64,000 bases of DNA, taken from IMG/VR virus record IMGVR_UViG_2974610597_000001; one strand, 5' to 3'. How positions within the stretch are numbered: position 1 is the stretch's first letter; each line of letters opens with the position of its first letter. The stretch comes from Escherichia virus ESCO5 (taxonomy: Duplodnaviria; Heunggongvirae; Uroviricota; Caudoviricetes). This document shows, one piece after another, positions 1-64,000 of the stretch. The notes under the pieces were generated by a model. That model saw only the letters and a list, made by a program, of their open reading frames with translations, ran no database searches and had not been told where the DNA came from. The translations under genes were made by a program, and so were the position numbers.

Positions 1-1
1 T

Positions 2-415
2 CATTTTATTGAGCGAGATGTAGATATTGTTGTAGAAGCTATAAACTCTCAACTAATCCCTCAAACACTACGACTAAACAATATCTTCCTTTCTGATGAA
101 GATATGCCTAAGTTTGTCAGTGGTGAAATGGGTGATCCTGATATTGAAGTAAATGCTAAAGCTATTCAACAGTTGGTAGCCTCTGGTGCAATACCTTTAA
201 CCCCAGAAGTTATTAACGAGTTCCTTGAAAAAATTGGTTTTGAATATCGCATCCCTGACGATATTGTTGCCAATAAAGAGAAATTCTTTGAATTCATGGA
301 TAACTATATGCCTGACAAAACTTCACGATCAGGAGATGGTTTAGCTACAGCAGGGACTGGAACATCTGATACTGTTTCTGCTTTAGATCCTTCAGCACAA
401 AACCTGTCGAATTAA
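2..415 (+). CDS. C-terminal part of a virion protein truncated by the window edge, probably portal protein
   Basis: Frame is open from position 2 to the stop at 413-415; the listed ORF 104..415 is only the part after an internal Met. Lies immediately upstream of scaffold, decoration and capsid genes. Confidence 0.4.
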   Translation, partial: HFIERDVDIVVEAINSQLIPQTLRLNNIFLSDEDMPKFVSGEMGDPDIEVNAKAIQQLVASGAIPLTPEVINEFLEKIGFEYRIPDDIVANKEKFFEFMDNYMPDKTSRSGDGLATAGTGTSDTVSALDPSAQNLSN

Positions 416-443
416 AAATATTTAATATTTTTTAATTTTTCTA

Positions 444-472
444 TTGACAAAACAACAAATATCCTGTAGACT
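444..472 (+). promoter_or_regulatory. sigma70-like promoter (TTGACA - 17 bp - TAGACT)
   Basis: Consensus -35 hexamer at 444-449 and -10-like hexamer at 467-472 in an AT-rich intergenic gap upstream of the 509 gene. Confidence 0.35.
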
Positions 473-508
473 AAGATTTATGGGATATCTGTTTTTAAGA
501 GGTTTCAA

Positions 509-988
509 ATGGAACTCAATAAAGATACACTGTGGGAACTCTTCAAAACCTTCGCTGGTTTTAAAGAGAATTCTGAATCCCAACAAGATTCTATACCATC
601 TCAAAAACCTGAAACTTTAGTCAAACAAAATAAATTTGATGAAGAAAAGATGCAGGTTATTGAGGTCTTGTATTGTCCACCTGAAGAAGACGATCTCCAC
701 GGAGAGCGCATGTCTGATTTGGAAATCAGGAAGATGGTTGACAACTTCAATGAGAATATTACCAACATTAGTGGTAATCTTGGTCACATGAAGAACACCG
801 ATAAGTTTTCTCCAATTAAAGCTTGGGTAAATGAAGTTGATTGTTACATTGGTGACGAACTCGTTGTGGAAGGAACTCCCCTCGTTAAAATCCAATTCAA
901 CGACCCTGAATTATATCAAGCTCGTAAAGACGGCGTTCTTAAAGGTTTGAGTATAGGCGCAATGGGCGTTAAAGTCAAGAAGGACTAA
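509..988 (+). CDS. hypothetical head-module protein (possible prohead protease or scaffold-associated)
   Basis: 159-aa ORF with RBS AAGAGG upstream, between probable portal and scaffold-like gene. Function assigned by position only. Confidence 0.5.
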   Translation: MELNKDTLWELFKTFAGFKENSESQQDSIPSQKPETLVKQNKFDEEKMQVIEVLYCPPEEDDLHGERMSDLEIRKMVDNFNENITNISGNLGHMKNTDKFSPIKAWVNEVDCYIGDELVVEGTPLVKIQFNDPELYQARKDGVLKGLSIGAMGVKVKKD

Positions 989-990
989 TC

Positions 991-2106
991 GTGGCAAATA
1001 CATATTTAACTAACGTAGACTTTTCAGGAAAAGCTACGGAAGAGTCACTAGGTGCTCATATTGCTTACACTTTTGATTTTCAAGGTGGAGCGGCATCTGG
1101 TTATAATACCCCCCTTTTATTTAAGTCAGACGGATCTCCAGACATAACTTTTGAAAAGTTAGAAGCTCTCACTAAAATGGGAGAAGATGTTACAGAGTTA
1201 CGTAAAAGCTATATTCAACAAGTGATGGATCGCATTTCTGAAAAAGTGCGTGAAAAATTTGAAGCTGGTTGGGATTGGGTTTACGTTATTGATGCTGACT
1301 TCGATGCGAACGTTGCAATTTTCTGTTCAGATAACGGTATGTTCTCTGTTGGCTTTAAAGTTGACGGACTGAATGTTGAAGTTGAAGAGGTTGCTAAACC
1401 TGTTGTTCGTGTTACTGATTATCAAGTTGTTGATGGTGATGTAATGATCTCCATTGATTTCTTTGAGGACGTTTTAGACGATGCTTTGAGTAATCTCGTT
1501 AAGAGTTCCTTGAAACAAAGTCAAGTTAAAGATTATTTAGTGAAAGCTCACGCTAAAGCTAATACAAACTCTGTGGATGCAGAGGCTAACCCCGCAGGTG
1601 ATAAATCTGCAAACACAACTGGAATCAATAAAGGAGAAACCCCTTTGGAAAATATCAACAAAGAAGAATTCCTGAAATCTGCTGAATTCCAAGAACTGAT
1701 GAAAGCACAGATCGCTGAAGCTGTAGAAAAAGCAGCCGCAGATGCACGTGCAGCCGCAGAACTTGAAGCACAGGAAAAAATCGCTAAGGCAGAACAGGAA
1801 GCAGAAGAACTTCGTAAAGCTGAACAAGCTCGTATCGAAGAAGAATATACAACTGTTGTTAAATCCTATTCTTTCGTAGAAGAAGACAAAGTTGAAGCTC
1901 TCGTTAAATATCTGGTAGATAATAAAGATATCGCTGAAACTATCGTCAAAGCATTCGAAAAAGCACGTGCAGAAGTGGACGCAGTTAAGAAAGAATTTGG
2001 AGCAGAACGTGGTGTTGATGTGATCAATACTCAACCTGTAGCTAAATCTTCTTCTGAACTGATTAGTCAGAAAGCTGCTGAACTTAAAAAAGCCCAGAAA
2101 CAATAA
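991..2106 (+). CDS. scaffold-like head assembly protein
   Basis: 371 aa with a long Ala/Glu/Lys-rich coiled-coil segment (AEAVEKAAADARAAAELEAQEKIAKAEQEAEELRKAEQAR); sits upstream of decoration and capsid genes. Confidence 0.5.
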   Translation: MANTYLTNVDFSGKATEESLGAHIAYTFDFQGGAASGYNTPLLFKSDGSPDITFEKLEALTKMGEDVTELRKSYIQQVMDRISEKVREKFEAGWDWVYVIDADFDANVAIFCSDNGMFSVGFKVDGLNVEVEEVAKPVVRVTDYQVVDGDVMISIDFFEDVLDDALSNLVKSSLKQSQVKDYLVKAHAKANTNSVDAEANPAGDKSANTTGINKGETPLENINKEEFLKSAEFQELMKAQIAEAVEKAAADARAAAELEAQEKIAKAEQEAEELRKAEQARIEEEYTTVVKSYSFVEEDKVEALVKYLVDNKDIAETIVKAFEKARAEVDAVKKEFGAERGVDVINTQPVAKSSSELISQKAAELKKAQKQ

Positions 2107-2125
2107 TCTTAGGAGATTAAATTAA

Positions 2126-2524
2126 ATGGCTAAAGGAATTACTTTATCTAACTCTCGCCAGGAATTCGGACACCTGGTTCTGGGTGGAGTGTTTAGCTCT
2201 GACCTTGGACACTGTGTACGTGAAGTTAACCTGGTTAAAACAGCAACCATGAAAATTGGTTCTATCCTGAAAGCTGACAACACTGAAGCTGCTAAAGCTG
2301 AAGCTGCCGATGCTGCTAAAGTTCTGATTTGGACTGATGCTCTGTTCGGTATTGATGATGTAGCAGTAGGTGACACTTTCACCGCAGTTGTTGGCGTACG
2401 TGATCTTACTCTGAACCGCTTTGCAGTATACTACAAAGATGGCTCCCTGGTAGATGACGCTGGCGTAGCAGCACTGGAAACACATGATCTGAAACTGACC
2501 GAAAAAGTCGTTTTCACTTCTTAA
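2126..2524 (+). CDS. head decoration protein (lambda gpD-like)
   Basis: 132 aa, Ala/Gly/Val-rich, directly precedes the capsid gene as D precedes E in lambda; RBS TAGGAGAT. Confidence 0.45.
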   Translation: MAKGITLSNSRQEFGHLVLGGVFSSDLGHCVREVNLVKTATMKIGSILKADNTEAAKAEAADAAKVLIWTDALFGIDDVAVGDTFTAVVGVRDLTLNRFAVYYKDGSLVDDAGVAALETHDLKLTEKVVFTS

Positions 2525-2545
2525 TTTTAATAGGAGATTAATATA

Positions 2546-3547
2546 ATGCCAGCAGTAATTTTAGATCAGGTTGTAGATTTCAGCCCTATGATCGAACTTC
2601 AGGATTCCCCTGATACACTGATTGCCAGCCTGAATCTGTTCAGCGTTGACTATCATTCAACTACCGCTATTGAAATCGGTAAAGAAAAAGCTGAAGATGC
2701 GCTGATCTCCGCTCGTGAGCGTGGTGGTGAGCGTAACTTCCTGACCATGAAAAATCCAGAACTGAAAGCGTTCCGTATTCCGTTCTTCCCTCTGGATAAA
2801 AACATCAAAGCTCAAGATATTCAATCTTTCCGTAGCTTTGCGATGGCAGGAATCAATGACTCTCTGCGCACAGACGCTGAAGTTGTTAACCGCTATATGT
2901 CCCAGATTCTGCGTGACGTAGCAAAAACCAAAGAGAAAATCTTTGCAGAAGCAGTTATGGGTCGTGCCTATAACGGCGTAGGTGGTGCAGCTAACTCTGC
3001 ATACAACTGGTATACCGAGTGGAATGCTACCCAGAAATCTGTTGCTGTAGACTTTGCTTCTACCACTGTTTCTCCAGCAGCCACTATCGAGCAAGAAGCT
3101 CGTGCTTACATCATCGATACTAAACAAGATGGCTCTACCGCTACTCGTATCGTAGCTCTGTGTTCTCGTGAATTTTTCGCATCTCTGGTTAACTCTCCAT
3201 TTGTTCGCCAGGCATATCAGTATTTCCAAGGAACTCCTAACCTTCTGCGTGACCGCCTTAGCGGTAACATGGATGTTCAGGTGTTCGAATGGAACGGTGT
3301 AACTTACATTGAAGATATCCACGGTAACATCCCTGCTGGTGAAGCATATGTTCTGCCTATGGGTATCGAAGGTATGTTCCAGGCGCACTACGCTCCTGCG
3401 GATACTCCAGAACTGGCTAACACCCAGGCTCGTGAACTGTATACCTTCATGATCAGCCAGCACCGCACCATTCAGCTTCAGTCTGAATTCTCGCTGCTCG
3501 CAGTTAACACCCGTCCAGAACTGGTAGTTAAACTGACTACGGCTTAA
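2546..3547 (+). CDS. major capsid protein (lambda gpE-like)
   Basis: 333 aa; size, position and C-terminal region (LANTQARELYTF) recall the lambda E family; followed by a strong hairpin. Confidence 0.65.
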   Translation: MPAVILDQVVDFSPMIELQDSPDTLIASLNLFSVDYHSTTAIEIGKEKAEDALISARERGGERNFLTMKNPELKAFRIPFFPLDKNIKAQDIQSFRSFAMAGINDSLRTDAEVVNRYMSQILRDVAKTKEKIFAEAVMGRAYNGVGGAANSAYNWYTEWNATQKSVAVDFASTTVSPAATIEQEARAYIIDTKQDGSTATRIVALCSREFFASLVNSPFVRQAYQYFQGTPNLLRDRLSGNMDVQVFEWNGVTYIEDIHGNIPAGEAYVLPMGIEGMFQAHYAPADTPELANTQARELYTFMISQHRTIQLQSEFSLLAVNTRPELVVKLTTA

Positions 3548-3567
3548 CAGAACTCTGTTAATATTAG

Positions 3568-3597
3568 AGGCTCGTCCGTGATGGGCGAGCCTTTTCT
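3568..3597 (+). terminator. hairpin terminator after the capsid gene
   Basis: AGGCTCG (3568-3574) pairs with CGAGCCT (3586-3592) across an 11-nt loop, followed by TTTTCTGTTT. Confidence 0.5.
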
Positions 3598-3631
3598 GTT
3601 TACAACAAGAGTTTACAATGAGGAGATTGAT

Positions 3632-3976
3632 ATGTCAAACCCAGAATTGAAACGTTACTTTAGTTATCACGAAATGATTCGTGATTTCGAATCGCTTTCA
3701 CCACTGATTGATGCTGATAAAACATTAGTATCTGCGCCACCAATGTCTTTCTATCTGAAAGATGGTCGTATTGCATTAGGTGGAAACTTCATTCACTTCC
3801 TCACACGTTTGAGAGAAGAAACAGGTATTCTTGTGCATCCTTTTGCAAGTGAAGAACACATGGGTTACTATCTTGTAAGTTACGAAGATTATGCACCTGT
3901 AAAAATCAAAGAAGAAGTTTTAAAAGTAGAAGCGGTAGACACTCCAGCTAAAAAACGTTCCCTTCGTAAAAAATAA
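3632..3976 (+). CDS. hypothetical protein (head completion or neck region)
   Basis: Start moved to the ATG at 3632, preceded by GAGGAG; the listed ATG at 3578 lies inside the terminator hairpin loop. Confidence 0.5.
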   Translation: MSNPELKRYFSYHEMIRDFESLSPLIDADKTLVSAPPMSFYLKDGRIALGGNFIHFLTRLREETGILVHPFASEEHMGYYLVSYEDYAPVKIKEEVLKVEAVDTPAKKRSLRKK

Positions 3977-3985
3977 GGTGGGCTT

Positions 3986-4534
3986 ATGCTGAATGCGGTA
4001 GAGTTGGCACCACTGATCCGAATTCTTGTTTATAACCCTTCTCAAGAAGTATTGCCAGATGCAATGCTGATTCAGATCATCCAGACTTGGATTGATATTA
4101 TAGGGAATGAAGATAAGGATAAGTGTGCAGTATTGTGGAACAGCTTGATTTCTGTTTTAGAGTATTTATGGAACAACGATGTTCTTAATAACAATACTCA
4201 AACAGGAGGGGCTATGTCTCGCAGAGAAAAGATGGGTGAAGTCGAAGTTGAAGTTAAATTTAACAACGGTCAAGTAACTTATAAGTCTCCGTGGGAAGAT
4301 ATTTATCATAACTATTTAAATGGTCTTATGGTTATTCCTGGGTGCACGGCAGGACGAGGAGCAACCAGTAAAGTTCTTATTGGTGGTGTTGATGCTCGTG
4401 AGATTGATCGAGTAAACAGCGATCCTAACTCTGTAAATGGTCTTGGTAATGTTGCAAGTGTTGATCGTAATACACGCAACGTTAATTATTTGCGAAATTA
4501 TGGACCTGTTTCTTTTTATCGTAGGGACAAATAA
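3986..4534 (+). CDS. putative head-tail connector protein
   Basis: 182-aa ORF in the neck region between capsid and sheath genes; by position only. Confidence 0.4.
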   Translation: MLNAVELAPLIRILVYNPSQEVLPDAMLIQIIQTWIDIIGNEDKDKCAVLWNSLISVLEYLWNNDVLNNNTQTGGAMSRREKMGEVEVEVKFNNGQVTYKSPWEDIYHNYLNGLMVIPGCTAGRGATSKVLIGGVDAREIDRVNSDPNSVNGLGNVASVDRNTRNVNYLRNYGPVSFYRRDK

Positions 4535-5022
4535 TGGAAAGTGAGATCTTACCAGGTGATGATACGGATTGGGAAACCATTATCAAAAAGATGATGGACC
4601 TTGAACAAGTTCAAATCGAAGCTGGTTTTTTAACAAACAAAAGGCATCCTGAATCAGATCTCACTATTCCTGCAATAGCAGCTATTCAACAATATGGTAA
4701 TGAAACAAATAACATACCTGCTCGCCCTTTTATAACAGATGGCGCTGTTATCTCACAGAACAATATCGCTAAAAAGATGAAGCAGGTGTTTGCAAATTAC
4801 TTAATGAATAATGTCGGGTTAGCTGTTTTTGAGCCTATAGCGAGAGCCTCTAGAGAAGGAATAGCTCAAGCGATTGCAATGCAACGTTATCGTCCTTTAT
4901 CTCCTGTGACAATTAAGATACGACAAGATAAAGGCAACTATTCTAATCATATCTTAATAGATACGGCACACATGATAAATGCAATCGAAACAAAAATCAC
5001 AAAAAGCAAGTCTAAAAAATAA
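4534..5022 (+). CDS. putative neck or tail-completion protein
   Basis: 162 aa; start overlaps the upstream stop (ATGA); position between head and tail genes. Confidence 0.4.
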   Translation: MESEILPGDDTDWETIIKKMMDLEQVQIEAGFLTNKRHPESDLTIPAIAAIQQYGNETNNIPARPFITDGAVISQNNIAKKMKQVFANYLMNNVGLAVFEPIARASREGIAQAIAMQRYRPLSPVTIKIRQDKGNYSNHILIDTAHMINAIETKITKSKSKK

Positions 5023-5067
5023 CTTGCATAAACTTTGTTTTTGATGTATACTAAAAAGGAGATACAA

Positions 5068-5484
5068 GTGTTACTAGATCAATTTACTCTCCTTGATCTA
5101 ACTGAATACCAAGGTCGTAGACGAGTCTACAAAGAGGCGGTTGGTTCAGTTATTGCTAACTTAGAAAGTAGTGTAGAATATGAACCATTTACTATTGAAG
5201 CGGCAAGCTTACAACCGATATCTGGTAAAACACTGAATGCACTACCTGAAGGTTACAGATCTAAGGCTCAATATAGTTTCTGGACTAAAACAGAAATGAA
5301 GGGGTTACAACAAGGAACAGAACAGTTATCAGATCAGATATTGATAGATGGTAAATGGTATTCTGTTTATTCCCTTAAAAATTGGACCAGAACATCTTTC
5401 TTAGTCCATCATCACTGTGTTGCAATATTAGACGATCAAAACAACTCCTGGTCTTATGGAACAGAAGGAGGAAACTTTGGCTAA
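5068..5484 (+). CDS. hypothetical neck or tail protein
   Basis: Probable GTG start at 5068 preceded by AAGGAG; the listed ORF begins at 5035. Confidence 0.4.
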   Translation: MLLDQFTLLDLTEYQGRRRVYKEAVGSVIANLESSVEYEPFTIEAASLQPISGKTLNALPEGYRSKAQYSFWTKTEMKGLQQGTEQLSDQILIDGKWYSVYSLKNWTRTSFLVHHHCVAILDDQNNSWSYGTEGGNFG

Positions 5485-6115
5485 TATTTACCAACAAATA
5501 GAAGCATACGAAAATGCCATCTACTTAAATATAGGTGGCTTCCTTCAAGAATTAGTGGGGTTGCCAGTCTATGTTATGGATAAGCCATTCATTAAACCGG
5601 ATACTCCTTACCTAGCACTACGTATTATCACTTCCAGCGATTCTGGAGGTTGGTCTTACCGAAGCTCTATTCAAAATGATATGTATTCCTACGAGATGGA
5701 TAATACCTACGAGATTGAACTTGTAGCCTATCGTGGAAGACCTACCACTTTGATGAGCTATGTTCTGGCTGCTCTCCGTGGTGCAGAGGAATTAAAATAC
5801 AAACATCTCTATTCTAAAGGTCTTGGTTTTTTAGGAGCCTCTAATATAGCTCAAGCCAATACGATTGTAGACGGAGATAAGACTGAATTAAGAGCGCGTA
5901 TGGTTATGACGTTCAACACTCGTATGAGTATTGAAGATATTGCTACTACACCAATAGAAGCAATCAACATGCACATCCGTTCATTCAGAGATAGTTACAA
6001 TGATCCTATCCCTTTAGATTTAATTCTAAACAGGGTTTATGCAATTACTTTGGTTCCAGGCGAATACTCGTCAGTTAATCAAAATGGATCATTATTTAAC
6101 AACCCTACCGAATAA
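5456..6115 (+). CDS. hypothetical tail protein (possible tail terminator or sheath-associated)
   Basis: 219-aa ORF directly upstream of the sheath gene; an alternative TTG start at 5477 follows AAGGAGG. Confidence 0.35.
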   Translation: MEQKEETLANIYQQIEAYENAIYLNIGGFLQELVGLPVYVMDKPFIKPDTPYLALRIITSSDSGGWSYRSSIQNDMYSYEMDNTYEIELVAYRGRPTTLMSYVLAALRGAEELKYKHLYSKGLGFLGASNIAQANTIVDGDKTELRARMVMTFNTRMSIEDIATTPIEAINMHIRSFRDSYNDPIPLDLILNRVYAITLVPGEYSSVNQNGSLFNNPTE

Positions 6116-6149
6116 ACTCATTGGAATTAAGTTTCTAACAGGAGCATAA

Positions 6150-7523
6150 ATGGCAACTTTTCGTGAAAAGGTAGCAACCGTAACTTTACTGTATGGTGCT
6201 ACATCAATTCGTGAAACCCAGTTCGATATTCCTCTGATCCTTACAGGTCAGAACGTAACTGGCGAAGCGATTCAATATTACTCTTCTTCCGATGCACTTT
6301 TGGAAGCAGGTTATGGATTAAATGATCCAGCGTATATTATGGCAGTCAAACTGTTTAACGGTTTGTTCCCACCAGATCAAGTCATGGTTGGTAAGCGTGA
6401 AGTTACAAACTTTACTCTAACTCCAATCGTAGAAGATAGTGCAACTTACACAATTACCATCAAAAATGGTACCAAGAAAAAAGAATTTAAATTCATTGCT
6501 GATGACACTGCAACTGCACAAGAGATTGTAGTTGGTCTGACTGAAATGATCAATGCAGATCTTGTTTATGGCCCACTGTTTACAGTAGCTAACAACGGCG
6601 CTGCAATGACTTTCACTCCAGTAGAAGGTAAGTTTGGTTCTATTGACAGCACAGGTTTCACTCAAGAAACTGTCTATGCTAATGCTATTACGGAAGATAT
6701 TGCTGCTCTGCATGATATTGATAGTAGCTGGTTCTGGACCCTTTCAGATTCCCATGAAACAGAAGATATTCTAGCTTTGGCTGCATGGGTAGAAGAGAAT
6801 GATAAAGTTTACTTCTTCTCTAGTTCTGAACCTGGAATTAAAACGAAAGCAGAAGATAACGTTCTGGAACGACTGAATGACCTCGGTTATAATAACACTT
6901 GCTTTGCATTGTGGATGACCGATGCAGATTCTGTATTCCCAGAAGCAGCAGTTGTTGGTGCTATCTGTTCTCGTCAACCTGGTTTAACTACCCTTCACGG
7001 TAAAACACTGGTAGGCGTAGAGATCGAGAAACTGGATCAGACTTCGGAAAACAATATTGTTCAACAGAACGGTAACATCTATCGTAAAGAGCATGGAACT
7101 CTGTTCTATCGTGATGGATTGATGGTTAGCGGTTTCTTTGTTGACTATGTTGTTCATGCTTTGTGGTTTAAAGCTCGCACAGAAGAATCACTGTTTACAC
7201 TGTTTAAACAACAGTCTATGCTGGGTGGTGGTGTTCGTGCTACTTCAAACGGTCTGGCTTTGATTCGACAAGCTGTTCTGGCTAACCCGATCCAAGTAGG
7301 TATCCTCAACGGTTCCATCGCTAATGAAGTTGTTACTTCTGAAGAGACTGGTTTGCGTGTCGATCTGAAACCTATTGTTTATATTCCTTCTCGTGCCGAT
7401 ATGACCGATGCGCAAATCAATGCTCGTCTGGTTGATGGGATGAAGATTGAATATGTTTACGCTGGCTTCTTCCATTACGTTAAAGTTCAGGTCAACGTCC
7501 TGACTAACCGTACTGCAAACTAA
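6150..7523 (+). CDS. tail sheath protein
   Basis: 457 aa, followed in order by tube, frameshifted chaperone pair and tape measure, the canonical contractile-tail arrangement. Confidence 0.7.
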   Translation: MATFREKVATVTLLYGATSIRETQFDIPLILTGQNVTGEAIQYYSSSDALLEAGYGLNDPAYIMAVKLFNGLFPPDQVMVGKREVTNFTLTPIVEDSATYTITIKNGTKKKEFKFIADDTATAQEIVVGLTEMINADLVYGPLFTVANNGAAMTFTPVEGKFGSIDSTGFTQETVYANAITEDIAALHDIDSSWFWTLSDSHETEDILALAAWVEENDKVYFFSSSEPGIKTKAEDNVLERLNDLGYNNTCFALWMTDADSVFPEAAVVGAICSRQPGLTTLHGKTLVGVEIEKLDQTSENNIVQQNGNIYRKEHGTLFYRDGLMVSGFFVDYVVHALWFKARTEESLFTLFKQQSMLGGGVRATSNGLALIRQAVLANPIQVGILNGSIANEVVTSEETGLRVDLKPIVYIPSRADMTDAQINARLVDGMKIEYVYAGFFHYVKVQVNVLTNRTAN

Positions 7524-7525
7524 TA

Positions 7526-7548
7526 CGGCGGGGGTTAAGCCCCCGTTA
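7526..7548 (+). other. GC-rich hairpin after the sheath gene (possible RNA stabiliser or weak terminator)
   Basis: CGGGGG (7529-7534), loop TTAAG, CCCCCG (7540-7545); no clear U-tract follows. Confidence 0.35.
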
Positions 7549-7569
7549 TCAAAATAAAGAGGATCTATA

Positions 7570-8049
7570 ATGGATAAAATGCTTACTGGCGTAATGGCCT
7601 ACGACCCATCTCAAGTTATCCTTTCATTAGGTGGTTGGGAACCGTGGGGTTTTGCGGCTGATACTAAAATCGTTATTGCTAAATCTAACGATATTATCAA
7701 CCCTTATTCAGGGACTGATGGGGACGTTTCATTAGCTTTGAGTCGTAACCGTTTGGGAACACTCACAATGTCTTTGCAACGCACATCTCCAGCTAACGAA
7801 GTACTTGCAACATATGCACAAACAATGTATTCTACTCGTCAAGTAGCATTCAGTGTTTACTTGGAAGACCCACGTGGCTATTACATTAGCACGATTGGAT
7901 GGATTCAAAGTCAGCCTGAAGATACTATTGGCGAAATGATTACAGAGAACCAATGGGTTATTGGTCTTAAAGATGCAAGCCTTCTGCGTAATGAAGTTGG
8001 TGTAGGTTTGAGCACCCTTAACTCAATCTCTGCTCTGACAATTCAATAA
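7570..8049 (+). CDS. tail tube protein
   Basis: 159 aa immediately downstream of the sheath gene and upstream of the chaperone genes. Confidence 0.65.
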   Translation: MDKMLTGVMAYDPSQVILSLGGWEPWGFAADTKIVIAKSNDIINPYSGTDGDVSLALSRNRLGTLTMSLQRTSPANEVLATYAQTMYSTRQVAFSVYLEDPRGYYISTIGWIQSQPEDTIGEMITENQWVIGLKDASLLRNEVGVGLSTLNSISALTIQ

Positions 8050-8055
8050 TAAATA

Positions 8056-8077
8056 AAGGGCAGAAATGCCCTTTTTA
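8056..8077 (+). terminator. rho-independent terminator
   Basis: AAGGGCA (8056-8062), GAAA loop, TGCCCTT (8067-8073), then TTTTT. Confidence 0.65.
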
Positions 8078-8094
8078 TCATTAGAGAGGAAAAT

Positions 8095-8577
8095 ATGTCA
8101 CAAGAACAAGATAACACAATTCAAAAATATGCTCGACCAGAAGAAGTAGTTGAGATTCCGTTAGATGGAAACAGATCTGTTACTTTCCGTATTATGAAGT
8201 GGAGTCCATCTAAAGTGTTTGACAGGATTCCAGAATTGGGTAGTGTTCTGGTTGTTCCTATGACTATGTATAGCACAGCAACAATGTCCGCAGACGAAGA
8301 CCTTGAGTCACGTATTGCTATGGCACTGATCCAACTTTTTGCAGGTTTGGAAGAAAAGAATTTAACTGTCTTTTTGCGTAAAATTTTAGATGAGGTTTAT
8401 ACTCAAGACGGTTATAACGTTGCAGAAAATTTTGATGAATTATTTATGGCTCACCCAGAACTAGTGTTAGATCTTACTGCTAAAGTTCTGGAGGTAAACT
8501 ACGGCCCTTTTTTCAAACGAGGTTTCGGAAAACTGTTCACACAGCTTCAGGCGATGACGAGTTTAGCAGCAAATTAA
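8095..8577 (+). CDS. tail assembly chaperone (gpG-like)
   Basis: 160 aa between tube and tape measure; overlapped at its 3' end by an open -1 frame. Confidence 0.6.
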   Translation: MSQEQDNTIQKYARPEEVVEIPLDGNRSVTFRIMKWSPSKVFDRIPELGSVLVVPMTMYSTATMSADEDLESRIAMALIQLFAGLEEKNLTVFLRKILDEVYTQDGYNVAENFDELFMAHPELVLDLTAKVLEVNYGPFFKRGFGKLFTQLQAMTSLAAN

Positions 8578-8843
8578 CACCTGCGATTGAACATGCTATC
8601 GACACAGCAACGAAAACCCTTACTTTGAAGTGGTATGAGGTTATTCTTTGCAAAGTCGTTAAAGATACCTCGGAAACACTGAAAACATTGGATAACTACG
8701 GTGTAGATTATCTTTTAAAACTATATGAGTATTTAACATACGAAGAGTATGTTGAAGCCATGTATGTTAAAGACACTTCAATAAAGAGAAAACATCAAAA
8801 CCAGACAAATAAAATGTCAGATTTGTTTAAGAAACTTGTTTAA
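8484..8843 (+). CDS. tail assembly chaperone C-terminal extension (gpGT-like, reached by -1 frameshift)
   Basis: The -1 frame is open from 8484 to the stop at 8841-8843; the listed ORF 8625..8843 is its tail end and starts at TTG with no good RBS. Confidence 0.5.
   Translation, partial: SSGGKLRPFFQTRFRKTVHTASGDDEFSSKLTPAIEHAIDTATKTLTLKWYEVILCKVVKDTSETLKTLDNYGVDYLLKLYEYLTYEEYVEAMYVKDTSIKRKHQNQTNKMSDLFKKLV
8508..8514 (+). promoter_or_regulatory. candidate -1 ribosomal frameshift slippery heptamer T_TTT_TTC
   Basis: X_XXY_YYZ heptamer in the zero frame of the chaperone ORF, inside the 94-nt overlap with the -1 frame. Confidence 0.5.
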
Positions 8844-8863
8844 TCCAACACGAGGAACATACT

Positions 8864-10852
8864 TTGTTAGAAATTAACGCCTCCAAAATTAGTAACGTGG
8901 TTACGTTTAAGGTGGACAAGAACAGTCTCAAGGAAGCAAAAGATGCCGTGTTGAGTGTTCAGAAGTTTGCAAATAAAATGCAACCCACTATGAACATGAC
9001 CAAGTTTAGACAACAAATGAAAGAGATTGAGCGTGAACTTAAGAAAGCTCAAACTCAAAGTCAAAAACCTATGCGAGCACCTACTCCCGCTGGAGCGGGT
9101 GCTCCTGTAGGCGGATCTGGCAGACCTAGAACTCCTAAAACCCCGCAAGGAAGAGAAGAAGAAAAAGCTCGTAAAGCTGCTGAACGCGAAGCTAAAGCAG
9201 CAGCACGTAGGGAAGACTTAGGTAATCTTCGTTTGCAGAACTTTAACTATCGAGCAAGAGCATTTAGTAAAGCCAGTCCTGGCGCTATGCAAGAAGCTAG
9301 AGACGTTATGGGTAAAGCTGTAGAGCAATACAAAAAGGGTGAAATAACTCTTCAACGTATGAACCAAGCTCTTGCTCACCAGTTAGATGCTTTACGCAGA
9401 TCGCATCGTGAAAAGAATGCTGAAATAGAAGACGAGGTTCGTGGTCGCCGTCGTATTCGTAGAGAGCTAGAAGCAGAAGCTAAAACCCGTATACGTATGC
9501 GAAATCGTGAACTTAGAGATATAGAACGCAACCGTAAGCGTGAATTAGCTCAACAAAGACGTGATCGTGATCGTCGATATGGACAATTAAAAGAAGGTGC
9601 GGCAGGTCTTAATCCACGCATGATTGCATCCTCTTTGATCGGTGCTGGGTTATTTGCAGGGGGTTCTGTAGTTGGTAACACTTTGATGAATACTAACGAA
9701 AGGATTAAACTTGTAAGCCGTGGTGCTGAAAACGTTCAGACAAACGCCAACGCTATTTTGGCAATGACAGCTTGGGGTGAACAGAACGGTGTAGACTCTG
9801 CAAATATTATTAAGTCAATAGATAATATTAAAGACGTTCGTGAACGTCTTGGTAATACAGTTTTAGCCTCAAAATGGAATGAGAAAGAAGGGAAGTGGAA
9901 AGGCGGTGATAATGGCATAAATGACATTATGAACTTGTTTGGATGGAATCCAGAACAGCTTAAACCTTTACAGAACGATCCTTTGGCTTTTATTCAGGCT
10001 ACTGTTAATGAAGGTGAGCGTCGAGGTATGAACTCTGCTCAAATCGGGCGACTTCTTGAAAACCTTGGTGATGACCTTATGCACTACCAACGTATGTTTA
10101 GTAAAAACGGCGAAGGGTATAATGAAGTATTGAAAATGCTTCAAAGAACAGGTGCAACATTAACTCAAGAACAAATAGATGCTTCTAAAGAGTTTACTCG
10201 TTTTGCTGCAACAGTTCAGCTTGTAGGTCAAGGTATGCAGAACCATTTCTTAGAGGGTTTTGTGAAAGCCTTACCTAAAGATGATTCTTGGTTGGATAAC
10301 GTTAAAGTGCTAGATCAGTTTGCCAAAGATTTAGGTGAAGAACTTGGTAAGACAACAGTTCAATTAGGAGGTTTTGCTAAAGAATTGGGAGATGGTTTCG
10401 GATCTTTTACCAATTGGCTTAAAGAGACATTCCCAGACACCTTCGGAGACAACACAGATCCTAATAAATCTATGGCACAAAAGGCATATGAGGCAACGCA
10501 AAGTGGAGACAGCAATCCTGTAGCAGATTGGTTGTACAATTTAACAGGTATTGATACACAAGATGTTGGTCGTATGTGGAGAGGAGAACAAACAAGGACA
10601 CGTGCTTTTGGATTTGGTAATCCTCTTGAAGATTTACGTGAATCAGCCTATACACCTAACGTAAGTTTGGCTCGTAATCAACCTATTGTTGAGAATACGG
10701 TAGCAATACCAAGTGATCTTATCAAAGTTACGATCAGCCCTTCTTCAGAGTTTGGAAATATTCTTGATGCAAGAATTCAAAATAGCGGAAATAGCATTTT
10801 CCAACGTTTATCTCTTTCAACTCTAAGTGGACAATCTAACACTGGTGGTTAA
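8864..10852 (+). CDS. tail tape measure protein
   Basis: 662 aa; Arg/Lys/Glu-rich coiled-coil N-terminal half and Gly-rich hydrophobic segment; follows the chaperone pair; TTG start after GAGGA. Confidence 0.8.
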   Translation: MLEINASKISNVVTFKVDKNSLKEAKDAVLSVQKFANKMQPTMNMTKFRQQMKEIERELKKAQTQSQKPMRAPTPAGAGAPVGGSGRPRTPKTPQGREEEKARKAAEREAKAAARREDLGNLRLQNFNYRARAFSKASPGAMQEARDVMGKAVEQYKKGEITLQRMNQALAHQLDALRRSHREKNAEIEDEVRGRRRIRRELEAEAKTRIRMRNRELRDIERNRKRELAQQRRDRDRRYGQLKEGAAGLNPRMIASSLIGAGLFAGGSVVGNTLMNTNERIKLVSRGAENVQTNANAILAMTAWGEQNGVDSANIIKSIDNIKDVRERLGNTVLASKWNEKEGKWKGGDNGINDIMNLFGWNPEQLKPLQNDPLAFIQATVNEGERRGMNSAQIGRLLENLGDDLMHYQRMFSKNGEGYNEVLKMLQRTGATLTQEQIDASKEFTRFAATVQLVGQGMQNHFLEGFVKALPKDDSWLDNVKVLDQFAKDLGEELGKTTVQLGGFAKELGDGFGSFTNWLKETFPDTFGDNTDPNKSMAQKAYEATQSGDSNPVADWLYNLTGIDTQDVGRMWRGEQTRTRAFGFGNPLEDLRESAYTPNVSLARNQPIVENTVAIPSDLIKVTISPSSEFGNILDARIQNSGNSIFQRLSLSTLSGQSNTGG

Positions 10853-10859
10853 TAAAATA

Positions 10860-10881
10860 CCTCGCTTCGGCGGGGTTTTTT
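10860..10881 (+). terminator. rho-independent terminator
   Basis: CCTCGC, TTCG loop, GCGGGG (one G-U pair), then TTTTTT at 10876-10881. Confidence 0.7.
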
Positions 10882-10889
10882 CGTTTCCC

Positions 10890-10919
10890 TTGACACAAAG
10901 TTTCTATATGTGTTACAAT
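10890..10919 (+). promoter_or_regulatory. sigma70-like promoter (TTGACA - 17 bp - TTACAAT)
   Basis: -35 at 10890-10895 and -10 at 10913-10919, immediately after the terminator and upstream of the baseplate genes. Confidence 0.45.
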
Positions 10920-10978
10920 AATCAATATGGGAAGATCTTGCATCTTCCTTTTGGCATTATCATTACTACGAGGTTATC

Positions 10979-11680
10979 ATGGCAGCAATGACTCCACAAC
11001 AGTCGGTGAGAGCCGTCTATAAGGCAGAACAGGAAATCAACTCTACCGAGAATAAAAATACCTCGGCATCTACTGTAAAGGGTGATAATGGTTTCTGCAT
11101 TTTAGCAAGTGTTTATAATAGTTCAAGTGATCAATACATTCAAAACTTTAAAGCAATTACTTTCGATTCGGTCCCTGAAGTAGGTGTAACTCGTGAGGCA
11201 GATGTTACAAGTTTTCCAGTAGAATCAGGATCGGATGTAAGTGACCACGTTCAAATAAAAAACAACAGATTTAAACTTTCAGGTATAATTACCGAAACAC
11301 CAATTCGGCTTATGCGAGATCAATTATACAGTGCAGGTGTAAATGGAGCAAGGATTTCTCAAGCAATAGAATATCTAGATCAAATATTTGAGTCAAGACA
11401 ACCAATAGTTCTTTTGACAGAACACAGGACTTTTGAAAATGTTATTCTGAAAGGCTACTCTTATGATTATAAATCTGAATTTGCTATGCAATTTGATTTA
11501 GAGTTCGAACAAATTCGTCTAGTCTCTAAGGCCACTACTAATGCTATTGCTGTAAAAACAGCACCAAATAAGTCAACTGGTGGTGATGTGAAAGGTCAAG
11601 TCGCTTCTAATGGTCCTAAGTCAGATATTACAGTAAGAACTGCTGAAGCTACTAATACCCCAACAAACAACGGAGGTTAA
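10979..11680 (+). CDS. tail or baseplate-associated structural protein
   Basis: 233-aa ORF, first gene after the tape measure; by position only. Confidence 0.4.
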   Translation: MAAMTPQQSVRAVYKAEQEINSTENKNTSASTVKGDNGFCILASVYNSSSDQYIQNFKAITFDSVPEVGVTREADVTSFPVESGSDVSDHVQIKNNRFKLSGIITETPIRLMRDQLYSAGVNGARISQAIEYLDQIFESRQPIVLLTEHRTFENVILKGYSYDYKSEFAMQFDLEFEQIRLVSKATTNAIAVKTAPNKSTGGDVKGQVASNGPKSDITVRTAEATNTPTNNGG

Positions 11681-11682
11681 TA

Positions 11683-12096
11683 GTGACAACTTATTCTAAA
11701 ACAACAAGGTCTACAAGTAATACTGGCTACAGTGCAGTTTATCTGGAGGACCATTCTACTTATTTTGCATGGTATCTGAAAACTGAAGAGTACCCTGATC
11801 AAACATATACAGTTACATTGGATGGAGTTGATTATGACATTCGTTTAAGGTGGAACACTAGGGACGAGTCTTGGCAATGTCAGATAGGATTATCTGGAGA
11901 TGATCCAAGTATAAGTTTCAAAGTTACAAATGGTTTAGATCTTCTTAAACCTTATAAATATCTTGAAAGTGTGCCAGATGGTCAATTGTATATAGTAGAT
12001 ACAGTTAAGATTAATGGTCGTCCTGGGTATACAACTACAGGTCGAGATAAACGTTTTGTATTGGTTTATATTGATAACAAACCTAATCAGGCGTAA
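11683..12096 (+). CDS. hypothetical baseplate protein
   Basis: 137-aa ORF tightly packed in the baseplate operon. Confidence 0.4.
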   Translation: MTTYSKTTRSTSNTGYSAVYLEDHSTYFAWYLKTEEYPDQTYTVTLDGVDYDIRLRWNTRDESWQCQIGLSGDDPSISFKVTNGLDLLKPYKYLESVPDGQLYIVDTVKINGRPGYTTTGRDKRFVLVYIDNKPNQA

Positions 12097-12105
12097 GGAG
12101 ATAAT

Positions 12106-13116
12106 ATGGCAGAAAGAGAGTATACAAAAGCTCCTGCCCCTAATTTAAACAGGGCATACAAATTATTAATTGGTTCTGCCACAAACACAATACAGAAGAG
12201 AACTAAGAACTCGGCATTTAAATCTACAGTAGATTTGGATACTAAGTTAGGCACAACAGAAAAATCCTCTTCTAATTTGTATTTGTTGCAAGACCATCAA
12301 ATAACCTTCAGCATTAAGAAAGATAATAATAAAGATCCTAACCAAGCAGAGATTGTAGTTTATAATCTATCGGATGATACTGTTAACTATATAAACCGTG
12401 GTATCCGAAATAACTTGGCGGTTGCTCTAGCGGTAGGATACGAAGGTGAAGAGTTGGTTATGATTTTCAAAGGAACTATCCAATGGGTTAGTGATACTTT
12501 TGACTCGGTAGACAGGAAAACCACTTTACACTGTTTGGATGGCGGTATTAACATTGCAGAAGCAAGAACAAGCCGCAGTTATCCAAAAGGAACTAAAATC
12601 AAACGTGTTGTGACAGATTTGGTAAAAGATTTAGGAACTACAGAAGGTAATATACACGTAGACAATGATCAAACCTTATCCTCAGCAACAGCTATGTGTG
12701 GAAACACTTCACATTACCTAGAACATATTTGTAAAAGTATTGATCACAATGTGTCAATACAAGATGGATCTGTTTATGTCACTCCTCGTTCACAAATGTC
12801 TAGTGCACGTAGCGCCTACATTAGCCCTGAAACTGGTCTGATAGGAAGTCCAGAACCATTCCACAACGATATAAAACCTACTAAAAAAGTTACCAAGTCC
12901 TCTAAGAAGGCAAAGAAACCTACAGATGGTGTTAAATTCAAATGCCAAATGAATGGTGCAATACTACCAGAAAAAACAATCTGGTTAAAAAGCCGAGATT
13001 ATGATGGTCCATTTAAAGTTGTTTCTGTTTCTCACAATGGTGATAAAGAGGGTAAAGAGTGGGTTACTGAAGTGGAGTGTGTATCCGTGTCTGAAATAAT
13101 GACTAAGGAGAAATAA
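12106..13116 (+). CDS. putative baseplate hub protein
   Basis: 336 aa directly upstream of the spike gene; RBS AAGGAG. Confidence 0.4.
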   Translation: MAEREYTKAPAPNLNRAYKLLIGSATNTIQKRTKNSAFKSTVDLDTKLGTTEKSSSNLYLLQDHQITFSIKKDNNKDPNQAEIVVYNLSDDTVNYINRGIRNNLAVALAVGYEGEELVMIFKGTIQWVSDTFDSVDRKTTLHCLDGGINIAEARTSRSYPKGTKIKRVVTDLVKDLGTTEGNIHVDNDQTLSSATAMCGNTSHYLEHICKSIDHNVSIQDGSVYVTPRSQMSSARSAYISPETGLIGSPEPFHNDIKPTKKVTKSSKKAKKPTDGVKFKCQMNGAILPEKTIWLKSRDYDGPFKVVSVSHNGDKEGKEWVTEVECVSVSEIMTKEK

Positions 13117-13850
13117 TGGATGCATTGAATTTTGTCACAGCAATGCGTGGCTTAATGACAGAACAATTAGCAGAAGTCCATACAGCCCTGCCAGTCCGTG
13201 TGACTGGCGTTAATTATGGTGCTAAAACTGTCACTTTAGAATCTATTGTTAAAAACACACGATCTAGTGAAGATGAAATAGATTATCCTACTTTTGAAGA
13301 TGTTCCTTTTATGGTTAATGGGGGTGGGACAGGAAGAATCTCATTCCCTATTAAAGCTGGCGATTTAGGAACTGTTATATTTTCTGAAAGAGATCCTTCT
13401 AATGCACTGCAAACTAGTGGAGAAACCTCTTCATCATCCACTTTTATGCAGCCTTGTGGATTATACCCTATTTGTTTTATTCCCAAAATAGCTACAGGAA
13501 CAGATTCAACAGAAGCCGTAGATTCTGAAAAGGTAGTTATTTCTAATAACAAAAACACGTACGCTTCTTTCGACCCTACAGGTAATATTTCAATATGGAA
13601 TAGTCAAGGGATGAAAATAGATATTACTACCTCCGGTATTACTATTACAGATGGCACAGGGACTTTGGATCTAAAAGGTGGTAATTTAACTTTCAAAGGC
13701 GGCGTGGCAGATATCAATGGTCTTAAAATAGATCAGAACGGTTTGATGACAGATGGTAATGGCATCGGATTCCATACTCACACGCACACGGTTCGTAACA
13801 TTCAGAGCGGTAACTCAAGTGCCGAGTCCTTAAAACCAACAGGAGCCTAA
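13116..13850 (+). CDS. baseplate central spike protein (gpV/gp5-like)
   Basis: 244 aa; Gly/Thr-rich repetitive C-terminal half ending in GIGFHTHTHTV, an HxH-type motif like the metal-binding tip of P2 gpV-type spikes. Confidence 0.55.
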   Translation: MDALNFVTAMRGLMTEQLAEVHTALPVRVTGVNYGAKTVTLESIVKNTRSSEDEIDYPTFEDVPFMVNGGGTGRISFPIKAGDLGTVIFSERDPSNALQTSGETSSSSTFMQPCGLYPICFIPKIATGTDSTEAVDSEKVVISNNKNTYASFDPTGNISIWNSQGMKIDITTSGITITDGTGTLDLKGGNLTFKGGVADINGLKIDQNGLMTDGNGIGFHTHTHTVRNIQSGNSSAESLKPTGA

Positions 13851-13851
13851 C

Positions 13852-14478
13852 ATGGGAATCCCTTTTGACTTAAAACTTGGGCCAAACAACGACCTCATCA
13901 TGGATGATGGGGATTTGGTCCTCACTACAACCAGAACAGAAATTGCAGCACAAACTCTTGGGATAACTCTGAACACGTATCGTGGAGAGTGGTTTTTAAA
14001 TACTAACTTCGGTGTTCCTTACTTACAAGAGATTATTGGTGTTGCTAGAAAGAAAGATATTGTAGACAGAATATTTTTAGCAGAGATTGCCAAAAACGTT
14101 TACATAGATACAATAAACAGTTATAAATCTGCTTATGACATGGATCAACGTTATTACTCAATGACAGTTATGGTGACAGTTGGAGCAGATACAGTAACAT
14201 CCATATTCAATACTCAACCTTCTGAAGAGTTTATTTACCCTGAAGCTGGTGAAGACAATGCAGCGATCATTTGTGAAGCTTACAGTATTGTTGAGAATTC
14301 GAATAGACTTTATCGCTTTATCAACTTTGTTGGTTTGCCACGTGATACCTACTCTACTTGGTGGAATGAATGGTCTACAGAGTCAGCAGGGGAAAGAATC
14401 ATGGTTAACGAAAAAGGTGATGCATTAGCTACAAACAATAATTTCGGTATAACAGCTATGACAGGAGTAGAAGAATAA
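13852..14478 (+). CDS. baseplate wedge protein (gpW/gp25-like)
   Basis: N-terminal segment EIAAQTLGITLNTYRGEWFLNTNFGVPYLQEI resembles the gp25/GPW signature; directly follows the spike gene. Confidence 0.5.
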   Translation: MGIPFDLKLGPNNDLIMDDGDLVLTTTRTEIAAQTLGITLNTYRGEWFLNTNFGVPYLQEIIGVARKKDIVDRIFLAEIAKNVYIDTINSYKSAYDMDQRYYSMTVMVTVGADTVTSIFNTQPSEEFIYPEAGEDNAAIICEAYSIVENSNRLYRFINFVGLPRDTYSTWWNEWSTESAGERIMVNEKGDALATNNNFGITAMTGVEE

Positions 14479-14951
14479 TGGCAGATTTAACTACGATCAA
14501 AGTTTCTGATCTTACACAAACAACCTCTGTGTCTGATACAGATTTCTTTGTAACAGATCAGGCTGGAATAACAAAGAAGACTTCTTTGAAAGTGCTGTTG
14601 AGTGGTGCAGGGGTAACTAGAAACCGTTTAAATGCACGGGGAACAGTAACTAGCACCTTGGCATTAGATATTAGTTCAGCAGAATATTTTTCGGCAACCT
14701 TATCTTCTGCAACGTGCACAATTAGTTTTACTAATATTCCAGTAGCAACGAATGCAGTTTTAAACTTTACTTTAGCTTTGCGTCAAGGAAGTGGCGCAAA
14801 TAAAGTCGTATGGCCTTCTTCTGTAAAATGGAGTTTTGGTCGTTCCCCAGTTTTGAGTTATCGTCAAGGTGCAACAGACACTTTTGAGTTTATCAGTTAT
14901 GATAATGGAGCAACTTGGACAGGTAGCTTAGTTTTAGCAGGAGTTATTTAA
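14478..14951 (+). CDS. hypothetical baseplate or tail-fibre-associated protein
   Basis: 157-aa ORF whose start overlaps the upstream stop. Confidence 0.4.
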   Translation: MADLTTIKVSDLTQTTSVSDTDFFVTDQAGITKKTSLKVLLSGAGVTRNRLNARGTVTSTLALDISSAEYFSATLSSATCTISFTNIPVATNAVLNFTLALRQGSGANKVVWPSSVKWSFGRSPVLSYRQGATDTFEFISYDNGATWTGSLVLAGVI

Positions 14952-17827
14952 TGTCAAGAGTTAAGCACAATATTGACAACACGTTTCAGTTGATTGAAGG
15001 GTTGGTTCAGTTTTTGGAAAGAAATACTGGGCTTACCATAGATCCTACGGTTCAGCATTACATTATCAACCCACAAAACGTATTGGCGAACAACAGACAC
15101 TTTATTAACTGGACAGCGCAGGAAGGGCAACCAAACGGTGACGCTACTACCGAAGGTCAATCTGTGCTTATCACTGGTTTTGCTTATGCATATTTGGCTA
15201 CAGGGGATAAAAAATATCTTGAATCTGCCGAGAAGTATTGGCAAGCCTATATAGATCACTTCTTCGGGGGCCAACCTATTCCTGATCCTCCAGCTAAATA
15301 TCGTCCCAACTGGATCATCAATGGTAAAGAACCACGTTTAGCACATTACCCTCTCACAGATGATGGGTATCCTACGCACGGCGGGTTCAAAGGTAGCATG
15401 ATGACTTGGATTAACGGAAGGACTGTTATTCCTAAAGGTGCACCGCATTGGGGGGAATACTTAGATAAAGCTTGGTTTGCTTTCAATGGCAATCTTGGTT
15501 GGAACTCCGTTAACGCAACAGTTTATGCAACTAACCCAGATGGTTCAACTAACTGGAAAGAATATGGAGATCAGTGGGATGTTGAATGGATTATAGATCG
15601 TCTAGGACGTAAAGTTGATTGGGATGGTAACATCTTATCTACAGGTCACAGCTTTGCAGAATATGGAACAGTGCAACTTAAAAATGCTTCTGTGAACGGT
15701 GACTATAAATTCAACTACGCTACATGCAACCCTGTAGAACACGGTGGATATCTGCTTAAGCGTAATGAGATGTGGCATAACCGTCCTGTAAACGTTCCGG
15801 TAGAATTAGGTTATCAAGATAATGCTTCCGATGCGGAAACGTGGTGGTGTGATGCAAACTACTTGATGTATCAGATCACAGGAGAGAGAAAATACTGGCT
15901 TTGCTGGCAATCTTCTTTATTGCTGTGTCAAGACTACTCAAACATTGATATGTTTGATAAATTCTTCCGTAGATCTACGACAGCAATAATTCCTTTTACA
16001 GATGGTATCTCTTATGATTACTCATACCCATCTACAGCAATACCTAAATACTCTCGTGACGAATTAGGATACACAGTAATTCGACAAGATGTTGCAGCCC
16101 AAACAACTCTAGAACAACAGGCAGTTTGGTTCAGAGTGGATCAGAATTCAAAACTGCGTATTGAGTTTCAAGGTGTAGATGATGCAGGGGAAGGTATTCT
16201 TTTCCGTCCAGAGTTAGAATTAAGCAAGACTAAGAGTGAAACAGACACAGTGACATATCGTTGTGGCTTACCTCTTGGTGCAGCTAATATGACTAAGATG
16301 GATATACCTTTATCTAGTTTTATGCGCACCGAACCTCCTGGAGGTGGTGTATATATTATTGCTGAACCTAGAATCATTGTTGACTGGGGAAGCAATACTG
16401 TGATACAATATAAATATGCAACTGGTATTGCTGGGACAAATAGTGATCAGATAGTTTCTGCTAATATGGATTCAGATGGTGGTTTTACTGTTGGGTTTTG
16501 GTTAACACCAACTAAAACAGCCAATTTAAAATCTATTACGTATCGTTCATACGCAGATGATTTTAACATCACTATTACGGATTCCGCAGGTTGGAGATGG
16601 TGGGCCATGTTAGAAAAAACAAATTCTACATGGGTTACTAAAGCTTTAAGTCCTGCTGATTTCAAATTAAGTACTTGGCAACCTAATCACGATGACACAG
16701 AGACAAAACCTTCGTCAATAAACCTGACTGCTATTGATCAGATCAATATTGCATTGGATTCTGAACCTGCAAATGGCTTGACAGGGGCAATCGATTTTTA
16801 TTGCGTTAACGATATCCCATCTTTGTATTCTTCAGCCACTGGTGATGACTACACAATGTATTTCAGGGTTACAGTTTCATCTGAAAATCCTTATACAGCA
16901 AAACTTGGAGATTGTACAATACTGGACTACAAACTTGACAGTTTGAATTATACTCCAGGAATCATTCCATTTTCTAATATTAGCGATCCTAACACAGCAT
17001 TATATGACGGTTGGCGCGGTATTCCTTACCCAGGTTATCAATACCCATCCTTATATTGTTTTAAAGGGAGAGATATTGATTGGGTTCGTATGAACAACAG
17101 TATAGACTTTTTATATGATTCACAAATGTGGTTTTATAATAAGTTTGCCCCTGTGATGCCTGGGCCAATGGCACAAGCTTATGTTTGGGATCGTTGGGAT
17201 GCTCATAAATACGGAAACAAGAATGAGTTCACAATGTATCATTGGAACGATAAAGCTTGGGATGGGTATGAAGCACGAGCATTCTTCTGTGCGTGTCATA
17301 CAGTATACGAACTTAAACAACGAGGAGCAGAAGTTCCTGAAAAACTTTTAACAGTTTGTAAAAACTGGATCAACTATCTGAAGTGGTTCCAAGACAACAA
17401 CGAAGGAAGAACACCAACAATATTTTATCCCAATGGAGAAGTGGCAGCGCCTGTAGATGACTTTACAAGTCACATGTCTGCGCTCTTTATGGCAGGATGT
17501 GCTATAATGGGGATGGCTGGATATGATTCAGAAATTCCTAACATTAAAATAGTAGCAGACCGCTGTTTTGAACTTATTCAGGAAAATTATATTGTTCTTG
17601 GTCCTAATCATGTTATGAATGGCTGTTGGAGTTCCGCTCCTAGACCAGATAGTGATAACGGAGTCTTCTTTGGCTTCCACGCTGGAGAGTTGTTACGTGG
17701 TTTTGGGTTGTATGCTTTATACAAAAAACTTAATCCCCAAAATGCATTACCTGTTTTGGATTCGAGCAATATTCCTGCACTTACTGTTTTGACAATGGCA
17801 AACATTAGTGTGGACGTTACCGAGTAA
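14951..17827 (+). CDS. large tail fibre or tailspike protein 1
   Basis: 958 aa, Trp/Tyr-rich; first of a run of large receptor-binding-type proteins. Confidence 0.5.
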   Translation: MSRVKHNIDNTFQLIEGLVQFLERNTGLTIDPTVQHYIINPQNVLANNRHFINWTAQEGQPNGDATTEGQSVLITGFAYAYLATGDKKYLESAEKYWQAYIDHFFGGQPIPDPPAKYRPNWIINGKEPRLAHYPLTDDGYPTHGGFKGSMMTWINGRTVIPKGAPHWGEYLDKAWFAFNGNLGWNSVNATVYATNPDGSTNWKEYGDQWDVEWIIDRLGRKVDWDGNILSTGHSFAEYGTVQLKNASVNGDYKFNYATCNPVEHGGYLLKRNEMWHNRPVNVPVELGYQDNASDAETWWCDANYLMYQITGERKYWLCWQSSLLLCQDYSNIDMFDKFFRRSTTAIIPFTDGISYDYSYPSTAIPKYSRDELGYTVIRQDVAAQTTLEQQAVWFRVDQNSKLRIEFQGVDDAGEGILFRPELELSKTKSETDTVTYRCGLPLGAANMTKMDIPLSSFMRTEPPGGGVYIIAEPRIIVDWGSNTVIQYKYATGIAGTNSDQIVSANMDSDGGFTVGFWLTPTKTANLKSITYRSYADDFNITITDSAGWRWWAMLEKTNSTWVTKALSPADFKLSTWQPNHDDTETKPSSINLTAIDQINIALDSEPANGLTGAIDFYCVNDIPSLYSSATGDDYTMYFRVTVSSENPYTAKLGDCTILDYKLDSLNYTPGIIPFSNISDPNTALYDGWRGIPYPGYQYPSLYCFKGRDIDWVRMNNSIDFLYDSQMWFYNKFAPVMPGPMAQAYVWDRWDAHKYGNKNEFTMYHWNDKAWDGYEARAFFCACHTVYELKQRGAEVPEKLLTVCKNWINYLKWFQDNNEGRTPTIFYPNGEVAAPVDDFTSHMSALFMAGCAIMGMAGYDSEIPNIKIVADRCFELIQENYIVLGPNHVMNGCWSSAPRPDSDNGVFFGFHAGELLRGFGLYALYKKLNPQNALPVLDSSNIPALTVLTMANISVDVTE

Positions 17828-17835
17828 GGGGTAAA

Positions 17836-19989
17836 ATGAAACAAGCTATATTTACTGTCACGCGAGACAAGAGAGTAAATGCGAGTTCATTTAACTACAC
17901 GACTGTTGATGGAACAGCAGTCGCTGGTAGAGATTATATTGCAAAATCGGGAACACTTGTGTTCCCTGATGATGCTGATTCTGCTACCATTGTGGTTGAA
18001 GTATTTGAACGACCAAAGAACTCAATAGATCTTAACTTCTCCCTCCAAGTTTCAGGGATTAGTCAAAATAACATGATGGTTGAAACGACCATCAACTGTA
18101 TTATAACTACGATTCAAGAAAATACTACTCCAATAACTTGGACTACAAAAGACGTTAAAATGTTCTCTCCTATGTATTGGACAATAGATTCTCAAGCAAC
18201 GGAAAGTTGTTCTATTGTATCTCATGGAGACTCTTTTACTGCAAGATTTGTAAACAGAACAACAGCAGGTTTGGCAGGGGTTATCTGGAGCACAGTTGAC
18301 AAATATGACCATAAAGGTGTTGGGTATTTACCCCACACAGATTTAAGTTCAGAGAAACTTTGGTTTAAAATGGAAGTTAGTCAAAACATGCCAGGTTTTA
18401 AAGAAGAACCTTTGGTGCCAACTTTGACTGTAACTCTCTTGGATAAAAGTGTCCACTATGTTAGTTTAGGATTTTATGCTTCAGATATTTCAGAAGATGG
18501 TAAAACAGCTACAATCAAACTAGATTTTGGTAATATCTTCTCTGGTCCTAATAATGATATTCCTTTGGACATGAGTGCTGTAGATAATATTTTCTTCTCT
18601 TTGATTACAGCAAGGTATGAAGAAATAGAAGAGATTGTACCTATTGATAGTCAAGAGGCTTGGTTTACTTTCACTCTTCTTGAACCTACTTCTGGTTATA
18701 GTATGATGAAAGTCAGTAACCTTGTCCAGCCTGAACATGATATTCGCATGTGCACATCTTATGACGATATGTATAACCTGACTCCAGAGAGAGTTATTTA
18801 TAATACATATGCGCTAGGTTATCGTGGAATGATTAACCATTACAACGGAATGTCTCACTATTATGAGTTCTCATGGAACGGAACATCTTGGGCTTTAAAT
18901 AGATCTGTCTTCCTGAATCCAGCTACAGAAGCTTGGCTAAATAGTTTCCATTCTATAGCGAACGAGAAGGGTTACACAATAATGAACTCTTTAAGTTTTG
19001 AGTTGATGAGCACAGTTTGTCCTGTAGAATGGGTCCAGCATGATTGGAACGATGCTCTTGCAGCAACAGGGTATGAGCCTCCTAGTTACGTGTTGTCTCC
19101 AACTATTGACGAAGGTATGAAATATTTGCAAAATGTTATTAATAAAATAGCATCTATTTCGCAAGCTAATAATATTCCAGTTGTCATTCAAATTGGTGAG
19201 CCTTGGTGGTGGTATAATACAGCGAGTAAAATGCCTTGTATATACGATTACACTACTAAACTAGCATTCAACACAGAAACAGGTTTATTTGCACAAGATG
19301 TAGGAACAATAGATAATTATAAAACAGGAACACCGTTTGACGAATACTATGCATTTTTGTCTCGTAAACTAGGATTAAGAGTTGCAAAGTTTGCAACAGA
19401 TACTAGATTAGCCTATCCTGGAGCTAAAGTTACATTATTACCATTTGTGCCATCCATTTTAGGTAACGGTATGATGGAGTTTGTTAACTTCCCTAAAGAT
19501 TATTATATCCCAGAAAACTTCGACTTTTATTGTTCAGAGTGTTATGACTGGTTGTTGGAAGGTAAGATGGAAAAATCTTTTGACGCTATCACAATACCTA
19601 ATGAACAATTAGGTTTTAGTTATGATAAGATACATTATCTTGCAGGTTTTGTTCCAGATGCTACTCTTGCACCTTTGTATAGCTTTGATCCTGAATCAAA
19701 CTACCGCACGTATCTTTGGAAAATGATTATAGGTAACATAGTGTTGAACGCCAATAAGTTCAATGGACTTACACAATATATATGGGCCTATCCTCAAATA
19801 ATGCACGATTCTATCACGGTAGTTAATTCTCAATCCCAAGTTTTCTATATGGGTAACGTGCCTTTGAACGTTTATTTACAGGATATCACTCTTAAACAGG
19901 TAAATGTTGAGATTGCCACCATAAGTGGAATTACATTAGCCACTAAATCTGGAGAAGATTTAGTAACAACACAAAAATTTTATATATAG
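17836..19989 (+). CDS. tail fibre or tailspike protein 2 with N-terminal Calx-beta-like domain
   Basis: 717 aa; N-terminus (NYTTVDGTAVAGRDYIAKSGTLVFPDDADSATIVVEVFE) matches the Calx-beta pattern. Confidence 0.5.
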   Translation: MKQAIFTVTRDKRVNASSFNYTTVDGTAVAGRDYIAKSGTLVFPDDADSATIVVEVFERPKNSIDLNFSLQVSGISQNNMMVETTINCIITTIQENTTPITWTTKDVKMFSPMYWTIDSQATESCSIVSHGDSFTARFVNRTTAGLAGVIWSTVDKYDHKGVGYLPHTDLSSEKLWFKMEVSQNMPGFKEEPLVPTLTVTLLDKSVHYVSLGFYASDISEDGKTATIKLDFGNIFSGPNNDIPLDMSAVDNIFFSLITARYEEIEEIVPIDSQEAWFTFTLLEPTSGYSMMKVSNLVQPEHDIRMCTSYDDMYNLTPERVIYNTYALGYRGMINHYNGMSHYYEFSWNGTSWALNRSVFLNPATEAWLNSFHSIANEKGYTIMNSLSFELMSTVCPVEWVQHDWNDALAATGYEPPSYVLSPTIDEGMKYLQNVINKIASISQANNIPVVIQIGEPWWWYNTASKMPCIYDYTTKLAFNTETGLFAQDVGTIDNYKTGTPFDEYYAFLSRKLGLRVAKFATDTRLAYPGAKVTLLPFVPSILGNGMMEFVNFPKDYYIPENFDFYCSECYDWLLEGKMEKSFDAITIPNEQLGFSYDKIHYLAGFVPDATLAPLYSFDPESNYRTYLWKMIIGNIVLNANKFNGLTQYIWAYPQIMHDSITVVNSQSQVFYMGNVPLNVYLQDITLKQVNVEIATISGITLATKSGEDLVTTQKFYI

Positions 19990-19997
19990 GAGTAAAA

Positions 19998-22763
19998 ATG
20001 TCAACTACAATTACTAATTTACCCGAAACATCAAAAGTTAATGGTTCTGATTACCTGGTTTTAGACCAACCTGATAAGACTGTTAAAAGCACAGTTTCCA
20101 ACTTTCTTACTGACACTGGGGTGGTTTTAGCCACCCAGTTAAAAGATATTTCTGGAGCTACCAAGTACCCAGAACTTCAAATGTCACGCTGGAGAGATGA
20201 AGGTGATCCTAGAGGATGGGGAGCAGTAGGTGACGGAGCAACAGACGATACCAATGCCATAACACAGCTTCTTGCTGCTATGCCTGATGGATGGATTATT
20301 GATGGGCGTAATCTCACTTTCAAGGTTACAACACTACCAGATATAAGCAAGTTTAAAAACGCTGCTTTTGTTTACGAGCGTATTGTTGGACAACCCCTTA
20401 CTTATGTATCTGAAGGTTTCTTCGATGGAAATCTGACAAAGATTACGGATACACCATTTTACAATGCTTGGACGCAAGATAAGACGTTTGTTTATGACAA
20501 TGTTATATATGCACCATTTATGGCTGGCGAACGTCATGGTGTACAAAACCTCCATGTAGCGTGGGTTAAATCAGGAGATGATGGACAAACTTGGTCTATG
20601 CCAGAATGGTTAACTCCAATTCATCCTGATTATAATGCCTCTTCAGCAAACAAAGTTAACTATCATTGTATGAGTATGGGCGTATGTGGTAATCGCCTAT
20701 ATGCAGTCATCGAAACCCGTTATTTATCTAACATGCGATTGAAGAAAGCAGAACTTTGGTCACGTCCAATGCCTTATTATAGAAGGCCAACTGGAGGTAT
20801 AACAATTAGTTCTGGGTCTACTACGGCGACGATTGTTTTAGAAAAGCATGGTCTTAAAGTTGGAGATGCTGTTAACTTTTCCAATTCAGGTGCAACTGGT
20901 GTATCTGGAAATATGACTGTTGCATCTGTAATTAACAAGGATACATTTACTGTTACATTAGCGAGTGCTGCCACATCTAATATAGATAATACAGGAACTA
21001 CTTGGCATTTTGGAACACGTTTCTGGGATAGCCCTTGGGAAATTACAGAATTACCAGATGTTGCCTATTCTACTAATGCAGACTTATGTGTTACAGAAAC
21101 CCATAGTTTTACAGTTATAGATGATGATAATTACACTTTTGCTGTGGGTTATCACAATGGTGATGTTTCCCCAAGAAGATTAGGTATTTTGTATTTCAAT
21201 AATGCTTACTCTGACCCAAGTTCTTTTACTCGTAGAACAATTAGTCAAGAATATGCTGACAATGCAGCAGAACCCTGCATTAAATATTATGATGGAATTT
21301 TATATTTAACTACTAGGGGTACTTCAACTTCTGCTGCTGGTTCTACATTAGCAATGAGTGCTGACCTTGGAGAAAACTGGAATTACTTAAGATTTCCTAA
21401 CAACGTTCATCATACAAACCTACCATTTGCAAAAGTTGGTAACTACCTTTATATCTTTGGTACAGAACGTTCATTTGGAGAATGGGAAGGAGAAGAACTA
21501 GATAATAGATATAAAGGTACGTATCCTCGAACGTTTATGTGCAAGATTAATGTATCTGCATGGCCTGCATCTTTATCCGATGTTCAATGGTTTAATATCA
21601 CCGATCAGATGTATCAAGGGCATATTGTTAATTCTGCATGTGGTGTTGGTTCGGTATGTGTTAAAGATGGTTGGTTATATTATATCTTTGGAGGCGAAGA
21701 TTTCTTATCTCCTTGGTCTATTGGGGATAATAGTAAAAAATTATGGTACAAGCACGATGGTCATCCAGCCGATTTATATAGCTATAGACTAAAGATTACC
21801 GAACATGATTTTGTATCACGTGATTTCAAATATGGAGCTACGCCAAACCGTACATTGCCTGTATCTATGGGTACAGATGGGGTAAGGCATGTCTCAGCCC
21901 CTGTAACTTTTGATAATGATGTGCAAGTACACTCTTTAACAGTTACTGGTCTTGAGCATGATGGGACACAACAATCTGCCGTTAGAATAAAATTAGATGG
22001 TGATTATGGGGTTGTTGCAAAAAATGTCCCAATAAAAAATCCTTCTGAACAGCGACTAATCTTATGTGGAGGAGAAACTCCTTACGTTACTGATGGATCG
22101 CTATTACAACTATATGGTTCAAACCATACGTATCCAAACAGAGCAGTTTTATATGCCCCAGGAGGAGCATATACCCAAAATAATTTCATGCCATATTTAG
22201 ATGGACAAGTTGCATTAGGTGGTGCATCTAACAGATGGTCAGAAGTGTACGCATCTACAGGAACCATTAATACTTCAGATGGAACATTAAAAACTAAACC
22301 TACAGAGATTGAAGATATTTTACTGAAAGCGTGGGAAGATATTCATGTAATCTCTTATCAATGGCTGAGTGCTATCGCGGAGAAAGGAGATTCTGCGCGT
22401 ATTCATTTTGGTGTTATAGCTCAAGATGTAAGAGATATTCTGATTAATTATGGTTTAATGGATGAAAATAGCACTGATTGTAAGTATGCTTTTCTGTGTT
22501 ATGATGAATACCCTGCTATGTACGATAGTGTTGTTACGGGACAAAAAGAAATCCCTTTATTTGATGATGAAGGGAATGTTGTAATTGATGAAGAAGGTAA
22601 TCCAGTAACAATCGTAGAAGATGTTGTAGAAACTATCGAAATAATTCCAGCAGGATCGCGATGGGGTATCCGCGCTGACCAAATGTTTTTTATTGAGATG
22701 GCTTATCAACGTAAAAAGTTAAAAGCTCTTGAAGAAAGACTTGCAACCCTGGAAAGTAAATAA
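19998..22763 (+). CDS. tailspike with Asp-box motifs and C-terminal S74-type intramolecular chaperone domain (sialidase-like)
   Basis: 921 aa; GDGATDDT motif near the N-terminus, Asp-boxes SGDDGQTW and SADLGENW, and a C-terminal TSDGTLKTKPTEIEDI...GVIAQDV segment typical of autoproteolytic chaperone domains. Confidence 0.6.
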   Translation: MSTTITNLPETSKVNGSDYLVLDQPDKTVKSTVSNFLTDTGVVLATQLKDISGATKYPELQMSRWRDEGDPRGWGAVGDGATDDTNAITQLLAAMPDGWIIDGRNLTFKVTTLPDISKFKNAAFVYERIVGQPLTYVSEGFFDGNLTKITDTPFYNAWTQDKTFVYDNVIYAPFMAGERHGVQNLHVAWVKSGDDGQTWSMPEWLTPIHPDYNASSANKVNYHCMSMGVCGNRLYAVIETRYLSNMRLKKAELWSRPMPYYRRPTGGITISSGSTTATIVLEKHGLKVGDAVNFSNSGATGVSGNMTVASVINKDTFTVTLASAATSNIDNTGTTWHFGTRFWDSPWEITELPDVAYSTNADLCVTETHSFTVIDDDNYTFAVGYHNGDVSPRRLGILYFNNAYSDPSSFTRRTISQEYADNAAEPCIKYYDGILYLTTRGTSTSAAGSTLAMSADLGENWNYLRFPNNVHHTNLPFAKVGNYLYIFGTERSFGEWEGEELDNRYKGTYPRTFMCKINVSAWPASLSDVQWFNITDQMYQGHIVNSACGVGSVCVKDGWLYYIFGGEDFLSPWSIGDNSKKLWYKHDGHPADLYSYRLKITEHDFVSRDFKYGATPNRTLPVSMGTDGVRHVSAPVTFDNDVQVHSLTVTGLEHDGTQQSAVRIKLDGDYGVVAKNVPIKNPSEQRLILCGGETPYVTDGSLLQLYGSNHTYPNRAVLYAPGGAYTQNNFMPYLDGQVALGGASNRWSEVYASTGTINTSDGTLKTKPTEIEDILLKAWEDIHVISYQWLSAIAEKGDSARIHFGVIAQDVRDILINYGLMDENSTDCKYAFLCYDEYPAMYDSVVTGQKEIPLFDDEGNVVIDEEGNPVTIVEDVVETIEIIPAGSRWGIRADQMFFIEMAYQRKKLKALEERLATLESK

Positions 22764-22783
22764 TACCGCTTAGGCGGTATTTC
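22763..22783 (+). terminator. hairpin terminator
   Basis: ATACCGC, TTAG loop, GCGGTAT, followed by TTCAATCTTT. Confidence 0.45.
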
Positions 22784-22811
22784 AATCTTTATATCTCACT
22801 TAGAGGTACTC

Positions 22812-23075
22812 ATGGTTAAAGAGAAAAACGGTTTTAAAAAATTTATTCGCGGAATGTTCTGCACTTACCCCGGCAACGGGGTAAGCTCTACGAAAGTCTG
22901 GAACGCTGTAGGCATGTCGGTTATGACAGGCATGTTTATCTTTTTAGGAATAGAAAAAGAAATTCCTGAATGGATGGGTTGGGCTTTTGTTTTCATGATA
23001 ACCCCTTCTCGCCTCATGAAAAATCTTATTGATTTACGTTGGGGCAGATCACAATCTACCAAAGAGGATGACTAA
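22812..23075 (+). CDS. small two-TM membrane protein (holin-like candidate)
   Basis: 87 aa with two hydrophobic segments (MSVMTGMFIFLGI, WMGWAFVFMITP) and a charged C-terminus; RBS GAGG. Confidence 0.3.
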   Translation: MVKEKNGFKKFIRGMFCTYPGNGVSSTKVWNAVGMSVMTGMFIFLGIEKEIPEWMGWAFVFMITPSRLMKNLIDLRWGRSQSTKEDD

Positions 23076-24562
23076 TGGACGAATATGGTTTGACAGATGC
23101 GGGATTTGTAATCCCGACTTTTGACGATGTTTTAAACAACTACATGACAGCAGTAAAAAACACATTTGGTGCAGATGCAGCCACTTCGGAAGATACTGTG
23201 ATCGGACAACTGTTTAGAATAATTGCATACACAGATTACACATTGTGGGAAGGTATGCAAGGGGTTTATAATACTCAAACACTGGATGGTGCAGAAGGTA
23301 TTTATCTTGACGAAATCTTTTCTAAACGTGGTTTCTATCGAGCAGGGGCAGCAGCAAGTACAGGTTATGCATATGTTAAAAGTAATAACAAAGCAGCTTG
23401 GACTTACGAGTTAGGCACAGATATTTACTTCAACTCTGATAGCGATATGAACTACTATGTTAGCACACCAACTATGTTGAATGCTAAGATTGCAGCTTAT
23501 CAAATTTCTCGTGCTAATGCCACTGCTACAGGTGTTCCAAATATTACTTTTTATGCACAAAGTGCGATAGATGGAGGACTAAACAGTAAAACACTTGCAC
23601 CTGGTTCTTCTACATTTATAGCCGATCTTGAAACTTTTATCAAGGCAAACTTAACAGAGGCTGATCGTAGTCTTGTATTTTCTGATTCTGGTAACTTGTC
23701 AATTGGTTTTACTTCTTTAACCAGTGATACTCCAGTGGGACTAGTAACTCCTATCAAATTTTATGCTAGTGTTCCAGTTGGAACCAAATGGAGTGAAATT
23801 CCGGTAGTTGCAGCAGAGAAAGGATACAATCCGGTGGGTGTGGAGTCTATTACAGGGATATCTTCTACCTTTACAGGTTATCTTGATAGTGGTAACTTCT
23901 ATTCGTTTTCTCCTGGTCGAGATGTTGAGACAGATGCAGAATTCCGCTCTCGTTTCAATGACAACGTTGACGAAGCTAACGCAGGGACACGAGCAGCTAT
24001 TGTGAAAGCTCTGTTACTTACAGATGGTGTTACTAAGGTGAAGATTTATGATAACCCTACGTTACATGATCAAGAACATGCTCCAGCTATGACTTTCCAG
24101 ACTATAGTCTATGGAGGGAGTGCTGAAGAAGTTGCTGAAGTTATTTACAAAACTAAACCAATCAACAGTTTGACACATGGAACAACTAACATAACTGTTA
24201 CAACGGAAGACGGAGGACAAGAAATTATTCGTTTTTCTCCTGGTGCTTCTGCTACGTATTCCGTAAAACTTGTTTATCAAACTGTCAACGGAACAACTTT
24301 AAGTGGAACAGAAAAACAAAACATTGTAGAAGCTTTACAAAACCTGCAAGCTTACTTTGAATTAGGTTCTTCAGTAACGAACGATCAAATCAAAGGTGTT
24401 ATTTATGCAGCACTTGCTTTTGGACGCTTGACTTCTCTTCGTGTTTATGTTAAACTTAATACTGAGGATGACAGTAAATATACAGAGAATAATATAGTTC
24501 CTGCTTATAATGTTGTCCCTTCTTTTGACCTTGATAACATTTCTTACGAGTATGGAGTGTAA
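23075..24562 (+). CDS. baseplate wedge protein (gpJ/gp6-like)
   Basis: 495 aa; N-terminal region (FDDVLNNYMTAVKNTFGADAATSEDTVIGQLFRIIAYTDYTLWEGMQGVYNTQTLDGAEGIYLDEIF) resembles the baseplate J family. Confidence 0.5.
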   Translation: MDEYGLTDAGFVIPTFDDVLNNYMTAVKNTFGADAATSEDTVIGQLFRIIAYTDYTLWEGMQGVYNTQTLDGAEGIYLDEIFSKRGFYRAGAAASTGYAYVKSNNKAAWTYELGTDIYFNSDSDMNYYVSTPTMLNAKIAAYQISRANATATGVPNITFYAQSAIDGGLNSKTLAPGSSTFIADLETFIKANLTEADRSLVFSDSGNLSIGFTSLTSDTPVGLVTPIKFYASVPVGTKWSEIPVVAAEKGYNPVGVESITGISSTFTGYLDSGNFYSFSPGRDVETDAEFRSRFNDNVDEANAGTRAAIVKALLLTDGVTKVKIYDNPTLHDQEHAPAMTFQTIVYGGSAEEVAEVIYKTKPINSLTHGTTNITVTTEDGGQEIIRFSPGASATYSVKLVYQTVNGTTLSGTEKQNIVEALQNLQAYFELGSSVTNDQIKGVIYAALAFGRLTSLRVYVKLNTEDDSKYTENNIVPAYNVVPSFDLDNISYEYGV

Positions 24563-24564
24563 AA

Positions 24565-25194
24565 ATGGCAGTGAGTGTTGACCATGTAACAACTTGGGCC
24601 AGTATCAATGAAGATGTTAAAAACCTTCTGATTGAAGATTTTAAATCTTCTCCTAACATTGTCAAGCTCCTCTACATCGTATCCAGTGAAAAGCAAAAGA
24701 TAGATCAGGCAATGATCTATCTTGCTAAACACCGCTTGATCTCCACAGCCACAGGCAAATACCTAGATATCTTAGGAGAAGAAATGGGGATCGAACGTAA
24801 TGGCTCTGATGATGAAGAGTATAGAACAATATTAAAAATCAGGGCTTACCGCGTAGCCTCATCGGGGACTCGTGGTGACATAATTGATATCTTCGCCCGT
24901 TTCACAGGAACAGAGCGTGAAACGCTTAATACTTACGTAGGTTTGAATAAAACCTTTGATGTGTTTTTCTACAACCTGTGTCTTCAATCTGATCAAGCTT
25001 TAGAGCAGTTGCTAAGTGTTTTCCCTATTATTAGTAGCTACCGTCTTGGAGCAAAAGCAGGATCAGCTTTTGGTTTTAGTTCTTATTATGCTGCCAAACC
25101 GCCTCATGGTATTGGTGGTTTAGGTTCCCTGTACATGGAATCTACTGGGGATGAAACAGGACGCATGTGTACGCTTCTCAAGCAAATAGATTAA
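24565..25194 (+). CDS. baseplate wedge subunit (gpI-like)
   Basis: 209 aa immediately after the J-like gene. Confidence 0.4.
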   Translation: MAVSVDHVTTWASINEDVKNLLIEDFKSSPNIVKLLYIVSSEKQKIDQAMIYLAKHRLISTATGKYLDILGEEMGIERNGSDDEEYRTILKIRAYRVASSGTRGDIIDIFARFTGTERETLNTYVGLNKTFDVFFYNLCLQSDQALEQLLSVFPIISSYRLGAKAGSAFGFSSYYAAKPPHGIGGLGSLYMESTGDETGRMCTLLKQID

Positions 25195-25203
25195 GGAGTT
25201 TAA

Positions 25204-26265
25204 ATGGCGAAGCCAATATATTATCCTGACTGGGCTACACAAACTGTAACGCTCCCAGGAACTTTAAACACAAACAAAATTAGACCTAAAGAAACCATCC
25301 GCACAATTGGTATGGATTATGGTCAAATCATGACTTGCGAAGAAATGAACTGGATTCTTAATAATATCGGTTTATGGATTCGCTATTTGGTGGATGACTT
25401 TCTTCCAACTTTACCTGATACTTACTTGCCTTTAATTGGAACTAAGATTACAATGGCAGGTGATGCTACTGGTGAGGCTACTTGGAATGGTAATAAAGAA
25501 GTTACTTTATCTATCCAAGTTCAAGATAATAGTCATAATCACTTGTCGGCAAACATTACAGATGCCACTAGTTCAACAGTAACACCAAACGTGTTGGTAA
25601 AACGTGATGCAGGTGGTGCTATTTACGGTGGTGATATTTATGTTAATGGCACTTCCACAACAGATCCTGCAACACTGTTCTTCAAAAACTTTGCAGGACA
25701 AACGAATGGTGAGATTTCTGCCGAGTATCAAAGCGGAGGTCAGCTTTACATCTATCGTAGAAATCCTAGCACAGGTAGTGTATCGGCAGGTGTTCGTTTA
25801 TATGATGCAGGTTATGTTCTAATAGATAATCCAAGATCAAACAGTGGACAAGACACTTCTAACGGAAATGCTTTAGTTCGTTTAGATTATCTGAACTCTC
25901 GTTTGACTTCCCTTCAGAATACATTGCAGACGAATATTAACACTGTTCAAAACAACTTGAATAATGTTAACAACAACCTCTCTTCTCGTATAAACAATGT
26001 AGAAAGTAATCATCAAAGTCAGATTACAAATAACTACAACTATGCTAACGGAACCTTTGTAAGAGATATTCGTTATACTAGCCAAGGTGTGTATTATCCA
26101 CCAGGGAACGAGGTTTCTTGGACTTATATCTGTTCTTCTGGTTATGTTCTTTCTGGTATTATCGTACAGGAAACAGGACGTAGCTCTGCGGATAACATCG
26201 GTGGGGTTTACTTCAAACGCCTCCAGCGCAACGTTAACGGAAACTGGTACGATATTGGAGGCTAA
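25204..26265 (+). CDS. short tail fibre protein
   Basis: 353 aa with an Asn/Gln-rich coiled-coil segment; followed by a tail-fibre assembly gene. Confidence 0.5.
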   Translation: MAKPIYYPDWATQTVTLPGTLNTNKIRPKETIRTIGMDYGQIMTCEEMNWILNNIGLWIRYLVDDFLPTLPDTYLPLIGTKITMAGDATGEATWNGNKEVTLSIQVQDNSHNHLSANITDATSSTVTPNVLVKRDAGGAIYGGDIYVNGTSTTDPATLFFKNFAGQTNGEISAEYQSGGQLYIYRRNPSTGSVSAGVRLYDAGYVLIDNPRSNSGQDTSNGNALVRLDYLNSRLTSLQNTLQTNINTVQNNLNNVNNNLSSRINNVESNHQSQITNNYNYANGTFVRDIRYTSQGVYYPPGNEVSWTYICSSGYVLSGIIVQETGRSSADNIGGVYFKRLQRNVNGNWYDIGG

Positions 26266-26811
26266 ATGATATTTACAAACTTTAAAAAATATATTCCTGA
26301 AGACCCTGAACTAAAAGAATTGGTAGAAGCAGAGAACATTCTTTTTCTTCGTTGCGATCAAGGTTACGATTGGTATGATTTACGTAGCACAGAATTCAAT
26401 AACGATAAAATGAAAGTCGTTTTTGATGATCAAAATCGTATTGTGTTTTGGAATACTGATCCTACACTACTTTGCCCTGAAGATCTTTCTATAGCACAAG
26501 TAGACTTTAACATAGATACTTTTGAGGATATTAGGAACAAGGTTCTGGATTTAGAAACCTTAACTCTTAAGAATAAAGAGTATTCCCGTGAAGAGTTGAT
26601 GACACAAGCTAGTGCAAAAATTCGCTCTTTACAAGAAACAGCGGTAGCACTTATAACACCTTTACAGTATGCTAAAGATTTAGAAATGGCTACTGAAGAC
26701 GAATTAGCTTATCTTAAAAATCTTCAAGTTTATGTAGTTAAACTAAATCGTGTTCCGCTTCAAAAAGACTATCCTTACGCTATAGATTGGCCTACATTAC
26801 CGACAGAATAA
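26266..26811 (+). CDS. tail fibre assembly chaperone (Tfa-like)
   Basis: 181 aa; C-terminus (KNLQVYVVKLNRVPLQKDYPYAIDWPTLP) matches the conserved tail-fibre assembly protein ending. Confidence 0.55.
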   Translation: MIFTNFKKYIPEDPELKELVEAENILFLRCDQGYDWYDLRSTEFNNDKMKVVFDDQNRIVFWNTDPTLLCPEDLSIAQVDFNIDTFEDIRNKVLDLETLTLKNKEYSREELMTQASAKIRSLQETAVALITPLQYAKDLEMATEDELAYLKNLQVYVVKLNRVPLQKDYPYAIDWPTLPTE

Positions 26812-26820
26812 GGGATCACT

Positions 26821-27156
26821 ATGGAATTTCAAGAAGCATGGGGACTTGCAAAGGATGCAATAATCCCTTTAATCGGAGTCATCTGGTTCTTTTTCAAACA
26901 AAAAATGGATAAATTCGGCTCTGATCTTGAGGAAATGGAGGAGAAAAGTCGAGAGCTAGAGAAGAAGTTGGTCTTTGTTGAATCAACTTATGCAACTAAA
27001 GCCGAACTTACCCAGATGCTAAATCAAATTAACTCTACATTAATGGCAAATAATAACACTCTTGAGCAAAAAATTGAAAAGATTATGGACCTCAAGAATG
27101 CGACTATCCAAATGATGCTAGATGACATAGTTAAACGTACACAGAATAAGGGGTAA
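26821..27156 (+). CDS. membrane-anchored coiled-coil protein
   Basis: 111 aa; N-terminal hydrophobic helix (IIPLIGVIWFFF) then heptad-like coiled coil. Confidence 0.35.
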   Translation: MEFQEAWGLAKDAIIPLIGVIWFFFKQKMDKFGSDLEEMEEKSRELEKKLVFVESTYATKAELTQMLNQINSTLMANNNTLEQKIEKIMDLKNATIQMMLDDIVKRTQNKG

Positions 27157-27159
27157 TTA

Positions 27160-30100
27160 ATGGCAACATTCCCAACATATCCAGCAACGTCTCTCGAACA
27201 GGGCGTAGACCTGGTTATTTTCTCATCTAACCAACTCCATGATGTTATTAATGGAAGTGCTACAGAGAGTATTGAAACAGAATCAGGGTTGATACCAACC
27301 CTGAGAAAATCCCTTGTTGACAACTTTTTCTTTAAAAGCCCATTGGATTGGGCGCAAGGCACAAACGAAACAGTTTTTAACCAACTACGTTATTTTCAGA
27401 ATGGGGTATTGAGCGGTTATTATTATGCTCCTAATGCTACATTGGTAAACCCAATTCCTATGCAAGGGACTCCAGTAGGAGATAACAACTGGGTATTGTG
27501 GGGACTGAAGACAGAACAACTAGCAACAGAAGTCACCCCTTGGGTATATTCTGGTGCAACTGGTTATGAAACAGTAATCAGTCCTCCCTACATCTTTGAT
27601 AGTGCTATTGTTACAATCAATGGTGTTATTCAGGTTCTGGGAGAAGCTTTCCGCATAGAAGATAGTAAAATCATTTTATCTGAACCTTTGGGACATGATC
27701 CTGCAACAGGACTGCCAAACAAGCTTTTTGCCTATATTGGTAAAATCGTAGCTTCCGCAGATACAGATCCTAACTTAGAAAACCGTCTTGTCAGTTTAGA
27801 AACAAAAACTGAAGAACTGACAGAAAACATGGATAAAGTACCTTTACAAACTATTGCTCGTAAATACGGTTTGTTGGATGACGAAGTAGCTTACGCAACA
27901 GCGGGTCAATCATTAACAGGGATTAAAGCTCTGTATGATCCGGTAGCACAATCTTCCTACACATTGCCTCCTAACATCACAGGGACTTTAACATCTTTGT
28001 CTGTTTCTGGAGTAATGACTTATTCTGGCGGATCTGTAGATCTTTCTGCATTAGCTGTTGAACGTGGACAGTTTGTTCATTTGCCTACAAGCTTTGGTAA
28101 TAATGTAACTCTGACAGCTAAAAATCAGACGATTGGGCGTGGCGCTGGTCGCTATCGTTGGGCGGGAAGTTTACCAAAAAGTATTTTAGCTTCTGATACA
28201 TTGGAAACAAGTGGTGGATTAGGTCCAAATGCATGGGTTCTAACTAATACAGAAGGACTGTTAACCCCTCGTGGTGGAACATACAACGATTTATTCGATG
28301 TTGTCCGCTTATCAGAATTTGCTAACAATACAACTACCTATACCACACCAGAAGCAGCTTTCCAGGCGGCACTGTTAGCAGCAAAAGCTTCGAAAAGTAA
28401 GATTCTCGACGCTTACGGTTGTGATATGACTTTCACGACAAGCTCTTTTGATATTCAAGATATCACTTTGCGTGGGGGTGTGTTCCGTGGTCAACGCGAT
28501 TATCGTGTGCAAAATGCTACAGTAGAAGGCACAACTTTCCGTAACTCTCGTGTTATGTATTGGGGTGGTGCTGTGCGCATGTTCGATTGTTTGTGGGACG
28601 GTGCTCCTCGCGCAGGTCAAGTTGGTAGCTTGGTATTCCAAGGAAACCCAATATCAGGTACTTTTGAAATTGATAATTGTACTTTTAAAAACGGGTTATA
28701 TGGCATCCTTCAACAAGGAACAGGGGAACCAGTAACACGCGGTGTCTTCCGTAACCTTACCTTCATGGACATGCAAGGTGATGCAATAGAACTGAACGTC
28801 ATCAATAAACATTATGATGATGGTTGTGTGATTGAGAATATTTACCTGTCTAATATTGATGGGACTAACGCTCCTATTCCTCTGTCCAACTGGGGTATCG
28901 GTATTGGTGTGGCTGGTAAAGGACCATATGGTTACGGAATTCCTGATGATCAATATTGCAAGAATATTACAATTCGTAACGTTTTTGCAAAACGTTGTCG
29001 TCAGATTGTCCACGTAGAAGTTGGTCGTAATATTTCTATCGAAAACATTCATGGCGATCCAGATCAAACTGTATCTGTTGGGACAGGTTTGGCAACTGGC
29101 GCAGTTGTAATGTATGGAAGTAAAGATTTTACGATTGATGGTGTTTACGGAGAGCCTAAAACAGACGGTAGCACACTTGCAAGTAATATCCGTATGATTT
29201 ATTTGGAGTGGGGAACTAACGCAGTTCTGGATGAAGAGGGCAATCCGGTAGTTCCGGCACAGGGCAGACCTTCAAACCCATGCTTTAACTATTCTGTTCG
29301 TAACATTCACACCAAAACTGGGCGTGTTTTTGCAGGAGTTTCCGCTGGGCCAGGTTATGAAAACAGAGTCAGCTTTGAGAATATCCATTGTGCTGCGTTG
29401 CAGTTGTTCGGTGTAGCTTCTTGGCTTTCAATGTCTAACATCACCTGTAATATCTTTGATTGTGTTGGTCAACCTGAATCTGGTCCAGGGACATTTTATG
29501 ATGGATTCTTCCGTAGAGAAAAATCTGTTCTTGAGATGGTTAACGTAAACTGTTACCCAGATGGCAAGACTATGGTTACTGGTCGCCCACAGTGGAGCCG
29601 TTGCCGTTACTCTGATATTCATCGTGTCAACTGTAATGTTGAAGCTAATATGTATACCAATATCGCAGGTGGTATTGGAGCTATTGTAGGGACAACTGGC
29701 AAAGTTTATTACTTAGAGCCTAACCCTAGCCGAAACATTGATGGGATGCATTTCCCAACAGGGAAGGAGTTTGACAAAGGGGATATGATAGTCAAAGCGG
29801 ATAATACGTTCTTCCTTGTAACAACAAGTGGGGCATACATTCCAGATATCCCAGCTTTCGGTATTCGAGCTACACAAGCAGGAGATACCTTCCTGACACA
29901 GAACTTGACTCCTAATGGGACAGCAACAAACGCTTCTTGGTTGTATCACTATCCTCTGTCAGCAGGAACACGTATCCGTATTCCTGGTGCTGGTGTAGGT
30001 GGAGCAGATTTGGACACAGTTATTACTCGTGCACCTTATCAAGATAATGATACGTGGACTAACCCAGTTAAAATAGACATTGCAGATCCAATTGTAACGC

Positions 30101-30213
30101 CTACGAGTGCTGGAGTTAGAATCAAAACCATACCTAACGATTCTAGTAATGTTTCTGTAGGTAATACTGCGGTTATTCGCCCAACACCAGTGGTAGATGT
30201 GCCAACAACCTAA
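27160..30213 (+). CDS. tailspike with parallel beta-helix depolymerase domain
   Basis: 1017 aa; central region has repetitive beta-helix rungs (NCTFKNG, NITIRNV, NISIENIHGD). Confidence 0.55.
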   Translation: MATFPTYPATSLEQGVDLVIFSSNQLHDVINGSATESIETESGLIPTLRKSLVDNFFFKSPLDWAQGTNETVFNQLRYFQNGVLSGYYYAPNATLVNPIPMQGTPVGDNNWVLWGLKTEQLATEVTPWVYSGATGYETVISPPYIFDSAIVTINGVIQVLGEAFRIEDSKIILSEPLGHDPATGLPNKLFAYIGKIVASADTDPNLENRLVSLETKTEELTENMDKVPLQTIARKYGLLDDEVAYATAGQSLTGIKALYDPVAQSSYTLPPNITGTLTSLSVSGVMTYSGGSVDLSALAVERGQFVHLPTSFGNNVTLTAKNQTIGRGAGRYRWAGSLPKSILASDTLETSGGLGPNAWVLTNTEGLLTPRGGTYNDLFDVVRLSEFANNTTTYTTPEAAFQAALLAAKASKSKILDAYGCDMTFTTSSFDIQDITLRGGVFRGQRDYRVQNATVEGTTFRNSRVMYWGGAVRMFDCLWDGAPRAGQVGSLVFQGNPISGTFEIDNCTFKNGLYGILQQGTGEPVTRGVFRNLTFMDMQGDAIELNVINKHYDDGCVIENIYLSNIDGTNAPIPLSNWGIGIGVAGKGPYGYGIPDDQYCKNITIRNVFAKRCRQIVHVEVGRNISIENIHGDPDQTVSVGTGLATGAVVMYGSKDFTIDGVYGEPKTDGSTLASNIRMIYLEWGTNAVLDEEGNPVVPAQGRPSNPCFNYSVRNIHTKTGRVFAGVSAGPGYENRVSFENIHCAALQLFGVASWLSMSNITCNIFDCVGQPESGPGTFYDGFFRREKSVLEMVNVNCYPDGKTMVTGRPQWSRCRYSDIHRVNCNVEANMYTNIAGGIGAIVGTTGKVYYLEPNPSRNIDGMHFPTGKEFDKGDMIVKADNTFFLVTTSGAYIPDIPAFGIRATQAGDTFLTQNLTPNGTATNASWLYHYPLSAGTRIRIPGAGVGGADLDTVITRAPYQDNDTWTNPVKIDIADPIVTPTSAGVRIKTIPNDSSNVSVGNTAVIRPTPVVDVPTT

Positions 30214-30221
30214 TGGAAATA

Positions 30222-30245
30222 GAGAGGGGGATTCCCCCTCTTCTT
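30222..30245 (+). terminator. hairpin terminator
   Basis: GAGAGGGGG, ATT loop, CCCCCTCTT. Confidence 0.5.
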
Positions 30246-30277
30246 CCAATAGAATGGTCTAATAATAGGAGAGATAA

Positions 30278-32302
30278 ATGAATTTAACAAGACCTAATAG
30301 TGCGATAGCCGATCTAGTAGAAGCTACTTATCGAAAACGTCGCAGTTTTGAGGCAGGTTTTACATTACGTAATTCCCGTGAAGTTTTGCTGTTAGCGGCA
30401 GAAGGGAATTATTACCAATGGAAAGGAACTTTTCCTAAAGTAGTTCCAGCAAACTCTACGCCAGCCACCACAGGTGGTATTTCTTCCCTTGCATGGCAAA
30501 GTGTTGGGACCGCTGATGATATAGCAATTATCAATGCCAAGTTTACGGCAATGCAGCAACAGATTGATGATCTGTCGGAAACAATACCTGAAGCTGGTAA
30601 ATCGGCTTATCAGATCGCACTTGATAATGGTTTTGTTGGAACAGAAGCACAATGGCTTGCTTCTTTGAAAGGGGATACTGGTGCTCAACTTAATATTAAA
30701 GGATCATTAGCAAGCACTAGTGAACTACCATCTACAGGTAACGTAGCAGGTGATGGTTATATTGTAGGAGATGTAATCTACGCTTGGGATGGGGCTGTTT
30801 GGAAACTTATCTCTTCTCTTGGGCCAGAAGGGAAATCAGCTTACGAGGTATGGTTAGCAGATGGTAATACAGGATCTGTTTATGACTTTCTTGCCTCTAT
30901 AAAAGGTGATAAAGGAGACGTTGGTCCTACAGGTCCACAGGGTGCACCTGGTGTCAACGCTAATGGTTTTGATTACCGTGGAGATTTGCCTTCTACAAGT
31001 AACTTACCACAACCTAACTCTGAAAACGTAAGCCAAGCTTATTCTATTAATGGTAATCTTTATGTCTCTAATGGGACAGCTTGGGTCAACATGGGTAATA
31101 TTGTTGGTCCTCAAGGTCCACAAGGTGAGGCAGGTAAAGACGGTCTAGATGGAACAGATGGAGACGAAGGGAAATCTGCATATCAAAGTTGGCTGGATGC
31201 TGGTAATGAAGGGACAGAAGTAGATTTTATTGCCTCACTTAAAGGTCCAAAAGGAGACAAGGGTGATCAAGGAGAGCGAGGTCCACAAGGTGAACTAGGT
31301 CCACAAGGACCAGTGGGTGCAACAGGATCAGGTTTAGAGATTATCGGGGTTCTGAACAGCGAAGCTGAACTTCCTCCTACTGGAGAAGTAGGTGATGCAT
31401 ATAAAATTAATAATGATTTGTATGTTTGGGTTCAAGATGCTACAGAATGGATGAATGTAGGCAGTCTTGGAGGAACATCAATTACAGCTAAAGGTCATGT
31501 TCCGAACAGTGAAGCTCTCCCTGTTTATAATAACTACGGTGATGCCTATTTAACTGAAGACACTAGTAATCTTTACATCTATACCTACGATCAAGACACC
31601 AATTCCGCATCTTTTGTTGACATGGGAAGTATTAAAGGCGACAAAGGTGAAAAAGGGGATAAAGGAGATAAGGGTGATCCTGGAACAAACGGAACCAACG
31701 GTACTGATGGGACCAACGGTAAGGACGGCGCACAGTGGTTTGTAGCAACAACTAATCCAGTCACAGGAGACGGTGTTATCAATGATTACGCCTTCAATAC
31801 TACCACTGGAGCAGTATTTAAGAAAACAGATTCTTCTACGTGGACACTTATAGGAACTCTTCCTAGTATACCAGAAGCCCCTCAAGACGGCTTGACGTAT
31901 GGTCGTTCTGATGGAAACTGGATCGAAATATCAGGATCAGATCCTACGGAAGCTATAACACCAACTAGAGTTACAGCAGGTTTCATGGAACTTGAAACAA
32001 CTACTGCCAACTCTGGAGCATCTTGGACTCCTTCTGGAACTTCCAATATGTATGTTGTTACAGTAACTGACGCTCTGACAGTTGGAGCATGGCCTGGTGT
32101 CACTGGCTCTACAAAACCTAAAGCGTTTTCAGCAATGATTTATTTGATTCAAGATACAACGGGACACACGGTTACACTAGATGCGTCTTATGGAGCACTA
32201 AATGATACAGAAATAGCAACTACTGCTAACGCAGTAACAATTTTGCAATTAACGTATCCTGGTGTGGGTGATATCGTGGACATGGTTGTTGTAACACGAT
32301 AA
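30278..32302 (+). CDS. collagen-like tail fibre protein
   Basis: 674 aa with four Gly-X-Y tracts, three copies of a GKSAY..WL..G..G...DF.ASLKG motif, and four copies of a ~40-aa LP.TG..GDAY...LY.W...W...G motif. Confidence 0.7.
   Translation: MNLTRPNSAIADLVEATYRKRRSFEAGFTLRNSREVLLLAAEGNYYQWKGTFPKVVPANSTPATTGGISSLAWQSVGTADDIAIINAKFTAMQQQIDDLSETIPEAGKSAYQIALDNGFVGTEAQWLASLKGDTGAQLNIKGSLASTSELPSTGNVAGDGYIVGDVIYAWDGAVWKLISSLGPEGKSAYEVWLADGNTGSVYDFLASIKGDKGDVGPTGPQGAPGVNANGFDYRGDLPSTSNLPQPNSENVSQAYSINGNLYVSNGTAWVNMGNIVGPQGPQGEAGKDGLDGTDGDEGKSAYQSWLDAGNEGTEVDFIASLKGPKGDKGDQGERGPQGELGPQGPVGATGSGLEIIGVLNSEAELPPTGEVGDAYKINNDLYVWVQDATEWMNVGSLGGTSITAKGHVPNSEALPVYNNYGDAYLTEDTSNLYIYTYDQDTNSASFVDMGSIKGDKGEKGDKGDKGDPGTNGTNGTDGTNGKDGAQWFVATTNPVTGDGVINDYAFNTTTGAVFKKTDSSTWTLIGTLPSIPEAPQDGLTYGRSDGNWIEISGSDPTEAITPTRVTAGFMELETTTANSGASWTPSGTSNMYVVTVTDALTVGAWPGVTGSTKPKAFSAMIYLIQDTTGHTVTLDASYGALNDTEIATTANAVTILQLTYPGVGDIVDMVVVTR
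30596..31730 (+). repeat. in-frame coding repeats (collagen-like triplets and tail-fibre repeat modules)
   Basis: Seen directly in the translation of 30278..32302. Confidence 0.7.
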
Positions 32303-32305
32303 CAG

Positions 32306-32330
32306 AAGCCCCGAAAGGGGCTTTCTTTTT
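32306..32330 (+). terminator. rho-independent terminator
   Basis: AAGCCCC, GAAA loop, GGGGCTT, then TTTCTTTTT. Confidence 0.7.
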
Positions 32331-32343
32331 ATGGAGGGTTTAA

Positions 32344-35016
32344 ATGTTTCCAATTCCAATATTTACTATTATGACCAGCACTGGTGTCGTTCCTCTGCCA
32401 GCAGGTATTGTTAAAAAAGTAATCACTCTAGATTACCCAGATAATGCTGGCAATTCTAATAGCAGTTTAGCAATTTTGCTTAATGATGGTAGATTGTTTA
32501 CTCAAGGCGCAAACCTTTTTGGTGAGATTGCAGATGGAACTCGTAGTGCACGATTCAATAATTTCCACTTAGCTTCTACTGTAGTAGCGGATGTGTTTAC
32601 CGCAGATCGTTGTTTTGTTATTAAAACTAACAGTGGGGGATGGCAATATTCAGGATTGACAGCAGGGTTGGTAGGATCTATAGCAGCAGGTGGTACGGAT
32701 GCATGTGTAACTACTTGGACCAGCTTTCCATCTGTAATAACAGGGACTATCTCTTTAGCCAATCTTAAAGAGGTTAAGGGAGGATATAACAACACTCTCT
32801 GGTTGATGAATAGTGGTGTTCTTTATGGATCAGGTCAAAACACAGTAGGCAGTTTAGGTGCAAGTACTACTAACGAAGTTTCTACTCCTCGTCAGATAAC
32901 AAGTGCAGCAGTTGCTTTTGATGCAGGTTACAACCAATGCTCTTATGTCAACAATGTGGGAACCTTGCGTGTTTGTGGGGCTAGTAAAGGTTTAGCAGGT
33001 AATAATAACACAACAACAGCTTTTGTCAATGCCAAGATATCCGCTACTGAAACAGTGTATGTCAAAGATTACATCAATACAGTTTCCCAGACAATAGTTG
33101 TAGGAGATACCTCCGGTGGCACGGGTACAGTAAACTACTTATATGTTAGATCTAATACAGAAACAACCTACACTAAACTGGACACCTTTGCAGCAGGTTT
33201 CTCAACATGGAAATTTCCACCAAGCCGCCACTCTTTTTTCGTTGGGATCAATAATTCCTTGTGGGCTATTGGTAAGAACTACACTGCAAACTTAGGTTTG
33301 GGGTATGATTCTGCGAGCGGAGATCCACTCCAAGTGGGAAAACCAGTTAAACCTGAAGGAGTGGGTTCCTGGGATATAAACAAGCTCACAAGCGTTCATA
33401 CACTGAATATGGATGTTACTAACCAATTAGGTTATCAAGGAACCTTTTTCGTTTATAATGGAGATATGTATTATTCAGGTATTTGGAAAGATGGGAAAGC
33501 CTCGTATCTGTTCAATAGTGGTCTAAACTATAATAAATTCACACCAATAGCAAGCTCCGTGATTACAGGGGATGTTCTGGCAACTGGCTTAACTACAGAT
33601 TCTTTAGGAATTTGTATTGTAGGTGGAACTAAACAGTTGACACATTCTGTTAGCCCAGAAGGAGGTAAACTTTTCAATATTAAATACACTTCTTCTGCCC
33701 CTGCAAACATGACAATATCATCTACTGGTTTAATGACTTTCCATGCAGAAGGTGGTTTTGATGCAGGTATGACAGCCTTAAACGCTGAAGGAACAATTTT
33801 ATCAGATACCTCTGGAGGATATGCTTCAACATTGAGTGTTTACACCCCTAGCTTATCTGCGATGGATGTAGGAACAACACAAACAATGGTAGCAGAAATA
33901 ACACCAACAGGAGCAGCAAGCTTACCTGATATGGTTGTTGAGTATACAACTACAGATCCTAATGTTGCTACAGTAGATCCTACAACTGGTGTAATAACTG
34001 GTGTTGGTGATGGTGGTTGTAGGATTGGTTGCACAGCTACGTATCAAGGTGTTGTTACCGCTTCTGATAGTTCTTATTTAACGGTGAATGCTGTTGCGGG
34101 AAAGGAGTTAGCTCCATCTCCGAGTAGTAGTTTAACGGTTCTAAACGGATATTTCAACCACTCGGCAGATGGGGCAATTACGTTCCCAACTTTATCGGGT
34201 ACTGTTACACCAGCTAACTTTGTAGTTAAGGTGGATGACGTTGTAGTTCCTTCAAGTAAAGTAATATTTAGAAACAAAGCTTTCTCTACAGTGGATAGTT
34301 ATCCAGCAGGAGAATATAGACTGGCTATTGAATTTGCAAGTGCTTCAGTAGTTAATAGTGTGGAAGTGTCTATGGAAGCAAACCCAAGTCTTTTAGAACT
34401 TTGGGGCGGTAATAGAATCAGTTATTCTACAAGCCCAGCCTCACAATTCTTAAAAGGTTGTGCTAACTTAAGACGAATAACTTCTGATTGTTTTAGTAAC
34501 ACATCTTACACCGGAACATCTATAAGCGGTATCTTCTCTGGCTGCACAAGTTTGACAGCTATCCCTGAAGGATTATTCAGTGATGCTTTATTTCCTTCAA
34601 TGACAACAATGTCAAGCACGTTTGAAGGTTGTACATCTTTAACATCTATTCCTTCAGATTTATTTAAGAATCTGTCAAAAGTTACAAGATATTCTTACAC
34701 CTTTAAAGATTGCACCTCTCTTGCAGAAGTTCCAGCAGGAATGTTTGATAATATTCCAACGAAAGTGACCTCTTTAACAGCTACATTCCAAGGTTGTTTA
34801 GGACTTACAGATTTTAATAAGATCTTTAATGACAACCCAGGGTTAACTGTTTGTGGTAAACGTGGAGCATTATCTTCTTTCTTTAGTGGATGCACAAATC
34901 TTACAGGAACAGGAACAACATTAACAAATACATTAGGCGGAGTAGCTAATAGTTACCTATTCAGGTATTGCACAAAACTTTCTGATTATAACAACATTCC
35001 TTCCGGTTATAAATAA
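32344..35016 (+). CDS. tail fibre or receptor-binding protein with Ig-like (Big_2-type) domain and C-terminal BspA-type leucine-rich repeats
   Basis: 890 aa; Big_2-like segment (TTTDPNVATVDPTTGVITGVGDGGCRIGCTATYQGVVTA); five or six C-terminal F.GCTSLT.IP..LF repeats. Confidence 0.55.
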   Translation: MFPIPIFTIMTSTGVVPLPAGIVKKVITLDYPDNAGNSNSSLAILLNDGRLFTQGANLFGEIADGTRSARFNNFHLASTVVADVFTADRCFVIKTNSGGWQYSGLTAGLVGSIAAGGTDACVTTWTSFPSVITGTISLANLKEVKGGYNNTLWLMNSGVLYGSGQNTVGSLGASTTNEVSTPRQITSAAVAFDAGYNQCSYVNNVGTLRVCGASKGLAGNNNTTTAFVNAKISATETVYVKDYINTVSQTIVVGDTSGGTGTVNYLYVRSNTETTYTKLDTFAAGFSTWKFPPSRHSFFVGINNSLWAIGKNYTANLGLGYDSASGDPLQVGKPVKPEGVGSWDINKLTSVHTLNMDVTNQLGYQGTFFVYNGDMYYSGIWKDGKASYLFNSGLNYNKFTPIASSVITGDVLATGLTTDSLGICIVGGTKQLTHSVSPEGGKLFNIKYTSSAPANMTISSTGLMTFHAEGGFDAGMTALNAEGTILSDTSGGYASTLSVYTPSLSAMDVGTTQTMVAEITPTGAASLPDMVVEYTTTDPNVATVDPTTGVITGVGDGGCRIGCTATYQGVVTASDSSYLTVNAVAGKELAPSPSSSLTVLNGYFNHSADGAITFPTLSGTVTPANFVVKVDDVVVPSSKVIFRNKAFSTVDSYPAGEYRLAIEFASASVVNSVEVSMEANPSLLELWGGNRISYSTSPASQFLKGCANLRRITSDCFSNTSYTGTSISGIFSGCTSLTAIPEGLFSDALFPSMTTMSSTFEGCTSLTSIPSDLFKNLSKVTRYSYTFKDCTSLAEVPAGMFDNIPTKVTSLTATFQGCLGLTDFNKIFNDNPGLTVCGKRGALSSFFSGCTNLTGTGTTLTNTLGGVANSYLFRYCTKLSDYNNIPSGYK

Positions 35017-35019
35017 GAA

Positions 35020-35046
35020 AAGGAGCCATTTGGCTCCTTTCTTTTA
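35020..35046. terminator. bidirectional terminator between the convergent modules
   Basis: AAGGAGCC, ATTT loop, GGCTCCTT, flanked by an A-tract upstream and T-tract downstream. Confidence 0.7.
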
Positions 35047-35072
35047 TAAAAACTCTTTATAAATCAATAAGA

Positions 35073-35960
35073 TCAGAACGGAATATCATCATCGAAGTCC
35101 ATCGGAGGTTCTTCTTGATTACTTGGAGTTGGTTCTGGTTGTGGTTCAGGCTTTTTAACTTCTTTCTTCTCTTCTTTCTTAGGTTGTTCTGCGGAACCAC
35201 GAATGGCAGCAGCAACTTTATCAGACAGAGCCAGAACTTTACGAGCAGAATCAATCAGATCTTCTACAGATACAGTCTTAATGGTATGGTCTTTACAAGC
35301 ATTAAGGATAGCGTGACCAACAGATGCCCCAAGATCATAATCATTAATATCAACGCCACGAGATTCAGCAATTTCAGATTTCAGCGTGACAGTTGCAGAT
35401 TGAACAACCCCAGCGATATCGAAAGCATCGCCTTTAACACCATTACGAATCAGTTCCAGTGCACCATTTACTGCGTGACCAGTTTCCAGACCTACAGTAT
35501 CACGTTTTTTATAGGACTGTTTAGGAGCAGCATCGTTGGAACCTTTATTGCCAGAAGATTTGTTAGACTTCTGAACACCATCGGTAGACAATACTGTAAT
35601 ACGAGATTTTTTAGTATTGTAGTAAGTTTTACCGCCTTTATTATCAACGCGATCAATATCAATACTTACTTCTACACCTTTTTCAATAGTGATCCAGTTA
35701 TCACCTTCTTTGACTTGCAGGTTTTCATAACCTTCTTTCAGTTCAATGTCACCAAGAGAAATCCAAACACCTTTCTCCTCTGGTTTAGCACCTTTCTCTT
35801 TCAGAACAAGAGAAGCTCGGTGAGTTGAAACAATCGTTTTTCCTTCCCAATGAAAAGTTTTAGGTTCAGCGAATTTATCCAGTTTAACGTAGTCTACGAT
35901 ACCAGTTGCATAAGTTACGGTTTTGCCTTTACGATCAGTTTCAGTATTAATTACGGACAT
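35073..35960 (-). CDS. single-stranded DNA-binding protein-like, with E. coli SSB-type C-terminal tip
   Basis: 295 aa ending in PSNQEEPPMDFDDDIPF, nearly identical to the E. coli SSB tail; N-terminal body is not a canonical SSB OB fold by eye. Confidence 0.55.
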   Translation of the reverse strand: MSVINTETDRKGKTVTYATGIVDYVKLDKFAEPKTFHWEGKTIVSTHRASLVLKEKGAKPEEKGVWISLGDIELKEGYENLQVKEGDNWITIEKGVEVSIDIDRVDNKGGKTYYNTKKSRITVLSTDGVQKSNKSSGNKGSNDAAPKQSYKKRDTVGLETGHAVNGALELIRNGVKGDAFDIAGVVQSATVTLKSEIAESRGVDINDYDLGASVGHAILNACKDHTIKTVSVEDLIDSARKVLALSDKVAAAIRGSAEQPKKEEKKEVKKPEPQPEPTPSNQEEPPMDFDDDIPF

Positions 35961-35976
35961 TATTATCTCCTCTATA

Positions 35977-36369
35977 TTACATTAATTTTGCACAGAAAGA
36001 GCGGAGTCTTTCCATATCATCTTGCTCTAACAGGTATTTACCTTTACCTATTCCAACTCCAATTTCACCGTTAGGGAAATGAACTATTTGCACTGGAAAA
36101 CCTCCGAGTTTAATTGTGGCAGCTTTGCCTTCTTCGTCTATAACGTTTCGGATTGTATCTTGCAGTGAAATGAATTCTTTGTTTGTAACAGTGGCTTCAA
36201 TTATTTCAGAGGTTTCAACACGAGCCGTTAGCTTCTTGTCTCCACCTTGAATAATCAAAATTTGAAAATAAAAAGAGTTGTCAAGACCTACAACATTTTT
36301 CTCAACTAGTGTCAAACTGGTATAATTTCCATAAACAGTTTCAACAGCTATTTTAGAACGTTCAGTCAT
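35977..36369 (-). CDS. hypothetical protein
   Basis: 130-aa ORF with ATG start and AGGATAG upstream. Confidence 0.45.
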   Translation of the reverse strand: MTERSKIAVETVYGNYTSLTLVEKNVVGLDNSFYFQILIIQGGDKKLTARVETSEIIEATVTNKEFISLQDTIRNVIDEEGKAATIKLGGFPVQIVHFPNGEIGVGIGKGKYLLEQDDMERLRSFCAKLM

Positions 36370-36414
36370 TGAATGCTATCCTATCATAAAATGTTTAATA
36401 TTGTCAAGCTTTAA

Positions 36415-37008
36415 TTACCAAGGAATATCTTCTTCTTCCAATTTGGTATCTACTTGAGGTGGACGTGGAACCTTAACCTCTTTAACAAAACGAAGATATG
36501 GAAAACGTGTAGCGATTTTAATAACATGTTTGGCATCTTCTCTAACATCTTTGTGCAAGAAGCAGATCCCTGTTTCCAAAGTTGTTTCAAAATCTTTAGA
36601 GTAATAACAATCCTTTCCATCAAATGCAGCCTGGCAGATGGACAGATCAAACTCATTCAGAAAGGTTGTCATTACATTTGGGTCCATAATCATAAGGTTG
36701 CAAAGCTGACCGTCACGTTCAAATTCAAAAACGTGTTTAAGACCAGTAACACCCTCGTAGTTATCAGAAGCCTCTTTGTTTCCTAGCTTACGAACATTAG
36801 TTCCCATTAAAGCAGATGCAATTAGTTCTTGTATTTGCTCTTCTGATCGATGTGCAGGAAGTGACGTATAGAAATCCAGATCACGTCCAGCAATATCAAG
36901 AATACGCCAATCACGAACAGCACCGCCAGCCAAGACAGAATTAGGATCAGCGATCTTTAAGACAGTAAGAATTTCTTTGGCAATGTTGATTTGTTTTGAT
37001 TTAGTCAT
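36415..37008 (-). CDS. Pol-beta superfamily nucleotidyltransferase (CCA-adding/poly(A) polymerase head-like)
   Basis: GGAVRDW then RDLDF ([GS]-x(9-13)-DxD pattern) near the N-terminus; C-terminus EEEDIPW resembles the SSB tip. Confidence 0.5.
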   Translation of the reverse strand: MTKSKQINIAKEILTVLKIADPNSVLAGGAVRDWRILDIAGRDLDFYTSLPAHRSEEQIQELIASALMGTNVRKLGNKEASDNYEGVTGLKHVFEFERDGQLCNLMIMDPNVMTTFLNEFDLSICQAAFDGKDCYYSKDFETTLETGICFLHKDVREDAKHVIKIATRFPYLRFVKEVKVPRPPQVDTKLEEEDIPW

Positions 37009-37219
37009 TGATACGCTCCACAGTTACTTTAACAATATCGTCCATATTAATCTCATCTCCCAAGACTTCAATAACACCTTCCTCATAAAGTCGAGCACAT
37101 TCTTCCCATACTTCTGCTTCCGTCATTCCACCTTCAATCTTATTTGCAAGACCTTTAATAACATCTTCATTTTGTTCATCAATAAGAATTGAAACATTAA
37201 AGCTCACTAGTTTACGCAT
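37001..37219 (-). CDS. hypothetical small acidic protein
   Basis: 72-aa ORF overlapping the upstream stop. Confidence 0.35.
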   Translation of the reverse strand: MRKLVSFNVSILIDEQNEDVIKGLANKIEGGMTEAEVWEECARLYEEGVIEVLGDEINMDDIVKVTVERIND

Positions 37220-37227
37220 TGTTTTCT

Positions 37228-37395
37228 CCTTATACCTCTAAACGGAAAGTTTCTTTAGATACAAAATCGTATCCACCTTTTTCAAGCCAGTCATTGTAAA
37301 CCTCATCAGCTTGAGACTCTATCATAAAATACCGAGTGGTAATTTCGTCTCCGACAATACGCACAATTTTATAGCAAATCATGATACCATTTCCC
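37228..37395 (-). CDS. hypothetical small protein (55 aa, not in the ORF track)
   Basis: ATG overlaps the upstream stop (TAATG) and follows GGAGG; translation MGNGIMICYKIVRIVGDEITTRYFMIESQADEVYNDWLEKGGYDFVSKETFRLEV. Confidence 0.3.
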
Positions 37396-37396
37396 A

Positions 37397-37588
37397 TTAA
37401 TCTTCCTCCAGATCAATTTCATTATAGCAATGTATGCAGTAGCCATCGTTGTGCATATGTTGTTCATAAGACATATCTTTACCACAAGACCAACAACGAA
37501 TATCGCCATCGTCCCATTCACGTTCTTCTTCGCCTTCAAATGCATCTGGTAGGTAAGGCATACCAAGACAATCTAAATCGTAATGCAT
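37397..37588 (-). CDS. small zinc-ribbon protein
   Basis: Start moved to the ATG at 37588 after AGGAGGAG; Cys pairs CWSCG and CIHC; acidic C-terminus. Confidence 0.4.
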   Translation of the reverse strand: MHYDLDCLGMPYLPDAFEGEEEREWDDGDIRCWSCGKDMSYEQHMHNDGYCIHCYNEIDLEED

Positions 37589-37637
37589 ATCTCCTCCTAT
37601 AAAGGGGCAGAAGCCCCTTATAAAACAATATGTTAGA

Positions 37638-40600
37638 TCAATGACAGGATGCCCAGGAATTACCCACGTCATATCCGGCAGTAAGCTGAACGTTAAGATT
37701 GTAAAATTCTCCAGCCTTAGTAACAGCTAAAGCAGCAAGTTCACCTGCCCGACTATAAGCTGTAAACCATCCACCTTTGGGAGATTCATGAATGTTAGCC
37801 CAAATTTGCCCTGTCTCTTTTTCCTTATTATGCTTCCATTCTTCAACTTTAGCAAGGCATTCTTTATCAATTTTCTTTTGTTCTTCAGGATCGTCTACTT
37901 TCTTCCAACCTAATGATTCAGGTGAAAACCATTTGAATTCTACAAGGTTACGAGAAACTTCAAGCTGGGCTTCATCGTGGTATGCAATCATTTGTTGCAC
38001 GAAGTCTTTATTCTTCCAGTCATCTTTAAAGAAGTCAACACTTAGTCCTTCTTCTTCGATCATATCGTCATAAATAACCATTGCACGTTTAGCACAGATA
38101 ACCCCACCACTTTGGAACAGAGAGTTAAGAATCGCGTGAGCAGAACGAGTAGGAACCTTACGACCGTCAATACCCAAAACATACTGTTTACCAGTCTTAA
38201 CCCAGAAATCGTTTAAACGTTCTTTAAGACGCGCCAGTGGGAATGCAGCTTCCCAGAAAGCATCGAACACCAGTTGCCCTGTAAACTTATCGCTACCAAT
38301 TGTTTTAGCAACCTTGTCGGCTTGTGCACCATAGGTAATACCATACTTAACAGATTTAGCAGGACTACGTTCAAATTTACGTCCAATAGTTTCAGTGATA
38401 CGTTTTGCCATCATGGTATGAACATCGTTAGGCTTCTCTAACAAGAGAGCGTTACAGTATTCATGAGGCTCCGGTTCGTAGCGCCAACAGTTTCCTGTGA
38501 TGGTAATGCAGTCTTTCTGACGCATGACCCACGTACCAAGTTCTGTTTGTGGACACCAAACATCCTCTACACCCCACTCTTCAATAGTCAAACTTTGAAC
38601 AGGAATGTGAGAGCGGTTAGCCAATGTTACCACTTTTACTTTCTGCTCTTTTGTATTGAAAGCTACAGAGATATTGCCTCCATGCACCAGGTACGAGGCA
38701 GTTAAAGCTGCTTCAAAAAGTTCACCTGGGTTCTGCGCCCAACGCCAAACAGGTTTTTGTTTATGTTCATGCCAGTAACCATCTGCAATCAAGAAACCTT
38801 CCAAGAAAGCTACACGCTCGGCATGAGACATATTAACTACACGCTCTACCCACGGAACATCCCATTTACCTTGTTGAACAGAAGTTAAACTATTTACCTG
38901 ATCTTGTTCCATGTTAAATGGAGCATTACAAATAATATTATCTCCTGTGCAAAGCTCGGCAGTTGTTCTGACTTTAGGCACATAAGTATTCCCTTTACTA
39001 CGGGTATTAACATACCAACGGTGATCTGCTGTTGCACGGTAAGTGTGTGATTTCCCTTTAATCTCAAACGTCTTACTATTTTTATAGAAGACCTTACCTT
39101 TTACTTTAGTCCATTCTTTCAGACCTGTTTCAGCATTGTACCCTAAAATCTCATCCCCTTCCTTCAGGTCGTGATATCCTACCCAACCTTTACGAGTCAA
39201 AGCTTGAGCATCCATCGGCACACAGTAATGCGACTCAATCTTTGCTTCCAAAGAGTCGAAGTCATAACCGATCTGGAAATATTTAGGAACTTCTACACCA
39301 AACAAGTTACGCATCTCCCATCCAAACAAAGATGTGACACGAGGGATATTGGCTACAGACCTATGCTTCATACGAGAGGTTGCAGCATCACATGTAGCGG
39401 CTGGGGTAGGAATACGCCCATCTGCCCTTACTGCGGCTAAGAAACCTTTATCGTATTCTTGATCTTCTTCATCTTCTTCCCAATCAGCACCGCCACCTAA
39501 AATAGAGTTCCTACGATGCTTATACGTTAAGTATTCTACAATCTGAGTAGCATAAGGAAATTTCTCACCCAAAGCTTGCAGGTTAGGACAGATTTCTTTT
39601 TCCTGACCTTTGGTAAAACATGGGTTAGTCAATACTTTAAGACCGCGACCTTTACCTTTTGCTATACGCTCTTGAATCTTCCTTTCCAAGGTTTCCGGTG
39701 CGCACTCCAGATGATCACAACGGTCCTGACAAAAATTAGAAGATAAAGTTTGCTCAACGTAAGCTCGAATACCTTTCTGAAGTTCTTCCTCACTCTTTTT
39801 AATCTTGGTGCCAGATTTAAGAGTCAAATCTTTATCTTTATATTCCGATGGTACCCAACCTAATCCTACAAGCCAGTTTTTAATATGGGTTGTATCGTTC
39901 AATGTCGCAGGGATGTTAGGATCACACAGAGGCTCATCTGCTGCAACTGGCAGTTTCCACTCTTTCCCCAACATAACTAACCACCAATCGCCATCCCTCT
40001 CTTCCAAATGACCATCATGTTTTTTAGCAAAATTGATCATATGGTTAGTTGGTTCGAGGTTCTTTTTAATTTGCAATTTAGGCGGAATAAAAGCTTTAAG
40101 ATAACCTTTTGTTGCTGGTTTAGGTGGCAAAATAGGCTCAACGAGTAAACGAAGACGCTCCATTTCTGCATCCAAAAAAGCAAGGTTCTCTTCTGCTTGC
40201 TTCATATTAAAAGCAAACCCACGGTGTTCCTGGCGCGTGATAATGTCTGCTACACGTTGTTCAAGTTCAAATGGACCTTCCCATTTATCATAATCACCCC
40301 ATTCTTCCATAAGGTAGTTATATACGCTCGTATTGGCTTTGTTGTCATAGATACAGTAATAAAGCATATCCGCAGCAAAAGTCTTAAATCGATCTTCTTC
40401 TGGAATCTCTTTACGGAAATCTATTTTTACATCACCACCTGCTTTTCGAGAAAGTGCTGCCAAGCTATGTCCTGATTTGCCCTCAATCTTTCGATCTGGG
40501 TTTAACACTTTACTCAAAATCAAGGAGTCAATAAGTTTTACCTTATTTTTGCCCCACGTATTATATTTAACACTGTAATCTAATCCATAAAACAGTTTTG

Positions 40601-40970
40601 TAGCCAACCAGTCGTAGTTGATACCGTTGTGAGCCACAGCCATTTCAACCAGATATTCAGGCTTGTCTTTAAAATAACCTTCATGATTAATAAAGTCTGG
40701 GAAATCTTTTAGTTGAAAATGCGTGTAATCTTGCGCCACATACTCTTTAAGAACATATGTATATTTACCATCTGACTCTTCATAAGGACGCCCATCAAAG
40801 ATGTATTTAGGGCCATCGTGGAAAGCTACTATTTCTCCTGTTTCATGGTTCTCTAAGACAATACAGTGCATTTGAAATGTGTCTTTGAGACGATAAGGAC
40901 TAGCTAAATAATCAATAGTGTCATTATTCAACAATCCGTTTGCTTCAATATCCCATGTAAACTTACTCAC
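37638..40970 (-). CDS. family A DNA polymerase with 3'-5' exonuclease domain, interrupted by a putative intein
   Basis: Exo motif DIEANGL; motif A DFDSLEAKI (res 571-579), motif B RSPAKSVKYGITYG (869-882), motif C YHDE (997-1000); about 250 extra residues between motifs A and B. GTG start overlaps the upstream TAG. Confidence 0.9.
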   Translation of the reverse strand: MSKFTWDIEANGLLNNDTIDYLASPYRLKDTFQMHCIVLENHETGEIVAFHDGPKYIFDGRPYEESDGKYTYVLKEYVAQDYTHFQLKDFPDFINHEGYFKDKPEYLVEMAVAHNGINYDWLATKLFYGLDYSVKYNTWGKNKVKLIDSLILSKVLNPDRKIEGKSGHSLAALSRKAGGDVKIDFRKEIPEEDRFKTFAADMLYYCIYDNKANTSVYNYLMEEWGDYDKWEGPFELEQRVADIITRQEHRGFAFNMKQAEENLAFLDAEMERLRLLVEPILPPKPATKGYLKAFIPPKLQIKKNLEPTNHMINFAKKHDGHLEERDGDWWLVMLGKEWKLPVAADEPLCDPNIPATLNDTTHIKNWLVGLGWVPSEYKDKDLTLKSGTKIKKSEEELQKGIRAYVEQTLSSNFCQDRCDHLECAPETLERKIQERIAKGKGRGLKVLTNPCFTKGQEKEICPNLQALGEKFPYATQIVEYLTYKHRRNSILGGGADWEEDEEDQEYDKGFLAAVRADGRIPTPAATCDAATSRMKHRSVANIPRVTSLFGWEMRNLFGVEVPKYFQIGYDFDSLEAKIESHYCVPMDAQALTRKGWVGYHDLKEGDEILGYNAETGLKEWTKVKGKVFYKNSKTFEIKGKSHTYRATADHRWYVNTRSKGNTYVPKVRTTAELCTGDNIICNAPFNMEQDQVNSLTSVQQGKWDVPWVERVVNMSHAERVAFLEGFLIADGYWHEHKQKPVWRWAQNPGELFEAALTASYLVHGGNISVAFNTKEQKVKVVTLANRSHIPVQSLTIEEWGVEDVWCPQTELGTWVMRQKDCITITGNCWRYEPEPHEYCNALLLEKPNDVHTMMAKRITETIGRKFERSPAKSVKYGITYGAQADKVAKTIGSDKFTGQLVFDAFWEAAFPLARLKERLNDFWVKTGKQYVLGIDGRKVPTRSAHAILNSLFQSGGVICAKRAMVIYDDMIEEEGLSVDFFKDDWKNKDFVQQMIAYHDEAQLEVSRNLVEFKWFSPESLGWKKVDDPEEQKKIDKECLAKVEEWKHNKEKETGQIWANIHESPKGGWFTAYSRAGELAALAVTKAGEFYNLNVQLTAGYDVGNSWASCH
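38490..39224 (-). other. putative intein (Hint domain with LAGLIDADG-like motif) inside the DNA polymerase
   Basis: Residues 583-827: N-terminal Cys, block-B-like TADH, LEGFLIADGYW, C-terminal ITITGN followed by Cys +1. Confidence 0.55.
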
Positions 40971-41764
40971 TATTCCTCCTTTCTAATGTTCTCCAGAACC
41001 CACTGAAGTTCTTTTAAACTTAAACTTCTTACTCCCGCAGTTTTACTAGCTTCAGCTTTAAGTAACGGGTAAGCCTCAATGATACGCGTTTTAAGATCAG
41101 AAGTCAAGGCTTTTAAAAAATAGGTAGATGCTTCAGATAAAGAATCTTCTTCTGATAACACTTTACCTGCACTTGCTCCCGCTCTCCTAACGGCTATATC
41201 GTAGTCTTTACTGTTACCTAATACGAATAGTCGATTCTCTCCTAAAACAACGGGAGAACGCTTCTCGTTGCGTTTAATCCATATCTGGAATACACAAGGA
41301 ACATCCCAAGGTTCTCCATGAAGAATAAAAGATCCTTTTGGACATTCTTCTTCGTAAAGAAGATGCATGTGGGGATTTAGTTTGTGTGCAAAAAAGATTT
41401 TTTGAAATGTGCGAGGCAAGATAAAACAAATACCACCTTCGTTATCCAACATTTCAGCACAATGGTTAAAGAACTTAATGGCAAGACTAGCATTTTTTCC
41501 AAACGGAGGATTACCGACAAAAGCAGTTACACTACCAACAGACTCAACAGATTGAGCTAAAAAATCTGCCTCAATACAATCTTCAAACTTAGGGTCAATA
41601 TCAAAAGAAGTTATGTTTTTAAAACAAGAAGAGAAAGCTCCTTCTCCCGCAGATGGTTCTACGTAGTTAGCTTCCTCTCCAAAAATTTCTTTGATCTTAT
41701 CACATAAGAACCCCGCATAAGCGGGGTTAGTGTAATATTGATCAAGTGTGTTCAACTTGCTCAA
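40970..41764 (-). CDS. N6-adenine DNA methyltransferase
   Basis: AdoMet motif VEPSAGEGAF followed by catalytic motif GNPPFG. Confidence 0.65.
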   Translation of the reverse strand: MSKLNTLDQYYTNPAYAGFLCDKIKEIFGEEANYVEPSAGEGAFSSCFKNITSFDIDPKFEDCIEADFLAQSVESVGSVTAFVGNPPFGKNASLAIKFFNHCAEMLDNEGGICFILPRTFQKIFFAHKLNPHMHLLYEEECPKGSFILHGEPWDVPCVFQIWIKRNEKRSPVVLGENRLFVLGNSKDYDIAVRRAGASAGKVLSEEDSLSEASTYFLKALTSDLKTRIIEAYPLLKAEASKTAGVRSLSLKELQWVLENIRKEE

Positions 41765-41773
41765 TAGTCCTCC

Positions 41774-42205
41774 TTAGTTGTTAGCGAACTCAATAGTGAG
41801 GTCAACTTTACCATCGTCAGAAATAACCATGTTTTTGGTATTTTTAAAGATGATATCTACTTTACCTTCACTTACACGACAGAATGCAACACCATCTGCA
41901 ACTTTATCGATATAATATTTGTAAGAAAGAATACCCACTTTACTACGACCAGCACCTTTTGTGAAAGAAGGGCTTACATCGAAACGGAAACCTTTAGAAG
42001 AAACAACACGGTAAGAACGTCCAGTTGGAAGATGTTCAATAACAGAGACATTGTTCTCAACAACTTTTACAGCAAACTCTTCAGGATGATCCTCAACAAT
42101 CATATGTGGGATGGCAAATGCCAACGCTTGTTTGTGTTTAATAACACCAGCACCCAGAGCACCAGCAGCTTTAACTTTTGCATTCAGATCGATTGTCATA
42201 CGCAT
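41774..42205 (-). CDS. hypothetical protein
   Basis: 143-aa ORF, ATG after AGAGGAGAAG, directly downstream of a consensus promoter. Confidence 0.5.
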   Translation of the reverse strand: MRMTIDLNAKVKAAGALGAGVIKHKQALAFAIPHMIVEDHPEEFAVKVVENNVSVIEHLPTGRSYRVVSSKGFRFDVSPSFTKGAGRSKVGILSYKYYIDKVADGVAFCRVSEGKVDIIFKNTKNMVISDDGKVDLTIEFANN

Positions 42206-42238
42206 TTTTACTTCTCCTCTTGTTTGGTTGATGAGACA

Positions 42239-42267
42239 AGTATAAGTCCCTTCCGTAAAGTTGTCAA
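42239..42267 (-). promoter_or_regulatory. sigma70-like promoter (TTGACA - 17 bp - TATACT)
   Basis: On the - strand, -35 at 42267-42262 and -10 at 42244-42239. Confidence 0.5.
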
Positions 42268-42271
42268 CAGG

Positions 42272-42299
42272 TATTTTTAATAAAAGGGCCGAAGCCCTT
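42272..42299 (-). terminator. rho-independent terminator after primase-helicase
   Basis: On the - strand AAGGGC, TTCG loop, GCCCTT, then TTATT; stem overlaps the primase-helicase stop codon. Confidence 0.55.
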
Positions 42300-44076
42300 A
42301 ATAATTGCTATCCGTAGGCAAATTAGCAGGATTGTTGAAATACTGCTCTTTGTCATGCAGAGTTGCAGTTCTAATGTCATAGTAAAACTGCCCTGCCGGA
42401 CCAGTTTCCGAGAACTCACGGTTTTTTAGGATAAAGCAATGAGTCGTATTGCGTTCTACAGGGTCTTCAGCGGCTTTATCTCGTTCCAAAGCCAAGGTAA
42501 TACCAGCACCTTTAGCCAAGAAACTACTACCCATTGCATCGTCCTCTGTTAAGTGTTCATTGCCACCATTAGCCGATTTCTTAACGTGTGAGATGACGAT
42601 AATAGTTATAGCATACTCTTTCATGATGCGCTTCAACCATGTTGCTAACTCTTCCTGGGCTTGAACATCCATACCAGAAAGCAAATCAGAATAAGGGTCG
42701 ATAACAAGAATTGTTACTCCAAAATAGATGATCATCTCCAAAACTTTTTCTTTGATAGACTCCACATCTGCTCCACGATCATCACACACATAAAAACGTG
42801 GTGATCCATCTTCTCTTTCGTAAAAATCCAGGATTTTTTCTTTATTCTCTTCCAAGATTTGAAATTTCTCTTCCGGTGTTTTCCTGTGTAGAGGAATATG
42901 CAGGAACGAGGACAACAGGTTACGAGAATATTTCTTATAAGTTGCTTCCAAGGACAGAATACCTAGGGTATGTTCTGGGTGCGCAACAATAATATGTTTG
43001 GTGATCTCGTTCACCATCAAAGTTTTACCGATACTGGTCTTTGCCAGGATGACTGTAATCTCTTCCTCTACTAAACCACCACCCAGCATATTTGCAGCAA
43101 CACGCATAAAAGGAGGCAAGGTAATCATCTTGGATTCCAAGCATTCTAATGCAGCTTCATACAAGACATTAGAAGCATAAACACCTGCTGGGGTGTATAG
43201 ACGAGCACTCCAAAAAGCTTTTACGAAATCTTTTGCACGACCTTCTTCCAGATACTGATTGGCATCCTTAAGATCCATCTGCATACGATAGACTTTGTTA
43301 CGAGGCAGCACCTTAACAATATTTTCAAATGCCTCATTACCTGCTTTGTCGTTATCCATGCAAACAATAATCTTCTTAAATTTTTCAAAGAAAGGATATT
43401 GTGCCTGAACTTGTTTATACATACTGGTTTCACCAGTTGTGCCACTTACTACGGCTGGAAGCTCATATTTACTGTCCAAGTTTTCAGATAGCATTTGATA
43501 AGCTGCCAGAGCATCGTGTTCACCACCTGTAATTACAACAGTATGAGAACGGTCTGCAAAACGAATTTGTCCAAAAAGATCTACATCTTTACCTACTTGA
43601 CCAATAGGTTTACTGAAATCTTTAGGATGAATACGACGCTTAAAACCAACCAATTCTTTACCGATGGTAGTCGGATATAAACAACTTTCTACTACCATCT
43701 GATCTCCTTCCTGACGGTATTCATAACGAACACCATAGAAAGATGAAACTTTTTCTTTAATGCCTCGATAACCACGTGGGTTGGTTGATGTTTCTTGAAC
43801 AATTTTACGATGAATCTGTTTATTAAATTCCGAACCCACAATCTCCTCCTCTTCTTCTAAAACTTCACCATTTTCTCGTAACCATTCTACGCTAGGAATA
43901 GTGTATTCACACGCAAAGCACTTAGCACCTTTATGCTCTCCATTAGAATCTAATCCGTAAACCATCAGGTTATTACGAGAGCGATCCTTGCCATTTTTCA
44001 TGCAGCGCGGACAACCTGTATGTCCTTCCTTGCTAAGATCAACATCAAATCCATATTTAGTTATAATGTGCGACAC
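42298..44076 (-). CDS. bifunctional DNA primase-helicase (T7 gp4-like)
   Basis: N-terminal zinc ribbon (CPRC...CFAC), TOPRIM-like segment (VVITGGEHD, CMDNDKAGNEA), Walker A (AKTSIGKT); GTG start after AGGAGA. Confidence 0.85.
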   Translation of the reverse strand: MSHIITKYGFDVDLSKEGHTGCPRCMKNGKDRSRNNLMVYGLDSNGEHKGAKCFACEYTIPSVEWLRENGEVLEEEEEIVGSEFNKQIHRKIVQETSTNPRGYRGIKEKVSSFYGVRYEYRQEGDQMVVESCLYPTTIGKELVGFKRRIHPKDFSKPIGQVGKDVDLFGQIRFADRSHTVVITGGEHDALAAYQMLSENLDSKYELPAVVSGTTGETSMYKQVQAQYPFFEKFKKIIVCMDNDKAGNEAFENIVKVLPRNKVYRMQMDLKDANQYLEEGRAKDFVKAFWSARLYTPAGVYASNVLYEAALECLESKMITLPPFMRVAANMLGGGLVEEEITVILAKTSIGKTLMVNEITKHIIVAHPEHTLGILSLEATYKKYSRNLLSSFLHIPLHRKTPEEKFQILEENKEKILDFYEREDGSPRFYVCDDRGADVESIKEKVLEMIIYFGVTILVIDPYSDLLSGMDVQAQEELATWLKRIMKEYAITIIVISHVKKSANGGNEHLTEDDAMGSSFLAKGAGITLALERDKAAEDPVERNTTHCFILKNREFSETGPAGQFYYDIRTATLHDKEQYFNNPANLPTDSNY

Positions 44077-44088
44077 TTTGTTCTCCTG

Positions 44089-44367
44089 TTAAAATGGTTC
44101 GTTAGTCTCCATCATATATTCTGCTTCTAGTTCTTCCATGTGCTTTCTAAATTGGAAAGCAATTTCTGCTACAGTTACATTTAAATCTTTTTCAAAAACT
44201 TCTGTAGATCCTTCATAAAAACGAATACCGTCAATTAAAAGCCCTCCGTGGTAATCCCAATCGCTTTCACGAGAAAGTGGATTAGGTTCTTCATAATAGT
44301 AATCCACCTCCACAACCAAGGCTTTCCCGTTACGAGTGGTGTATTCAAAATCAAAAGTGTTAATCAT
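44089..44367 (-). CDS. hypothetical protein
   Basis: 92-aa ORF between primase-helicase and the glycosyltransferases. Confidence 0.4.
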   Translation of the reverse strand: MINTFDFEYTTRNGKALVVEVDYYYEEPNPLSRESDWDYHGGLLIDGIRFYEGSTEVFEKDLNVTVAEIAFQFRKHMEELEAEYMMETNEPF

Positions 44368-45311
44368 TATAGCTCCTCAAATAAAAGTCTACGACGCTCA
44401 TTCAACACATCAATGTGATAATGAGTCCTGACATACTTAGCTAATGCTAATCCTTTCTCCATGCAAACATCGGGAGCACTTAATAAGTATTCCGTAATAT
44501 CTTTCCACTCGGAAGGTGTTTCAGCAAAGAATAACAAATCTTTAAACTCTTGTGTATGATAATTCTCACGAGGAGAGCAGATTAAAGGTAAACCCTTAGC
44601 ACCTGCCTCAAGAATTTTAAGATTGCTTTTTGCATTATTAAACACGTTATCGATCAATGGTGCAAGACTGATTTGATGACCATCGTAAGATTCCATGTAG
44701 TAGGCATATGGTCTTACACCTTCATAAACACAAGTTGGTGCTACATTTTCCCTGATTAAAGACCATTCACGACTACTTAAAACTTCAGAATCCCTACGAA
44801 AACCACATATTGTAAGATCTTTACCAAAATCGGGCAAGATAGCCAAATCTTGTTTATGTGTTTCACTTCCAGCCCAGACTAATGGAGTTTTGGAGTAGCG
44901 ATCACGGGTCAACACAAATTGACCTTCATCGTAAGGAAGTCCATTAGGGATTATGTGCACATTATCATTGTATTGTGAAAGTTCAACTTGCAAGGCAGGT
45001 GTCGTAGTTGTAACAAGATCACTGTGCTCTAAAAACCATTTTAAATGTTCACGAATACCTGATTCAAAAATACCTTCTAACATGTGTCCTTTTGGAATAA
45101 CTAAAGAGTCATCCAAATCCATAACCATTTTAAAGCCCAGGTTTTTAAGGGCTAAAAAGCCCTCTTTACCTTTTGTTGGCACTCCGTTAAAAACGAAAAC
45201 GTTGTGTTTAGGTTGTGAAGAGAACTGCCTTGAGTAAGGCAGCACTACCCTATGGAAATCGCAGACACTATAATTGATTCCGTTACGATTGTCAAGAATT
45301 ATTTGTCCCAT
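44367..45311 (-). CDS. glycosyltransferase, GT-B-like (paralog 1)
   Basis: 314 aa; C-terminal NLKILEAGAKGLPLICS resembles the GT-B sugar-donor region; clearly paralogous to 45319..46305. Confidence 0.5.
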   Translation of the reverse strand: MGQIILDNRNGINYSVCDFHRVVLPYSRQFSSQPKHNVFVFNGVPTKGKEGFLALKNLGFKMVMDLDDSLVIPKGHMLEGIFESGIREHLKWFLEHSDLVTTTTPALQVELSQYNDNVHIIPNGLPYDEGQFVLTRDRYSKTPLVWAGSETHKQDLAILPDFGKDLTICGFRRDSEVLSSREWSLIRENVAPTCVYEGVRPYAYYMESYDGHQISLAPLIDNVFNNAKSNLKILEAGAKGLPLICSPRENYHTQEFKDLLFFAETPSEWKDITEYLLSAPDVCMEKGLALAKYVRTHYHIDVLNERRRLLFEEL

Positions 45312-45318
45312 ACTTCAC

Positions 45319-46305
45319 CTACAAACTTTCAATAACCTGGCGTCGCAATTCGTTTGCATCTGCCAGATTATAATGTGTTCGAACATGTTCCGCTAAGAAC
45401 AAGCCGCGATCTTCCCGATAGTTCGGATTGCGAAGAAGCTTAACAATTTCGTAATGCCATTCAGCTTTATTCTCTGCGTAAGCAACAGCGCGAGCATCTA
45501 CAGGGTTAAAATAAGGTAATACCTTAGAACAAACAATCGGAATACCTTTTGCCCCAGCTTCAAGGATTTTGAGATTACTTTTACAATTATTAAAATCATT
45601 GTCTACCAAAGGAGCTATAGCAATAGCATGACTTTCGTAAACACTCATGTAATTATCTAAATCTTTTACAGCAGCTTTATATTTGGCGTTTGGTAAATTT
45701 CTACGGATCTTAATCCACTCTTGCCCTGTGATACTCTGCGATGCTTCATATCCTGCAATAGTAAGAAGTTCATCATCGAAAGTATTAGAGACTAGTCGTA
45801 AATCGGGTTCGTGACTAGCACCGCCAGCCCATACAACAGGGGTACCGGATGAACGATCATTTGACAAAGTGAATTGTCCGCTATCAAAAGGAAGTGCATT
45901 TCGGATCACAACAACATTCCTATTTAAGTGACGGATCTTATATGCCAAATATTCCGTAGTCACAATGACCACATCGGCAAGCTTAACCATAGCTACAATA
46001 GCATGAGTGTTTGACTCATATAAACTTGCTAAATAATGTTCTGGATTAAGTTGGTAGAAATCATCTAAATCTACAACAATCTTAACACCTTGACGTTTCA
46101 GTGACAGAACATATTCTGCCCCTTTAGAATGAATACGGTTAAACACGACAACATCTTTCTTAGGCTGAAAATTATTGTTGTTAAATGGTATAACAATACG
46201 ATGATAATCACAACCACTGTGAGGTTTTGCATCAATTTTCAGTTTAGTCCATTTTTTATTTGACATGTGCCAGTGCCTCCTCATAAGAAATTCGGATTTT
46301 CCCAT
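45319..46305 (-). CDS. glycosyltransferase, GT-B-like (paralog 2)
   Basis: Shares CDYHRIV..., VVWAGGASHEPDL and NLKILEAGAKGIPIVCS with paralog 1; true start probably the internal Met near 46266. Confidence 0.5.
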   Translation of the reverse strand: MGKSEFLMRRHWHMSNKKWTKLKIDAKPHSGCDYHRIVIPFNNNNFQPKKDVVVFNRIHSKGAEYVLSLKRQGVKIVVDLDDFYQLNPEHYLASLYESNTHAIVAMVKLADVVIVTTEYLAYKIRHLNRNVVVIRNALPFDSGQFTLSNDRSSGTPVVWAGGASHEPDLRLVSNTFDDELLTIAGYEASQSITGQEWIKIRRNLPNAKYKAAVKDLDNYMSVYESHAIAIAPLVDNDFNNCKSNLKILEAGAKGIPIVCSKVLPYFNPVDARAVAYAENKAEWHYEIVKLLRNPNYREDRGLFLAEHVRTHYNLADANELRRQVIESL

Positions 46306-46939
46306 TTTTAATATCTTCTAAAGACGCTTTATATTCTTCCCAGTTAATGCCAATAGCAACTTCTTTCTCTTCTTTTGTCAGATTAGCAAAAGGCATAGGA
46401 TTGTTTCCAAAAACATCGTCTGGGTGGATATAAGCCATGATACGAAGTGGACAAGGTATTGCCTGAATGCCCTGATTCAAACCAGCAGCTTTCAAACGGT
46501 GTACCCATTCAGCATCTTCAAAACCATAGCCGTGAGTGTAAGGGCGGAAATAACCCATCTTCTCAACAACGGCACGAGAATACATTGCAAATTGACACAT
46601 TGCAAGTTCCCAGAGAATAACTTCTCCTTTACTCCCAACAACTTTATCTTTGAAATACTCCGGCATACCAAAGAAATCCCATCCTCCAGAGACAGCTTGA
46701 TCTACAAAATATGTTTCCCATCCCTCCATGATTGGGTAGCAATCGTCGTCAAAAATAAACCAATAATCATAACCTTCTTCATAAAACTGGTGCATAAGTT
46801 CATTCCTGGCGTAAGCTACACCTTTACGATCTGGATCGTTGAATACTCGAAAATCTGCATGTGGATCTGTTACAAGGTAGTCTTTAAGTGGACGGACACC
46901 TACAGTGATAACACCCACTCCGATTTTAATATTTTCCAT
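46256..46939 (-). CDS. glycosyltransferase, GT-A (family 2)-like
   Basis: 227 aa with DxD-type motif (IFDDDC) and GYGFEDAEW. Confidence 0.5.
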   Translation of the reverse strand: MENIKIGVGVITVGVRPLKDYLVTDPHADFRVFNDPDRKGVAYARNELMHQFYEEGYDYWFIFDDDCYPIMEGWETYFVDQAVSGGWDFFGMPEYFKDKVVGSKGEVILWELAMCQFAMYSRAVVEKMGYFRPYTHGYGFEDAEWVHRLKAAGLNQGIQAIPCPLRIMAYIHPDDVFGNNPMPFANLTKEEKEVAIGINWEEYKASLEDIKNGKIRISYEEALAHVK

Positions 46940-46947
46940 TTTCTCTC

Positions 46948-47511
46948 CTAAATAGTTTTACTGTGATCGTGACAGTGTAATAAATGATGTATAGACCGTT
47001 GAGGATTTGTTTGACCTAATCTGTAAATGTGAAACAGATACATTCCCCGCATCAATCCTAACCTCTTTCCTTTTTCATGTAAAGTGCGAGAGAAAATTAA
47101 GTCGAATTGGATAGATTTTTCTTCGAAAGGAATTTCATTCCACAATGATTTTCTAAAAAGCAAAAAGAAACCTGCCAGAGGTGTTCCGAAAGGAACTTCT
47201 TCAACACTCACTTTATGATATTCTCTTGCAATCTTAGCATATTCTATATGGTTTAGAATATCTGGATCATCGTTAATTTGGTTAGAGAAAAGCTGATAAC
47301 CACTACCTAACCTGTTACAAGTTGCACCTATTACATCAAAAGGCGGGTTTGACATAACAAGCTCTTCAAGCATAGATGGTTGATCAGGCAGGAGGAACAT
47401 TGTATCGGTATCTCTTAAGCACACCCAACTATCATCTGGAAGAACGGCAATAGCTTCATTGATAGCCTTGCCGATATTTCCTGTCAGATAGGGAGTAATA
47501 TAATAAATCAT
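46948..47511 (-). CDS. putative nucleotide-sugar transferase (GT-A-like)
   Basis: 187 aa with CLRDTDTMF; weak gestalt similarity. Confidence 0.35.
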   Translation of the reverse strand: MIYYITPYLTGNIGKAINEAIAVLPDDSWVCLRDTDTMFLLPDQPSMLEELVMSNPPFDVIGATCNRLGSGYQLFSNQINDDPDILNHIEYAKIAREYHKVSVEEVPFGTPLAGFFLLFRKSLWNEIPFEEKSIQFDLIFSRTLHEKGKRLGLMRGMYLFHIYRLGQTNPQRSIHHLLHCHDHSKTI

Positions 47512-47527
47512 TCTCCCCTCCGTTATA

Positions 47528-47719
47528 TTAACTGTCAGCTACAATCCCACGTTTAATCATTTCTTGTTGGATTTGGATGACACGATCTCGTGCTTCCATA
47601 TATTCTTTAAAAGATTCTTGGAGATGGTCACGAGCTACATCCCGTAGTTTAATCAGCTTGTCGTTTGTCACTTCTTGAAGAGAGATCTCGCCAGTTTCAT
47701 TGGTCCCAAGCGTTTTCAT
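47528..47719 (-). CDS. hypothetical small protein
   Basis: 63-aa ORF. Confidence 0.35.
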   Translation of the reverse strand: MKTLGTNETGEISLQEVTNDKLIKLRDVARDHLQESFKEYMEARDRVIQIQQEMIKRGIVADS

Positions 47720-47927
47720 TTACAACCTCCTTAATAGCTACTGCACAGTTCTTACAAATACATTGACCTTTGTTCTTAGAAATTTCAATGTAAGGTTCAT
47801 TTTCGTTTTCTCCGCGTCGTGAATCGTATATTACAGTATTGAAGCAGACAACGCAAATGTTTTTAATAACAACATATTTTTGCACTTTTTGTTTAGTGCG
47901 AAAATTTACTTCAATGACTTCTCCCAT
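47697..47927 (-). CDS. small zinc-finger-like protein
   Basis: Start moved to the ATG at 47927 (TGATG overlap with upstream stop, GGGGAG RBS); Cys pairs CVVC and CICKNC. Confidence 0.4.
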   Translation of the reverse strand: MGEVIEVNFRTKQKVQKYVVIKNICVVCFNTVIYDSRRGENENEPYIEISKNKGQCICKNCAVAIKEVVNENAWDQ

Positions 47928-48211
47928 CAGTGAATCTCCCCTAAAATGTTGTTTTGAGACATTACTGCGGAGCATTCTACAGCATCATGAGTCCTTGCAA
48001 AACGCTCCCACAGCACAGCATCTACTTTAAGAACCACACAAGGATAAATACTGTCGTTGATCATATCAATGCTATATTTATCTACATCCTTTTCATCTTC
48101 CATAAACAAAGTAGCGTATGCTTCCAAATGTTTACGGGTGTAGTATACGTCCTCTTCGGTAAGACCGACAACCAGGTAACTTGCTACAACAACAGTATTA
48201 TCTTCTTGCAT
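47927..48211 (-). CDS. hypothetical protein
   Basis: Start moved to the ATG at 48211 preceded by GGGGAG. Confidence 0.4.
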   Translation of the reverse strand: MQEDNTVVVASYLVVGLTEEDVYYTRKHLEAYATLFMEDEKDVDKYSIDMINDSIYPCVVLKVDAVLWERFARTHDAVECSAVMSQNNILGEIH

Positions 48212-48212
48212 T

Positions 48213-48734
48213 TTAACTCCCCTTTGGTAGATAGAAACCATGCACTTTATCTCGATAAACAAGACGCATATCACGCTCCCAGTGTGTCCTTATATTCCGT
48301 TTCTTGAAGTATAGAGCACCTTTAGTAACATCTAAAACAGACCGCAATTCAGGAAAATGTTTCTCTAAATAAAGTAAACGCTCCGCTATTGCTTTTGCTT
48401 CCTGCCATTTATCTTTCTCTGTCACGTTAAAAGTTTTCGCATATGAGAATTGCCCTTTCTGGAACAAGACTCCCTTGACTGTGTTAGGGAAGTAGGCATC
48501 ATTTCTTCTGTTGATTACCACATTCCCAACGGCATTCATTCCTTTTTTACCCAGACCGCGACCTTCTGCGTAAATTGCACAAGCTAATAGAATTTTATCA
48601 TTATATTGCTTTGTACATTTGTGAACTACTTTAGCGGTTTTTACGTTTGCAGCTTCGGCTTTCGCCACAACAGGTGTAAATGTAAAAGCAGTTAAGGATA
48701 GTAACGCAACTGTTACAAAGTTTTTTATCAGCAA
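48213..48734 (-). CDS. secreted endolysin, SleB/CwlJ-type cell-wall hydrolase
   Basis: N-terminal signal peptide (ending AKAEA); hydrolase motif AIYAEGRGLGKKGMNAVGNVVINRRND...GQFS; TTG start after AGGAGG. Confidence 0.6.
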   Translation of the reverse strand: MLIKNFVTVALLSLTAFTFTPVVAKAEAANVKTAKVVHKCTKQYNDKILLACAIYAEGRGLGKKGMNAVGNVVINRRNDAYFPNTVKGVLFQKGQFSYAKTFNVTEKDKWQEAKAIAERLLYLEKHFPELRSVLDVTKGALYFKKRNIRTHWERDMRLVYRDKVHGFYLPKGS

Positions 48735-48766
48735 ATTTTGCCTCCTTTTTAAGTTAACGAATTTCT

Positions 48767-48795
48767 AGTATAACACGATAGAGGCTTTATTGCAA
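48767..48795 (-). promoter_or_regulatory. sigma70-like promoter (TTGCAA - 17 bp - TATACT) upstream of the endolysin
   Basis: On the - strand, -35 at 48795-48790 and -10 at 48772-48767. Confidence 0.45.
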
Positions 48796-48815
48796 GAGGG
48801 GGATTTCTCCCCCTC
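48796..48815 (-). terminator. GC hairpin after the TerD-like gene
   Basis: GAGGGGG / CCCCCTC inverted repeat directly abutting the -35 hexamer. Confidence 0.4.
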
Positions 48816-48830
48816 AAAATCATTTGTTAA

Positions 48831-49433
48831 TTATGGACATTCATACCATTCTTTTTTACCACCGAAGGCCATTACCACATCGCAAATATCCAGACCAGCT
48901 TTACCTACACCATATGCTTTCAGCTTCCATTCTCCATCTTCACGAACCAGGGAAGCCACGTGGCAGATTGTGTTGCCAGCTACTTCAGGAGCCAGGAAGT
49001 CAAAATCCAGAATTTCCACATTACGCTCGGAGTCGAAGATTTTAAGCATACCTTCAGAAGCATGACCAAAACGTTTCAGACCTGTATCATCATCAATAGT
49101 CAGAACAAAGGCAATCTCTTGTGCATCAGGAGAGATTTTAGCCAGAGTAATATCAATCTGCTCCATGCTGCCAGTTCCATCACGAACATCGTCACCAGCA
49201 AAGGTAGAACGTTCAGGATCAAACTTATTAGCATAGCAAACCAGATGACGTGCAGACAGCATTTCAGGATTGCCAGCGGCATTGTGACGACAAACCAGTG
49301 CACTTACATCCAGATCCAGTTTAGAATCAGATTTCCAAGAGAACTCCAGGCGTAGTTCTTTCAGAGCCGGAGCAACTTTCTTCAGGGAAATTTTTTCGCT
49401 AGAGCCTTTTTTCAGGGAAATTTTATCAGTCAT
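48831..49433 (-). CDS. terD: TerD-family protein
   Basis: Duplicated ISLKK N-terminus, LDLDVSAL and GDDVRDGTG acidic loops, C-terminal EDGEWKLKAYG, matching E. coli TerD features (VSLSK, FDLDASAF, NGEWKFRAVG). Confidence 0.8.
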   Translation of the reverse strand: MTDKISLKKGSSEKISLKKVAPALKELRLEFSWKSDSKLDLDVSALVCRHNAAGNPEMLSARHLVCYANKFDPERSTFAGDDVRDGTGSMEQIDITLAKISPDAQEIAFVLTIDDDTGLKRFGHASEGMLKIFDSERNVEILDFDFLAPEVAGNTICHVASLVREDGEWKLKAYGVGKAGLDICDVVMAFGGKKEWYECP

Positions 49434-49448
49434 CTTTTGTCTCCTCTA

Positions 49449-49718
49449 TTATTTAAGTGTAATACCAGTTACAGTCAATTCTACTTCCAAAAGCTTAGAT
49501 GTGTTTTGGATTGATACTAATTGTGCATGATGGTTTAGTTCTACAGCAGAATAATCATTTTCCCCATCATCTACTTTTAAATAAACAATGATTTCACTAA
49601 GGTCTAAACCATTTTCGTCAAATGCATTTTCATAGACGAAAGTATCTCCTACATCCAAATCTTTAATGGTAAGGCATCGTTTATTTACTTTTTGCTCATC
49701 AATTTCGAAGTTTAACAC
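49449..49718 (-). CDS. hypothetical small protein (paralog A)
   Basis: 89 aa; shares DLDVGDTF..Y..A.DE.GLD and a C-terminal V.L.VT.ITLK with 50740..51018. Confidence 0.45.
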   Translation of the reverse strand: MLNFEIDEQKVNKRCLTIKDLDVGDTFVYENAFDENGLDLSEIIVYLKVDDGENDYSAVELNHHAQLVSIQNTSKLLEVELTVTGITLK

Positions 49719-49947
49719 TTCTTCCTCCTAATATTATCTCCGGTTTATATATACGAAGAATTATAGCATTTTCATTTTCTTTGTCAACCCATTCTTCATA
49801 ATCAGGCCATACATGAATCTCTACTCTACTTACAATATCTTCCATTCGCACAGTCCCAATGAAATACTCTTTGAGACTGCACATAATGAAAGCTTCTCTC
49901 TCGCGCCAATAATTTTCTATGACTTGAGAGGCAAGCTCGTCGATCAT
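49699..49947 (-). CDS. hypothetical protein
   Basis: 82-aa ORF. Confidence 0.4.
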   Translation of the reverse strand: MIDELASQVIENYWREREAFIMCSLKEYFIGTVRMEDIVSRVEIHVWPDYEEWVDKENENAIILRIYKPEIILGGRSVKLRN

Positions 49948-50738
49948 TTTTTAGCACCTACTTTAACAACCCACTCTCCGAACTCTTCAGATAAGAGTTT
50001 GTCATAAAGCTCTGAATCTGTCAAGTCTAAATCTTTAATGCCAATAAAACCAACATTATCATAAGCATTTGCCAGTTCTTTCAGGAAGCCAAACTTCTCA
50101 TTACCAACGCCAACCATGAACCAATAAATAGGTTTATTCTTATTCTCTTCAATAAGACGACGAACAGCACTAGGATCACCATTCTCACCATCCGTCTGGA
50201 AGAATACAACACCAGGGGTAACGTCAGCACCTGGTTCAGACACAGCTACAACCTTTTCACGCTCTACAGATACTGTTTCAGTTTTACCAAGCAGACGATT
50301 AAAGAAGCCTTTCTTTGGAGCCTCTTCTTGTACCACTTGTTTAGTGGTAATATATTTGGTAACAGTGCCAAAATACTCATCGTAGATATCTGCCATTACA
50401 GGGGCGTAATTTGTTCCACCTCCGATACGAACATTACGCATACATTTACCAACATAGTCATCGTAAACGTCTGCTGTTGCTGGAGTAAGCTCTTGGGAAC
50501 TCGTATTGAAGGCCCACATATCAATTTGTTGATTATCGTCGAACAGCATACCAAAAGGAAGCAGTTTACCTACAAAATCACTCACTACCCCACTAGAATA
50601 TAGACCATGCATACTACCAGAAATATCTAGAGCACATGCTACACGAAGAACAATCTTACCTTCATTCAGGTTCTTATTCTTTTTCAGAGAGAAAGCAAGG
50701 TTTTCTTGACGTTTTTTCAGGCTGATTTTATCGGACAT
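49944..50738 (-). CDS. von Willebrand factor A domain protein (TerY / TerF-vWA-like)
   Basis: MSDKISLKK N-terminus, then MIDAS motif DISGSM, GGGTNY and FQTDGENGD. Confidence 0.7.
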   Translation of the reverse strand: MSDKISLKKRQENLAFSLKKNKNLNEGKIVLRVACALDISGSMHGLYSSGVVSDFVGKLLPFGMLFDDNQQIDMWAFNTSSQELTPATADVYDDYVGKCMRNVRIGGGTNYAPVMADIYDEYFGTVTKYITTKQVVQEEAPKKGFFNRLLGKTETVSVEREKVVAVSEPGADVTPGVVFFQTDGENGDPSAVRRLIEENKNKPIYWFMVGVGNEKFGFLKELANAYDNVGFIGIKDLDLTDSELYDKLLSEEFGEWVVKVGAKK

Positions 50739-50739
50739 A

Positions 50740-51018
50740 TTATTTCTCCTTCTTAAGTGTAATGTTGGTAACTTCTAAATCTACTTCCACCATATTTGTA
50801 TCTGGCGGGATGCAATGAGTATAGCCTCGTTGTGCTAGTGATCCATTAATACAAATCGCACTGTTTGTGGAATTTTTAATGAACACCAAGTTACGGTAGG
50901 TATCCAACCCTGCGTCTTCATAGGCATCATAATACATGAATGTGTCCCCTACGTCAAGATCTTCGAAAGCAATAGGTAAATCCTGACCTTTTTCTTCTTG
51001 AATATTGAATCTAAACAC
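50740..51018 (-). CDS. hypothetical small protein (paralog B)
   Basis: Probable GTG start at 51018 after GAGGAGG; see paralog A. Confidence 0.4.
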   Translation of the reverse strand: MFRFNIQEEKGQDLPIAFEDLDVGDTFMYYDAYEDAGLDTYRNLVFIKNSTNSAICINGSLAQRGYTHCIPPDTNMVEVDLEVTNITLKKEK

Positions 51019-51574
51019 GCATACCTCCTCTACCAATTTTGAAGCCCAAATCGTAAGCTTCCTTAGTAATCTTTTGTAACTCACTTATAGGAAGTGTTAC
51101 AAGAGGATCATCTTCTTCAATTTCCATCTTGTCATCTTCTGTTTCAATGAGAGTATTATGCACTTTGTGATAAGGGTTGTCAACACGTTTAAACTTATTC
51201 TTTTCTGTGCTGAAAAAACAATCTGGATCTTCTTCACCATCACCCCAACCTTGATTAGGATCTCCGTCAGATTGTTCTGTAGGGATTTCACCTGTAAAGT
51301 ACTCTTCCAGCACCATAGCAATACCGTCCCTTGGATTTGAGGAATGCATTAAATCACAAACCTTACCCCAATCCATAGCCCATTCGAACCGTTCACGAAC
51401 GCCATTTTCATCCTCTTTTCCAGAGAAAACACAACCATAACTATCATAGTTGCCATACATCTCTTCAATAACAACACCGTCTTTCAAAAGAAAGAGGTAG
51501 CAAGGTGATCCGTCGAAAGAAGTAGAAAGGGCAGCTTTGCCCGATTCTTTGCACAAAAAACTAAAACAACCCAT
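51011..51574 (-). CDS. hypothetical acidic protein
   Basis: 187-aa ORF, Asp/Glu-rich. Confidence 0.45.
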   Translation of the reverse strand: MGCFSFLCKESGKAALSTSFDGSPCYLFLLKDGVVIEEMYGNYDSYGCVFSGKEDENGVRERFEWAMDWGKVCDLMHSSNPRDGIAMVLEEYFTGEIPTEQSDGDPNQGWGDGEEDPDCFFSTEKNKFKRVDNPYHKVHNTLIETEDDKMEIEEDDPLVTLPISELQKITKEAYDLGFKIGRGGMRV

Positions 51575-51777
51575 TACAAACCCTCCTTCAGATTATCAAG
51601 AGCTACAGTGGTTTCACAAAATTCTCCATAAGCTTTATGATGTTCCAGAAAAGCTTCGGGTCCACCCCAGTCATTATCTTGTGTATTCCAACCATCAATA
51701 AAAGCATCTTCAATGATTGTGATCAGTTCTTGTCGGGTTAACTGGATAATATTAGGATCGTTATCGTAGTTAAACAT
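51574..51777 (-). CDS. hypothetical protein
   Basis: 67-aa ORF; ATG overlaps the upstream stop. Confidence 0.4.
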   Translation of the reverse strand: MFNYDNDPNIIQLTRQELITIIEDAFIDGWNTQDNDWGGPEAFLEHHKAYGEFCETTVALDNLKEGL

Positions 51778-51938
51778 CTTCTTCCTCCTCTAAAATATGA
51801 AACCCGTAATTACAATAGTCCTGAAAGGTTTCGTGCGCAAGATCTTCTATATCCTCTTGAGACATATCATCTTCAATTTCGATATCCACAACCTCATTGC
51901 ATCCACACCAAGCAGTTTCAATATTCACTCGTAATATT
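51774..51938 (-). CDS. hypothetical small acidic protein (about 55 aa, not in the ORF track)
   Basis: ATG after AGGAGG; translation MKILRVNIETAWCGCNEVVDIEIEDD...EEEEDV; coupled start/stop overlaps on both sides. Confidence 0.3.
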
Positions 51939-51942
51939 TTCA

Positions 51943-52140
51943 TTACTCCTCCTCCTCATTGAAGTCAATATCTGCAAGGAGTTCGAATTTACGGAAGTTA
52001 CGACAACCTTCATAAATATAACAATCACGACAAACTGCTAGAACACTTGGGGGATATATGCCTCCCATCGGTGCGAATCGTTTTTCGTCATCATAACGGA
52101 CACCAATGTCTTCATCAATTATATAGATACGGATTCTCAT
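51943..52140 (-). CDS. hypothetical small protein
   Basis: 65 aa with CRDC...C and a C-terminal EEEE. Confidence 0.35.
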   Translation of the reverse strand: MRIRIYIIDEDIGVRYDDEKRFAPMGGIYPPSVLAVCRDCYIYEGCRNFRKFELLADIDFNEEEE

Positions 52141-53249
52141 TTACCAAGCCCTCGTTTCACAGCAGCTACCATCCCGTCTTCCAGAGATTGAACTTCATTA
52201 ATATAATCAACACGAGCAGCACGGGCTTCCGTATTGATGCGGTTAGTTTCTTCCAACATCTTAACCAAGTTTTCCTGATCGTGACGCAGAGTTTCAATAT
52301 CCAACACTTGACGGTTAGCCAGTGCTGCTGCTTCGATCTGATTCTGTGTGGCAAGATCGCTACCTAGTTTAATTGCCAGGTTAAATTCATCAAGAACGTT
52401 ATTCTGCGTCTCTGCTGCTTTCATTTGACGTAAGCTCTCGATATACATTGAGAAGTTAGCAGAGTAAGCAGGAATAACATTATTTACTATGTTACGCGCA
52501 GATCGCATTAAGCTTGCAGAAACTTTTTGCATACCTTGTACACGCGGTCCCATTTGGACACACAGTAGGCGCAACGCCTTTAAATCTGCAATACGAATCT
52601 CCAGGAGATCCAAAGTATCTCGGATCACTTGTCGCTGTTCTACGGCATCTTCTGGAAGAGCAGCCAAAGCTTGTTCTTCTTTTTCATAGGTTGCTGTTAG
52701 AAGCTGCATATCTCGGTTCAAACTTGCAGCATATTGTCCAATAGCTTGGTGTAGCTTTTCAAGATATACCAAGGAATCTTCTTCTTTGCGAATATCCATT
52801 TGAAGGTTCTTTACCAACTCTTCAATACGGTTATTAACATTATCAAACTCCCCAAACAGGTCTTCTTTCATACCCATAACTTTTTTAATGAGTTTAGTAA
52901 TACCCTTGCTTTGTTTAATAGAGTTTGGATCAAGTTGTTTTGCCTGTTTAATCAAGGCTGTGAGTCGTTCACTCATCTGATCGCCTTGATTACTACGTTG
53001 ATGTTTTAACACCTCGGCATTCAAGGAACGCAAGGTTGTTCCTGCCTCTGCCCCAATCTCTTCGATCTCTTGTCGGGTCATAGAAGGTAAAACTGGAACT
53101 TCTTGCGGTGCTGCTGGTGCATAAACAGGACTGGCATCTAACACACTTGGAGCAAATACAGATTTACTTGCATCTGTTGTTGCAGCGAATACACTCATTT
53201 CAGACTTCTTCTGACCACCAGTAGCTGCTTTTAAAAATGGACTTGTCAT
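52137..53249 (-). CDS. TelA-like helical protein
   Basis: 370 aa, predicted all-alpha coiled coil with a low-complexity N-terminus; size and composition fit the TelA/KlaA family; sits between the TerD/vWA genes and TerC. Confidence 0.45.
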   Translation of the reverse strand: MTSPFLKAATGGQKKSEMSVFAATTDASKSVFAPSVLDASPVYAPAAPQEVPVLPSMTRQEIEEIGAEAGTTLRSLNAEVLKHQRSNQGDQMSERLTALIKQAKQLDPNSIKQSKGITKLIKKVMGMKEDLFGEFDNVNNRIEELVKNLQMDIRKEEDSLVYLEKLHQAIGQYAASLNRDMQLLTATYEKEEQALAALPEDAVEQRQVIRDTLDLLEIRIADLKALRLLCVQMGPRVQGMQKVSASLMRSARNIVNNVIPAYSANFSMYIESLRQMKAAETQNNVLDEFNLAIKLGSDLATQNQIEAAALANRQVLDIETLRHDQENLVKMLEETNRINTEARAARVDYINEVQSLEDGMVAAVKRGLGK

Positions 53250-53836
53250 TCTTCATTCTCCTCTTCTGCATCTCTTATATATGGTGAAACACCGTACTCT
53301 TTAGCTACTTTAACCCAATCATCCCATTTATACAACCATAATTTTCCTTCAGTTCCTTCTTTATCTGATTTCAACCACATGTTAGGTTGCTTGCCTGGGT
53401 ACATGCGATTAGGTTTACGATTATAACCTCTAACACATCTTGTCGCAAACCTATCTACCAGAACAAGAACATATTTATATTCGTGGTTCAACGGCTCTTT
53501 GGAAGTGGCTTTAGGATTAGCTCCTAATTCTGCTGCCAGTTTTTGCCAATGAGCACCGTGTCTACTAAACTTACCCATACAACCATCAATAGCATGAGCA
53601 ATTTCGTGCTTCATTGTATCCACGATCATATCTCTTGTAGAGTTCTTATGCAAGTGCCAATTTACAACAACAATTTTATCTCGGTAGTTGCACCAACCGA
53701 AAGAGTTATTAACTTTGTTTCTAACACAAGCTTTATATCCTGCTTCACGTAACATGTTGTAGTAAACAGGAAAATCTTCTTTTATTTCCTGCATCACTTC
53801 CCACCACAAGAGTTGCAAGTCTCTCTCGGTATGCAT
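53246..53836 (-). CDS. SprT-like zinc metallopeptidase
   Basis: HEIAHAI (HExxH) and a downstream His/Cys-rich segment (GCMGKFSRHGAHW). Confidence 0.45.
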   Translation of the reverse strand: MHTERDLQLLWWEVMQEIKEDFPVYYNMLREAGYKACVRNKVNNSFGWCNYRDKIVVVNWHLHKNSTRDMIVDTMKHEIAHAIDGCMGKFSRHGAHWQKLAAELGANPKATSKEPLNHEYKYVLVLVDRFATRCVRGYNRKPNRMYPGKQPNMWLKSDKEGTEGKLWLYKWDDWVKVAKEYGVSPYIRDAEEENEE

Positions 53837-53839
53837 AAC

Positions 53840-54433
53840 TTACACCTTAAAAGCGAAATGCGTGGTCGTGGCTTCAAAATCAGGGCCAGATAAACTTGCA
53901 CTGAAATCTGAAATATTTGTAATTAAAAAGCTTTTATGCATACCTAACACAGCCACGCTTTCAATATCTTCTACTAACATTTCAATCATGTTAGAAACAT
54001 GGCTGAACGTAGAGTTTTGTTTTTTGATGGTGTAGAAAGAAAGATTCCCACCTGCTATATAAGACACCTCTTCAAAATCTTTAATCGTATATTGTGTGCC
54101 ATCAGTAAAGAAAATGGTAGCTTTATTAGTAGCACGTTTCTTGTTTTTTGGTCCTTTTTTACGTTTACTGCGAGTAGGCAAACCGTTTGGAAATACCGTA
54201 GCTACAAATTCTTCAGGAGAAACCTCCTTACCGAAATCATAACCGTAAGAAACAGCGTCTATAAACTCGTCGTCTTCATTTTTAAAATAATGAAAATAGG
54301 GCCAATTTGAGAGATTATCGAGCATCTTATGCTCATCCACAGCAGAGAACGTATCCCTCAAAGCACGTGTGATTTGCAAAGCATTAGGCAAACTTTTAAC
54401 ACCTGTAATGGAAGTACGAATAGAAATTGTCAT
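53840..54433 (-). CDS. hypothetical protein
   Basis: 197 aa with a basic patch (RSKRKKGPKNKKR). Confidence 0.4.
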   Translation of the reverse strand: MTISIRTSITGVKSLPNALQITRALRDTFSAVDEHKMLDNLSNWPYFHYFKNEDDEFIDAVSYGYDFGKEVSPEEFVATVFPNGLPTRSKRKKGPKNKKRATNKATIFFTDGTQYTIKDFEEVSYIAGGNLSFYTIKKQNSTFSHVSNMIEMLVEDIESVAVLGMHKSFLITNISDFSASLSGPDFEATTTHFAFKV

Positions 54434-54447
54434 TGTTTTTCTCCTTA

Positions 54448-54885
54448 TTAACGTCGCTTGCTACGAGATGAACTCTTTTTACTTAAAGGACTATTGTAAG
54501 ATTTACGAGTTGTATAGCTACTATTTGTTTTAAAAGTTTGTCTCGGCTTTTCATAAGTTTTTATCTCTTGTTTAGGCTTACTATAAAAATTAGTTTTCGG
54601 TTTAGGTGTATTATAATGCTTATTAATAATCGTTCTGTTATCGTTATAATCCCCACTGCTACGATTACTACCGCCACTCATCATATGCCCTAACAACATA
54701 CCTGTAGCAAACTCACCAACACCGCTACTACTAGAACCGCCACCATTGTTGATAATAGTTGTATCTCCGTCAGATCCTTGTTGAGCGTATTGTTGAGGAG
54801 GTTGTTGGTATTGTGCAGGATTTGTTTCATCCTCGCAAGCTGTTAAAAAGATACAACCAATTAAAATCAGGGCTAGTTTTTTCAT
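54448..54885 (-). CDS. lipoprotein
   Basis: Start at internal Met: MKKLALILIGCIFLTAC with lipobox LTAC; mature part rich in Gln/Pro/Gly/Ser/Asn/Lys. Confidence 0.6.
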   Translation of the reverse strand: MKKLALILIGCIFLTACEDETNPAQYQQPPQQYAQQGSDGDTTIINNGGGSSSSGVGEFATGMLLGHMMSGGSNRSSGDYNDNRTIINKHYNTPKPKTNFYSKPKQEIKTYEKPRQTFKTNSSYTTRKSYNSPLSKKSSSRSKRR

Positions 54886-55068
54886 ATTTGCTTTCCTCGT
54901 TTTGGCTATTAATACATCTGTGTTTGAAATCTCCAGAGAAGCAATAAAGTTGCTCTCCATCTCGGTATAAACTCACTTTACTGCCGTTGATTACGCTTGT
55001 CAATACAAAAATTACAACAAACAACCCTATTGCAAAACAAATATTTTCAAACACAACCAACAAGTATT

Positions 55069-55419
55069 TCATTTTAAAAATACCTCATCATCAGTTTCAT
55101 TATCCCAGAAGAACAAGTCCCAACCATTCGGATCATTCCATTTAGCTGCTGGAGAAGTCCATATTTGCTCGATATCAATATTCAAAACTTCACCGTTTCG
55201 TTTTGAAACAGCTTTAGTTAATTCCCAACGGGATACAGGCTCCACTTCCCCTGAACCACTCCCACAACAAGCTACCACATTAGGAGGCAAATTAATTGGA
55301 TCTTTGGTCACAATCATAACGCTTACCCCAGGGTAAACTTTTGAAAGATAATCTAAAACGTAATCCACATCACCAGATAAATCCCAAACAAGTTCTTGAA
55401 TTTCATCAAAATTATTCAT
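55069..55419 (-). CDS. hypothetical protein
   Basis: 116-aa ORF downstream of TerC. Confidence 0.4.
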   Translation of the reverse strand: MNNFDEIQELVWDLSGDVDYVLDYLSKVYPGVSVMIVTKDPINLPPNVVACCGSGSGEVEPVSRWELTKAVSKRNGEVLNIDIEQIWTSPAAKWNDPNGWDLFFWDNETDDEVFLK

Positions 55420-55437
55420 AAGTCTCTCCTATAAAAT

Positions 55438-55455
55438 AGCCTCCCGAAGGAGGCT
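55438..55455 (-). terminator. hairpin terminator after terC
   Basis: On the - strand AGCCTCC, TTCG loop, GGAGGCT, then ATTTTAT. Confidence 0.45.
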
Positions 55456-55461
55456 CATCTA

Positions 55462-56535
55462 TTAAACAGCAGCTTCTTCTTTTTCAGGGAAGATAAAGCT
55501 TGCAATAACACCAAGAGATAATGTGCCTAGAACAATCATCAGACTTACGTTAGGGGAAATATCATGCGGGAGGAATGACCACTTGGCATGAAGTGTTTCA
55601 CCGAACGGGTGATACATAAGTTTAGCACCAACAAACACCAGAACCACAGCAACAGCTTTCTCTAAGTGAACCAGATATTTCACAGCTACACTTAACACAA
55701 AGAAAAGTGCACGTAAACCAAGAACAGCCATCAGCATTGCAGAATAAACTAGCAGAGGTTCTTGTGTCACACCGATTACAGCCGGAACTGAATCAAAAGA
55801 GAAGACAATATCTGTAAGCTCAATAACAAACACACAAAGAAGAGCAGGAGTTGCATATTTAATACCATTCTTAATGGTAATGAACTTTTCACCATCTAGT
55901 GCATTGTGCACAGGCAGAACTTTACCTACTAAACGAACAGCCCAATGCTTAGAGTAATCAATATCCTCTTCTTCGTCACCACCTTTGATGATAGCCACGG
56001 CAGACCAAGCTACAATCAAACCGAACAACACTTGGACCGACCAATGAAGGTTAAACAAAGCGGTCCCTGCTGCAACAAAAATACCTCGGAAGACAATGGC
56101 TCCTGCAATCCCCCAAAGTAAAATCTTATGTTGAAGATGTGTGCTCTTAATTCCAAAGCTTGCAAAAATTGCCATGAATACCATCAGGTTATCTACAGAA
56201 AGACTCTTTTCCAACACATAGCCACTTAGGAAAAGCGCGGCAAACTCTTTACCATGTTCTACCCAAATGAATGCGTAATATCCTAAAGCTAAAGCAATCC
56301 AAAAAACAGACCAAAGCAAAGCAGATTTAATTCCAATTTCTTTATTTTTACCATGTTCTACCCAAATGAATGCGTAATATCCTAAAGCTAAAGCAATCCA
56401 AAAAACAGACCAAAGCAAAGCAGATTTAATTCCAATTTCTTTATTCTCTTTATGACCAAAGAAATCGATACCAATAGACAATGCCAAAATACCAACTAAA
56501 ACAACTACATCAATAATTGGGAAACCGAGTTGCAT
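55462..56535 (-). CDS. terC: TerC-family integral membrane protein
   Basis: Multi-pass membrane protein with LEKSLSVDN and TDIVFSFDSVPAV motifs; contains an internal exact 33-aa duplication. Confidence 0.8.
   Translation of the reverse strand: MQLGFPIIDVVVLVGILALSIGIDFFGHKENKEIGIKSALLWSVFWIALALGYYAFIWVEHGKNKEIGIKSALLWSVFWIALALGYYAFIWVEHGKEFAALFLSGYVLEKSLSVDNLMVFMAIFASFGIKSTHLQHKILLWGIAGAIVFRGIFVAAGTALFNLHWSVQVLFGLIVAWSAVAIIKGGDEEEDIDYSKHWAVRLVGKVLPVHNALDGEKFITIKNGIKYATPALLCVFVIELTDIVFSFDSVPAVIGVTQEPLLVYSAMLMAVLGLRALFFVLSVAVKYLVHLEKAVAVVLVFVGAKLMYHPFGETLHAKWSFLPHDISPNVSLMIVLGTLSLGVIASFIFPEKEEAAV
56248..56445. repeat. perfect 99-bp tandem duplication (2 copies) inside terC
   Basis: 56248-56346 is identical to 56347-56445; in frame; CTCTTTA occurs at both 56245-56251 and 56446-56452. 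Confidence 0.95.
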
Positions 56536-56616
56536 TCTTTTCTCCTCTCTTTGCGGGGAACTATTCCCCGCTTCATTTGATATATATCTTACTCTTTTTA
56601 AGAACTATGTCAACAC

Positions 56617-56838
56617 TTATTTTGTTGAATGAGAGGAAAAGATTCCTCGTAATACCGCCAGAATAAACGAAACACAAACCACGGTCCAGAAGGTTACTGG
56701 GACAGTGATATCTGCATGACCCATAACTTCAGCAACATAGTTGTAAGCCAGCAACAGTAACCAAGCTGGAATCAAACTAAGCATAAAAGCAATAACAAAA
56801 AAGCTTACCACCGCAATAATACCTGCAAAAACACCCAT
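56617..56838 (-). CDS. small two-TM membrane protein
   Basis: 73 aa with two hydrophobic helices. Confidence 0.45.
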   Translation of the reverse strand: MGVFAGIIAVVSFFVIAFMLSLIPAWLLLLAYNYVAEVMGHADITVPVTFWTVVCVSFILAVLRGIFSSHSTK

Positions 56839-56850
56839 ACTAATCTCCTC

Positions 56851-57324
56851 TTAAAGTTTATAAATAGTCACATCGTGACCTGTTTTTACTAAAGTTTCTT
56901 CAATCATCACTTGGATGATAGCCCAATTACCTCCAGCATATCCAGCGCCAATCATAGGTAAGCCGATCTTACATTTTTGGTCACGGAGAAGCACATCATT
57001 AGCCATAGCTATTAGTGCATCGTAAAGTGCATCATAGTCCAACTGACGACCTTTAGCATTGTATCCGTAACGGTATTGCCCGTATAGATTATATACCAAA
57101 GGGTCTGATTGTTCGTCTGGCACCCCTAAACTAAAAGAACCTAACTTACTTTGATCACCAGCCATTGTGTCTAAATCTGCCGCATATGCATAAGGGAATG
57201 CTCGTTTAATTTGCGGAGCAATTCCTGCCCCCATATTACACATACAATTGCAACAATGAGCAATAACAGTTACTTCACCTGCTTTAGCGGCATCAATAAG
57301 ATTACCTGTTTTCATTTTAAGCAT
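56851..57324 (-). CDS. macrodomain protein (OARD1/TARG1-like ADP-ribose hydrolase)
   Basis: Start at internal ATG after AAGGAG; VIAHCCNCMCNMGAGIAPQIKRAF resembles the TARG1 motif [24 protein letters not shown]. Confidence 0.55.
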   Translation of the reverse strand: MLKMKTGNLIDAAKAGEVTVIAHCCNCMCNMGAGIAPQIKRAFPYAYAADLDTMAGDQSKLGSFSLGVPDEQSDPLVYNLYGQYRYGYNAKGRQLDYDALYDALIAMANDVLLRDQKCKIGLPMIGAGYAGGNWAIIQVMIEETLVKTGHDVTIYKL

Positions 57325-57337
57325 TTTTAGCTCCTTA

Positions 57338-58165
57338 TTACAGAATGTGTTGTTTTGTGTAACGATCCAAGAATTCAAAGTTTTCAGCATACTTTGAAAT
57401 TCGGTTGTAACCTTCTCCCAAACATCCGAAGAAAAGTTGCTCTACATAGTAGTGTGGCAATTGGCTAAGAATGATTTTGAAGTCTTCGTGATTTTGGCCC
57501 ATAAGATACTTAATAGGACGAACAAGACACTGTGCATCACGTTCTTCATTAATCATTTTAACAAACGCTTCTGGTGTATTGATATAGTTAAAATTCAGTT
57601 TAGCTTCAGTATCTGCTTGATTACCTTCATATTTTGCAAAATACAAGAAGTAAACATCATTTTTAACTTGATTTTCATCAAGAATCTCAATCAGTTTGTC
57701 TTCATGAGTTCCGGTGATATTTACATCATCAATGAACACAAGCTTCTTATCACCCCAGAATTCTTTGTTGCAGTAGAATGTATCCCCATCAATAAGTTTC
57801 TTACGACTAGCTTTATCCAAGAAACCATAATCGTTGATATAGCTAACTTTACGATGAATAATATCCAGTTCTGCTGAACGACCTTGATCATATTGTGCTT
57901 GCAACATATTAAAGTAATTAATAAAATGATCTGTCATCATTGTTGCAGCATTGTGCACATGGTTATAAGGAGAAGGGATGATAACAAATTGTTCCCCAAT
58001 ATGTTTCATTGCCACTTGAGCAAAAAACTGAAGTACCAATTCTTTACCCATACGACGCGCAGCTTGGTTACTACCAAATTTCAATTTTGAATAGTCTTTG
58101 ATATCAAAAGTAGCAGTTTCCAGGTCATCAAATTTATTTGCAAAAATTTGAGTTTGATTACGCAT
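57338..58165 (-). CDS. phosphoribosyltransferase (type I PRTase) domain protein
   Basis: PRPP-binding signature KLVFIDDVNITGTHE; RBS GAGGAG. Confidence 0.6.
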   Translation of the reverse strand: MRNQTQIFANKFDDLETATFDIKDYSKLKFGSNQAARRMGKELVLQFFAQVAMKHIGEQFVIIPSPYNHVHNAATMMTDHFINYFNMLQAQYDQGRSAELDIIHRKVSYINDYGFLDKASRKKLIDGDTFYCNKEFWGDKKLVFIDDVNITGTHEDKLIEILDENQVKNDVYFLYFAKYEGNQADTEAKLNFNYINTPEAFVKMINEERDAQCLVRPIKYLMGQNHEDFKIILSQLPHYYVEQLFFGCLGEGYNRISKYAENFEFLDRYTKQHIL

Positions 58166-58814
58166 TTACAATTTCTCCTCTTTTAAGTTTCTCTAGTAAG
58201 TCGTTAGGGTTCTTAATATGACAGAAGTTAATCCCTATGTCAACACATTTACCATCAAATTCTTCGCTGTCCCCAACATGTAAAATCTCTTCAGCCTTCA
58301 AAGGAATGCTTGAATATGTGGCGGTCCTAACAAAGAATCTAGGATCTGGTTTACATAACAGATGTTCGTCTGAAAAATGCATAAATTCAAAACAATTCCA
58401 ACTGTCGAACATACAAGCACGACGCAAAATATCCCCAGATATAAAATTAGTATTGCTTTTAATACTAAGATCATATTTACCAGACAAGTATAGCAAACAA
58501 ACTGGCAAATCTAAAGCGATATGTGGAGGAAATTTAAGAAACCATTGCTCACAATCAAAACGCATTTGTGCAGATTCTACAGGGGTTAAACCTATCTTTC
58601 TTCCCAACATATTCCATGCATATGCTACACCTTCTGCACACCCATTTAGTGCAGCATTATCCATAATTTCTTTGGCATCTTTATATGCTTCTTTTGCCGC
58701 ACGTTCAGACATTCTACCATATGTAGCAATAGTGTGCGTACGTGCATCTGCATAGTTTTGATTGGCAGAAATAAGAGTATTCCATACATCAAAAGAAATA
58801 TGTTTTATTGTCAT
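58158..58814 (-). CDS. HAD-superfamily phosphatase-like protein
   Basis: N-terminal ISFDVWNTL (motif I-like), LSIKSNT, C-terminal HVGDSEEFD; start moved to internal ATG at 58814. Confidence 0.5.
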   Translation of the reverse strand: MTIKHISFDVWNTLISANQNYADARTHTIATYGRMSERAAKEAYKDAKEIMDNAALNGCAEGVAYAWNMLGRKIGLTPVESAQMRFDCEQWFLKFPPHIALDLPVCLLYLSGKYDLSIKSNTNFISGDILRRACMFDSWNCFEFMHFSDEHLLCKPDPRFFVRTATYSSIPLKAEEILHVGDSEEFDGKCVDIGINFCHIKNPNDLLEKLKRGEIVNA

Positions 58815-58815
58815 A

Positions 58816-59421
58816 CTAGGCCCACCACGCATCAAGATTTAAGTTACTGTCTACCACAACTTGTTCTATGTGGTAGCCTTTTATCTGTATCCCACTGTTC
58901 AAGAGCATATCATATGCTTCATTGAAACGCAACTTATCTTCTGCGGAATATAAGCGAGCATTGTAAAATCGGTAATCAAGTTCTTCAGCATTAGAAGAAA
59001 TACGGAAGAAGTTTGTTTCTACTTCAGGATCACTTGCTGAAGTTTTAATGTGAACTTCTCCGTAATTTTCTTTGCTTAGATCCATGAAAAGAACACAGGC
59101 AACATGTTTAAACATTCGTTCCAGTTTGTAACGAACAACATTGAAACCTGCGTTCTCAAGTTTTTCTACACATTGCAACATTAACGTAGTGTCGAGATCG
59201 CTTTGATACTTTGTTAACATACGATCACGTTGAGACTTTGTATCCCGATGTAAATCAATTGTTGTGCATTTGGCACCAATGATCTTAGCTGCTTTCATCA
59301 ACTCTTCAGAACTAACGTTAGATAAAGTAAGATGAAAATGGGCTTTCCACACTTTTTTAGCAGGGACACCAAAAGATTTATCCCCACTATTCGGCATGTT
59401 GACTACTACACTATGTTGCAT
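58816..59421 (-). CDS. hypothetical protein
   Basis: 201 aa, ATG after GAGGAG. Confidence 0.45.
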   Translation of the reverse strand: MQHSVVVNMPNSGDKSFGVPAKKVWKAHFHLTLSNVSSEELMKAAKIIGAKCTTIDLHRDTKSQRDRMLTKYQSDLDTTLMLQCVEKLENAGFNVVRYKLERMFKHVACVLFMDLSKENYGEVHIKTSASDPEVETNFFRISSNAEELDYRFYNARLYSAEDKLRFNEAYDMLLNSGIQIKGYHIEQVVVDSNLNLDAWWA

Positions 59422-59436
59422 TACTTATCTCCTCAC

Positions 59437-59628
59437 TTAAAATGGAAGTCTTTGAAGTTCATCTCCTCCGATATCAAGTAATTTAGCAACATCTCGATCA
59501 GAAAGCAACTCTTTTCTTTGTAAAATATCCACAAGGGTTGCAAGAATGTCCTTAACGTCCCGATCACTGTTCTTCAAAAGTTCTCCTGCCGTCCCTACCC
59601 TATCTCCTACAGCAAAATATGTAACCAT
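59437..59628 (-). CDS. hypothetical small protein
   Basis: Start at ATG 59628 after TAGGAGG. Confidence 0.35.
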   Translation of the reverse strand: MVTYFAVGDRVGTAGELLKNSDRDVKDILATLVDILQRKELLSDRDVAKLLDIGGDELQRLPF

Positions 59629-59641
59629 AAAACCTCCTACG

Positions 59642-60112
59642 CTAATCTGATTGCCAACCACTCGCCGTTTTGGTCCATAATCTTTGATTATCTGACCCTC
59701 TGAAAGGTTTTGTGGTTGGATTGTTTATTTCATACTTTCCGTCTACAATAATGTCAACAAGATTTTTAATATACAAAGGCACTTCCTCAAAAGTATATCC
59801 TGTATACACCATTATATCTTTGCTTGACCCATAAACGTCTCTAACCTTTTCTATAAGGTTTTTAACATTGTAAATATTCTGCGGATCTAATGGTTCTCCT
59901 CCTAAAATTGTTAAACCTTTTACAAACGGTCTTGACAAATCTTTTAAAACTTGCTCTACATTTTCGTTAGTGAACGGTTTCCCATAAGAATAAGACCAGG
60001 CTTTCTGGTTAAAACAGCCACGACAACCGTGGCTACAACCACTAACCCAGAGGGAGCACCTAACTCCCTCACCATTAATAAGATCTACAGGTTCATATCC
60101 TGCAAAATTCAA
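59642..60112 (-). CDS. nrdG: anaerobic ribonucleotide reductase activating protein (radical SAM)
   Basis: CSHGCRGC motif; 156 aa; immediately downstream of nrdD with overlapping stop/start. Confidence 0.85.
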   Translation of the reverse strand: MNFAGYEPVDLINGEGVRCSLWVSGCSHGCRGCFNQKAWSYSYGKPFTNENVEQVLKDLSRPFVKGLTILGGEPLDPQNIYNVKNLIEKVRDVYGSSKDIMVYTGYTFEEVPLYIKNLVDIIVDGKYEINNPTTKPFRGSDNQRLWTKTASGWQSD

Positions 60113-61923
60113 AGATGTTTCTCCCTTTGCAAAACTTCCTGCATTTTACCTTTGTTATAAGGCCGTGAATTAGGGGCAGAAAGATACCCTGATACACGTC
60201 TAACTACAGAAATAGTTTCTTCTTCATGGTTGCCACAATTAGGACACTCAAACCCTTTAGCCGTTGCCTTAAATTCTCCATGAAAACCACACTTAAAGCA
60301 TTGATCCACGGGCTGATTAATACCAAAATAGTGAATATGTTCATAAGCGTAGTCTACTAAAGTCTCCAAAGCTTCTAAGTTATTCTTTAAGTTTGGTGTT
60401 TCGACATAACTTATGTTACCACCATTGCTAATCTGTGCAAAACCTGCTTCATAATCCCATTTTTCAAAAGGATTTGTTACCAACCATACAGGTTGATGAA
60501 AAGAATTAGTAAGATAGTCTCTTTCTACCAGACCTGGATATTTTTCATTTAAAGCTGTTGCAAATTTATAGCACAAGGATTCTGCTGGAGTTCCATAAAG
60601 ACTAAATGCCAACTTAGATCGTTCTTTAAACACAGCACACACATCTTTCATATGTTGCAGAATGTTTTTACCTAGTTCCTTTTTATCTTTTTCCTCTGGA
60701 TAAAGGATTTCCAAAGCTTCGGCAAGACCTACATAACCAATACTAATAGAAGCATAACCACCTTCAAACAAAGCACCAATTTCATCGTTGGCATTTAAAC
60801 GCGCTAAAGCCCCTTCCATGAAAAGAATAGGGTTTTCAGATGCTTTGGTATGTCTGATACGGTTTACACGTAGCATGTGAGCATCGTAGGCTATCTCCAT
60901 ATGTTTATTAAGAAGATCGGTGAAAGATTCTCCTTTACTTCTCGCTTCCGCAGCAATCAGAGGCAAGTTGATAGAAACTACTCCAAGGTTGAATCGTCCA
61001 TCATATTTTTCTCCTTGTTCGGTGGCATAGTACGACAAAAAGGAACGACAACCCATACTCGTAACGGTACCATCTGCTGATCCCGTAACTTCTTTGTTCA
61101 AAGGAACAGAAATAAAATCTGGATAAATACGATCAGCACAACATGCCAAAGCTTGTTGCTTAAGGTCGTAGTTAGGATCACTAGGTTTCATGTTAACACC
61201 TTCTTGTAAAAAGAAAATAACTTTAGGGAATACAGGCGTTACATGATCTTTACCTAGACCGTTACTATGCACTTTAAGATAGTTAGCTGTGATCATTCTG
61301 CCAAAAACAGAGGTATCCAGACCCATACTGATTGTAATAAAAGGAGATTGTCCATTAACACTCATTAAAGTGTTAACCTGATACAAAAGAGTTTGCATAG
61401 CGTCATATACATCTTGTTCGGTCATTTCTAGGGCTTCTTTCCTTGCATAACAACCGTAGCGACGTTTGGTTATCTCCATGTTTTTAAGGAAACTGGCTTC
61501 AACATAAGGACTAAGACCTTTATCAATGTGCGCACACGTCTGACCTCCATACTGACTGGAGGCAACAGCTTGGATGATTTGAGTTAGCACTGTAGTAGCT
61601 ACTCCAATAGATTTTGGTTTTTCTATCTGTGCAGCACCGATCTTAAAACCATTCTCTAACATATCTTGATAATTAACAAGACAACAGTTTGTAAGAGGAG
61701 AGAGCAGATAATCCAAGTCGTGAATATGTCCAAAACCTTCTGTATGCCATTCTGACAAGTTTTTTGGCAGTATCTGTGTCATTGCCATATGTTTGCTTAA
61801 AATCCCCGCCAAGAGATCCCTGTGCGTGTTAACAAGGTGGGAAGGTTTGTTTGCATTCTCTCTAGTGTATGTTTCTGAAGTGCGATCTAAAAAAGAAAAA
61901 ACATCTTGGTACAAATCTTTCAT
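60109..61923 (-). CDS. nrdD: anaerobic ribonucleoside-triphosphate reductase (class III)
   Basis: C-terminal glycyl-radical motif RRVSGYL and zinc ribbon CFKCG...CPNCG; 604 aa. Confidence 0.9.
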   Translation of the reverse strand: MKDLYQDVFSFLDRTSETYTRENANKPSHLVNTHRDLLAGILSKHMAMTQILPKNLSEWHTEGFGHIHDLDYLLSPLTNCCLVNYQDMLENGFKIGAAQIEKPKSIGVATTVLTQIIQAVASSQYGGQTCAHIDKGLSPYVEASFLKNMEITKRRYGCYARKEALEMTEQDVYDAMQTLLYQVNTLMSVNGQSPFITISMGLDTSVFGRMITANYLKVHSNGLGKDHVTPVFPKVIFFLQEGVNMKPSDPNYDLKQQALACCADRIYPDFISVPLNKEVTGSADGTVTSMGCRSFLSYYATEQGEKYDGRFNLGVVSINLPLIAAEARSKGESFTDLLNKHMEIAYDAHMLRVNRIRHTKASENPILFMEGALARLNANDEIGALFEGGYASISIGYVGLAEALEILYPEEKDKKELGKNILQHMKDVCAVFKERSKLAFSLYGTPAESLCYKFATALNEKYPGLVERDYLTNSFHQPVWLVTNPFEKWDYEAGFAQISNGGNISYVETPNLKNNLEALETLVDYAYEHIHYFGINQPVDQCFKCGFHGEFKATAKGFECPNCGNHEEETISVVRRVSGYLSAPNSRPYNKGKMQEVLQREKHL

Positions 61924-62000
61924 TATTAATCCTTATTTTGTGAGTAGAACTATTATTCTACCTCTTTCAACCGAAAAAAGCTTTGAGGGAAATCAAAAAA

Positions 62001-62025
62001 GGCGCAAAGTGCGCCTTTAAGTTTT
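62001..62025 (-). terminator. rho-independent terminator upstream of nrdD
   Basis: On the - strand GGCGCA, CTT loop, TGCGCC, then TTTTTTGATTT. Confidence 0.65.
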
Positions 62026-62026
62026 A

Positions 62027-63442
62027 TCATTTGGAGAGGAATTGTCTTCCCATGATCTTACCGTTCTTCACAGCGGTCCCATCGTGTCCATTGTAATCCC
62101 AGGTTCCATCGATATTACGCAAGAAGCTATCACGAACAGTATAGGCTTTACCGTTCTCTACTTTACTTTCTTCCACAATGATTGCCATAACAAGCTTATT
62201 TTCAATTTCGGTAGTAACCGATTCTTTGATACCCTCTGTAACTTCACGATCATATTGGATATAAACTCGCTCCTCGGTTACTTGCACGTCTACCACATTT
62301 TTAAATGTGTAGGTCTGTTGCGTAGTGTAGAGGACACGAACGACACTCTTCTTACCTACCGGAGGCTTCTTACGAGGCTTACGGTAACGTGGTTTAGGGT
62401 TGTTAGTTGGAAGCCAACCAACAATATCCCGATCATATCCAACATGACCCCAAGTGAAATGCGTAGCCGATCCACTATCCGTAGTTCCGTCACGAAAGAG
62501 AACTTCTACGTGACCACCACAAGGGCGGTGTCCACCATTATTATAGTTGTATTTTGCCGTGCGCGGGAGAATGAAGTATTCTTTAATCGCCCACTCTTCC
62601 AGATTGTCGATATTCCAAGTGAATACTGTTCCCTTAGCAACATCTGTTTGACCATTGTTGAAGCGAACCTGCACGAAATCTTCCGAAGGCATAACACCTG
62701 TGTTCGGCAGATATTCAAATGCAGTATCTTCCGCTACAAACTGTTCTTCCTCTTGCTCCTCAATACTTGGCACAGGCGCAGCTTCATCGTATTTCGCAGC
62801 AAACATATTTTTAAATTCTTGAGCCGTGACTTCTACAAGGCCGCGATCACCAGTAGCAGCAGAGTGTGGGCGTGGTAAATCCCCAACTTCAATATGCATT
62901 GCATCTAAGCCTGCTTGACGATCAAAGAAGATAACCTTGCGGAATTGTTTATCTTTATATTGTGGCAGTTCATACATACTTGGATCGATTGTCTTCAAAC
63001 GTTCAGCATCTTCTGGCTTCCAGAAGCTTTTACCTGTTGCAAATCTAAAGTCTACCAGTAGTTTAACAACATCTCCTAATGATAAACTATCTGCATCTAC
63101 GAAAACGTCTTCGATTCCCAATAACCCTGATTTCTTAAGAATCAAATCTAACATGTAACCTCCTGTGGTTTGTTCTGCGTCTGGATAACGATCAACACTG
63201 GTGCTGGTTACACCGTTTATTTCACCAGTGGAGGCATTGTAGGAAATATATGGGAAGGTCATATCGTTCATTGCAAAATCACCTGAACAGGTTGGATCAT
63301 CTTCTCCCTCCCAGCCATACACCTTCACAATACCTTCACACAATTTGTCATACACACCAGCGCGACGTGCTGCTTCAGCAACTTCCTGTTTACGGGCAAA
63401 TTTATTAATCATGATTCCTCCTGTTAATTGCCATAGATGCAC
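62027..63442 (-). CDS. hypothetical large protein (possible enzyme of the accessory biosynthetic module)
   Basis: 471-aa ORF; likely true start is the internal Met (MINKFARKQ) after GGAGGA near 63411; no motif identified by eye. Confidence 0.5.
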   Translation of the reverse strand: MHLWQLTGGIMINKFARKQEVAEAARRAGVYDKLCEGIVKVYGWEGEDDPTCSGDFAMNDMTFPYISYNASTGEINGVTSTSVDRYPDAEQTTGGYMLDLILKKSGLLGIEDVFVDADSLSLGDVVKLLVDFRFATGKSFWKPEDAERLKTIDPSMYELPQYKDKQFRKVIFFDRQAGLDAMHIEVGDLPRPHSAATGDRGLVEVTAQEFKNMFAAKYDEAAPVPSIEEQEEEQFVAEDTAFEYLPNTGVMPSEDFVQVRFNNGQTDVAKGTVFTWNIDNLEEWAIKEYFILPRTAKYNYNNGGHRPCGGHVEVLFRDGTTDSGSATHFTWGHVGYDRDIVGWLPTNNPKPRYRKPRKKPPVGKKSVVRVLYTTQQTYTFKNVVDVQVTEERVYIQYDREVTEGIKESVTTEIENKLVMAIIVEESKVENGKAYTVRDSFLRNIDGTWDYNGHDGTAVKNGKIMGRQFLSK

Positions 63443-63962
63443 GAGGTTCGGCTATGGCTGTTGCATAAATATATGGATGACCTTGTGGGGACAATCTTGT
63501 TCCGAATGACCCTAATTCTAAACCATTCATGTCTTCCACGTCAAGCCCTATTTCTGTTTCTACAATTCTTGTTTGGACTTTGTAGTAGGTCCAGAAGAAG
63601 TATCGCATTTCTTCGGCATACTCTTTCACTTCACCAAAGCTGGGATAGAACTCAATCAACTCCAGCTTCAAGAAGATGTTGAAGTGAGAATCATCCAACA
63701 CTTCCTCTGTGCGGTAACATGGTGTCAGGGCCATGTAGGGATGACCAGCGATAAACTCGTAGCCATCCTTTTCCATTTGCAAGAATGATTGCTCGGCACT
63801 GGCAACATAAAACTTCCCATTAGGATGCCCCAAAGGAGCATCTTCTTTGCCAGGTGGCAGTGTGAATGCCAAAATATCTGCATCCACTAAATAAGGAACA
63901 TCTAACATTTCAGCAAAGCGTCCATAACTCTGGATGGCTTCGGCAATCACACCTGTGTTCAT
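63405..63962 (-). CDS. hypothetical protein with weak class II aminoacyl-tRNA synthetase/AsnA-like ligase motifs
   Basis: 185 aa; strong RBS AGGAGG; CYRTEE (motif-2-like) and GLELGSFGTR (motif-3-like); tentative. Confidence 0.35.
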   Translation of the reverse strand: MNTGVIAEAIQSYGRFAEMLDVPYLVDADILAFTLPPGKEDAPLGHPNGKFYVASAEQSFLQMEKDGYEFIAGHPYMALTPCYRTEEVLDDSHFNIFLKLELIEFYPSFGEVKEYAEEMRYFFWTYYKVQTRIVETEIGLDVEDMNGLELGSFGTRLSPQGHPYIYATAIAEPRASMAINRRNHD

Positions 63963-64000
63963 GACCTTCCTCCTGTGCGGAAAGCGCGTTTAGTAATGTT

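Follow-up and report, generated by a model that had tools for sequence, protein, structure and literature searches.

Background

Clusters of Ter genes in phages are already in the literature for ZCKP1, phi92, phiKp34 and Psa phages and in a 2021 jumbo-phage review. The ZCKP1 paper reports four tellurite-resistance-related genes (PMC6141743), for phi92, 'alx-like ter cluster genes' have been cited as known with no function assigned, and sets of the Otagovirus/Bertelyvirus type were described as abbreviated phage Ter operons by Iyer et al. (PMC7824862). Superinfection exclusion is a published proposal for phage Ter systems (PMC7824862; PMC6141743); the literature on phage Ter clusters yielded no experiment in which a Ter gene encoded by a phage was studied, which counts against the exclusion reading.

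The window analyzed here, a stretch of 64,000 nucleotides, comes from Escherichia phage ESCO5 (genus Phapecoctavirus), a coliphage with a conserved bacterial-type Ter membrane-stress gene set. This set has already been annotated and discussed for the phage group to which ESCO5 belongs.

Gene content of the Ter block

Family membership was judged against the Pfam curated gathering cut-offs, and all four core genes, which lie on the minus strand at the coordinates given by a sequence-only reading, scored well above these (Table 1). The TerD, vWA, TelA and TerC calls of that reading were correct, as was the likeness that it drew to bacterial ter/telA loci, and its SprT-like protein and lipoprotein proved real. 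The range that it had delimited (48831-56535) was too short: it left out the genes for the macro, PRTase_3 and HAD proteins, found immediately upstream and also on the minus strand. In ESCO5 the four core genes are spread across about 8 kb with about 12 other ORFs in between.

Table 1. Features of the ESCO5 Ter block and its immediate flanks, with positions in the window
Feature	Coordinates	Strand	Basis
SleB-like cell-wall hydrolase, N-terminal signal peptide, Ter-block neighbour	48213..48734	-	Pfam Hydrolase_2, 2e-17
TerD-domain protein, 200 aa, core	48831..49433	-	Pfam PF02342, 3.2e-28
Small phrog_11278 protein, after vWA	49449..49718	-	PHROGs, 7e-45
vWA-TerF-like protein, 264 aa, core	49944..50738	-	Pfam PF10138, 1.6e-37
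phrog_11278 paralogue, before vWA, between TelA and vWA	50740-51084	-	PHROGs, 8e-50
Conserved 187-aa protein, between TelA and vWA	51011-51574	-	PHROGs match, unassigned function
TelA-family helical protein, 370 aa, core	52137..53249	-	Pfam PF05816, 3.2e-33
SprT-like zinc metallopeptidase-fold protein, accessory	53246..53836	-	Pfam PF10263, 4.2e-9
Q/S/G-rich lipoprotein	54448-54885	-	Lipobox LTAC, read by eye
Small protein with N-terminal transmembrane segment, overlaps lipoprotein	54827-55072	-	ORF and hydrophobicity
Terminator-like hairpin directly 3' of terC stop codon	55438..55455	-	AGCCTCCTTCGGGAGGCT then ATTTTAT
TerC-family integral membrane protein, core	55462..56535	-	Pfam PF03741, 4e-40
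Tandem duplication in terC, 2 x 99-bp, perfect, in-frame	56248..56445	-	TRF, 100% matches
Sigma-70-like promoter, GC-rich 5' UTR hairpin and strong Shine-Dalgarno, upstream of terC	56553..56613	-	Consensus match
Small membrane protein, 73 aa, two hydrophobic segments, directly upstream of terC	56617..56838	-	phrog_16065
Macro-domain protein, TARG1/DarG-like, predicted ADP-ribosyl hydrolase, accessory	56851..57390	-	Pfam Macro 1.5e-4 (exactly at cut-off); NCBIfam DarG 1.7e-8; PADLOC DarG 3e-10; PDB 5e3b 5.6e-13; DarG structure 5m31 3.5e-6
PRTase_3, ComF-like phosphoribosyltransferase, accessory	57338..58165	-	Pfam PF15610, 2.7e-41
HAD-superfamily hydrolase, REG-2-like, PRTase_3 partner	58158..58835	-	Weak Pfam and NCBIfam HAD matches

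The TerD protein matched the structure of Klebsiella TerD (PDB 2kxt) at 1.5e-15 and has an intact DLDxSA motif. Its acidic Ca2+ loop, GDNxTGEGDGDDE, has become GDDVRDGTGSME in ESCO5, with the loss of three acidic residues, which counts against a metal-dependent complex with an exclusion function; the degenerate loop is also retained in the PaulScherrer orthologue (81% identical). The vWA-TerF-like protein has an ISLKK-type N-terminus, and its metal-binding MIDAS motif, as read from the sequence, is intact (DISGS...GGGTN...TDG); the orthologues in the Ter operons of Psa and Caulobacter phages retain DxSxS. TelA has a disordered N-terminus of about 55 residues followed in the AF2 model by long helical hairpins (mean pLDDT 71), and neither sequence search nor fold search returned a solved relative.

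TerC, in which multiple hydrophobic segments were detected, is placed by TIGR03718 (335 bits vs a cut-off of 246) in the curated Alx subfamily, 'TerC/Alx family metal homeostasis'. The terC ORF is 99 bp longer in the window than in the current database record (357 aa vs 324 aa) because of a perfect tandem duplication, which doubles one transmembrane helix (33 aa). The duplication is not present in NC_047776.2, the one known source of a 357-aa TerC is an old UniRef entry without a contig, and more than 70 relatives have 324 aa; on this comparison of records, the duplication is an artefact of the older record version. The promoter-like site upstream of terC reads TTGACA-16-TAAGAT (a match to consensus only), and the architecture of promoter, hairpin and Shine-Dalgarno is common to three lineages (ESCO5, PaulScherrer and metagenomic contig L010), the hairpin differing in sequence in the latter two with its pairing kept. 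The promoter scan as a whole gave 45 sites vs 38.9 expected from shuffles; this lack of enrichment counts against the reading preferred below.

Among the interleaved genes, the transmembrane-protein/lipoprotein pair (54448..55072) and the small membrane protein upstream of terC fall in PHROGs families without assigned function. PaulScherrer has a comparable overlapping pair and retains same-sized ORFs at the position of the phrog_11278 paralogue and the 187-aa protein that separate TelA from vWA. Conservation of the SprT-like gene among relatives is incomplete: it was found in contigs L010 and L011, none is recorded in contig L009, and a Pfam scan of genes from the TerC-TelA interval of PaulScherrer gave no match to it.

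Conservation and spread

The Ter block was found in about 130 related phage records and forms part of the core gene content of Stephanstirmvirinae, the phAPEC8/phi92 subfamily. TelA identity is 99-100% inside the genus and 79% across genera, where that of TerD is 81%, and the order TerC..TelA..vWA-TerD is retained in the sister genus as well as in metagenomic contigs with TelA only 47-49% identical. Compact operons of the same four genes recur in unrelated Pseudomonas (Otagovirus) and Caulobacter (Bertelyvirus) phages. The phage Ter genes are old and divergent, and recent capture from the host is rejected; the ESCO5 block is best explained as an abbreviated Ter stress-response module carried by the phage. 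The block is ubiquitous in its phage group and already annotated and discussed there, but not functionally characterized, so that the novelty implied by the sequence-only reading was not borne out. The roles offered in that reading (ion or membrane homeostasis, lysis timing, superinfection exclusion and mimicry) restate existing proposals (PMC6141743; PMC7824862).

Strong conservation of sequence and order across genera, down to 47% identity, and the independent recurrence of the same set in virulent phages of other hosts make it very improbable that these are passenger genes without a role in the lytic cycle, conferring tellurite or xenobiotic resistance on the host in carrier states. In favour of the passenger reading, Iyer et al. 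raise possible xenobiotic resistance in pseudolysogeny (PMC7824862), and phage-sized contigs with ESCO5-type TerC, labelled as E. coli proteins, do occur in E. coli assemblies.

Possible functions

The reading that we prefer, and hold tentatively, is a TerC-anchored, metal-dependent complex beneath the inner membrane that protects the infected cell from competing phages and pore-forming toxins. TerC, as an Alx-type metal transporter, would be expressed from a host-type promoter of its own and insert into the inner membrane, and TelA, the vWA-TerF-like protein and TerD may assemble on it to give a metal-dependent layer beneath the membrane, composed of the TelA helical hairpins, the vWA protein with its intact MIDAS and the TerD beta-sandwich with its partly degenerate Ca2+ loop. 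This complex would condition the envelope of the infected cell to resist additional membrane insults, chiefly pore-forming colicins and the injection of DNA by rival phages, a protection that would match the phenotypes conferred on bacteria by plasmid ter operons. What is observed here is the family membership of the genes, their conservation and order, and the promoter-like sites; that the proteins form a complex, when they are expressed and that they act in exclusion is what we infer. The HAD-PRTase_3-macro trio would be an optional add-on, whose probable task is to make or process a small molecule of ribose-phosphate or nucleoside-like type.

The best-known role of Alx-type TerC proteins is metal export, not exclusion, and the ESCO5 set is without the TerB and the multiple TerD paralogues of the operons in which phage inhibition was measured; both points count against the protective complex. 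Phage inhibition and colicin resistance by a bacterial ter operon, for which PMC8386662 cites Whelan 1995, count in its favour. Deletion of terC in Klebsiella, which left cells less resistant to phage and to Zn, Mn and Te, also counts in favour of the complex, and the modest size of the effect on phage (plaque size, late growth) counts against it (PMC12054061).

The Zn and Mn resistance conferred by Klebsiella TerC (PMC12054061) also bears on a different and rather unlikely explanation, metal homeostasis for the phage factory, by which the cytoplasmic metal would be kept right for phage enzymes rather than rivals being shut out. TerC/Alx may export Mn2+, perhaps Zn2+ or Ca2+, or hand metal to exported proteins, and TerD and the vWA protein may serve as metal sensors or buffers. 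The subfamily assignment of TerC, the retention of the MIDAS and of part of the TerD Ca2+ motif, and the ribonucleotide reductase genes that adjoin the block are consistent with this, and B. subtilis TerC proteins are termed metal chaperones in the title of PMC12096827. However, a lone exporter needs no TelA, vWA or TerD, yet the four are co-retained in three phage lineages; the host has an Alx of its own; and a search for a Mn riboswitch upstream of terC gave none, in contrast to bacterial relatives.

The HAD-PRTase_3-macro trio is accessory and can be separated from the core. PRTase_3 has the PRPP-binding loop VFIDDVNITGT; in 157 phage records and in rhizobial plasmids alike, the HAD gene invariably lies next to it. 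HAD motif I is an invariant DVWNT, with Trp in place of Asp+2, and six aligned homologues from phages and plasmids have invariant D16-V-W-N-T20, K162-P163 and G188-D189. We consider it unlikely that the block acts in counter-defence, by stabilizing the membrane against depolarizing abortive-infection effectors of the host or through a trio that blunts host immunity by making or destroying a nucleotide-derived signal or, alternatively, by removing ADP-ribose. The macro domain, whose gene is also present in PaulScherrer, is nearest to those of DarG antitoxins, and in another phage the family of the neighbouring gp186 adjoins a NADAR gene and Acb1, an anti-CBASS gene; a published view has a signalling nucleoside as the product of the Ter PRTase and HAD enzymes (PMC7824862). 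Against counter-defence, the HAD-PRTase pair is also found by itself, both in rhizobial plasmids, where it adjoins glycan-synthesis genes, and in other phages, and PADLOC matches were limited to DarG and 'AbiEi' models. All three trio genes, moreover, appear to be missing from L009 and L010, relatives with the four core genes, because no Pfam family is recorded for any gene upstream of TerC in these contigs.

The sequence-only reading had placed the block next to the endolysin. A SleB-like hydrolase gene does adjoin it, but less ties the block to 'the endolysin' than was claimed: the hydrolase gene is preceded by a hairpin and a promoter-like site of its own, the adjacency is confined to the lineage, and the ESCO5 genome encodes a second 'putative lysozyme' at another place, which also makes the identity of the hydrolase as the endolysin uncertain. 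The hydrolase, which has a hydrophobic N-terminus, is treated as a neighbour whose membership of the Ter block is only putative. It follows TerD directly in ESCO5 and in contigs L009-L011, and together with the interleaved two-segment membrane protein and membrane-protein/lipoprotein pair this could indicate that the Ter proteins, the hydrolase and the small genes time or restrain wall breakdown. We regard such control of envelope or lysis timing as quite improbable in view of the hydrolase's separate promoter-like site and the additional lysozyme gene; another gene interrupts the adjacency in PaulScherrer, no SleB-like hydrolase follows TerD in the Psa and Caulobacter phages, and PHROGs gives the small proteins no holin or spanin annotation.

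Comparison with known systems

The Ter clusters of ZCKP1, phi92, vKMB37 and PaulScherrer have the same genes as that of ESCO5, with no essential difference. ZCKP1 is 98.4% identical across the 12-kb block. PaulScherrer has the same Ter gene order, with other genes in place of the SprT-like gene and gp186, and has in addition an AAA ATPase gene and one ORF before the hydrolase. The phage phiPsa267 (Otagovirus) and Caulobacter jumbo phages (Bertelyvirus) have the same four families on one strand with the MIDAS retained, but TelA, vWA, TerC and TerD are contiguous and in another order there, whereas the ESCO5 genes are dispersed, and their TelA is only 22-25% identical to that of ESCO5.

No nucleotide similarity of the ESCO5 block to any E. 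coli genome was found. With terZABCDEF of R478, Klebsiella virulence plasmids and E. coli O157, ESCO5 has the TerC and TerD families in common, although its TerD is only about 31% identical to the plasmid TerD. ESCO5 has one TerD instead of five paralogues and TelA instead of TerB, and its PRTase had no match in the terZABCDEF plasmids. A relative of the phage TerD carries the annotation yceD in record LR746137. The yceCDEFGH envelope-stress operon of Bacillus subtilis combines TerD-family proteins with a TerC-family protein and TelA (YceH); it has three TerD paralogues, belongs to a chromosomal regulon under stress sigma factors and, to our knowledge, is without TerB and without a vWA protein. 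We take it to be the bacterial set nearest in composition to that of ESCO5.

Gene content of the Ter block

By ORF reading, the window is transcribed from the minus strand from approximately 36 kb onward. The sequence-only reading had recognized TerD, TerY-like vWA, TelA, and TerC genes in this region, and each of these four ORFs was found exactly where it had been placed, with Pfam matches far above the curated cut-offs. The cluster is not a chance pattern. The SprT-like protein (4e-9) and the lipoprotein that it had listed alongside them are also real. The extent of the cluster was understated, the macro-domain, PRTase_3, and HAD genes directly upstream on the same strand having been overlooked. 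Coordinates and principal matches are compiled in the table.

Features of the Ter block and its surroundings in the window
Feature	Coordinates	Strand	Match or remark
Four glycosyltransferase genes	44367-47511		just downstream of Ter block
SleB-like Hydrolase_2		-	neighbour of Ter block; Pfam 2e-17
TerD	48831-49433	-	Pfam PF02342, 3.2e-28, 98.9 bits (cut-off 25.3)
Small protein	49449-49718		phrog_11278
Promoter-like site	49760-49787	-	inside ORF 49699-49947
vWA-TerF-like	49944-50738	-	Pfam PF10138, 1.6e-37
Small protein	50740-51084		phrog_11278
TelA	52137-53249	-	Pfam PF05816, 3.2e-33, 115.7 bits (cut-off 30)
Small membrane protein and lipoprotein	54448-55072		overlapping genes
TerC	55462-56535	-	Pfam PF03741, 4e-40
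Tandem duplication in terC	56248-56445	-	2 x 99 bp
terC promoter-like site, hairpin, Shine-Dalgarno	56553-56613		5' side of terC
73-aa membrane protein	56617-56838		upstream of terC
Macro-domain protein	56851-57390	-	closest to TARG1/DarG-type ADP-ribosyl hydrolases
PRTase_3, ComF-like phosphoribosyltransferase	57338-58165	-	2.7e-41
HAD hydrolase	58158-58835	-	adjoins PRTase_3
gp186	58816-59421	-	201 aa

The core hub of Ter systems, as PMC7824862 gives it after Anantharaman, Iyer and Aravind (2012), consists of TerC, TerD, TelA, and a TerF/TerY-type vWA protein, and the ESCO5 block has all four of these defining features. A TerB-domain protein is a frequent, not a universal, member of such systems; Pfam detected none in 20 ORFs from the interval 48.2-60.1 kb, a set outside which lie the smallest three ORFs (51574-52140) and 59437-59661.

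Phage TerD matches the solved structure of Klebsiella TerD (PDB 2kxt, 1.5e-15). The acidic GDNxTGEGDGDDE loop and the DLDxSA motif of the Klebsiella protein contain what we take to be its Ca2+-binding residues. The DLDxSA motif is present in the phage protein as DLDVSA; its acidic loop reads GDDVRDGTGSME as against GDNRTGEGDGDDE in Klebsiella, with three acidic residues substituted, and this change is common to ESCO5 (Phapecoctavirus) and the sister genus Justusliebigvirus. The MIDAS residues of the vWA protein (DxSxS, T, and D), read from its sequence, are intact and are also found in the orthologues. TerC contains several hydrophobic segments and was assigned to the Alx subfamily (NCBIfam TIGR03718, 'TerC/Alx family metal homeostasis membrane protein', 335 bits, cut-off 246). 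Metal homeostasis through this Alx-type TerC is one possible function of the block, although we consider it unlikely.

Several small genes are interleaved with the core. The two phrog_11278 proteins are paralogues with a common LDVGDTF motif and flank the vWA gene. The small protein whose gene overlaps that of the lipoprotein has an N-terminal transmembrane segment, in an arrangement that recalls spanin pairs, and the 73-aa membrane protein has two hydrophobic segments; PHROGs gave no lysis annotation for this pair or for the 73-aa protein.

Accessory and neighbouring genes

The macro-domain protein was matched by NCBIfam (1.7e-8), PADLOC (3e-10, DarG), and PDB 5e3b (5.6e-13), and, to judge from these similarities, it could counter DarT-type DNA ADP-ribosylation. 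A counter-defence function of the block that includes the macro and PRTase genes is unlikely in our estimation.

PRTase_3 and an adjacent HAD gene beside Ter genes correspond to the enzymes that PMC7824862 assigns to the 'signal biosynthesis' arm of Ter systems; neither an ATP-grasp nor a TIM-barrel partner was detected alongside them in ESCO5. A HAD gene also lies directly upstream of PRTase_3 in phages of Xanthomonas, Rhizobium, and Brevundimonas, with Ter genes absent nearby, and a Sinorhizobium plasmid carries the pair in the same order among genes for a glycosyltransferase, a radical SAM protein, an epimerase, an SMR transporter, and a UbiA prenyltransferase. The HAD-PRTase_3 pair is thus a cassette separable from the Ter core, and it may serve ribose- or glycan-related chemistry rather than Ter signalling. 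Motif I of the HAD protein is DVWNT in all six homologues compared, which come from phages of four host genera, including ESCO5 and the BASEL phage PaulScherrer, and from the Sinorhizobium plasmid (window, L002, and L004-L007), the second Asp (Asp+2) being replaced by Trp. In canonical HAD phosphatases Asp+2 is the general acid/base, so that with this substitution the name 'phosphatase' for the phage protein is an assumption.

The SleB-like hydrolase carries a signal peptide, and its gene has a separate promoter-like site, preceded by a hairpin. A coupling of the Ter genes to this exported hydrolase and to lysis timing is very unlikely, since the adjacency of hydrolase and Ter genes is confined to the ESCO5 lineage and ESCO5 has a second 'putative lysozyme' gene elsewhere (NC_047776.2 29570-30070).

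Beyond the HAD gene, gp186 contains two invariant motifs, HxHxT and ExHxK, and is predicted to adopt a tandem ferredoxin-like fold (pLDDT 82). It belongs to no Pfam family and gave a PADLOC 'AbiEi' match (5e-13). On L015, a phage contig of 110 kb, a homologue with 36% identity sits immediately upstream of Acb1, an anti-CBASS gene, with a NADAR gene close by; gp186 is a candidate new anti-defence gene. Searching by fold with the AF2 models of TelA and gp186 turned up no convincing structural neighbours. ESCO5 also encodes Sir2, DprA-like, NinI-like phosphatase, and HslV-family peptidase proteins and a dTDP-rhamnose synthesis set (NC_047776.2 17518-33771).

Conservation and gene order

Except for the 99 bases of the terC duplication described below, the 12-kb block and ESCO5 KX664695.3 / NC_047776.2 (Phapecoctavirus, Stephanstirmvirinae) are 100% identical. 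At least 80% of it is covered in 62 phage records, and 67 more match at 60-80% identity. Several related records already label the genes as TelA-like, TerC, TerD family, VWA domain-containing, tellurite resistance, macro domain, or phosphoribosyltransferase. TelA is present in 223 of the 50,697 phage records. Identical or near-identical phage TerC proteins appear in databases under the name 'Escherichia coli', on contigs approximately 150 kb long, and therefore some E. coli assemblies contain whole phage genomes (contamination or carrier state).

The PaulScherrer (Justusliebigvirus) genes are arranged as NrdG, AAA ATPase, HAD, PRTase, macro, TerC, a lipoprotein-like gene, and TelA, followed by a 187-aa protein of unknown function, a phrog_11278 member, vWA, TerD, one extra ORF, and the SleB-like hydrolase; Pfam revealed no SprT-like protein among the PaulScherrer genes scanned. 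Identity between the two genera is 81% for TerD, 79% for TelA, and 64% for PRTase. Metagenomic phage contigs with TelA at 47-49% identity retain TerC, TelA, and vWA-TerD-Hydrolase_2, after which come glycosyltransferases, primase-helicase, and DNA polymerase. Comparison with related phages, as the sequence-only reading had suggested, thus showed the TerC..TelA..vWA-TerD order to be retained in PaulScherrer and in the metagenomic relatives. In one of the latter (L009 4332-5213), a Band_7 (SPFH/stomatin-like) membrane-scaffold gene lies between TerC and TelA, so that a further membrane-organising protein is encoded in that place, and another contains an SprT-like gene. No Pfam family is on record upstream of TerC in these contigs, so PRTase, HAD, and macro genes are not apparent there. 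From this gene content, the conserved core consists of TerC, TelA, vWA, and TerD, with SprT, macro, PRTase, and HAD as accessory genes. That the Ter genes are passengers is extremely unlikely.

The terC duplication and putative expression signals

In the window, terC contains a perfect in-frame tandem duplication in which one transmembrane helix is repeated. It is missing from the current ESCO5 record and from all relatives; TerC has 324 aa in that record and in more than 70 relatives, and the 357-aa TerC survives solely as an old UniRef entry (A0A1D8EQC2) without a supporting contig. Misassembly in a previous version of the record is the most likely source of the duplication.

On its 5' side, terC has a host-type, sigma-70-like promoter (TTGACA-16-TAAGAT), a GC-rich 5' UTR hairpin, and a strong Shine-Dalgarno sequence, and a terminator-like hairpin lies directly 3' of the gene. 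The same promoter-hairpin-Shine-Dalgarno layout occurs in PaulScherrer (L002 13045-13125) and in a metagenomic relative (L010 5805-5895), and hence in three diverged lineages including ESCO5, whose leader hairpins differ in sequence with pairing retained. Just upstream of the first phrog_11278 ORF and terD there is a promoter-like site that fits the sigma-70 consensus perfectly (12/12) and has an extended -10 element (TTGACA-16-TGnTATAAT). All promoter calls are consensus matches only, and the scan, taken overall, was not enriched over shuffles.

Function of the Ter core

The phage Ter cluster is already known, and the functional ideas of the sequence-only reading, though reasonable as hypotheses, are not new: the genes are annotated in several records and have been published for related phages. 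The ZCKP1 paper proposed colicin resistance and superinfection prevention (PMC6141743), and the phiKp34 paper (PMC8386662) lists the same Ter genes and points to previous accounts from virulent phages. The literature search found no published experiments on phage-encoded Ter genes. Bacterial ter operons inhibit phages and make cells resistant to pore-forming colicins (Whelan 1995, as cited in PMC8386662), and when terC is deleted in Klebsiella, resistance to phage, Zn, Mn, and tellurite falls (PMC12054061).

By the simplest transfer of these bacterial phenotypes to the phage, our leading, still tentative proposal is that the quartet may guard the infected cell against rival phages and toxins that attack membranes. 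Early in infection, the four proteins would come together at the inner membrane in a metal-dependent complex anchored by TerC, and this complex would act as the shield. Alternatively, the quartet might serve not exclusion but the integrity of the inner membrane, keeping it energised and intact during infection against host Abi effectors that kill by depolarising it and against the phage's own exported SleB-like hydrolase acting too soon, with tuning by the optional HAD(DVWNT)-PRTase_3-macro genes, which would supply or remove a ribose-phosphate-derived ligand. We judge this decidedly unlikely; if true, Ter would be a general anti-Abi 'membrane armour' of phages and plasmids alike.

The role of Ter/TelA has resisted explanation for decades, and the minimal set of four genes kept by virulent phages gives simple genetic access to it. 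ESCO5, ZCKP1, and PaulScherrer grow on E. coli in culture, and deletions in them could tell whether the quartet acts in exclusion, metal handling, or membrane protection. Interest in the block lies in the unsolved function of Ter in bacteria and phages and in the tractability of ESCO5-type phages. For phage therapy it is of practical note that the label 'tellurite resistance', which these genes bear in the genomes of candidate phages, is a family name for a putative function.

Comparison with known Ter systems

Searches of 5,426 E. coli genomes gave no blastn match to terC. Phage TerD is approximately 31% identical to TerD of enterobacterial plasmids, in which the phage PRTase had no match. 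The closest plasmid-borne TerD (36%) is from Photobacterium, in a bacterial cluster with two TelA and two TerD genes. From these sequence comparisons, the phage Ter genes are not a recent capture from the host.

Three known arrangements were considered and rejected. A TerY-P triad (vWA, PP2C phosphatase, and kinase) was set aside because neither the vWA protein nor its neighbours had a PADLOC match. A TerC/Alx gene controlled by the Mn2+ riboswitch yybP-ykoY was dismissed because the leader is absent: Rfam gave no match of any kind at gathering score anywhere in the window and none at E<=1 in 56450-56900, where only a short hairpin is present. Identity with the terZABCDEF operon was rejected because the sequences are distant; that operon has multiple TerD paralogues (TerZ, A, D, E, and F) and TerB, whereas the ESCO5 block has a single TerD and TerB was not found in it. 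Pseudomonas Otagovirus and Caulobacter Bertelyvirus phages likewise carry the four Ter families, in their case as compact contiguous operons.

Follow-up and report, generated by a model that had tools for sequence, protein, structure and literature searches.

What do two small genes, each lying next to the gene of a metal-binding-type protein in the Ter cluster of Escherichia virus ESCO5, contribute to that cluster? Ter-type modules, with their TerD, TerC, TelA and vWA proteins, occur widely among bacteria, plasmids and large phages, and to our knowledge their molecular mechanism has not been worked out. In the stretch of ESCO5 DNA analysed here (64 kb, referred to as the window), the minus strand carries every gene between about 42 and 57 kb. 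Transcription proceeds from a TerC gene through several small ORFs, an SprT-like gene, TelA and three further small ORFs to a gene for a 187-aa protein; it continues through small gene A, a vWA-TerF-like gene, an 82-aa ORF, small gene B and TerD to a SleB-type cell-wall hydrolase. The genes next to A and B had been named vWA and TerD in the initial annotation, and the domain searches bear this out: the vWA-TerF-like protein of 264 aa (49944..50738, minus strand) matches PF10138 with 1.6e-37 and the TerD-domain protein of 200 aa (48831..49433, minus strand) matches PF02342 with 3.2e-28. TelA (52137..53249, minus strand; PF05816, 3.2e-33) marks the region as a phage Ter cluster, and the TerC-family membrane protein (55462..56535, minus strand; PF03741, 4e-40) adds to this context. 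Abbreviated Ter clusters have already been reported from some large phages (PMC7824862, PMC8386662), and the ESCO5 region is such a cluster, consisting of TerC, TelA, the vWA-TerF-like protein and TerD. About 60 further members of Phapecoctavirus (subfamily Stephanstirmvirinae), phAPEC8 among them, share 98-99% identity with bases 48000-54000.

Both small ORFs of roughly 90 aa that had been proposed are present on the minus strand. Gene B (49718 to 49449) has a GTG start with AGGAGG 6 nt before it and encodes 89 aa with a pI of 4.26. Gene A (51018 to 50740) also begins with GTG, preceded by GGAGG, and encodes 92 aa with a pI of 4.35. The mechanical ORF of A reaches 51084; we prefer the start at 51018, on which the homologues and the annotations deposited for phAPEC8 and phi92 agree and which also fits the alignment with B. 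The proteins A and B align end to end without gaps (30 of 89 residues identical, 34%; BLASTP E=4e-14, 49.3 bits), so that the similarity first noticed by eye is far above chance, and both are full-length members of PHROG 11278 (A: 6.7e-51 over residues 1-92 of 92; B: 7e-45 over residues 1-89 of 92). A and B are true paralogues, two anciently diverged copies, and the family HMM finds no other copy within the window. They share the strings DLDVGDTF, GLD and EV.L.VT.ITLK. These strings had been recognised correctly at the outset, whereas the middle of the shared motif was shifted by one position; corrected, it is DLDVGDTF.Y..A.[DE][ED].GLD.

A and B are real genes under purifying selection. Gene A has dN/dS values of 0.17-0.38 against its orthologues, and gene B compared with the Wec190 lineage gives pN 0.37 and pS 0.79 with saturated synonymous sites. 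The vWA and TerD genes are held more tightly (dN/dS 0.04-0.16), and in comparisons of equal phylogenetic depth identity is 46-50% for vWA and 41-45% for TerD but 21-37% for the small proteins; the small genes evolve faster than both neighbours. The genes themselves, which carry the label hypothetical protein in ESCO5, phAPEC8 and phi92, and their PHROG family were already known. The PHROG 11278 entry carries no functional, structural or contextual annotation, to which we add linkage, paralogy and a predicted fold. Apparently new are the relationship of A and B as paralogues, the facultative yet exclusive association of their family with the vWA-TerD pair, the predicted fold and the arrangement as first cistron behind a promoter-like site, and no small SH3-like component is mentioned in the Ter-module literature covered here, the comparative analysis of Anantharaman et al. 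2012 lying outside that scope. Literature searches on phi92 gp174 and on Phapecoctavirus together with tellurium yielded nothing relevant.

Neither A and B nor the family profile matched any entry in Pfam, NCBIfam, PADLOC or the PDB sequences; at E<=0.01 in Pfam, A and B belong to none of the core Ter families (TerD, TerB, TerC, TelA, vWA-TerF-like). Searching 1.84 billion representative proteins with a profile gave 39 hits, about 14 of which are stand-alone proteins of 87-93 aa, the remainder being giant DUF11/DUF7507 repeat proteins and one ankyrin protein. Homology to these repeat proteins was rejected: none of the repeats on its own exceeded 10.6 bits under the broader family profile (i-Evalue at least 4.6e4 at library size), and the giant proteins are not homologues because their full-sequence scores sum weak motif matches, as does the score of the ankyrin protein. 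The same search revealed no fusion of the small family to vWA or TerD. No bacterial context was seen, the credible hits being about 90 aa long and every context that was read being phage-like.

An AlphaFold monomer model built with 17 diverse sequences (pLDDT 84.6, pTM 0.71) is confident and predicts a short helix at residues 30-36 and five short strands, which would tentatively place the family in the SH3-like beta-barrel fold class; the model obtained with 8 close sequences only (pLDDT 46.7) was unusable. Foldseek found no significant match of the model in the PDB, and the top BFVD fold matches outside the family are numerous uncharacterised small phage barrels. Conserved positions lie mostly in the hydrophobic core, accompanied by G24-[DE]25-T26-F27, G37-L38-D39, K48, N58, F4 and an amphipathic C-terminal strand. 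Every member is acidic (pI 4.3-5.5, net charge -2 to -11), and no signal peptide or membrane segment is obvious on inspection of the family sequences. As far as the model goes, the family comprises acidic cytoplasmic proteins, specific to phages and about 90 residues long, for which an SH3-like barrel is predicted.

The acidity of the whole family and its genomic neighbourhood of metal-binding proteins could suggest that A and B are low-affinity binders or buffers of divalent cations such as Ca2+ beside TerD and vWA, the more so as the D-L-D-V-G-D stretch of A and B resembles calcium loops of the DxDxDG type. However, across the family only L..G[DE][TS]F is kept, which shows that the putative calcium loop is not a family feature. 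In place of the first two aspartates, D20 and D22, other members have Gly, Lys, Pro, Thr or Leu, while G24, [DE]25, T26 and F27 stay, and we rejected DLDVGD as a DxDxDG or EF-hand-like loop. We consider a role in cation binding very improbable.

Where A and B stand relative to their neighbours is best read in the direction of transcription. The initial annotation had placed each small gene directly downstream of a calcium-binding-type gene; transcriptionally each copy lies directly upstream of one, A before vWA and B before TerD. That B follows vWA holds for the gene order and not for adjacency, since the 82-aa ORF (49947-49699, minus strand; PHROG 22387) intervenes. This ORF is itself under purifying selection (dN/dS about 0.32-0.37). 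The idea that it might be a degenerate third copy beside A and B was rejected (hhalign probability 0.15%), and its derivation from a duplicated C-terminus of the 187-aa protein was likewise dismissed, a BLASTP E=0.043 across 31 residues being unconvincing. The acidic 187-aa protein encoded 5' of A (51011..51574, minus strand) belongs to PHROG 14928 and had no match in Pfam or the PDB.

Both small genes are tightly coupled to the genes behind them. The TAA stop codon of A is separated by 1 nt from the ATG of vWA, and the vWA Shine-Dalgarno sequence overlaps the codons of A's C-terminal KKEK (AAG AAG GAG AAA TAA T ATG); the KKEK tail of the A clade is the vWA Shine-Dalgarno sequence translated as codons. 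Between B and TerD lie 15 nt containing GAGGAG. Each copy is moreover preceded by a site resembling a sigma-70 promoter. Inside the 82-aa ORF, 41 nt before the start of B, a perfect consensus TTGACA-16-TATAAT with TG upstream (49760..49787, minus strand) could serve B and TerD. It is the single 12/12 match in the window, where 0.09 would be expected and where at least one match occurred in 7 of 100 shuffles. In the Wec190/PsgM04F/L016 lineage it is retained at 12/12 with the same spacing within an ORF of 67.5% DNA identity, so that the chance of keeping all 12 bases is about 0.009. The second site, TTGACA-17-CATAAT (11/12; 51155..51183, minus strand), lies inside the 187-aa gene, 136 nt before the start of A; Phapecoctavirus, the Wec190/PsgM04F lineage and phi92-like phages all conserve it. 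We regard both as predicted, promoter-like sites, consensus matches backed by conservation. No terminator was found between the small genes and vWA or TerD, either in the sequence or by a terminator scan. Just 3' of the TerD stop codon, a GC-rich hairpin (GAGGGGG-AGAAAT-CCCCCTC; 48796..48815, minus strand), read from the sequence, may be the end of the transcription unit; it lacks a T-run and was not called by the terminator scan. Taken at face value, ESCO5 would have two parallel units, promoter-A-vWA and promoter-B-TerD, between which the scan showed nothing resembling a terminator.

Such a placement, first behind a promoter-like site and close to the following gene, would also be expected of leader cistrons or autoregulators that act on the translation or transcription of vWA and TerD, and the SH3-like, KOW and L2-type fold matches of the model include RNA-binding domains. 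The scores against the C-terminal domain of ribosomal protein L2, KOW domains (EF-P, eIF5A, Spt5) and Tudor barrels reflect a shared fold class and not homology. Barrels of the L2, KOW and Tudor type have RNA or peptides as their ligands and are, in most cases, basic or neutral. The small family, in contrast, is strongly acidic, which argues against nucleic-acid binding, since a net charge of -2 to -11 throughout is atypical of RNA or DNA binders. Purifying selection acts on the protein sequence itself, and phages without the small gene have vWA and TerD coupled to other upstream genes or equipped with a promoter-like site of their own. An effect on expression is therefore improbable in our view. 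FeoA, a small SH3-like protein whose gene directly precedes that of its partner FeoB, offers a different parallel. The analogy concerns gene organisation only: the Foldseek E=0.52 is not significant, A and B had no Pfam match to the FeoA model PF04023 at E<=0.01, and the partners differ.

The linkage to the vWA-TerD pair extends well beyond ESCO5. All family members with a readable context, from about 10 lineages in which pairwise identity of the small proteins falls to 21-30%, lie within or at the edge of a vWA-TerD pair. Both slots, before vWA and before TerD, are filled in Phapecoctavirus, phiWec190, PsgM04F and the IMG/VR locus L016, the last three of which also carry a homologue of the 82-aa ORF. 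Only the A slot, in the order small gene, vWA, TerD, is used in phi92, Klebsiella phage 05F01 and the loci L018, L021 and L035. In uncultured phages (L004, L005-L008, L012, L020) a single copy, 21-37% identical to A or B, sits between vWA and TerD, and in L009 and L010 this middle slot holds a tandem pair that arose by independent duplication; the cut contig L011 shows only the small gene followed by TerD. In a neighbour-joining tree A and B form separate clades, with the middle-slot copies outside both; the KKEK-type C-terminal tail is missing from middle-slot copies and B alike. By tblastn, each genome record contains two places in Phapecoctavirus and one in phi92-like phages, and no copy was found elsewhere in the complete genomes of about 150 kb. 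Given this consistent linkage across diverged genomes, the small protein is by genomic context an accessory of the Ter module. The phages also share regional synteny, for example the cell-wall hydrolase gene downstream, so that part of the conserved linkage is inherited gene order.

The reverse association is looser. Loci were recruited from viral and metagenome collections by vWA alone and scanned with HMMs for the small family, vWA and TerD; 21 were informative after one twice-recovered contig had been merged, the others being too short to judge. The small gene is present in 9 of the 21 and missing from 12. An entire lineage (L017, L028-L030, L032-L034, L036) encodes a vWA protein 64-70% identical to that of ESCO5, with TerD directly after it and neither slot filled. 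L019 has no small gene before vWA and ends before the middle slot can be read, and the jumbo-phage loci L023 and L024 as well as L025 are without it. L004 and L022 encode vWA and TerD proteins that are 93.5% and 90.3% identical, and an indel of about 290 nt cleanly takes the small gene out of one of the two. Such a clean absence in a close relative of a carrier indicates that vWA and TerD function without it. Among cultured phages, vWA occurs in 210 records and the small family in 127, leaving 83 without. Most phage Ter modules, unlike that of ESCO5 in which A and B sit among TerC, TelA, the vWA-TerF-like protein and TerD, have no member of the small family, and it is absent from all vWA-TerD modules outside this phage group. 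The initial annotation had suggested a conserved small partner subunit and had named co-occurrence with TerD and vWA genes in other genomes as a check. Conservation of the linkage stands for about 10 lineages and the small gene accompanies a vWA-TerD pair wherever its context could be read, whereas a universal or obligate subunit, and co-occurrence in the reverse direction, do not. The small family is restricted to the vWA-TerD module, yet optional for it.

This variable presence is what one would expect if A and B were independent, moron-like genes serving, for example, host take-over or anti-defence, lodged in permissive promoter-proximal slots and linked to vWA and TerD by inherited gene order. 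Phage morons are promoter-associated accessory genes of variable presence, and the small genes resemble them in their presence/absence polymorphism, as between the near-identical L004 and L022, in their promoter-like sites and in their rapid evolution relative to their neighbours. The small gene shows repeated loss and duplication, every copy is accompanied by a promoter-like site of its own and by a companion ORF, and the best folds outside the family in BFVD, uncharacterised small phage barrels, fit the same pattern. Variation within the genus adds to this: of the 141 differences that separate ESCO5 from 536P1 over 8.3 kb, 44 lie within gene A, while vWA, the 82-aa ORF and B are identical. 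The identity of A to ESCO5 in 65 Phapecoctavirus records is at least 95% in 50, 90-95% in 13 and 80-90% in 2, compared with at least 95% in all 65 for B and in 64 of the 65 for vWA. The changes in A of 536P1 are mainly synonymous (dN/dS 0.18), which suggests allele replacement via recombination and not positive selection. They point to an A allele that was replaced by recombination while vWA remained unchanged, and this swap argues against tight co-adaptation of the two proteins.

Morons differ from the small genes in two respects, the latter being confined to one functional module in all lineages examined and having no terminator of their own, so that transcription would read on into vWA or TerD. 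Two distinct slots are in use and both flank vWA, the independent duplications have remained in place, complete genomes of 150 kb carry no copies elsewhere, and roughly ten lineages, down to 21-30% identity, contain no member outside the module. With these points set against the polymorphism, we regard a moron-like origin as somewhat unlikely, and as the main rival to the explanation that we favour.

That explanation, which we hold tentatively and put a little short of an even chance, is that A and B are facultative, phage-specific accessories of the vWA-TerD module acting via protein-protein contact. Their role would probably be that of a binding partner or modulator, and we infer both the physical interaction and any effect on Ter function. 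A would be transcribed with vWA from the site at 51183-51155 and B with TerD from the site at 49787-49760, so that each copy would form the promoter-proximal first cistron directly before one metal-binding-type protein, and this placement implies that each small protein would be made together with its neighbour. Most probably A and B would then bind vWA, TerD or both directly and, as adaptors or modulators, influence during infection how vWA and TerD assemble at the membrane together with TelA and TerC. We favour partnership because the linkage is exclusive through deep divergence, two slots flanking vWA are used, duplications stay put, the genes are tightly coupled and the protein is predicted to be an acidic barrel. 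The Klebsiella phage 05F01 counts on the same side, as an unrelated 239-aa protein has taken the place of the 187-aa protein there and A still adjoins vWA. The missing fusions to vWA or TerD and the 12 of 21 loci lacking the gene count against partnership.

A possible docking site on vWA is suggested by its MIDAS residues D38, S40, S42, T109 and D183, which are invariant in 8 diverged phage homologues. We speculate that the invariant Asp39 of the G-L-D loop could be an acidic ligand for this intact MIDAS metal site; it could equally pair with the invariant Lys48 in a structural salt bridge. Still more specifically, A and B might be SH3-like adaptors sitting on the vWA MIDAS and on TerD, each paralogue specialised for its client, that switch or scaffold a complex of TelA, TerC, TerD and vWA. 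This detailed model we consider unlikely as it stands.

As a small variant on a known system, the finding is a useful handle and in itself unsurprising. A small protein exclusive to the vWA-TerD pair would be a cheap experimental entry point to Ter modules, and its occasional duplication, with one copy before each candidate partner, makes pull-downs, co-folding and deletion with complementation straightforward. Should A and B bind neither vWA nor TerD, they would be one more fast-evolving small accessory gene of phages, an ordinary finding. If they do bind one of them, the small protein would reveal what vWA and TerD recognise. If A and B are indeed adaptors, they would be the first protein ligand identified for a Ter-type vWA/TerD pair and would give simple access, through two genes, to the biochemical function of Ter modules, which has long resisted explanation.

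The stand-alone vWA-TerF-like protein (vWA), whose gene (49944-50738) directly follows that of the small acidic protein A (50740-51018), carries an N-terminal segment similar to the motif of the first strand in TerD domains. On the minus strand vWA starts with MSDKISLKKRQENLAFSLKK (50738-50680) and TerD with MTDKISLKKGSSEKISLKK (49433-49375). This segment is highly conserved in 8/8 vWA homologues. It may be what remains of a TerF-type TerD-vWA fusion or, alternatively, a recognition peptide that the two proteins share.

TerD seems to have its own promoter with or without the gene of the second small protein, B (49449-49718), that precedes it. The sole perfect sigma-70 consensus promoter of the 64 kb window lies at 49760-49787 (minus strand) inside the coding region of the 82-aa ORF between vWA and B (49699-49947), and this site is kept 12/12 in a lineage whose 82-aa ORF has 67.5% DNA identity. 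In phages without copy B, a 10/12 promoter-like site is still there in the short vWA-TerD spacer (L017 4296-4399, L001 6067-6138) and therefore the TerD promoter seems to be independent of B. In L017, the promoter-like site is followed by a GC-rich hairpin ahead of TerD.

Compared with Phapecoctavirus 536P1, ESCO5 shows 141 differences over 8.3 kb, 44 of which crowd into gene A (window 50750-50999); the adjacent vWA, 82-aa ORF and B are identical between the two phages. The changes in gene A are mostly synonymous, which indicates a gene-sized recombination patch. In an uncultured phage lineage, the small protein occurs twice in tandem between vWA and TerD (L009 1180-1725, L010 257-802). These tandem copies have diverged to 31% identity, and their duplication is independent of the one that gave rise to A and B.

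Upstream of A, a very acidic 187-aa protein (51011-51574, minus strand, net charge -20) with the N-terminus MGCFSFLCKESG is encoded, for which no relatives were found in Pfam, NCBIfam, PADLOC and PDB. In Phapecoctavirus and phi92-like phages it is found alongside copy A, and it does not occur where A is missing; in Klebsiella phage 05F01, its place is taken by an unrelated 239-aa protein.

The TerC gene (55462-56535, minus strand) contains an exact tandem duplication of 99 bp (56248-56445, 2.0 copies, 100% match), which is in frame and doubles 33 residues of the N-terminal membrane region. The deposited ESCO5 records and all other Phapecoctavirus among the matches listed hold a single copy of the unit, because the 391-base query maps onto a 292-base span. 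Therefore, the window is unlike all those records at this duplication.

The profile of the 90-residue small protein matched giant repeat proteins, including one ankyrin protein, with full-sequence E-values down to 1e-28. Such values arise because many sub-threshold repeat matches are summed, which calls for caution in the automated annotation of the small-protein family to which A and B belong.

What the first reader, a model, noticed from the sequence alone, without database searches (positions are those of the whole stretch)
56248..56445. Perfect in-frame 99-bp tandem duplication inside terC
Two identical 99-bp copies abut each other and duplicate a 33-aa transmembrane segment (NKEIGIKSALLWSVFWIALALGYYAFIWVEHGK) of the TerC-like protein. 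A 7-bp microhomology (CTCTTTA) sits at the left edge and right after the second copy. Zero divergence means a very recent event or an assembly artefact. If real it adds a helix and probably changes topology, and could be a reversible expansion/contraction site.
Basis: seen in the sequence. Interest (0 to 1): 0.6.

Follow-up and report, generated by a model that had tools for sequence, protein, structure and literature searches.

The report
Assembly-join duplication in phage terC
The perfect 99-base doubling inside the phage's terC gene is really in this sequence, but it is almost certainly a genome-assembly leftover (an untrimmed overlap the size of an assembler word) that the depositors later removed, not biology.

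Summary
Window 56248-56445 is a 99-bp unit repeated exactly 2.0 times at 100% identity, in frame in a TerC-family gene (357 aa instead of 324). The window is Escherichia phage ESCO5 (Phapecoctavirus). Deleting one copy makes all 63,901 remaining bases identical to the current GenBank version KX664695.3, which has one copy. All 48 related phage records have one copy, and the copy-to-copy junction is absent from viral, genome and metagenome collections. The 357-aa protein survives only as a UniProt entry, with no contig on record. ESCO5 was assembled with SPAdes from 2x250 reads, and 99 is a standard SPAdes k value. The current record carries the same kind of scar: a perfect 55-bp x2 duplication (another SPAdes k) exactly where locus-tag numbering wraps, absent from relatives. 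The sizes fit: 149,312 (2017 paper) - 99 = 149,268 (v3) - 55 = 149,213. The repeat has no junction microhomology in register. Verdict: an untrimmed k-mer overlap at a contig join, not a real feature. Low interest, apart from the similar scar still in RefSeq.

The parts
56248..56346 (.). Copy 1 of the 99-bp unit. In the current GenBank version only one copy exists, at KX664695.3 positions 119,282-119,380.
56347..56445 (.). Copy 2 of the 99-bp unit, identical to copy 1. Removing either copy reproduces KX664695.3 exactly.
55462..56535 (-). TerC-family membrane protein gene as it reads in the window (357 aa, UniProt A0A1D8EQC2). The corrected gene is 975 nt / 324 aa (ESCO5_00054, UXM65509.1).
56245..56251 (.). 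Left CTCTTTA heptamer. It overlaps the first 4 nt of copy 1 and is not in register with the repeat.
56446..56452 (.). Right CTCTTTA heptamer, directly after copy 2. It is 102 nt from the left one in single-copy sequence.

Best explanation
The 99-bp duplication is a finishing artefact in an early version of the ESCO5 GenBank record. A de Bruijn assembler (SPAdes) gives a circular or circularly permuted phage genome as a linear contig whose two ends share exactly k identical bases, and neighbouring contigs also overlap by k. If the sequence is then re-opened or joined, for example to make it collinear with phAPEC8, without trimming that overlap, the k bases become a perfect tandem duplication of exactly two copies at an arbitrary position. 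Here k = 99 and the join fell inside terC. Because 99 is divisible by 3, the reading frame stayed open and produced an apparently intact 357-aa protein. Shown: the duplication is absent from the later record version and from all relatives, and a second scar of this kind sits at a demonstrable contig join in the same record. Inferred: the k list actually used, and the exact manual step that created the join.
For: (1) The window minus one copy equals KX664695.3 over all 63,901 bases. In v3 the TerC CDS has a new protein accession, UXM65509.1 (324 aa), while most neighbours keep AOT/AQM accessions. So the depositors changed this gene in the latest revision. (2) The 357-aa protein is held only by UniRef/MetaClust (A0A1D8EQC2) with no contig on record, and no gene with that product is on record. 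The 324-aa ESCO5 protein is on 12 contigs. (3) All 40 listed close relatives span about 1300 nt for the 1401-nt query. An 80-nt probe across the copy-to-copy junction is never matched in one piece in 48 records; its halves map to the two ends of one 99-bp unit. The junction 25-mer has 0 hits in the viral, genome and metagenome collections, and the 1401-nt terC-region query (window 55300-56700) has no hit in E. coli genomes. [quoted passage not shown] From my own knowledge of the SPAdes manual, 99 belongs to the SPAdes k series 21,33,55,77,99,127. (5) The current record has a perfect 55-bp x2.0 duplication at 145,412-145,521. It is the only perfect tandem duplication and the longest exact repeat in the whole v3 genome. 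It lies exactly where locus tags wrap from 00001 to 00274 and is absent from ESCO37, REC, ESCO25, phAPEC8, ESCO13 and others. 55 is the k that SPAdes selects automatically for shorter reads. (6) The sizes close exactly: 149,312 (2017 paper) - 99 = 149,213 = 149,268 (v3) - 55. (7) Exactly 2.0 copies with zero extension on either side means there is no junction microhomology. (8) Published cases show SPAdes phage contigs with k-length identical ends that must be trimmed before re-opening (127 bp), k-sized internal repeats shown by Sanger sequencing to be artefacts (about 79 bp), and SPAdes contig-end overlaps in general.
Against: No reads are available, so the artefact is not shown at read level. 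The k values used in 2016 are not stated. If SPAdes 3.1.1 chose k automatically for 250-nt reads (own recollection), the final k would be 127, so k = 99 requires a user-set list. Older record versions could not be fetched, so the claim that v1/v2 lacked the 55-bp block rests on the published size only. In principle a real 99-bp tandem duplication could be collapsed by a later k = 55 assembly. The locus-tag origin in v3 is at 145.4 kb, not in terC, so the first assembly must have had a different break point or a second join.
Confidence: 0.9

Rival explanations
1. The duplication is a genuine, very recent in-frame tandem duplication that was present, fixed or as a major variant, in the ESCO5 lysate sequenced in 2015. 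It was later lost from the stock, or collapsed by the lower-k re-assembly that produced version 3.
For: 2x250 reads can span 198 bp, so an assembler could report a true duplication. The frame is preserved. terC is an accessory gene, so a disrupted copy could be tolerated (inference). A 7-mer CTCTTTA lies near both edges, which happens at only about 3% of random positions. A k = 55 assembly could collapse a 99-bp tandem repeat (inference).
Against: The length is exactly a SPAdes k value. There is no microhomology in register, and the CTCTTTA pair predicts a 102-bp duplication, not a 99-bp one. The depositors removed it. It is absent from 48 relatives and from all contig collections. The same record shows a second k-sized scar at a contig join, and the size arithmetic closes if both blocks are overlaps. 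An extra transmembrane helix would invert the topology of the conserved TerC core, so selection would not favour it.
Confidence: 0.07
2. The site is a programmed or recurrent expansion/contraction (contingency-like) locus that switches TerC between 9- and 10-helix forms.
For: Only the perfect identity of the two copies and the preserved frame support this.
Against: There is no copy-number variation in any of 48 related records or in the 15 listed members (of 75) of the protein cluster; all full-length listed members other than the queried 357-aa entry are 324 aa. The unit is long (99 bp) and present only twice. No flanking repeat in register exists to drive slippage. The junction was never seen in metagenomes or viral contigs.
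Confidence: 0.01
3. The duplication is an artefact of another origin, such as an internal SPAdes mis-assembly at very high coverage or an editing error during submission, unrelated to a k-mer overlap.
For: The same evidence of absence elsewhere applies. Short-read phage assemblies are reported to contain internal repeats introduced in error.
Against: It does not explain why the length is exactly 99, why the sister scar is exactly 55, or why the size arithmetic closes.
Confidence: 0.02

Closest known systems
k-mer-length terminal overlap of de Bruijn (SPAdes) contigs from circular or circularly permuted phage genomes
   Same: Copies are perfectly identical, there are exactly two, the length equals an assembler k value, the position is arbitrary, and independent assemblies lack it. 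Published examples include 127-bp ends on SPAdes phage contigs that were trimmed before re-opening and contig-end overlaps created by SPAdes.
   Different: Here the overlap is internal, not at the record ends, because the sequence was re-opened or joined. k is 99 rather than the commonly reported 127 or 55. It fell inside a gene and by chance kept the frame.
Internal short repeats in short-read phage assemblies shown to be artefacts by Sanger sequencing (about 79 bp, przondoviruses; PMC10438801)
   Same: These are k-sized repeats inside re-oriented SPAdes/Shovill phage assemblies with no excess read depth, removed after validation.
   Different: Those lay near terminal repeats of T7-like genomes. 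No read-level or Sanger validation is available for ESCO5.
Microhomology-mediated tandem duplication (replication slippage or illegitimate recombination)
   Same: It is a head-to-tail duplication of about 100 bp with short direct repeats in the neighbourhood.
   Different: A real event leaves the microhomology in register at the junction. Here the in-register microhomology is 0 bp, and the nearby 7-mers predict a 102-bp unit.
TerC/Alx family membrane proteins (Pfam PF03741) encoded by Phapecoctavirus next to a TelA-like gene
   Same: The host gene is an ordinary member of this family: E = 4e-40, 324 aa in all relatives, already annotated as TerC/Alx.
   Different: Nothing differs once the extra 33 residues are removed.

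Membership tests
Untrimmed assembler k-mer overlap (finishing artefact) | The two copies are 100% identical, with exactly two copies and no partial third | tested here: met
   TRF gives 2.0 copies at 100%. Extension is 0 on both sides.
Untrimmed assembler k-mer overlap (finishing artefact) | Length equals a k value of the assembler that was used | tested here: inconclusive
   The assembler was SPAdes 3.1.1 on 2x250 reads. 99 is in the SPAdes k series (own knowledge), but the k list actually used is not published.
Untrimmed assembler k-mer overlap (finishing artefact) | Absent from independent assemblies of the same or near-identical genomes | tested here: met
   KX664695.3 has a single copy and is otherwise identical. 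There are 48 single-copy relatives. The junction gives 0 hits in three collections. No contig encodes the 357-aa protein.
Untrimmed assembler k-mer overlap (finishing artefact) | Located at a contig end or join | not testable with these tools
   The first assembly's contig ends are unknown. For the sister 55-bp block in v3, the join is shown by the wrap of locus tags 00001|00274.
Untrimmed assembler k-mer overlap (finishing artefact) | No reads span the copy-to-copy junction, and read depth is normal over the unit | not testable with these tools
   Raw reads are not available here.
Genuine microhomology-mediated tandem duplication | Short direct repeat in register at the duplication junction | tested here: not met
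   There is 0 bp of in-register extension. CTCTTTA is 102 nt apart and gives a different product.
Genuine microhomology-mediated tandem duplication | Reproducible in independent sequencing of the same isolate | tested here: not met
   The depositors' later version has one copy.
Contingency / copy-number-variable repeat locus | Different copy numbers among close relatives | tested here: not met
   All 48 records have a single copy. All full-length listed cluster members except the queried 357-aa UniProt entry are 324 aa.
TerC family (Pfam PF03741) | Significant match to the TerC profile over its full length | tested here: met
   E = 4e-40, 137.9 bits against a cut-off of 27.8, profile positions 2-177 of 178. 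The duplicated segment lies N-terminal to the profile match.

The most novel reading that the evidence does not exclude
The originally sequenced ESCO5 stock really carried a de novo, in-frame duplication of transmembrane helix 2 of its TerC protein. That would be a snapshot of a membrane protein gaining a helix, which was later lost from the stock or collapsed by the re-assembly.
Probability: 0.06. Interest if true: 0.3.

Novelty: not a real feature. Interest (0 to 1): 0.05.

Why it matters
Biologically it does not matter: phage ESCO5 has an ordinary 324-aa TerC protein. It matters for data hygiene. The superseded sequence and its 357-aa protein (UniProt A0A1D8EQC2) still circulate in derived databases, where they could be mistaken for a TerC variant with an extra helix. 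The current GenBank/RefSeq record (KX664695.3 / NC_047776.2) appears to carry the same type of scar, a 55-bp duplication at 145,412-145,521. A perfect tandem duplication with exactly two copies and a length of 21, 33, 55, 77, 99 or 127 bp is a useful red flag when screening SPAdes-derived phage genomes.

Tried and rejected
1. Microhomology-driven duplication: rejected. The period-99 identity does not extend past two copies, and a crossover between the two CTCTTTA heptamers would add 102 bp and does not reproduce the window.

2. Ancient or shared duplication in relatives: rejected. All related records are single-copy.

3. Independent occurrence elsewhere: searches with the junction 25-mer in the viral, genome and metagenome collections found nothing. 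A search of complete E. coli genomes with the 1401-nt terC-region query found nothing. An exact look-up of the 357-aa protein on contigs found nothing.

5. A k-mer overlap at the ends of the current record: none found. The overlap turned out to be internal, at 145.4 kb.

6. REC, the laboratory recombinant of ESCO5, as an independent witness: not informative. According to the 2023 paper its terC region derives from ESCO37.

7. Literature searches for an explicit statement of the ESCO5 record revision, or for 99-bp SPAdes overlaps, found nothing specific.

8. Structure prediction and large protein searches were not run, because they would not affect the verdict.

Full report
**Observation.** Tandem Repeats Finder reports one strong array in the window: 56248-56445, period 99, 2.0 copies, 100% identity, no indels. 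Direct comparison confirms that the two 99-mers are identical and that the period-99 identity stops immediately on both sides. It is the only perfect tandem duplication in the 64-kb window, and no other exact repeat of 20 nt or more exists there. The repeat lies in the minus-strand ORF 55462-56535 (357 aa). That ORF matches Pfam TerC (PF03741) with E = 4e-40 over the whole profile. The duplicated 33 residues (31-63, repeated as 64-96) contain the second hydrophobic segment and lie N-terminal to the Pfam match.

**What the window is.** Megablast identifies the window as Escherichia phage ESCO5 (Stephanstirmvirinae, Phapecoctavirus), with window position x equal to KX664695.3 position x + 63,034. 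The current record is 99 bases shorter here. Removing one copy from the window gives a sequence identical to KX664695.3 over all 63,901 bases, with no other difference. In the current record the gene is ESCO5_00054, 975 nt / 324 aa. It has protein accession UXM65509.1, whereas most neighbouring genes keep accessions of the older AOT and AQM series. I infer that the depositors changed this protein in their latest revision. The 357-aa protein is found by exact look-up only in UniRef/MetaClust (UniProt A0A1D8EQC2, UniParc UPI000864A13A), with no contig on record. The 324-aa ESCO5 protein is on 12 contigs from NCBI, ENA and Logan. No gene with the 357-aa product is on record in the assembly collection. 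The window therefore comes from a superseded version of the record.

**Relatives and other collections.** All 40 listed near-full-length relatives span 1300-1303 nt for the 1401-nt query, which means a single copy. An 80-nt probe centred on the copy-to-copy junction is never matched in one piece. In 48 records its two halves map to the two ends of one 99-bp unit. The junction 25-mer has no exact match in IMG/VR contigs, in GTDB species genomes or in JGI metagenomes, and the 1401-nt terC-region query has no match in complete E. coli genomes. Of the 15 listed members (of 75) of the 90% protein cluster, every full-length one except the queried 357-aa UniProt entry is 324 aa. The two-copy arrangement exists nowhere except in the old ESCO5 record.

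**How it arose.** The 2017 announcement states that ESCO5 was sequenced with Nextera libraries and MiSeq 2x250 reads, assembled with SPAdes 3.1.1, annotated with Prokka, and is 149,312 bp long (PMC5374246). From my own knowledge of the SPAdes manual, 99 is one of the k values in the series used for 2x250 reads (21,33,55,77,99,127). De Bruijn assemblers output a circular or circularly permuted genome as a linear contig whose ends share exactly k bases. Published phage examples report 127-bp identical ends that were removed before the genome was re-opened. [quoted passage not shown] Another study found repeats of about 79 bp inside re-oriented short-read phage assemblies and showed by Sanger sequencing that they were artefacts. 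If such a contig is re-opened or joined without trimming, the result is a perfect, exactly two-copy tandem duplication of k bases at an arbitrary site with no junction microhomology. That is the anatomy seen here.

**A second scar in the same record.** I checked where the annotated contig had its ends. Locus tags in KX664695.3 run downwards along the record and wrap between ESCO5_00001 (ends 145,404) and ESCO5_00274 (starts 145,541). A 1201-nt probe across that gap spans 1201 nt in ESCO5 but 1146 nt, 55 fewer, in ESCO37, REC, ESCO25, AV125/126, PD06, phAPEC8, ESCO13 and others. Tandem Repeats Finder then finds a perfect 55-bp x 2.0 duplication at record 145,412-145,521, exactly in that gap, and ESCO37 has a single copy in alignment. 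After rebuilding the whole 149,268-bp record, this 55-mer is its only perfect tandem duplication and its longest exact repeat. 55 is also a SPAdes k value. The 2023 paper from the same group states that the genomes were assembled with SPAdes 3.5.1 as single contigs. The sizes close exactly: 149,312 - 99 = 149,213 and 149,268 - 55 = 149,213. The simplest model is that the non-redundant genome is 149,213 bp and that each record version carries one untrimmed k-mer overlap. The overlap was 99 bp at a join inside terC in the early version and is 55 bp at 145.4 kb in the current one.

**The microhomology claim.** CTCTTTA occurs at 56245 and 56446. In single-copy sequence the two sites are 102 nt apart. 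A crossover or slippage between them would add 102 bp and keep a CTCTTTA between the copies, and the simulated product does not equal the window. A shared 7-mer within 12 nt of two points 99 nt apart occurs at about 3% of random positions in this genome. That is mildly unusual but mechanistically irrelevant. On the coding strand both heptamers encode a Lys-Glu pair in the loops that flank helix 2.

**If it were real.** A crude hydropathy scan predicts 9 hydrophobic segments in the 324-aa protein and 10 in the 357-aa form. The extra one is inserted between segments 2 and 3. One added helix would invert the membrane orientation of either the N-terminal pair or the whole conserved TerC core, so loss of function would be likely. 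Nothing suggests that selection or a switching mechanism maintains such a form.

**Remaining uncertainty.** No reads could be examined. The k list used in 2016 is unpublished, and automatic selection for 250-nt reads would, as far as I recall, end at 127, so 99 implies a user-set list. Older record versions could not be fetched. A true 99-bp duplication could in principle be collapsed by a k = 55 re-assembly. That alternative requires three things to be coincidences: the length being exactly 99, the absence of junction microhomology, and the closing size arithmetic. I give the artefact explanation about 0.9, a real transient duplication about 0.07, and other explanations the rest.

**Comparison with what is known, and verdict.** The gene is an ordinary, already annotated TerC/Alx-family gene of Phapecoctavirus, sitting near a TelA-like gene. 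The duplication matches a known class of assembly-finishing artefact. It fails the tests for a microhomology-mediated duplication and for a copy-number-variable locus. It is not a real feature, and interest is low. The practical by-products are that a 357-aa phantom protein persists in derived databases, and that the current RefSeq record probably still holds a 55-bp scar of the same kind.

Noticed in passing
Outside the window: KX664695.3 / NC_047776.2 positions 145,412-145,521 (L006 4413-4522): This is a perfect 55-bp x2 tandem duplication in the current ESCO5 record. It sits exactly where locus-tag numbering wraps (00001|00274) and is absent from ESCO37, REC, ESCO25, phAPEC8 and ESCO13. It is the only perfect tandem duplication and the longest exact repeat in the genome. 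It is probably an untrimmed SPAdes k = 55 end overlap still present in RefSeq. The unit contains a TTGACA-N16-TAATAT promoter-like site.
   Followed up: yes
L008 (OQ031492.1, 'UNVERIFIED' Escherichia phage MRostami-2023b) about 144.9-146.1 kb: This is the only other record with the two-copy 55-bp arrangement, with a few base differences between its copies. Its length and coordinates are nearly those of ESCO5 v3. That suggests a reference-guided consensus that inherited the scar.
   Followed up: partly
Hits to window 55300-56700 and to L006 3900-5100: Records named for other hosts are 96-99% identical to E. coli Phapecoctavirus genomes in these regions. They are Acinetobacter phage vB_AbaM_ABPW7, Campylobacter phage B15, Pseudomonas phage PsgM04F, Serratia phage KKP_3264 and Klebsiella phage ZCKP1. 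The host labels look doubtful, or may reflect contamination.
   Followed up: no
window 31268-31309 and 31633-31678 (+ strand, tail spike gene ESCO5_00090): The 18-bp and 9-bp tandem repeats found by TRF encode collagen-like Gly-X-Y runs (GDKGDQGERGPQGELGPQGPVG and GDKGEKGDKGDKGDPG) in the tail spike protein.
   Followed up: partly
window 52137-56535 (- strand): The phage carries a TelA-like gene (ESCO5_00060) a few genes downstream of terC on the same strand. This is a tellurite-resistance-type gene pair conserved across Phapecoctavirus and already annotated. Its role in infection is not known to me.
   Followed up: no
KX664695.3 annotation within the window (ESCO5_00105, 00065, 00059): Three further CDSs in the window carry new UXM protein accessions in v3 although the DNA is unchanged. 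These are annotation changes (new or re-started CDSs), not sequence corrections.
   Followed up: partly
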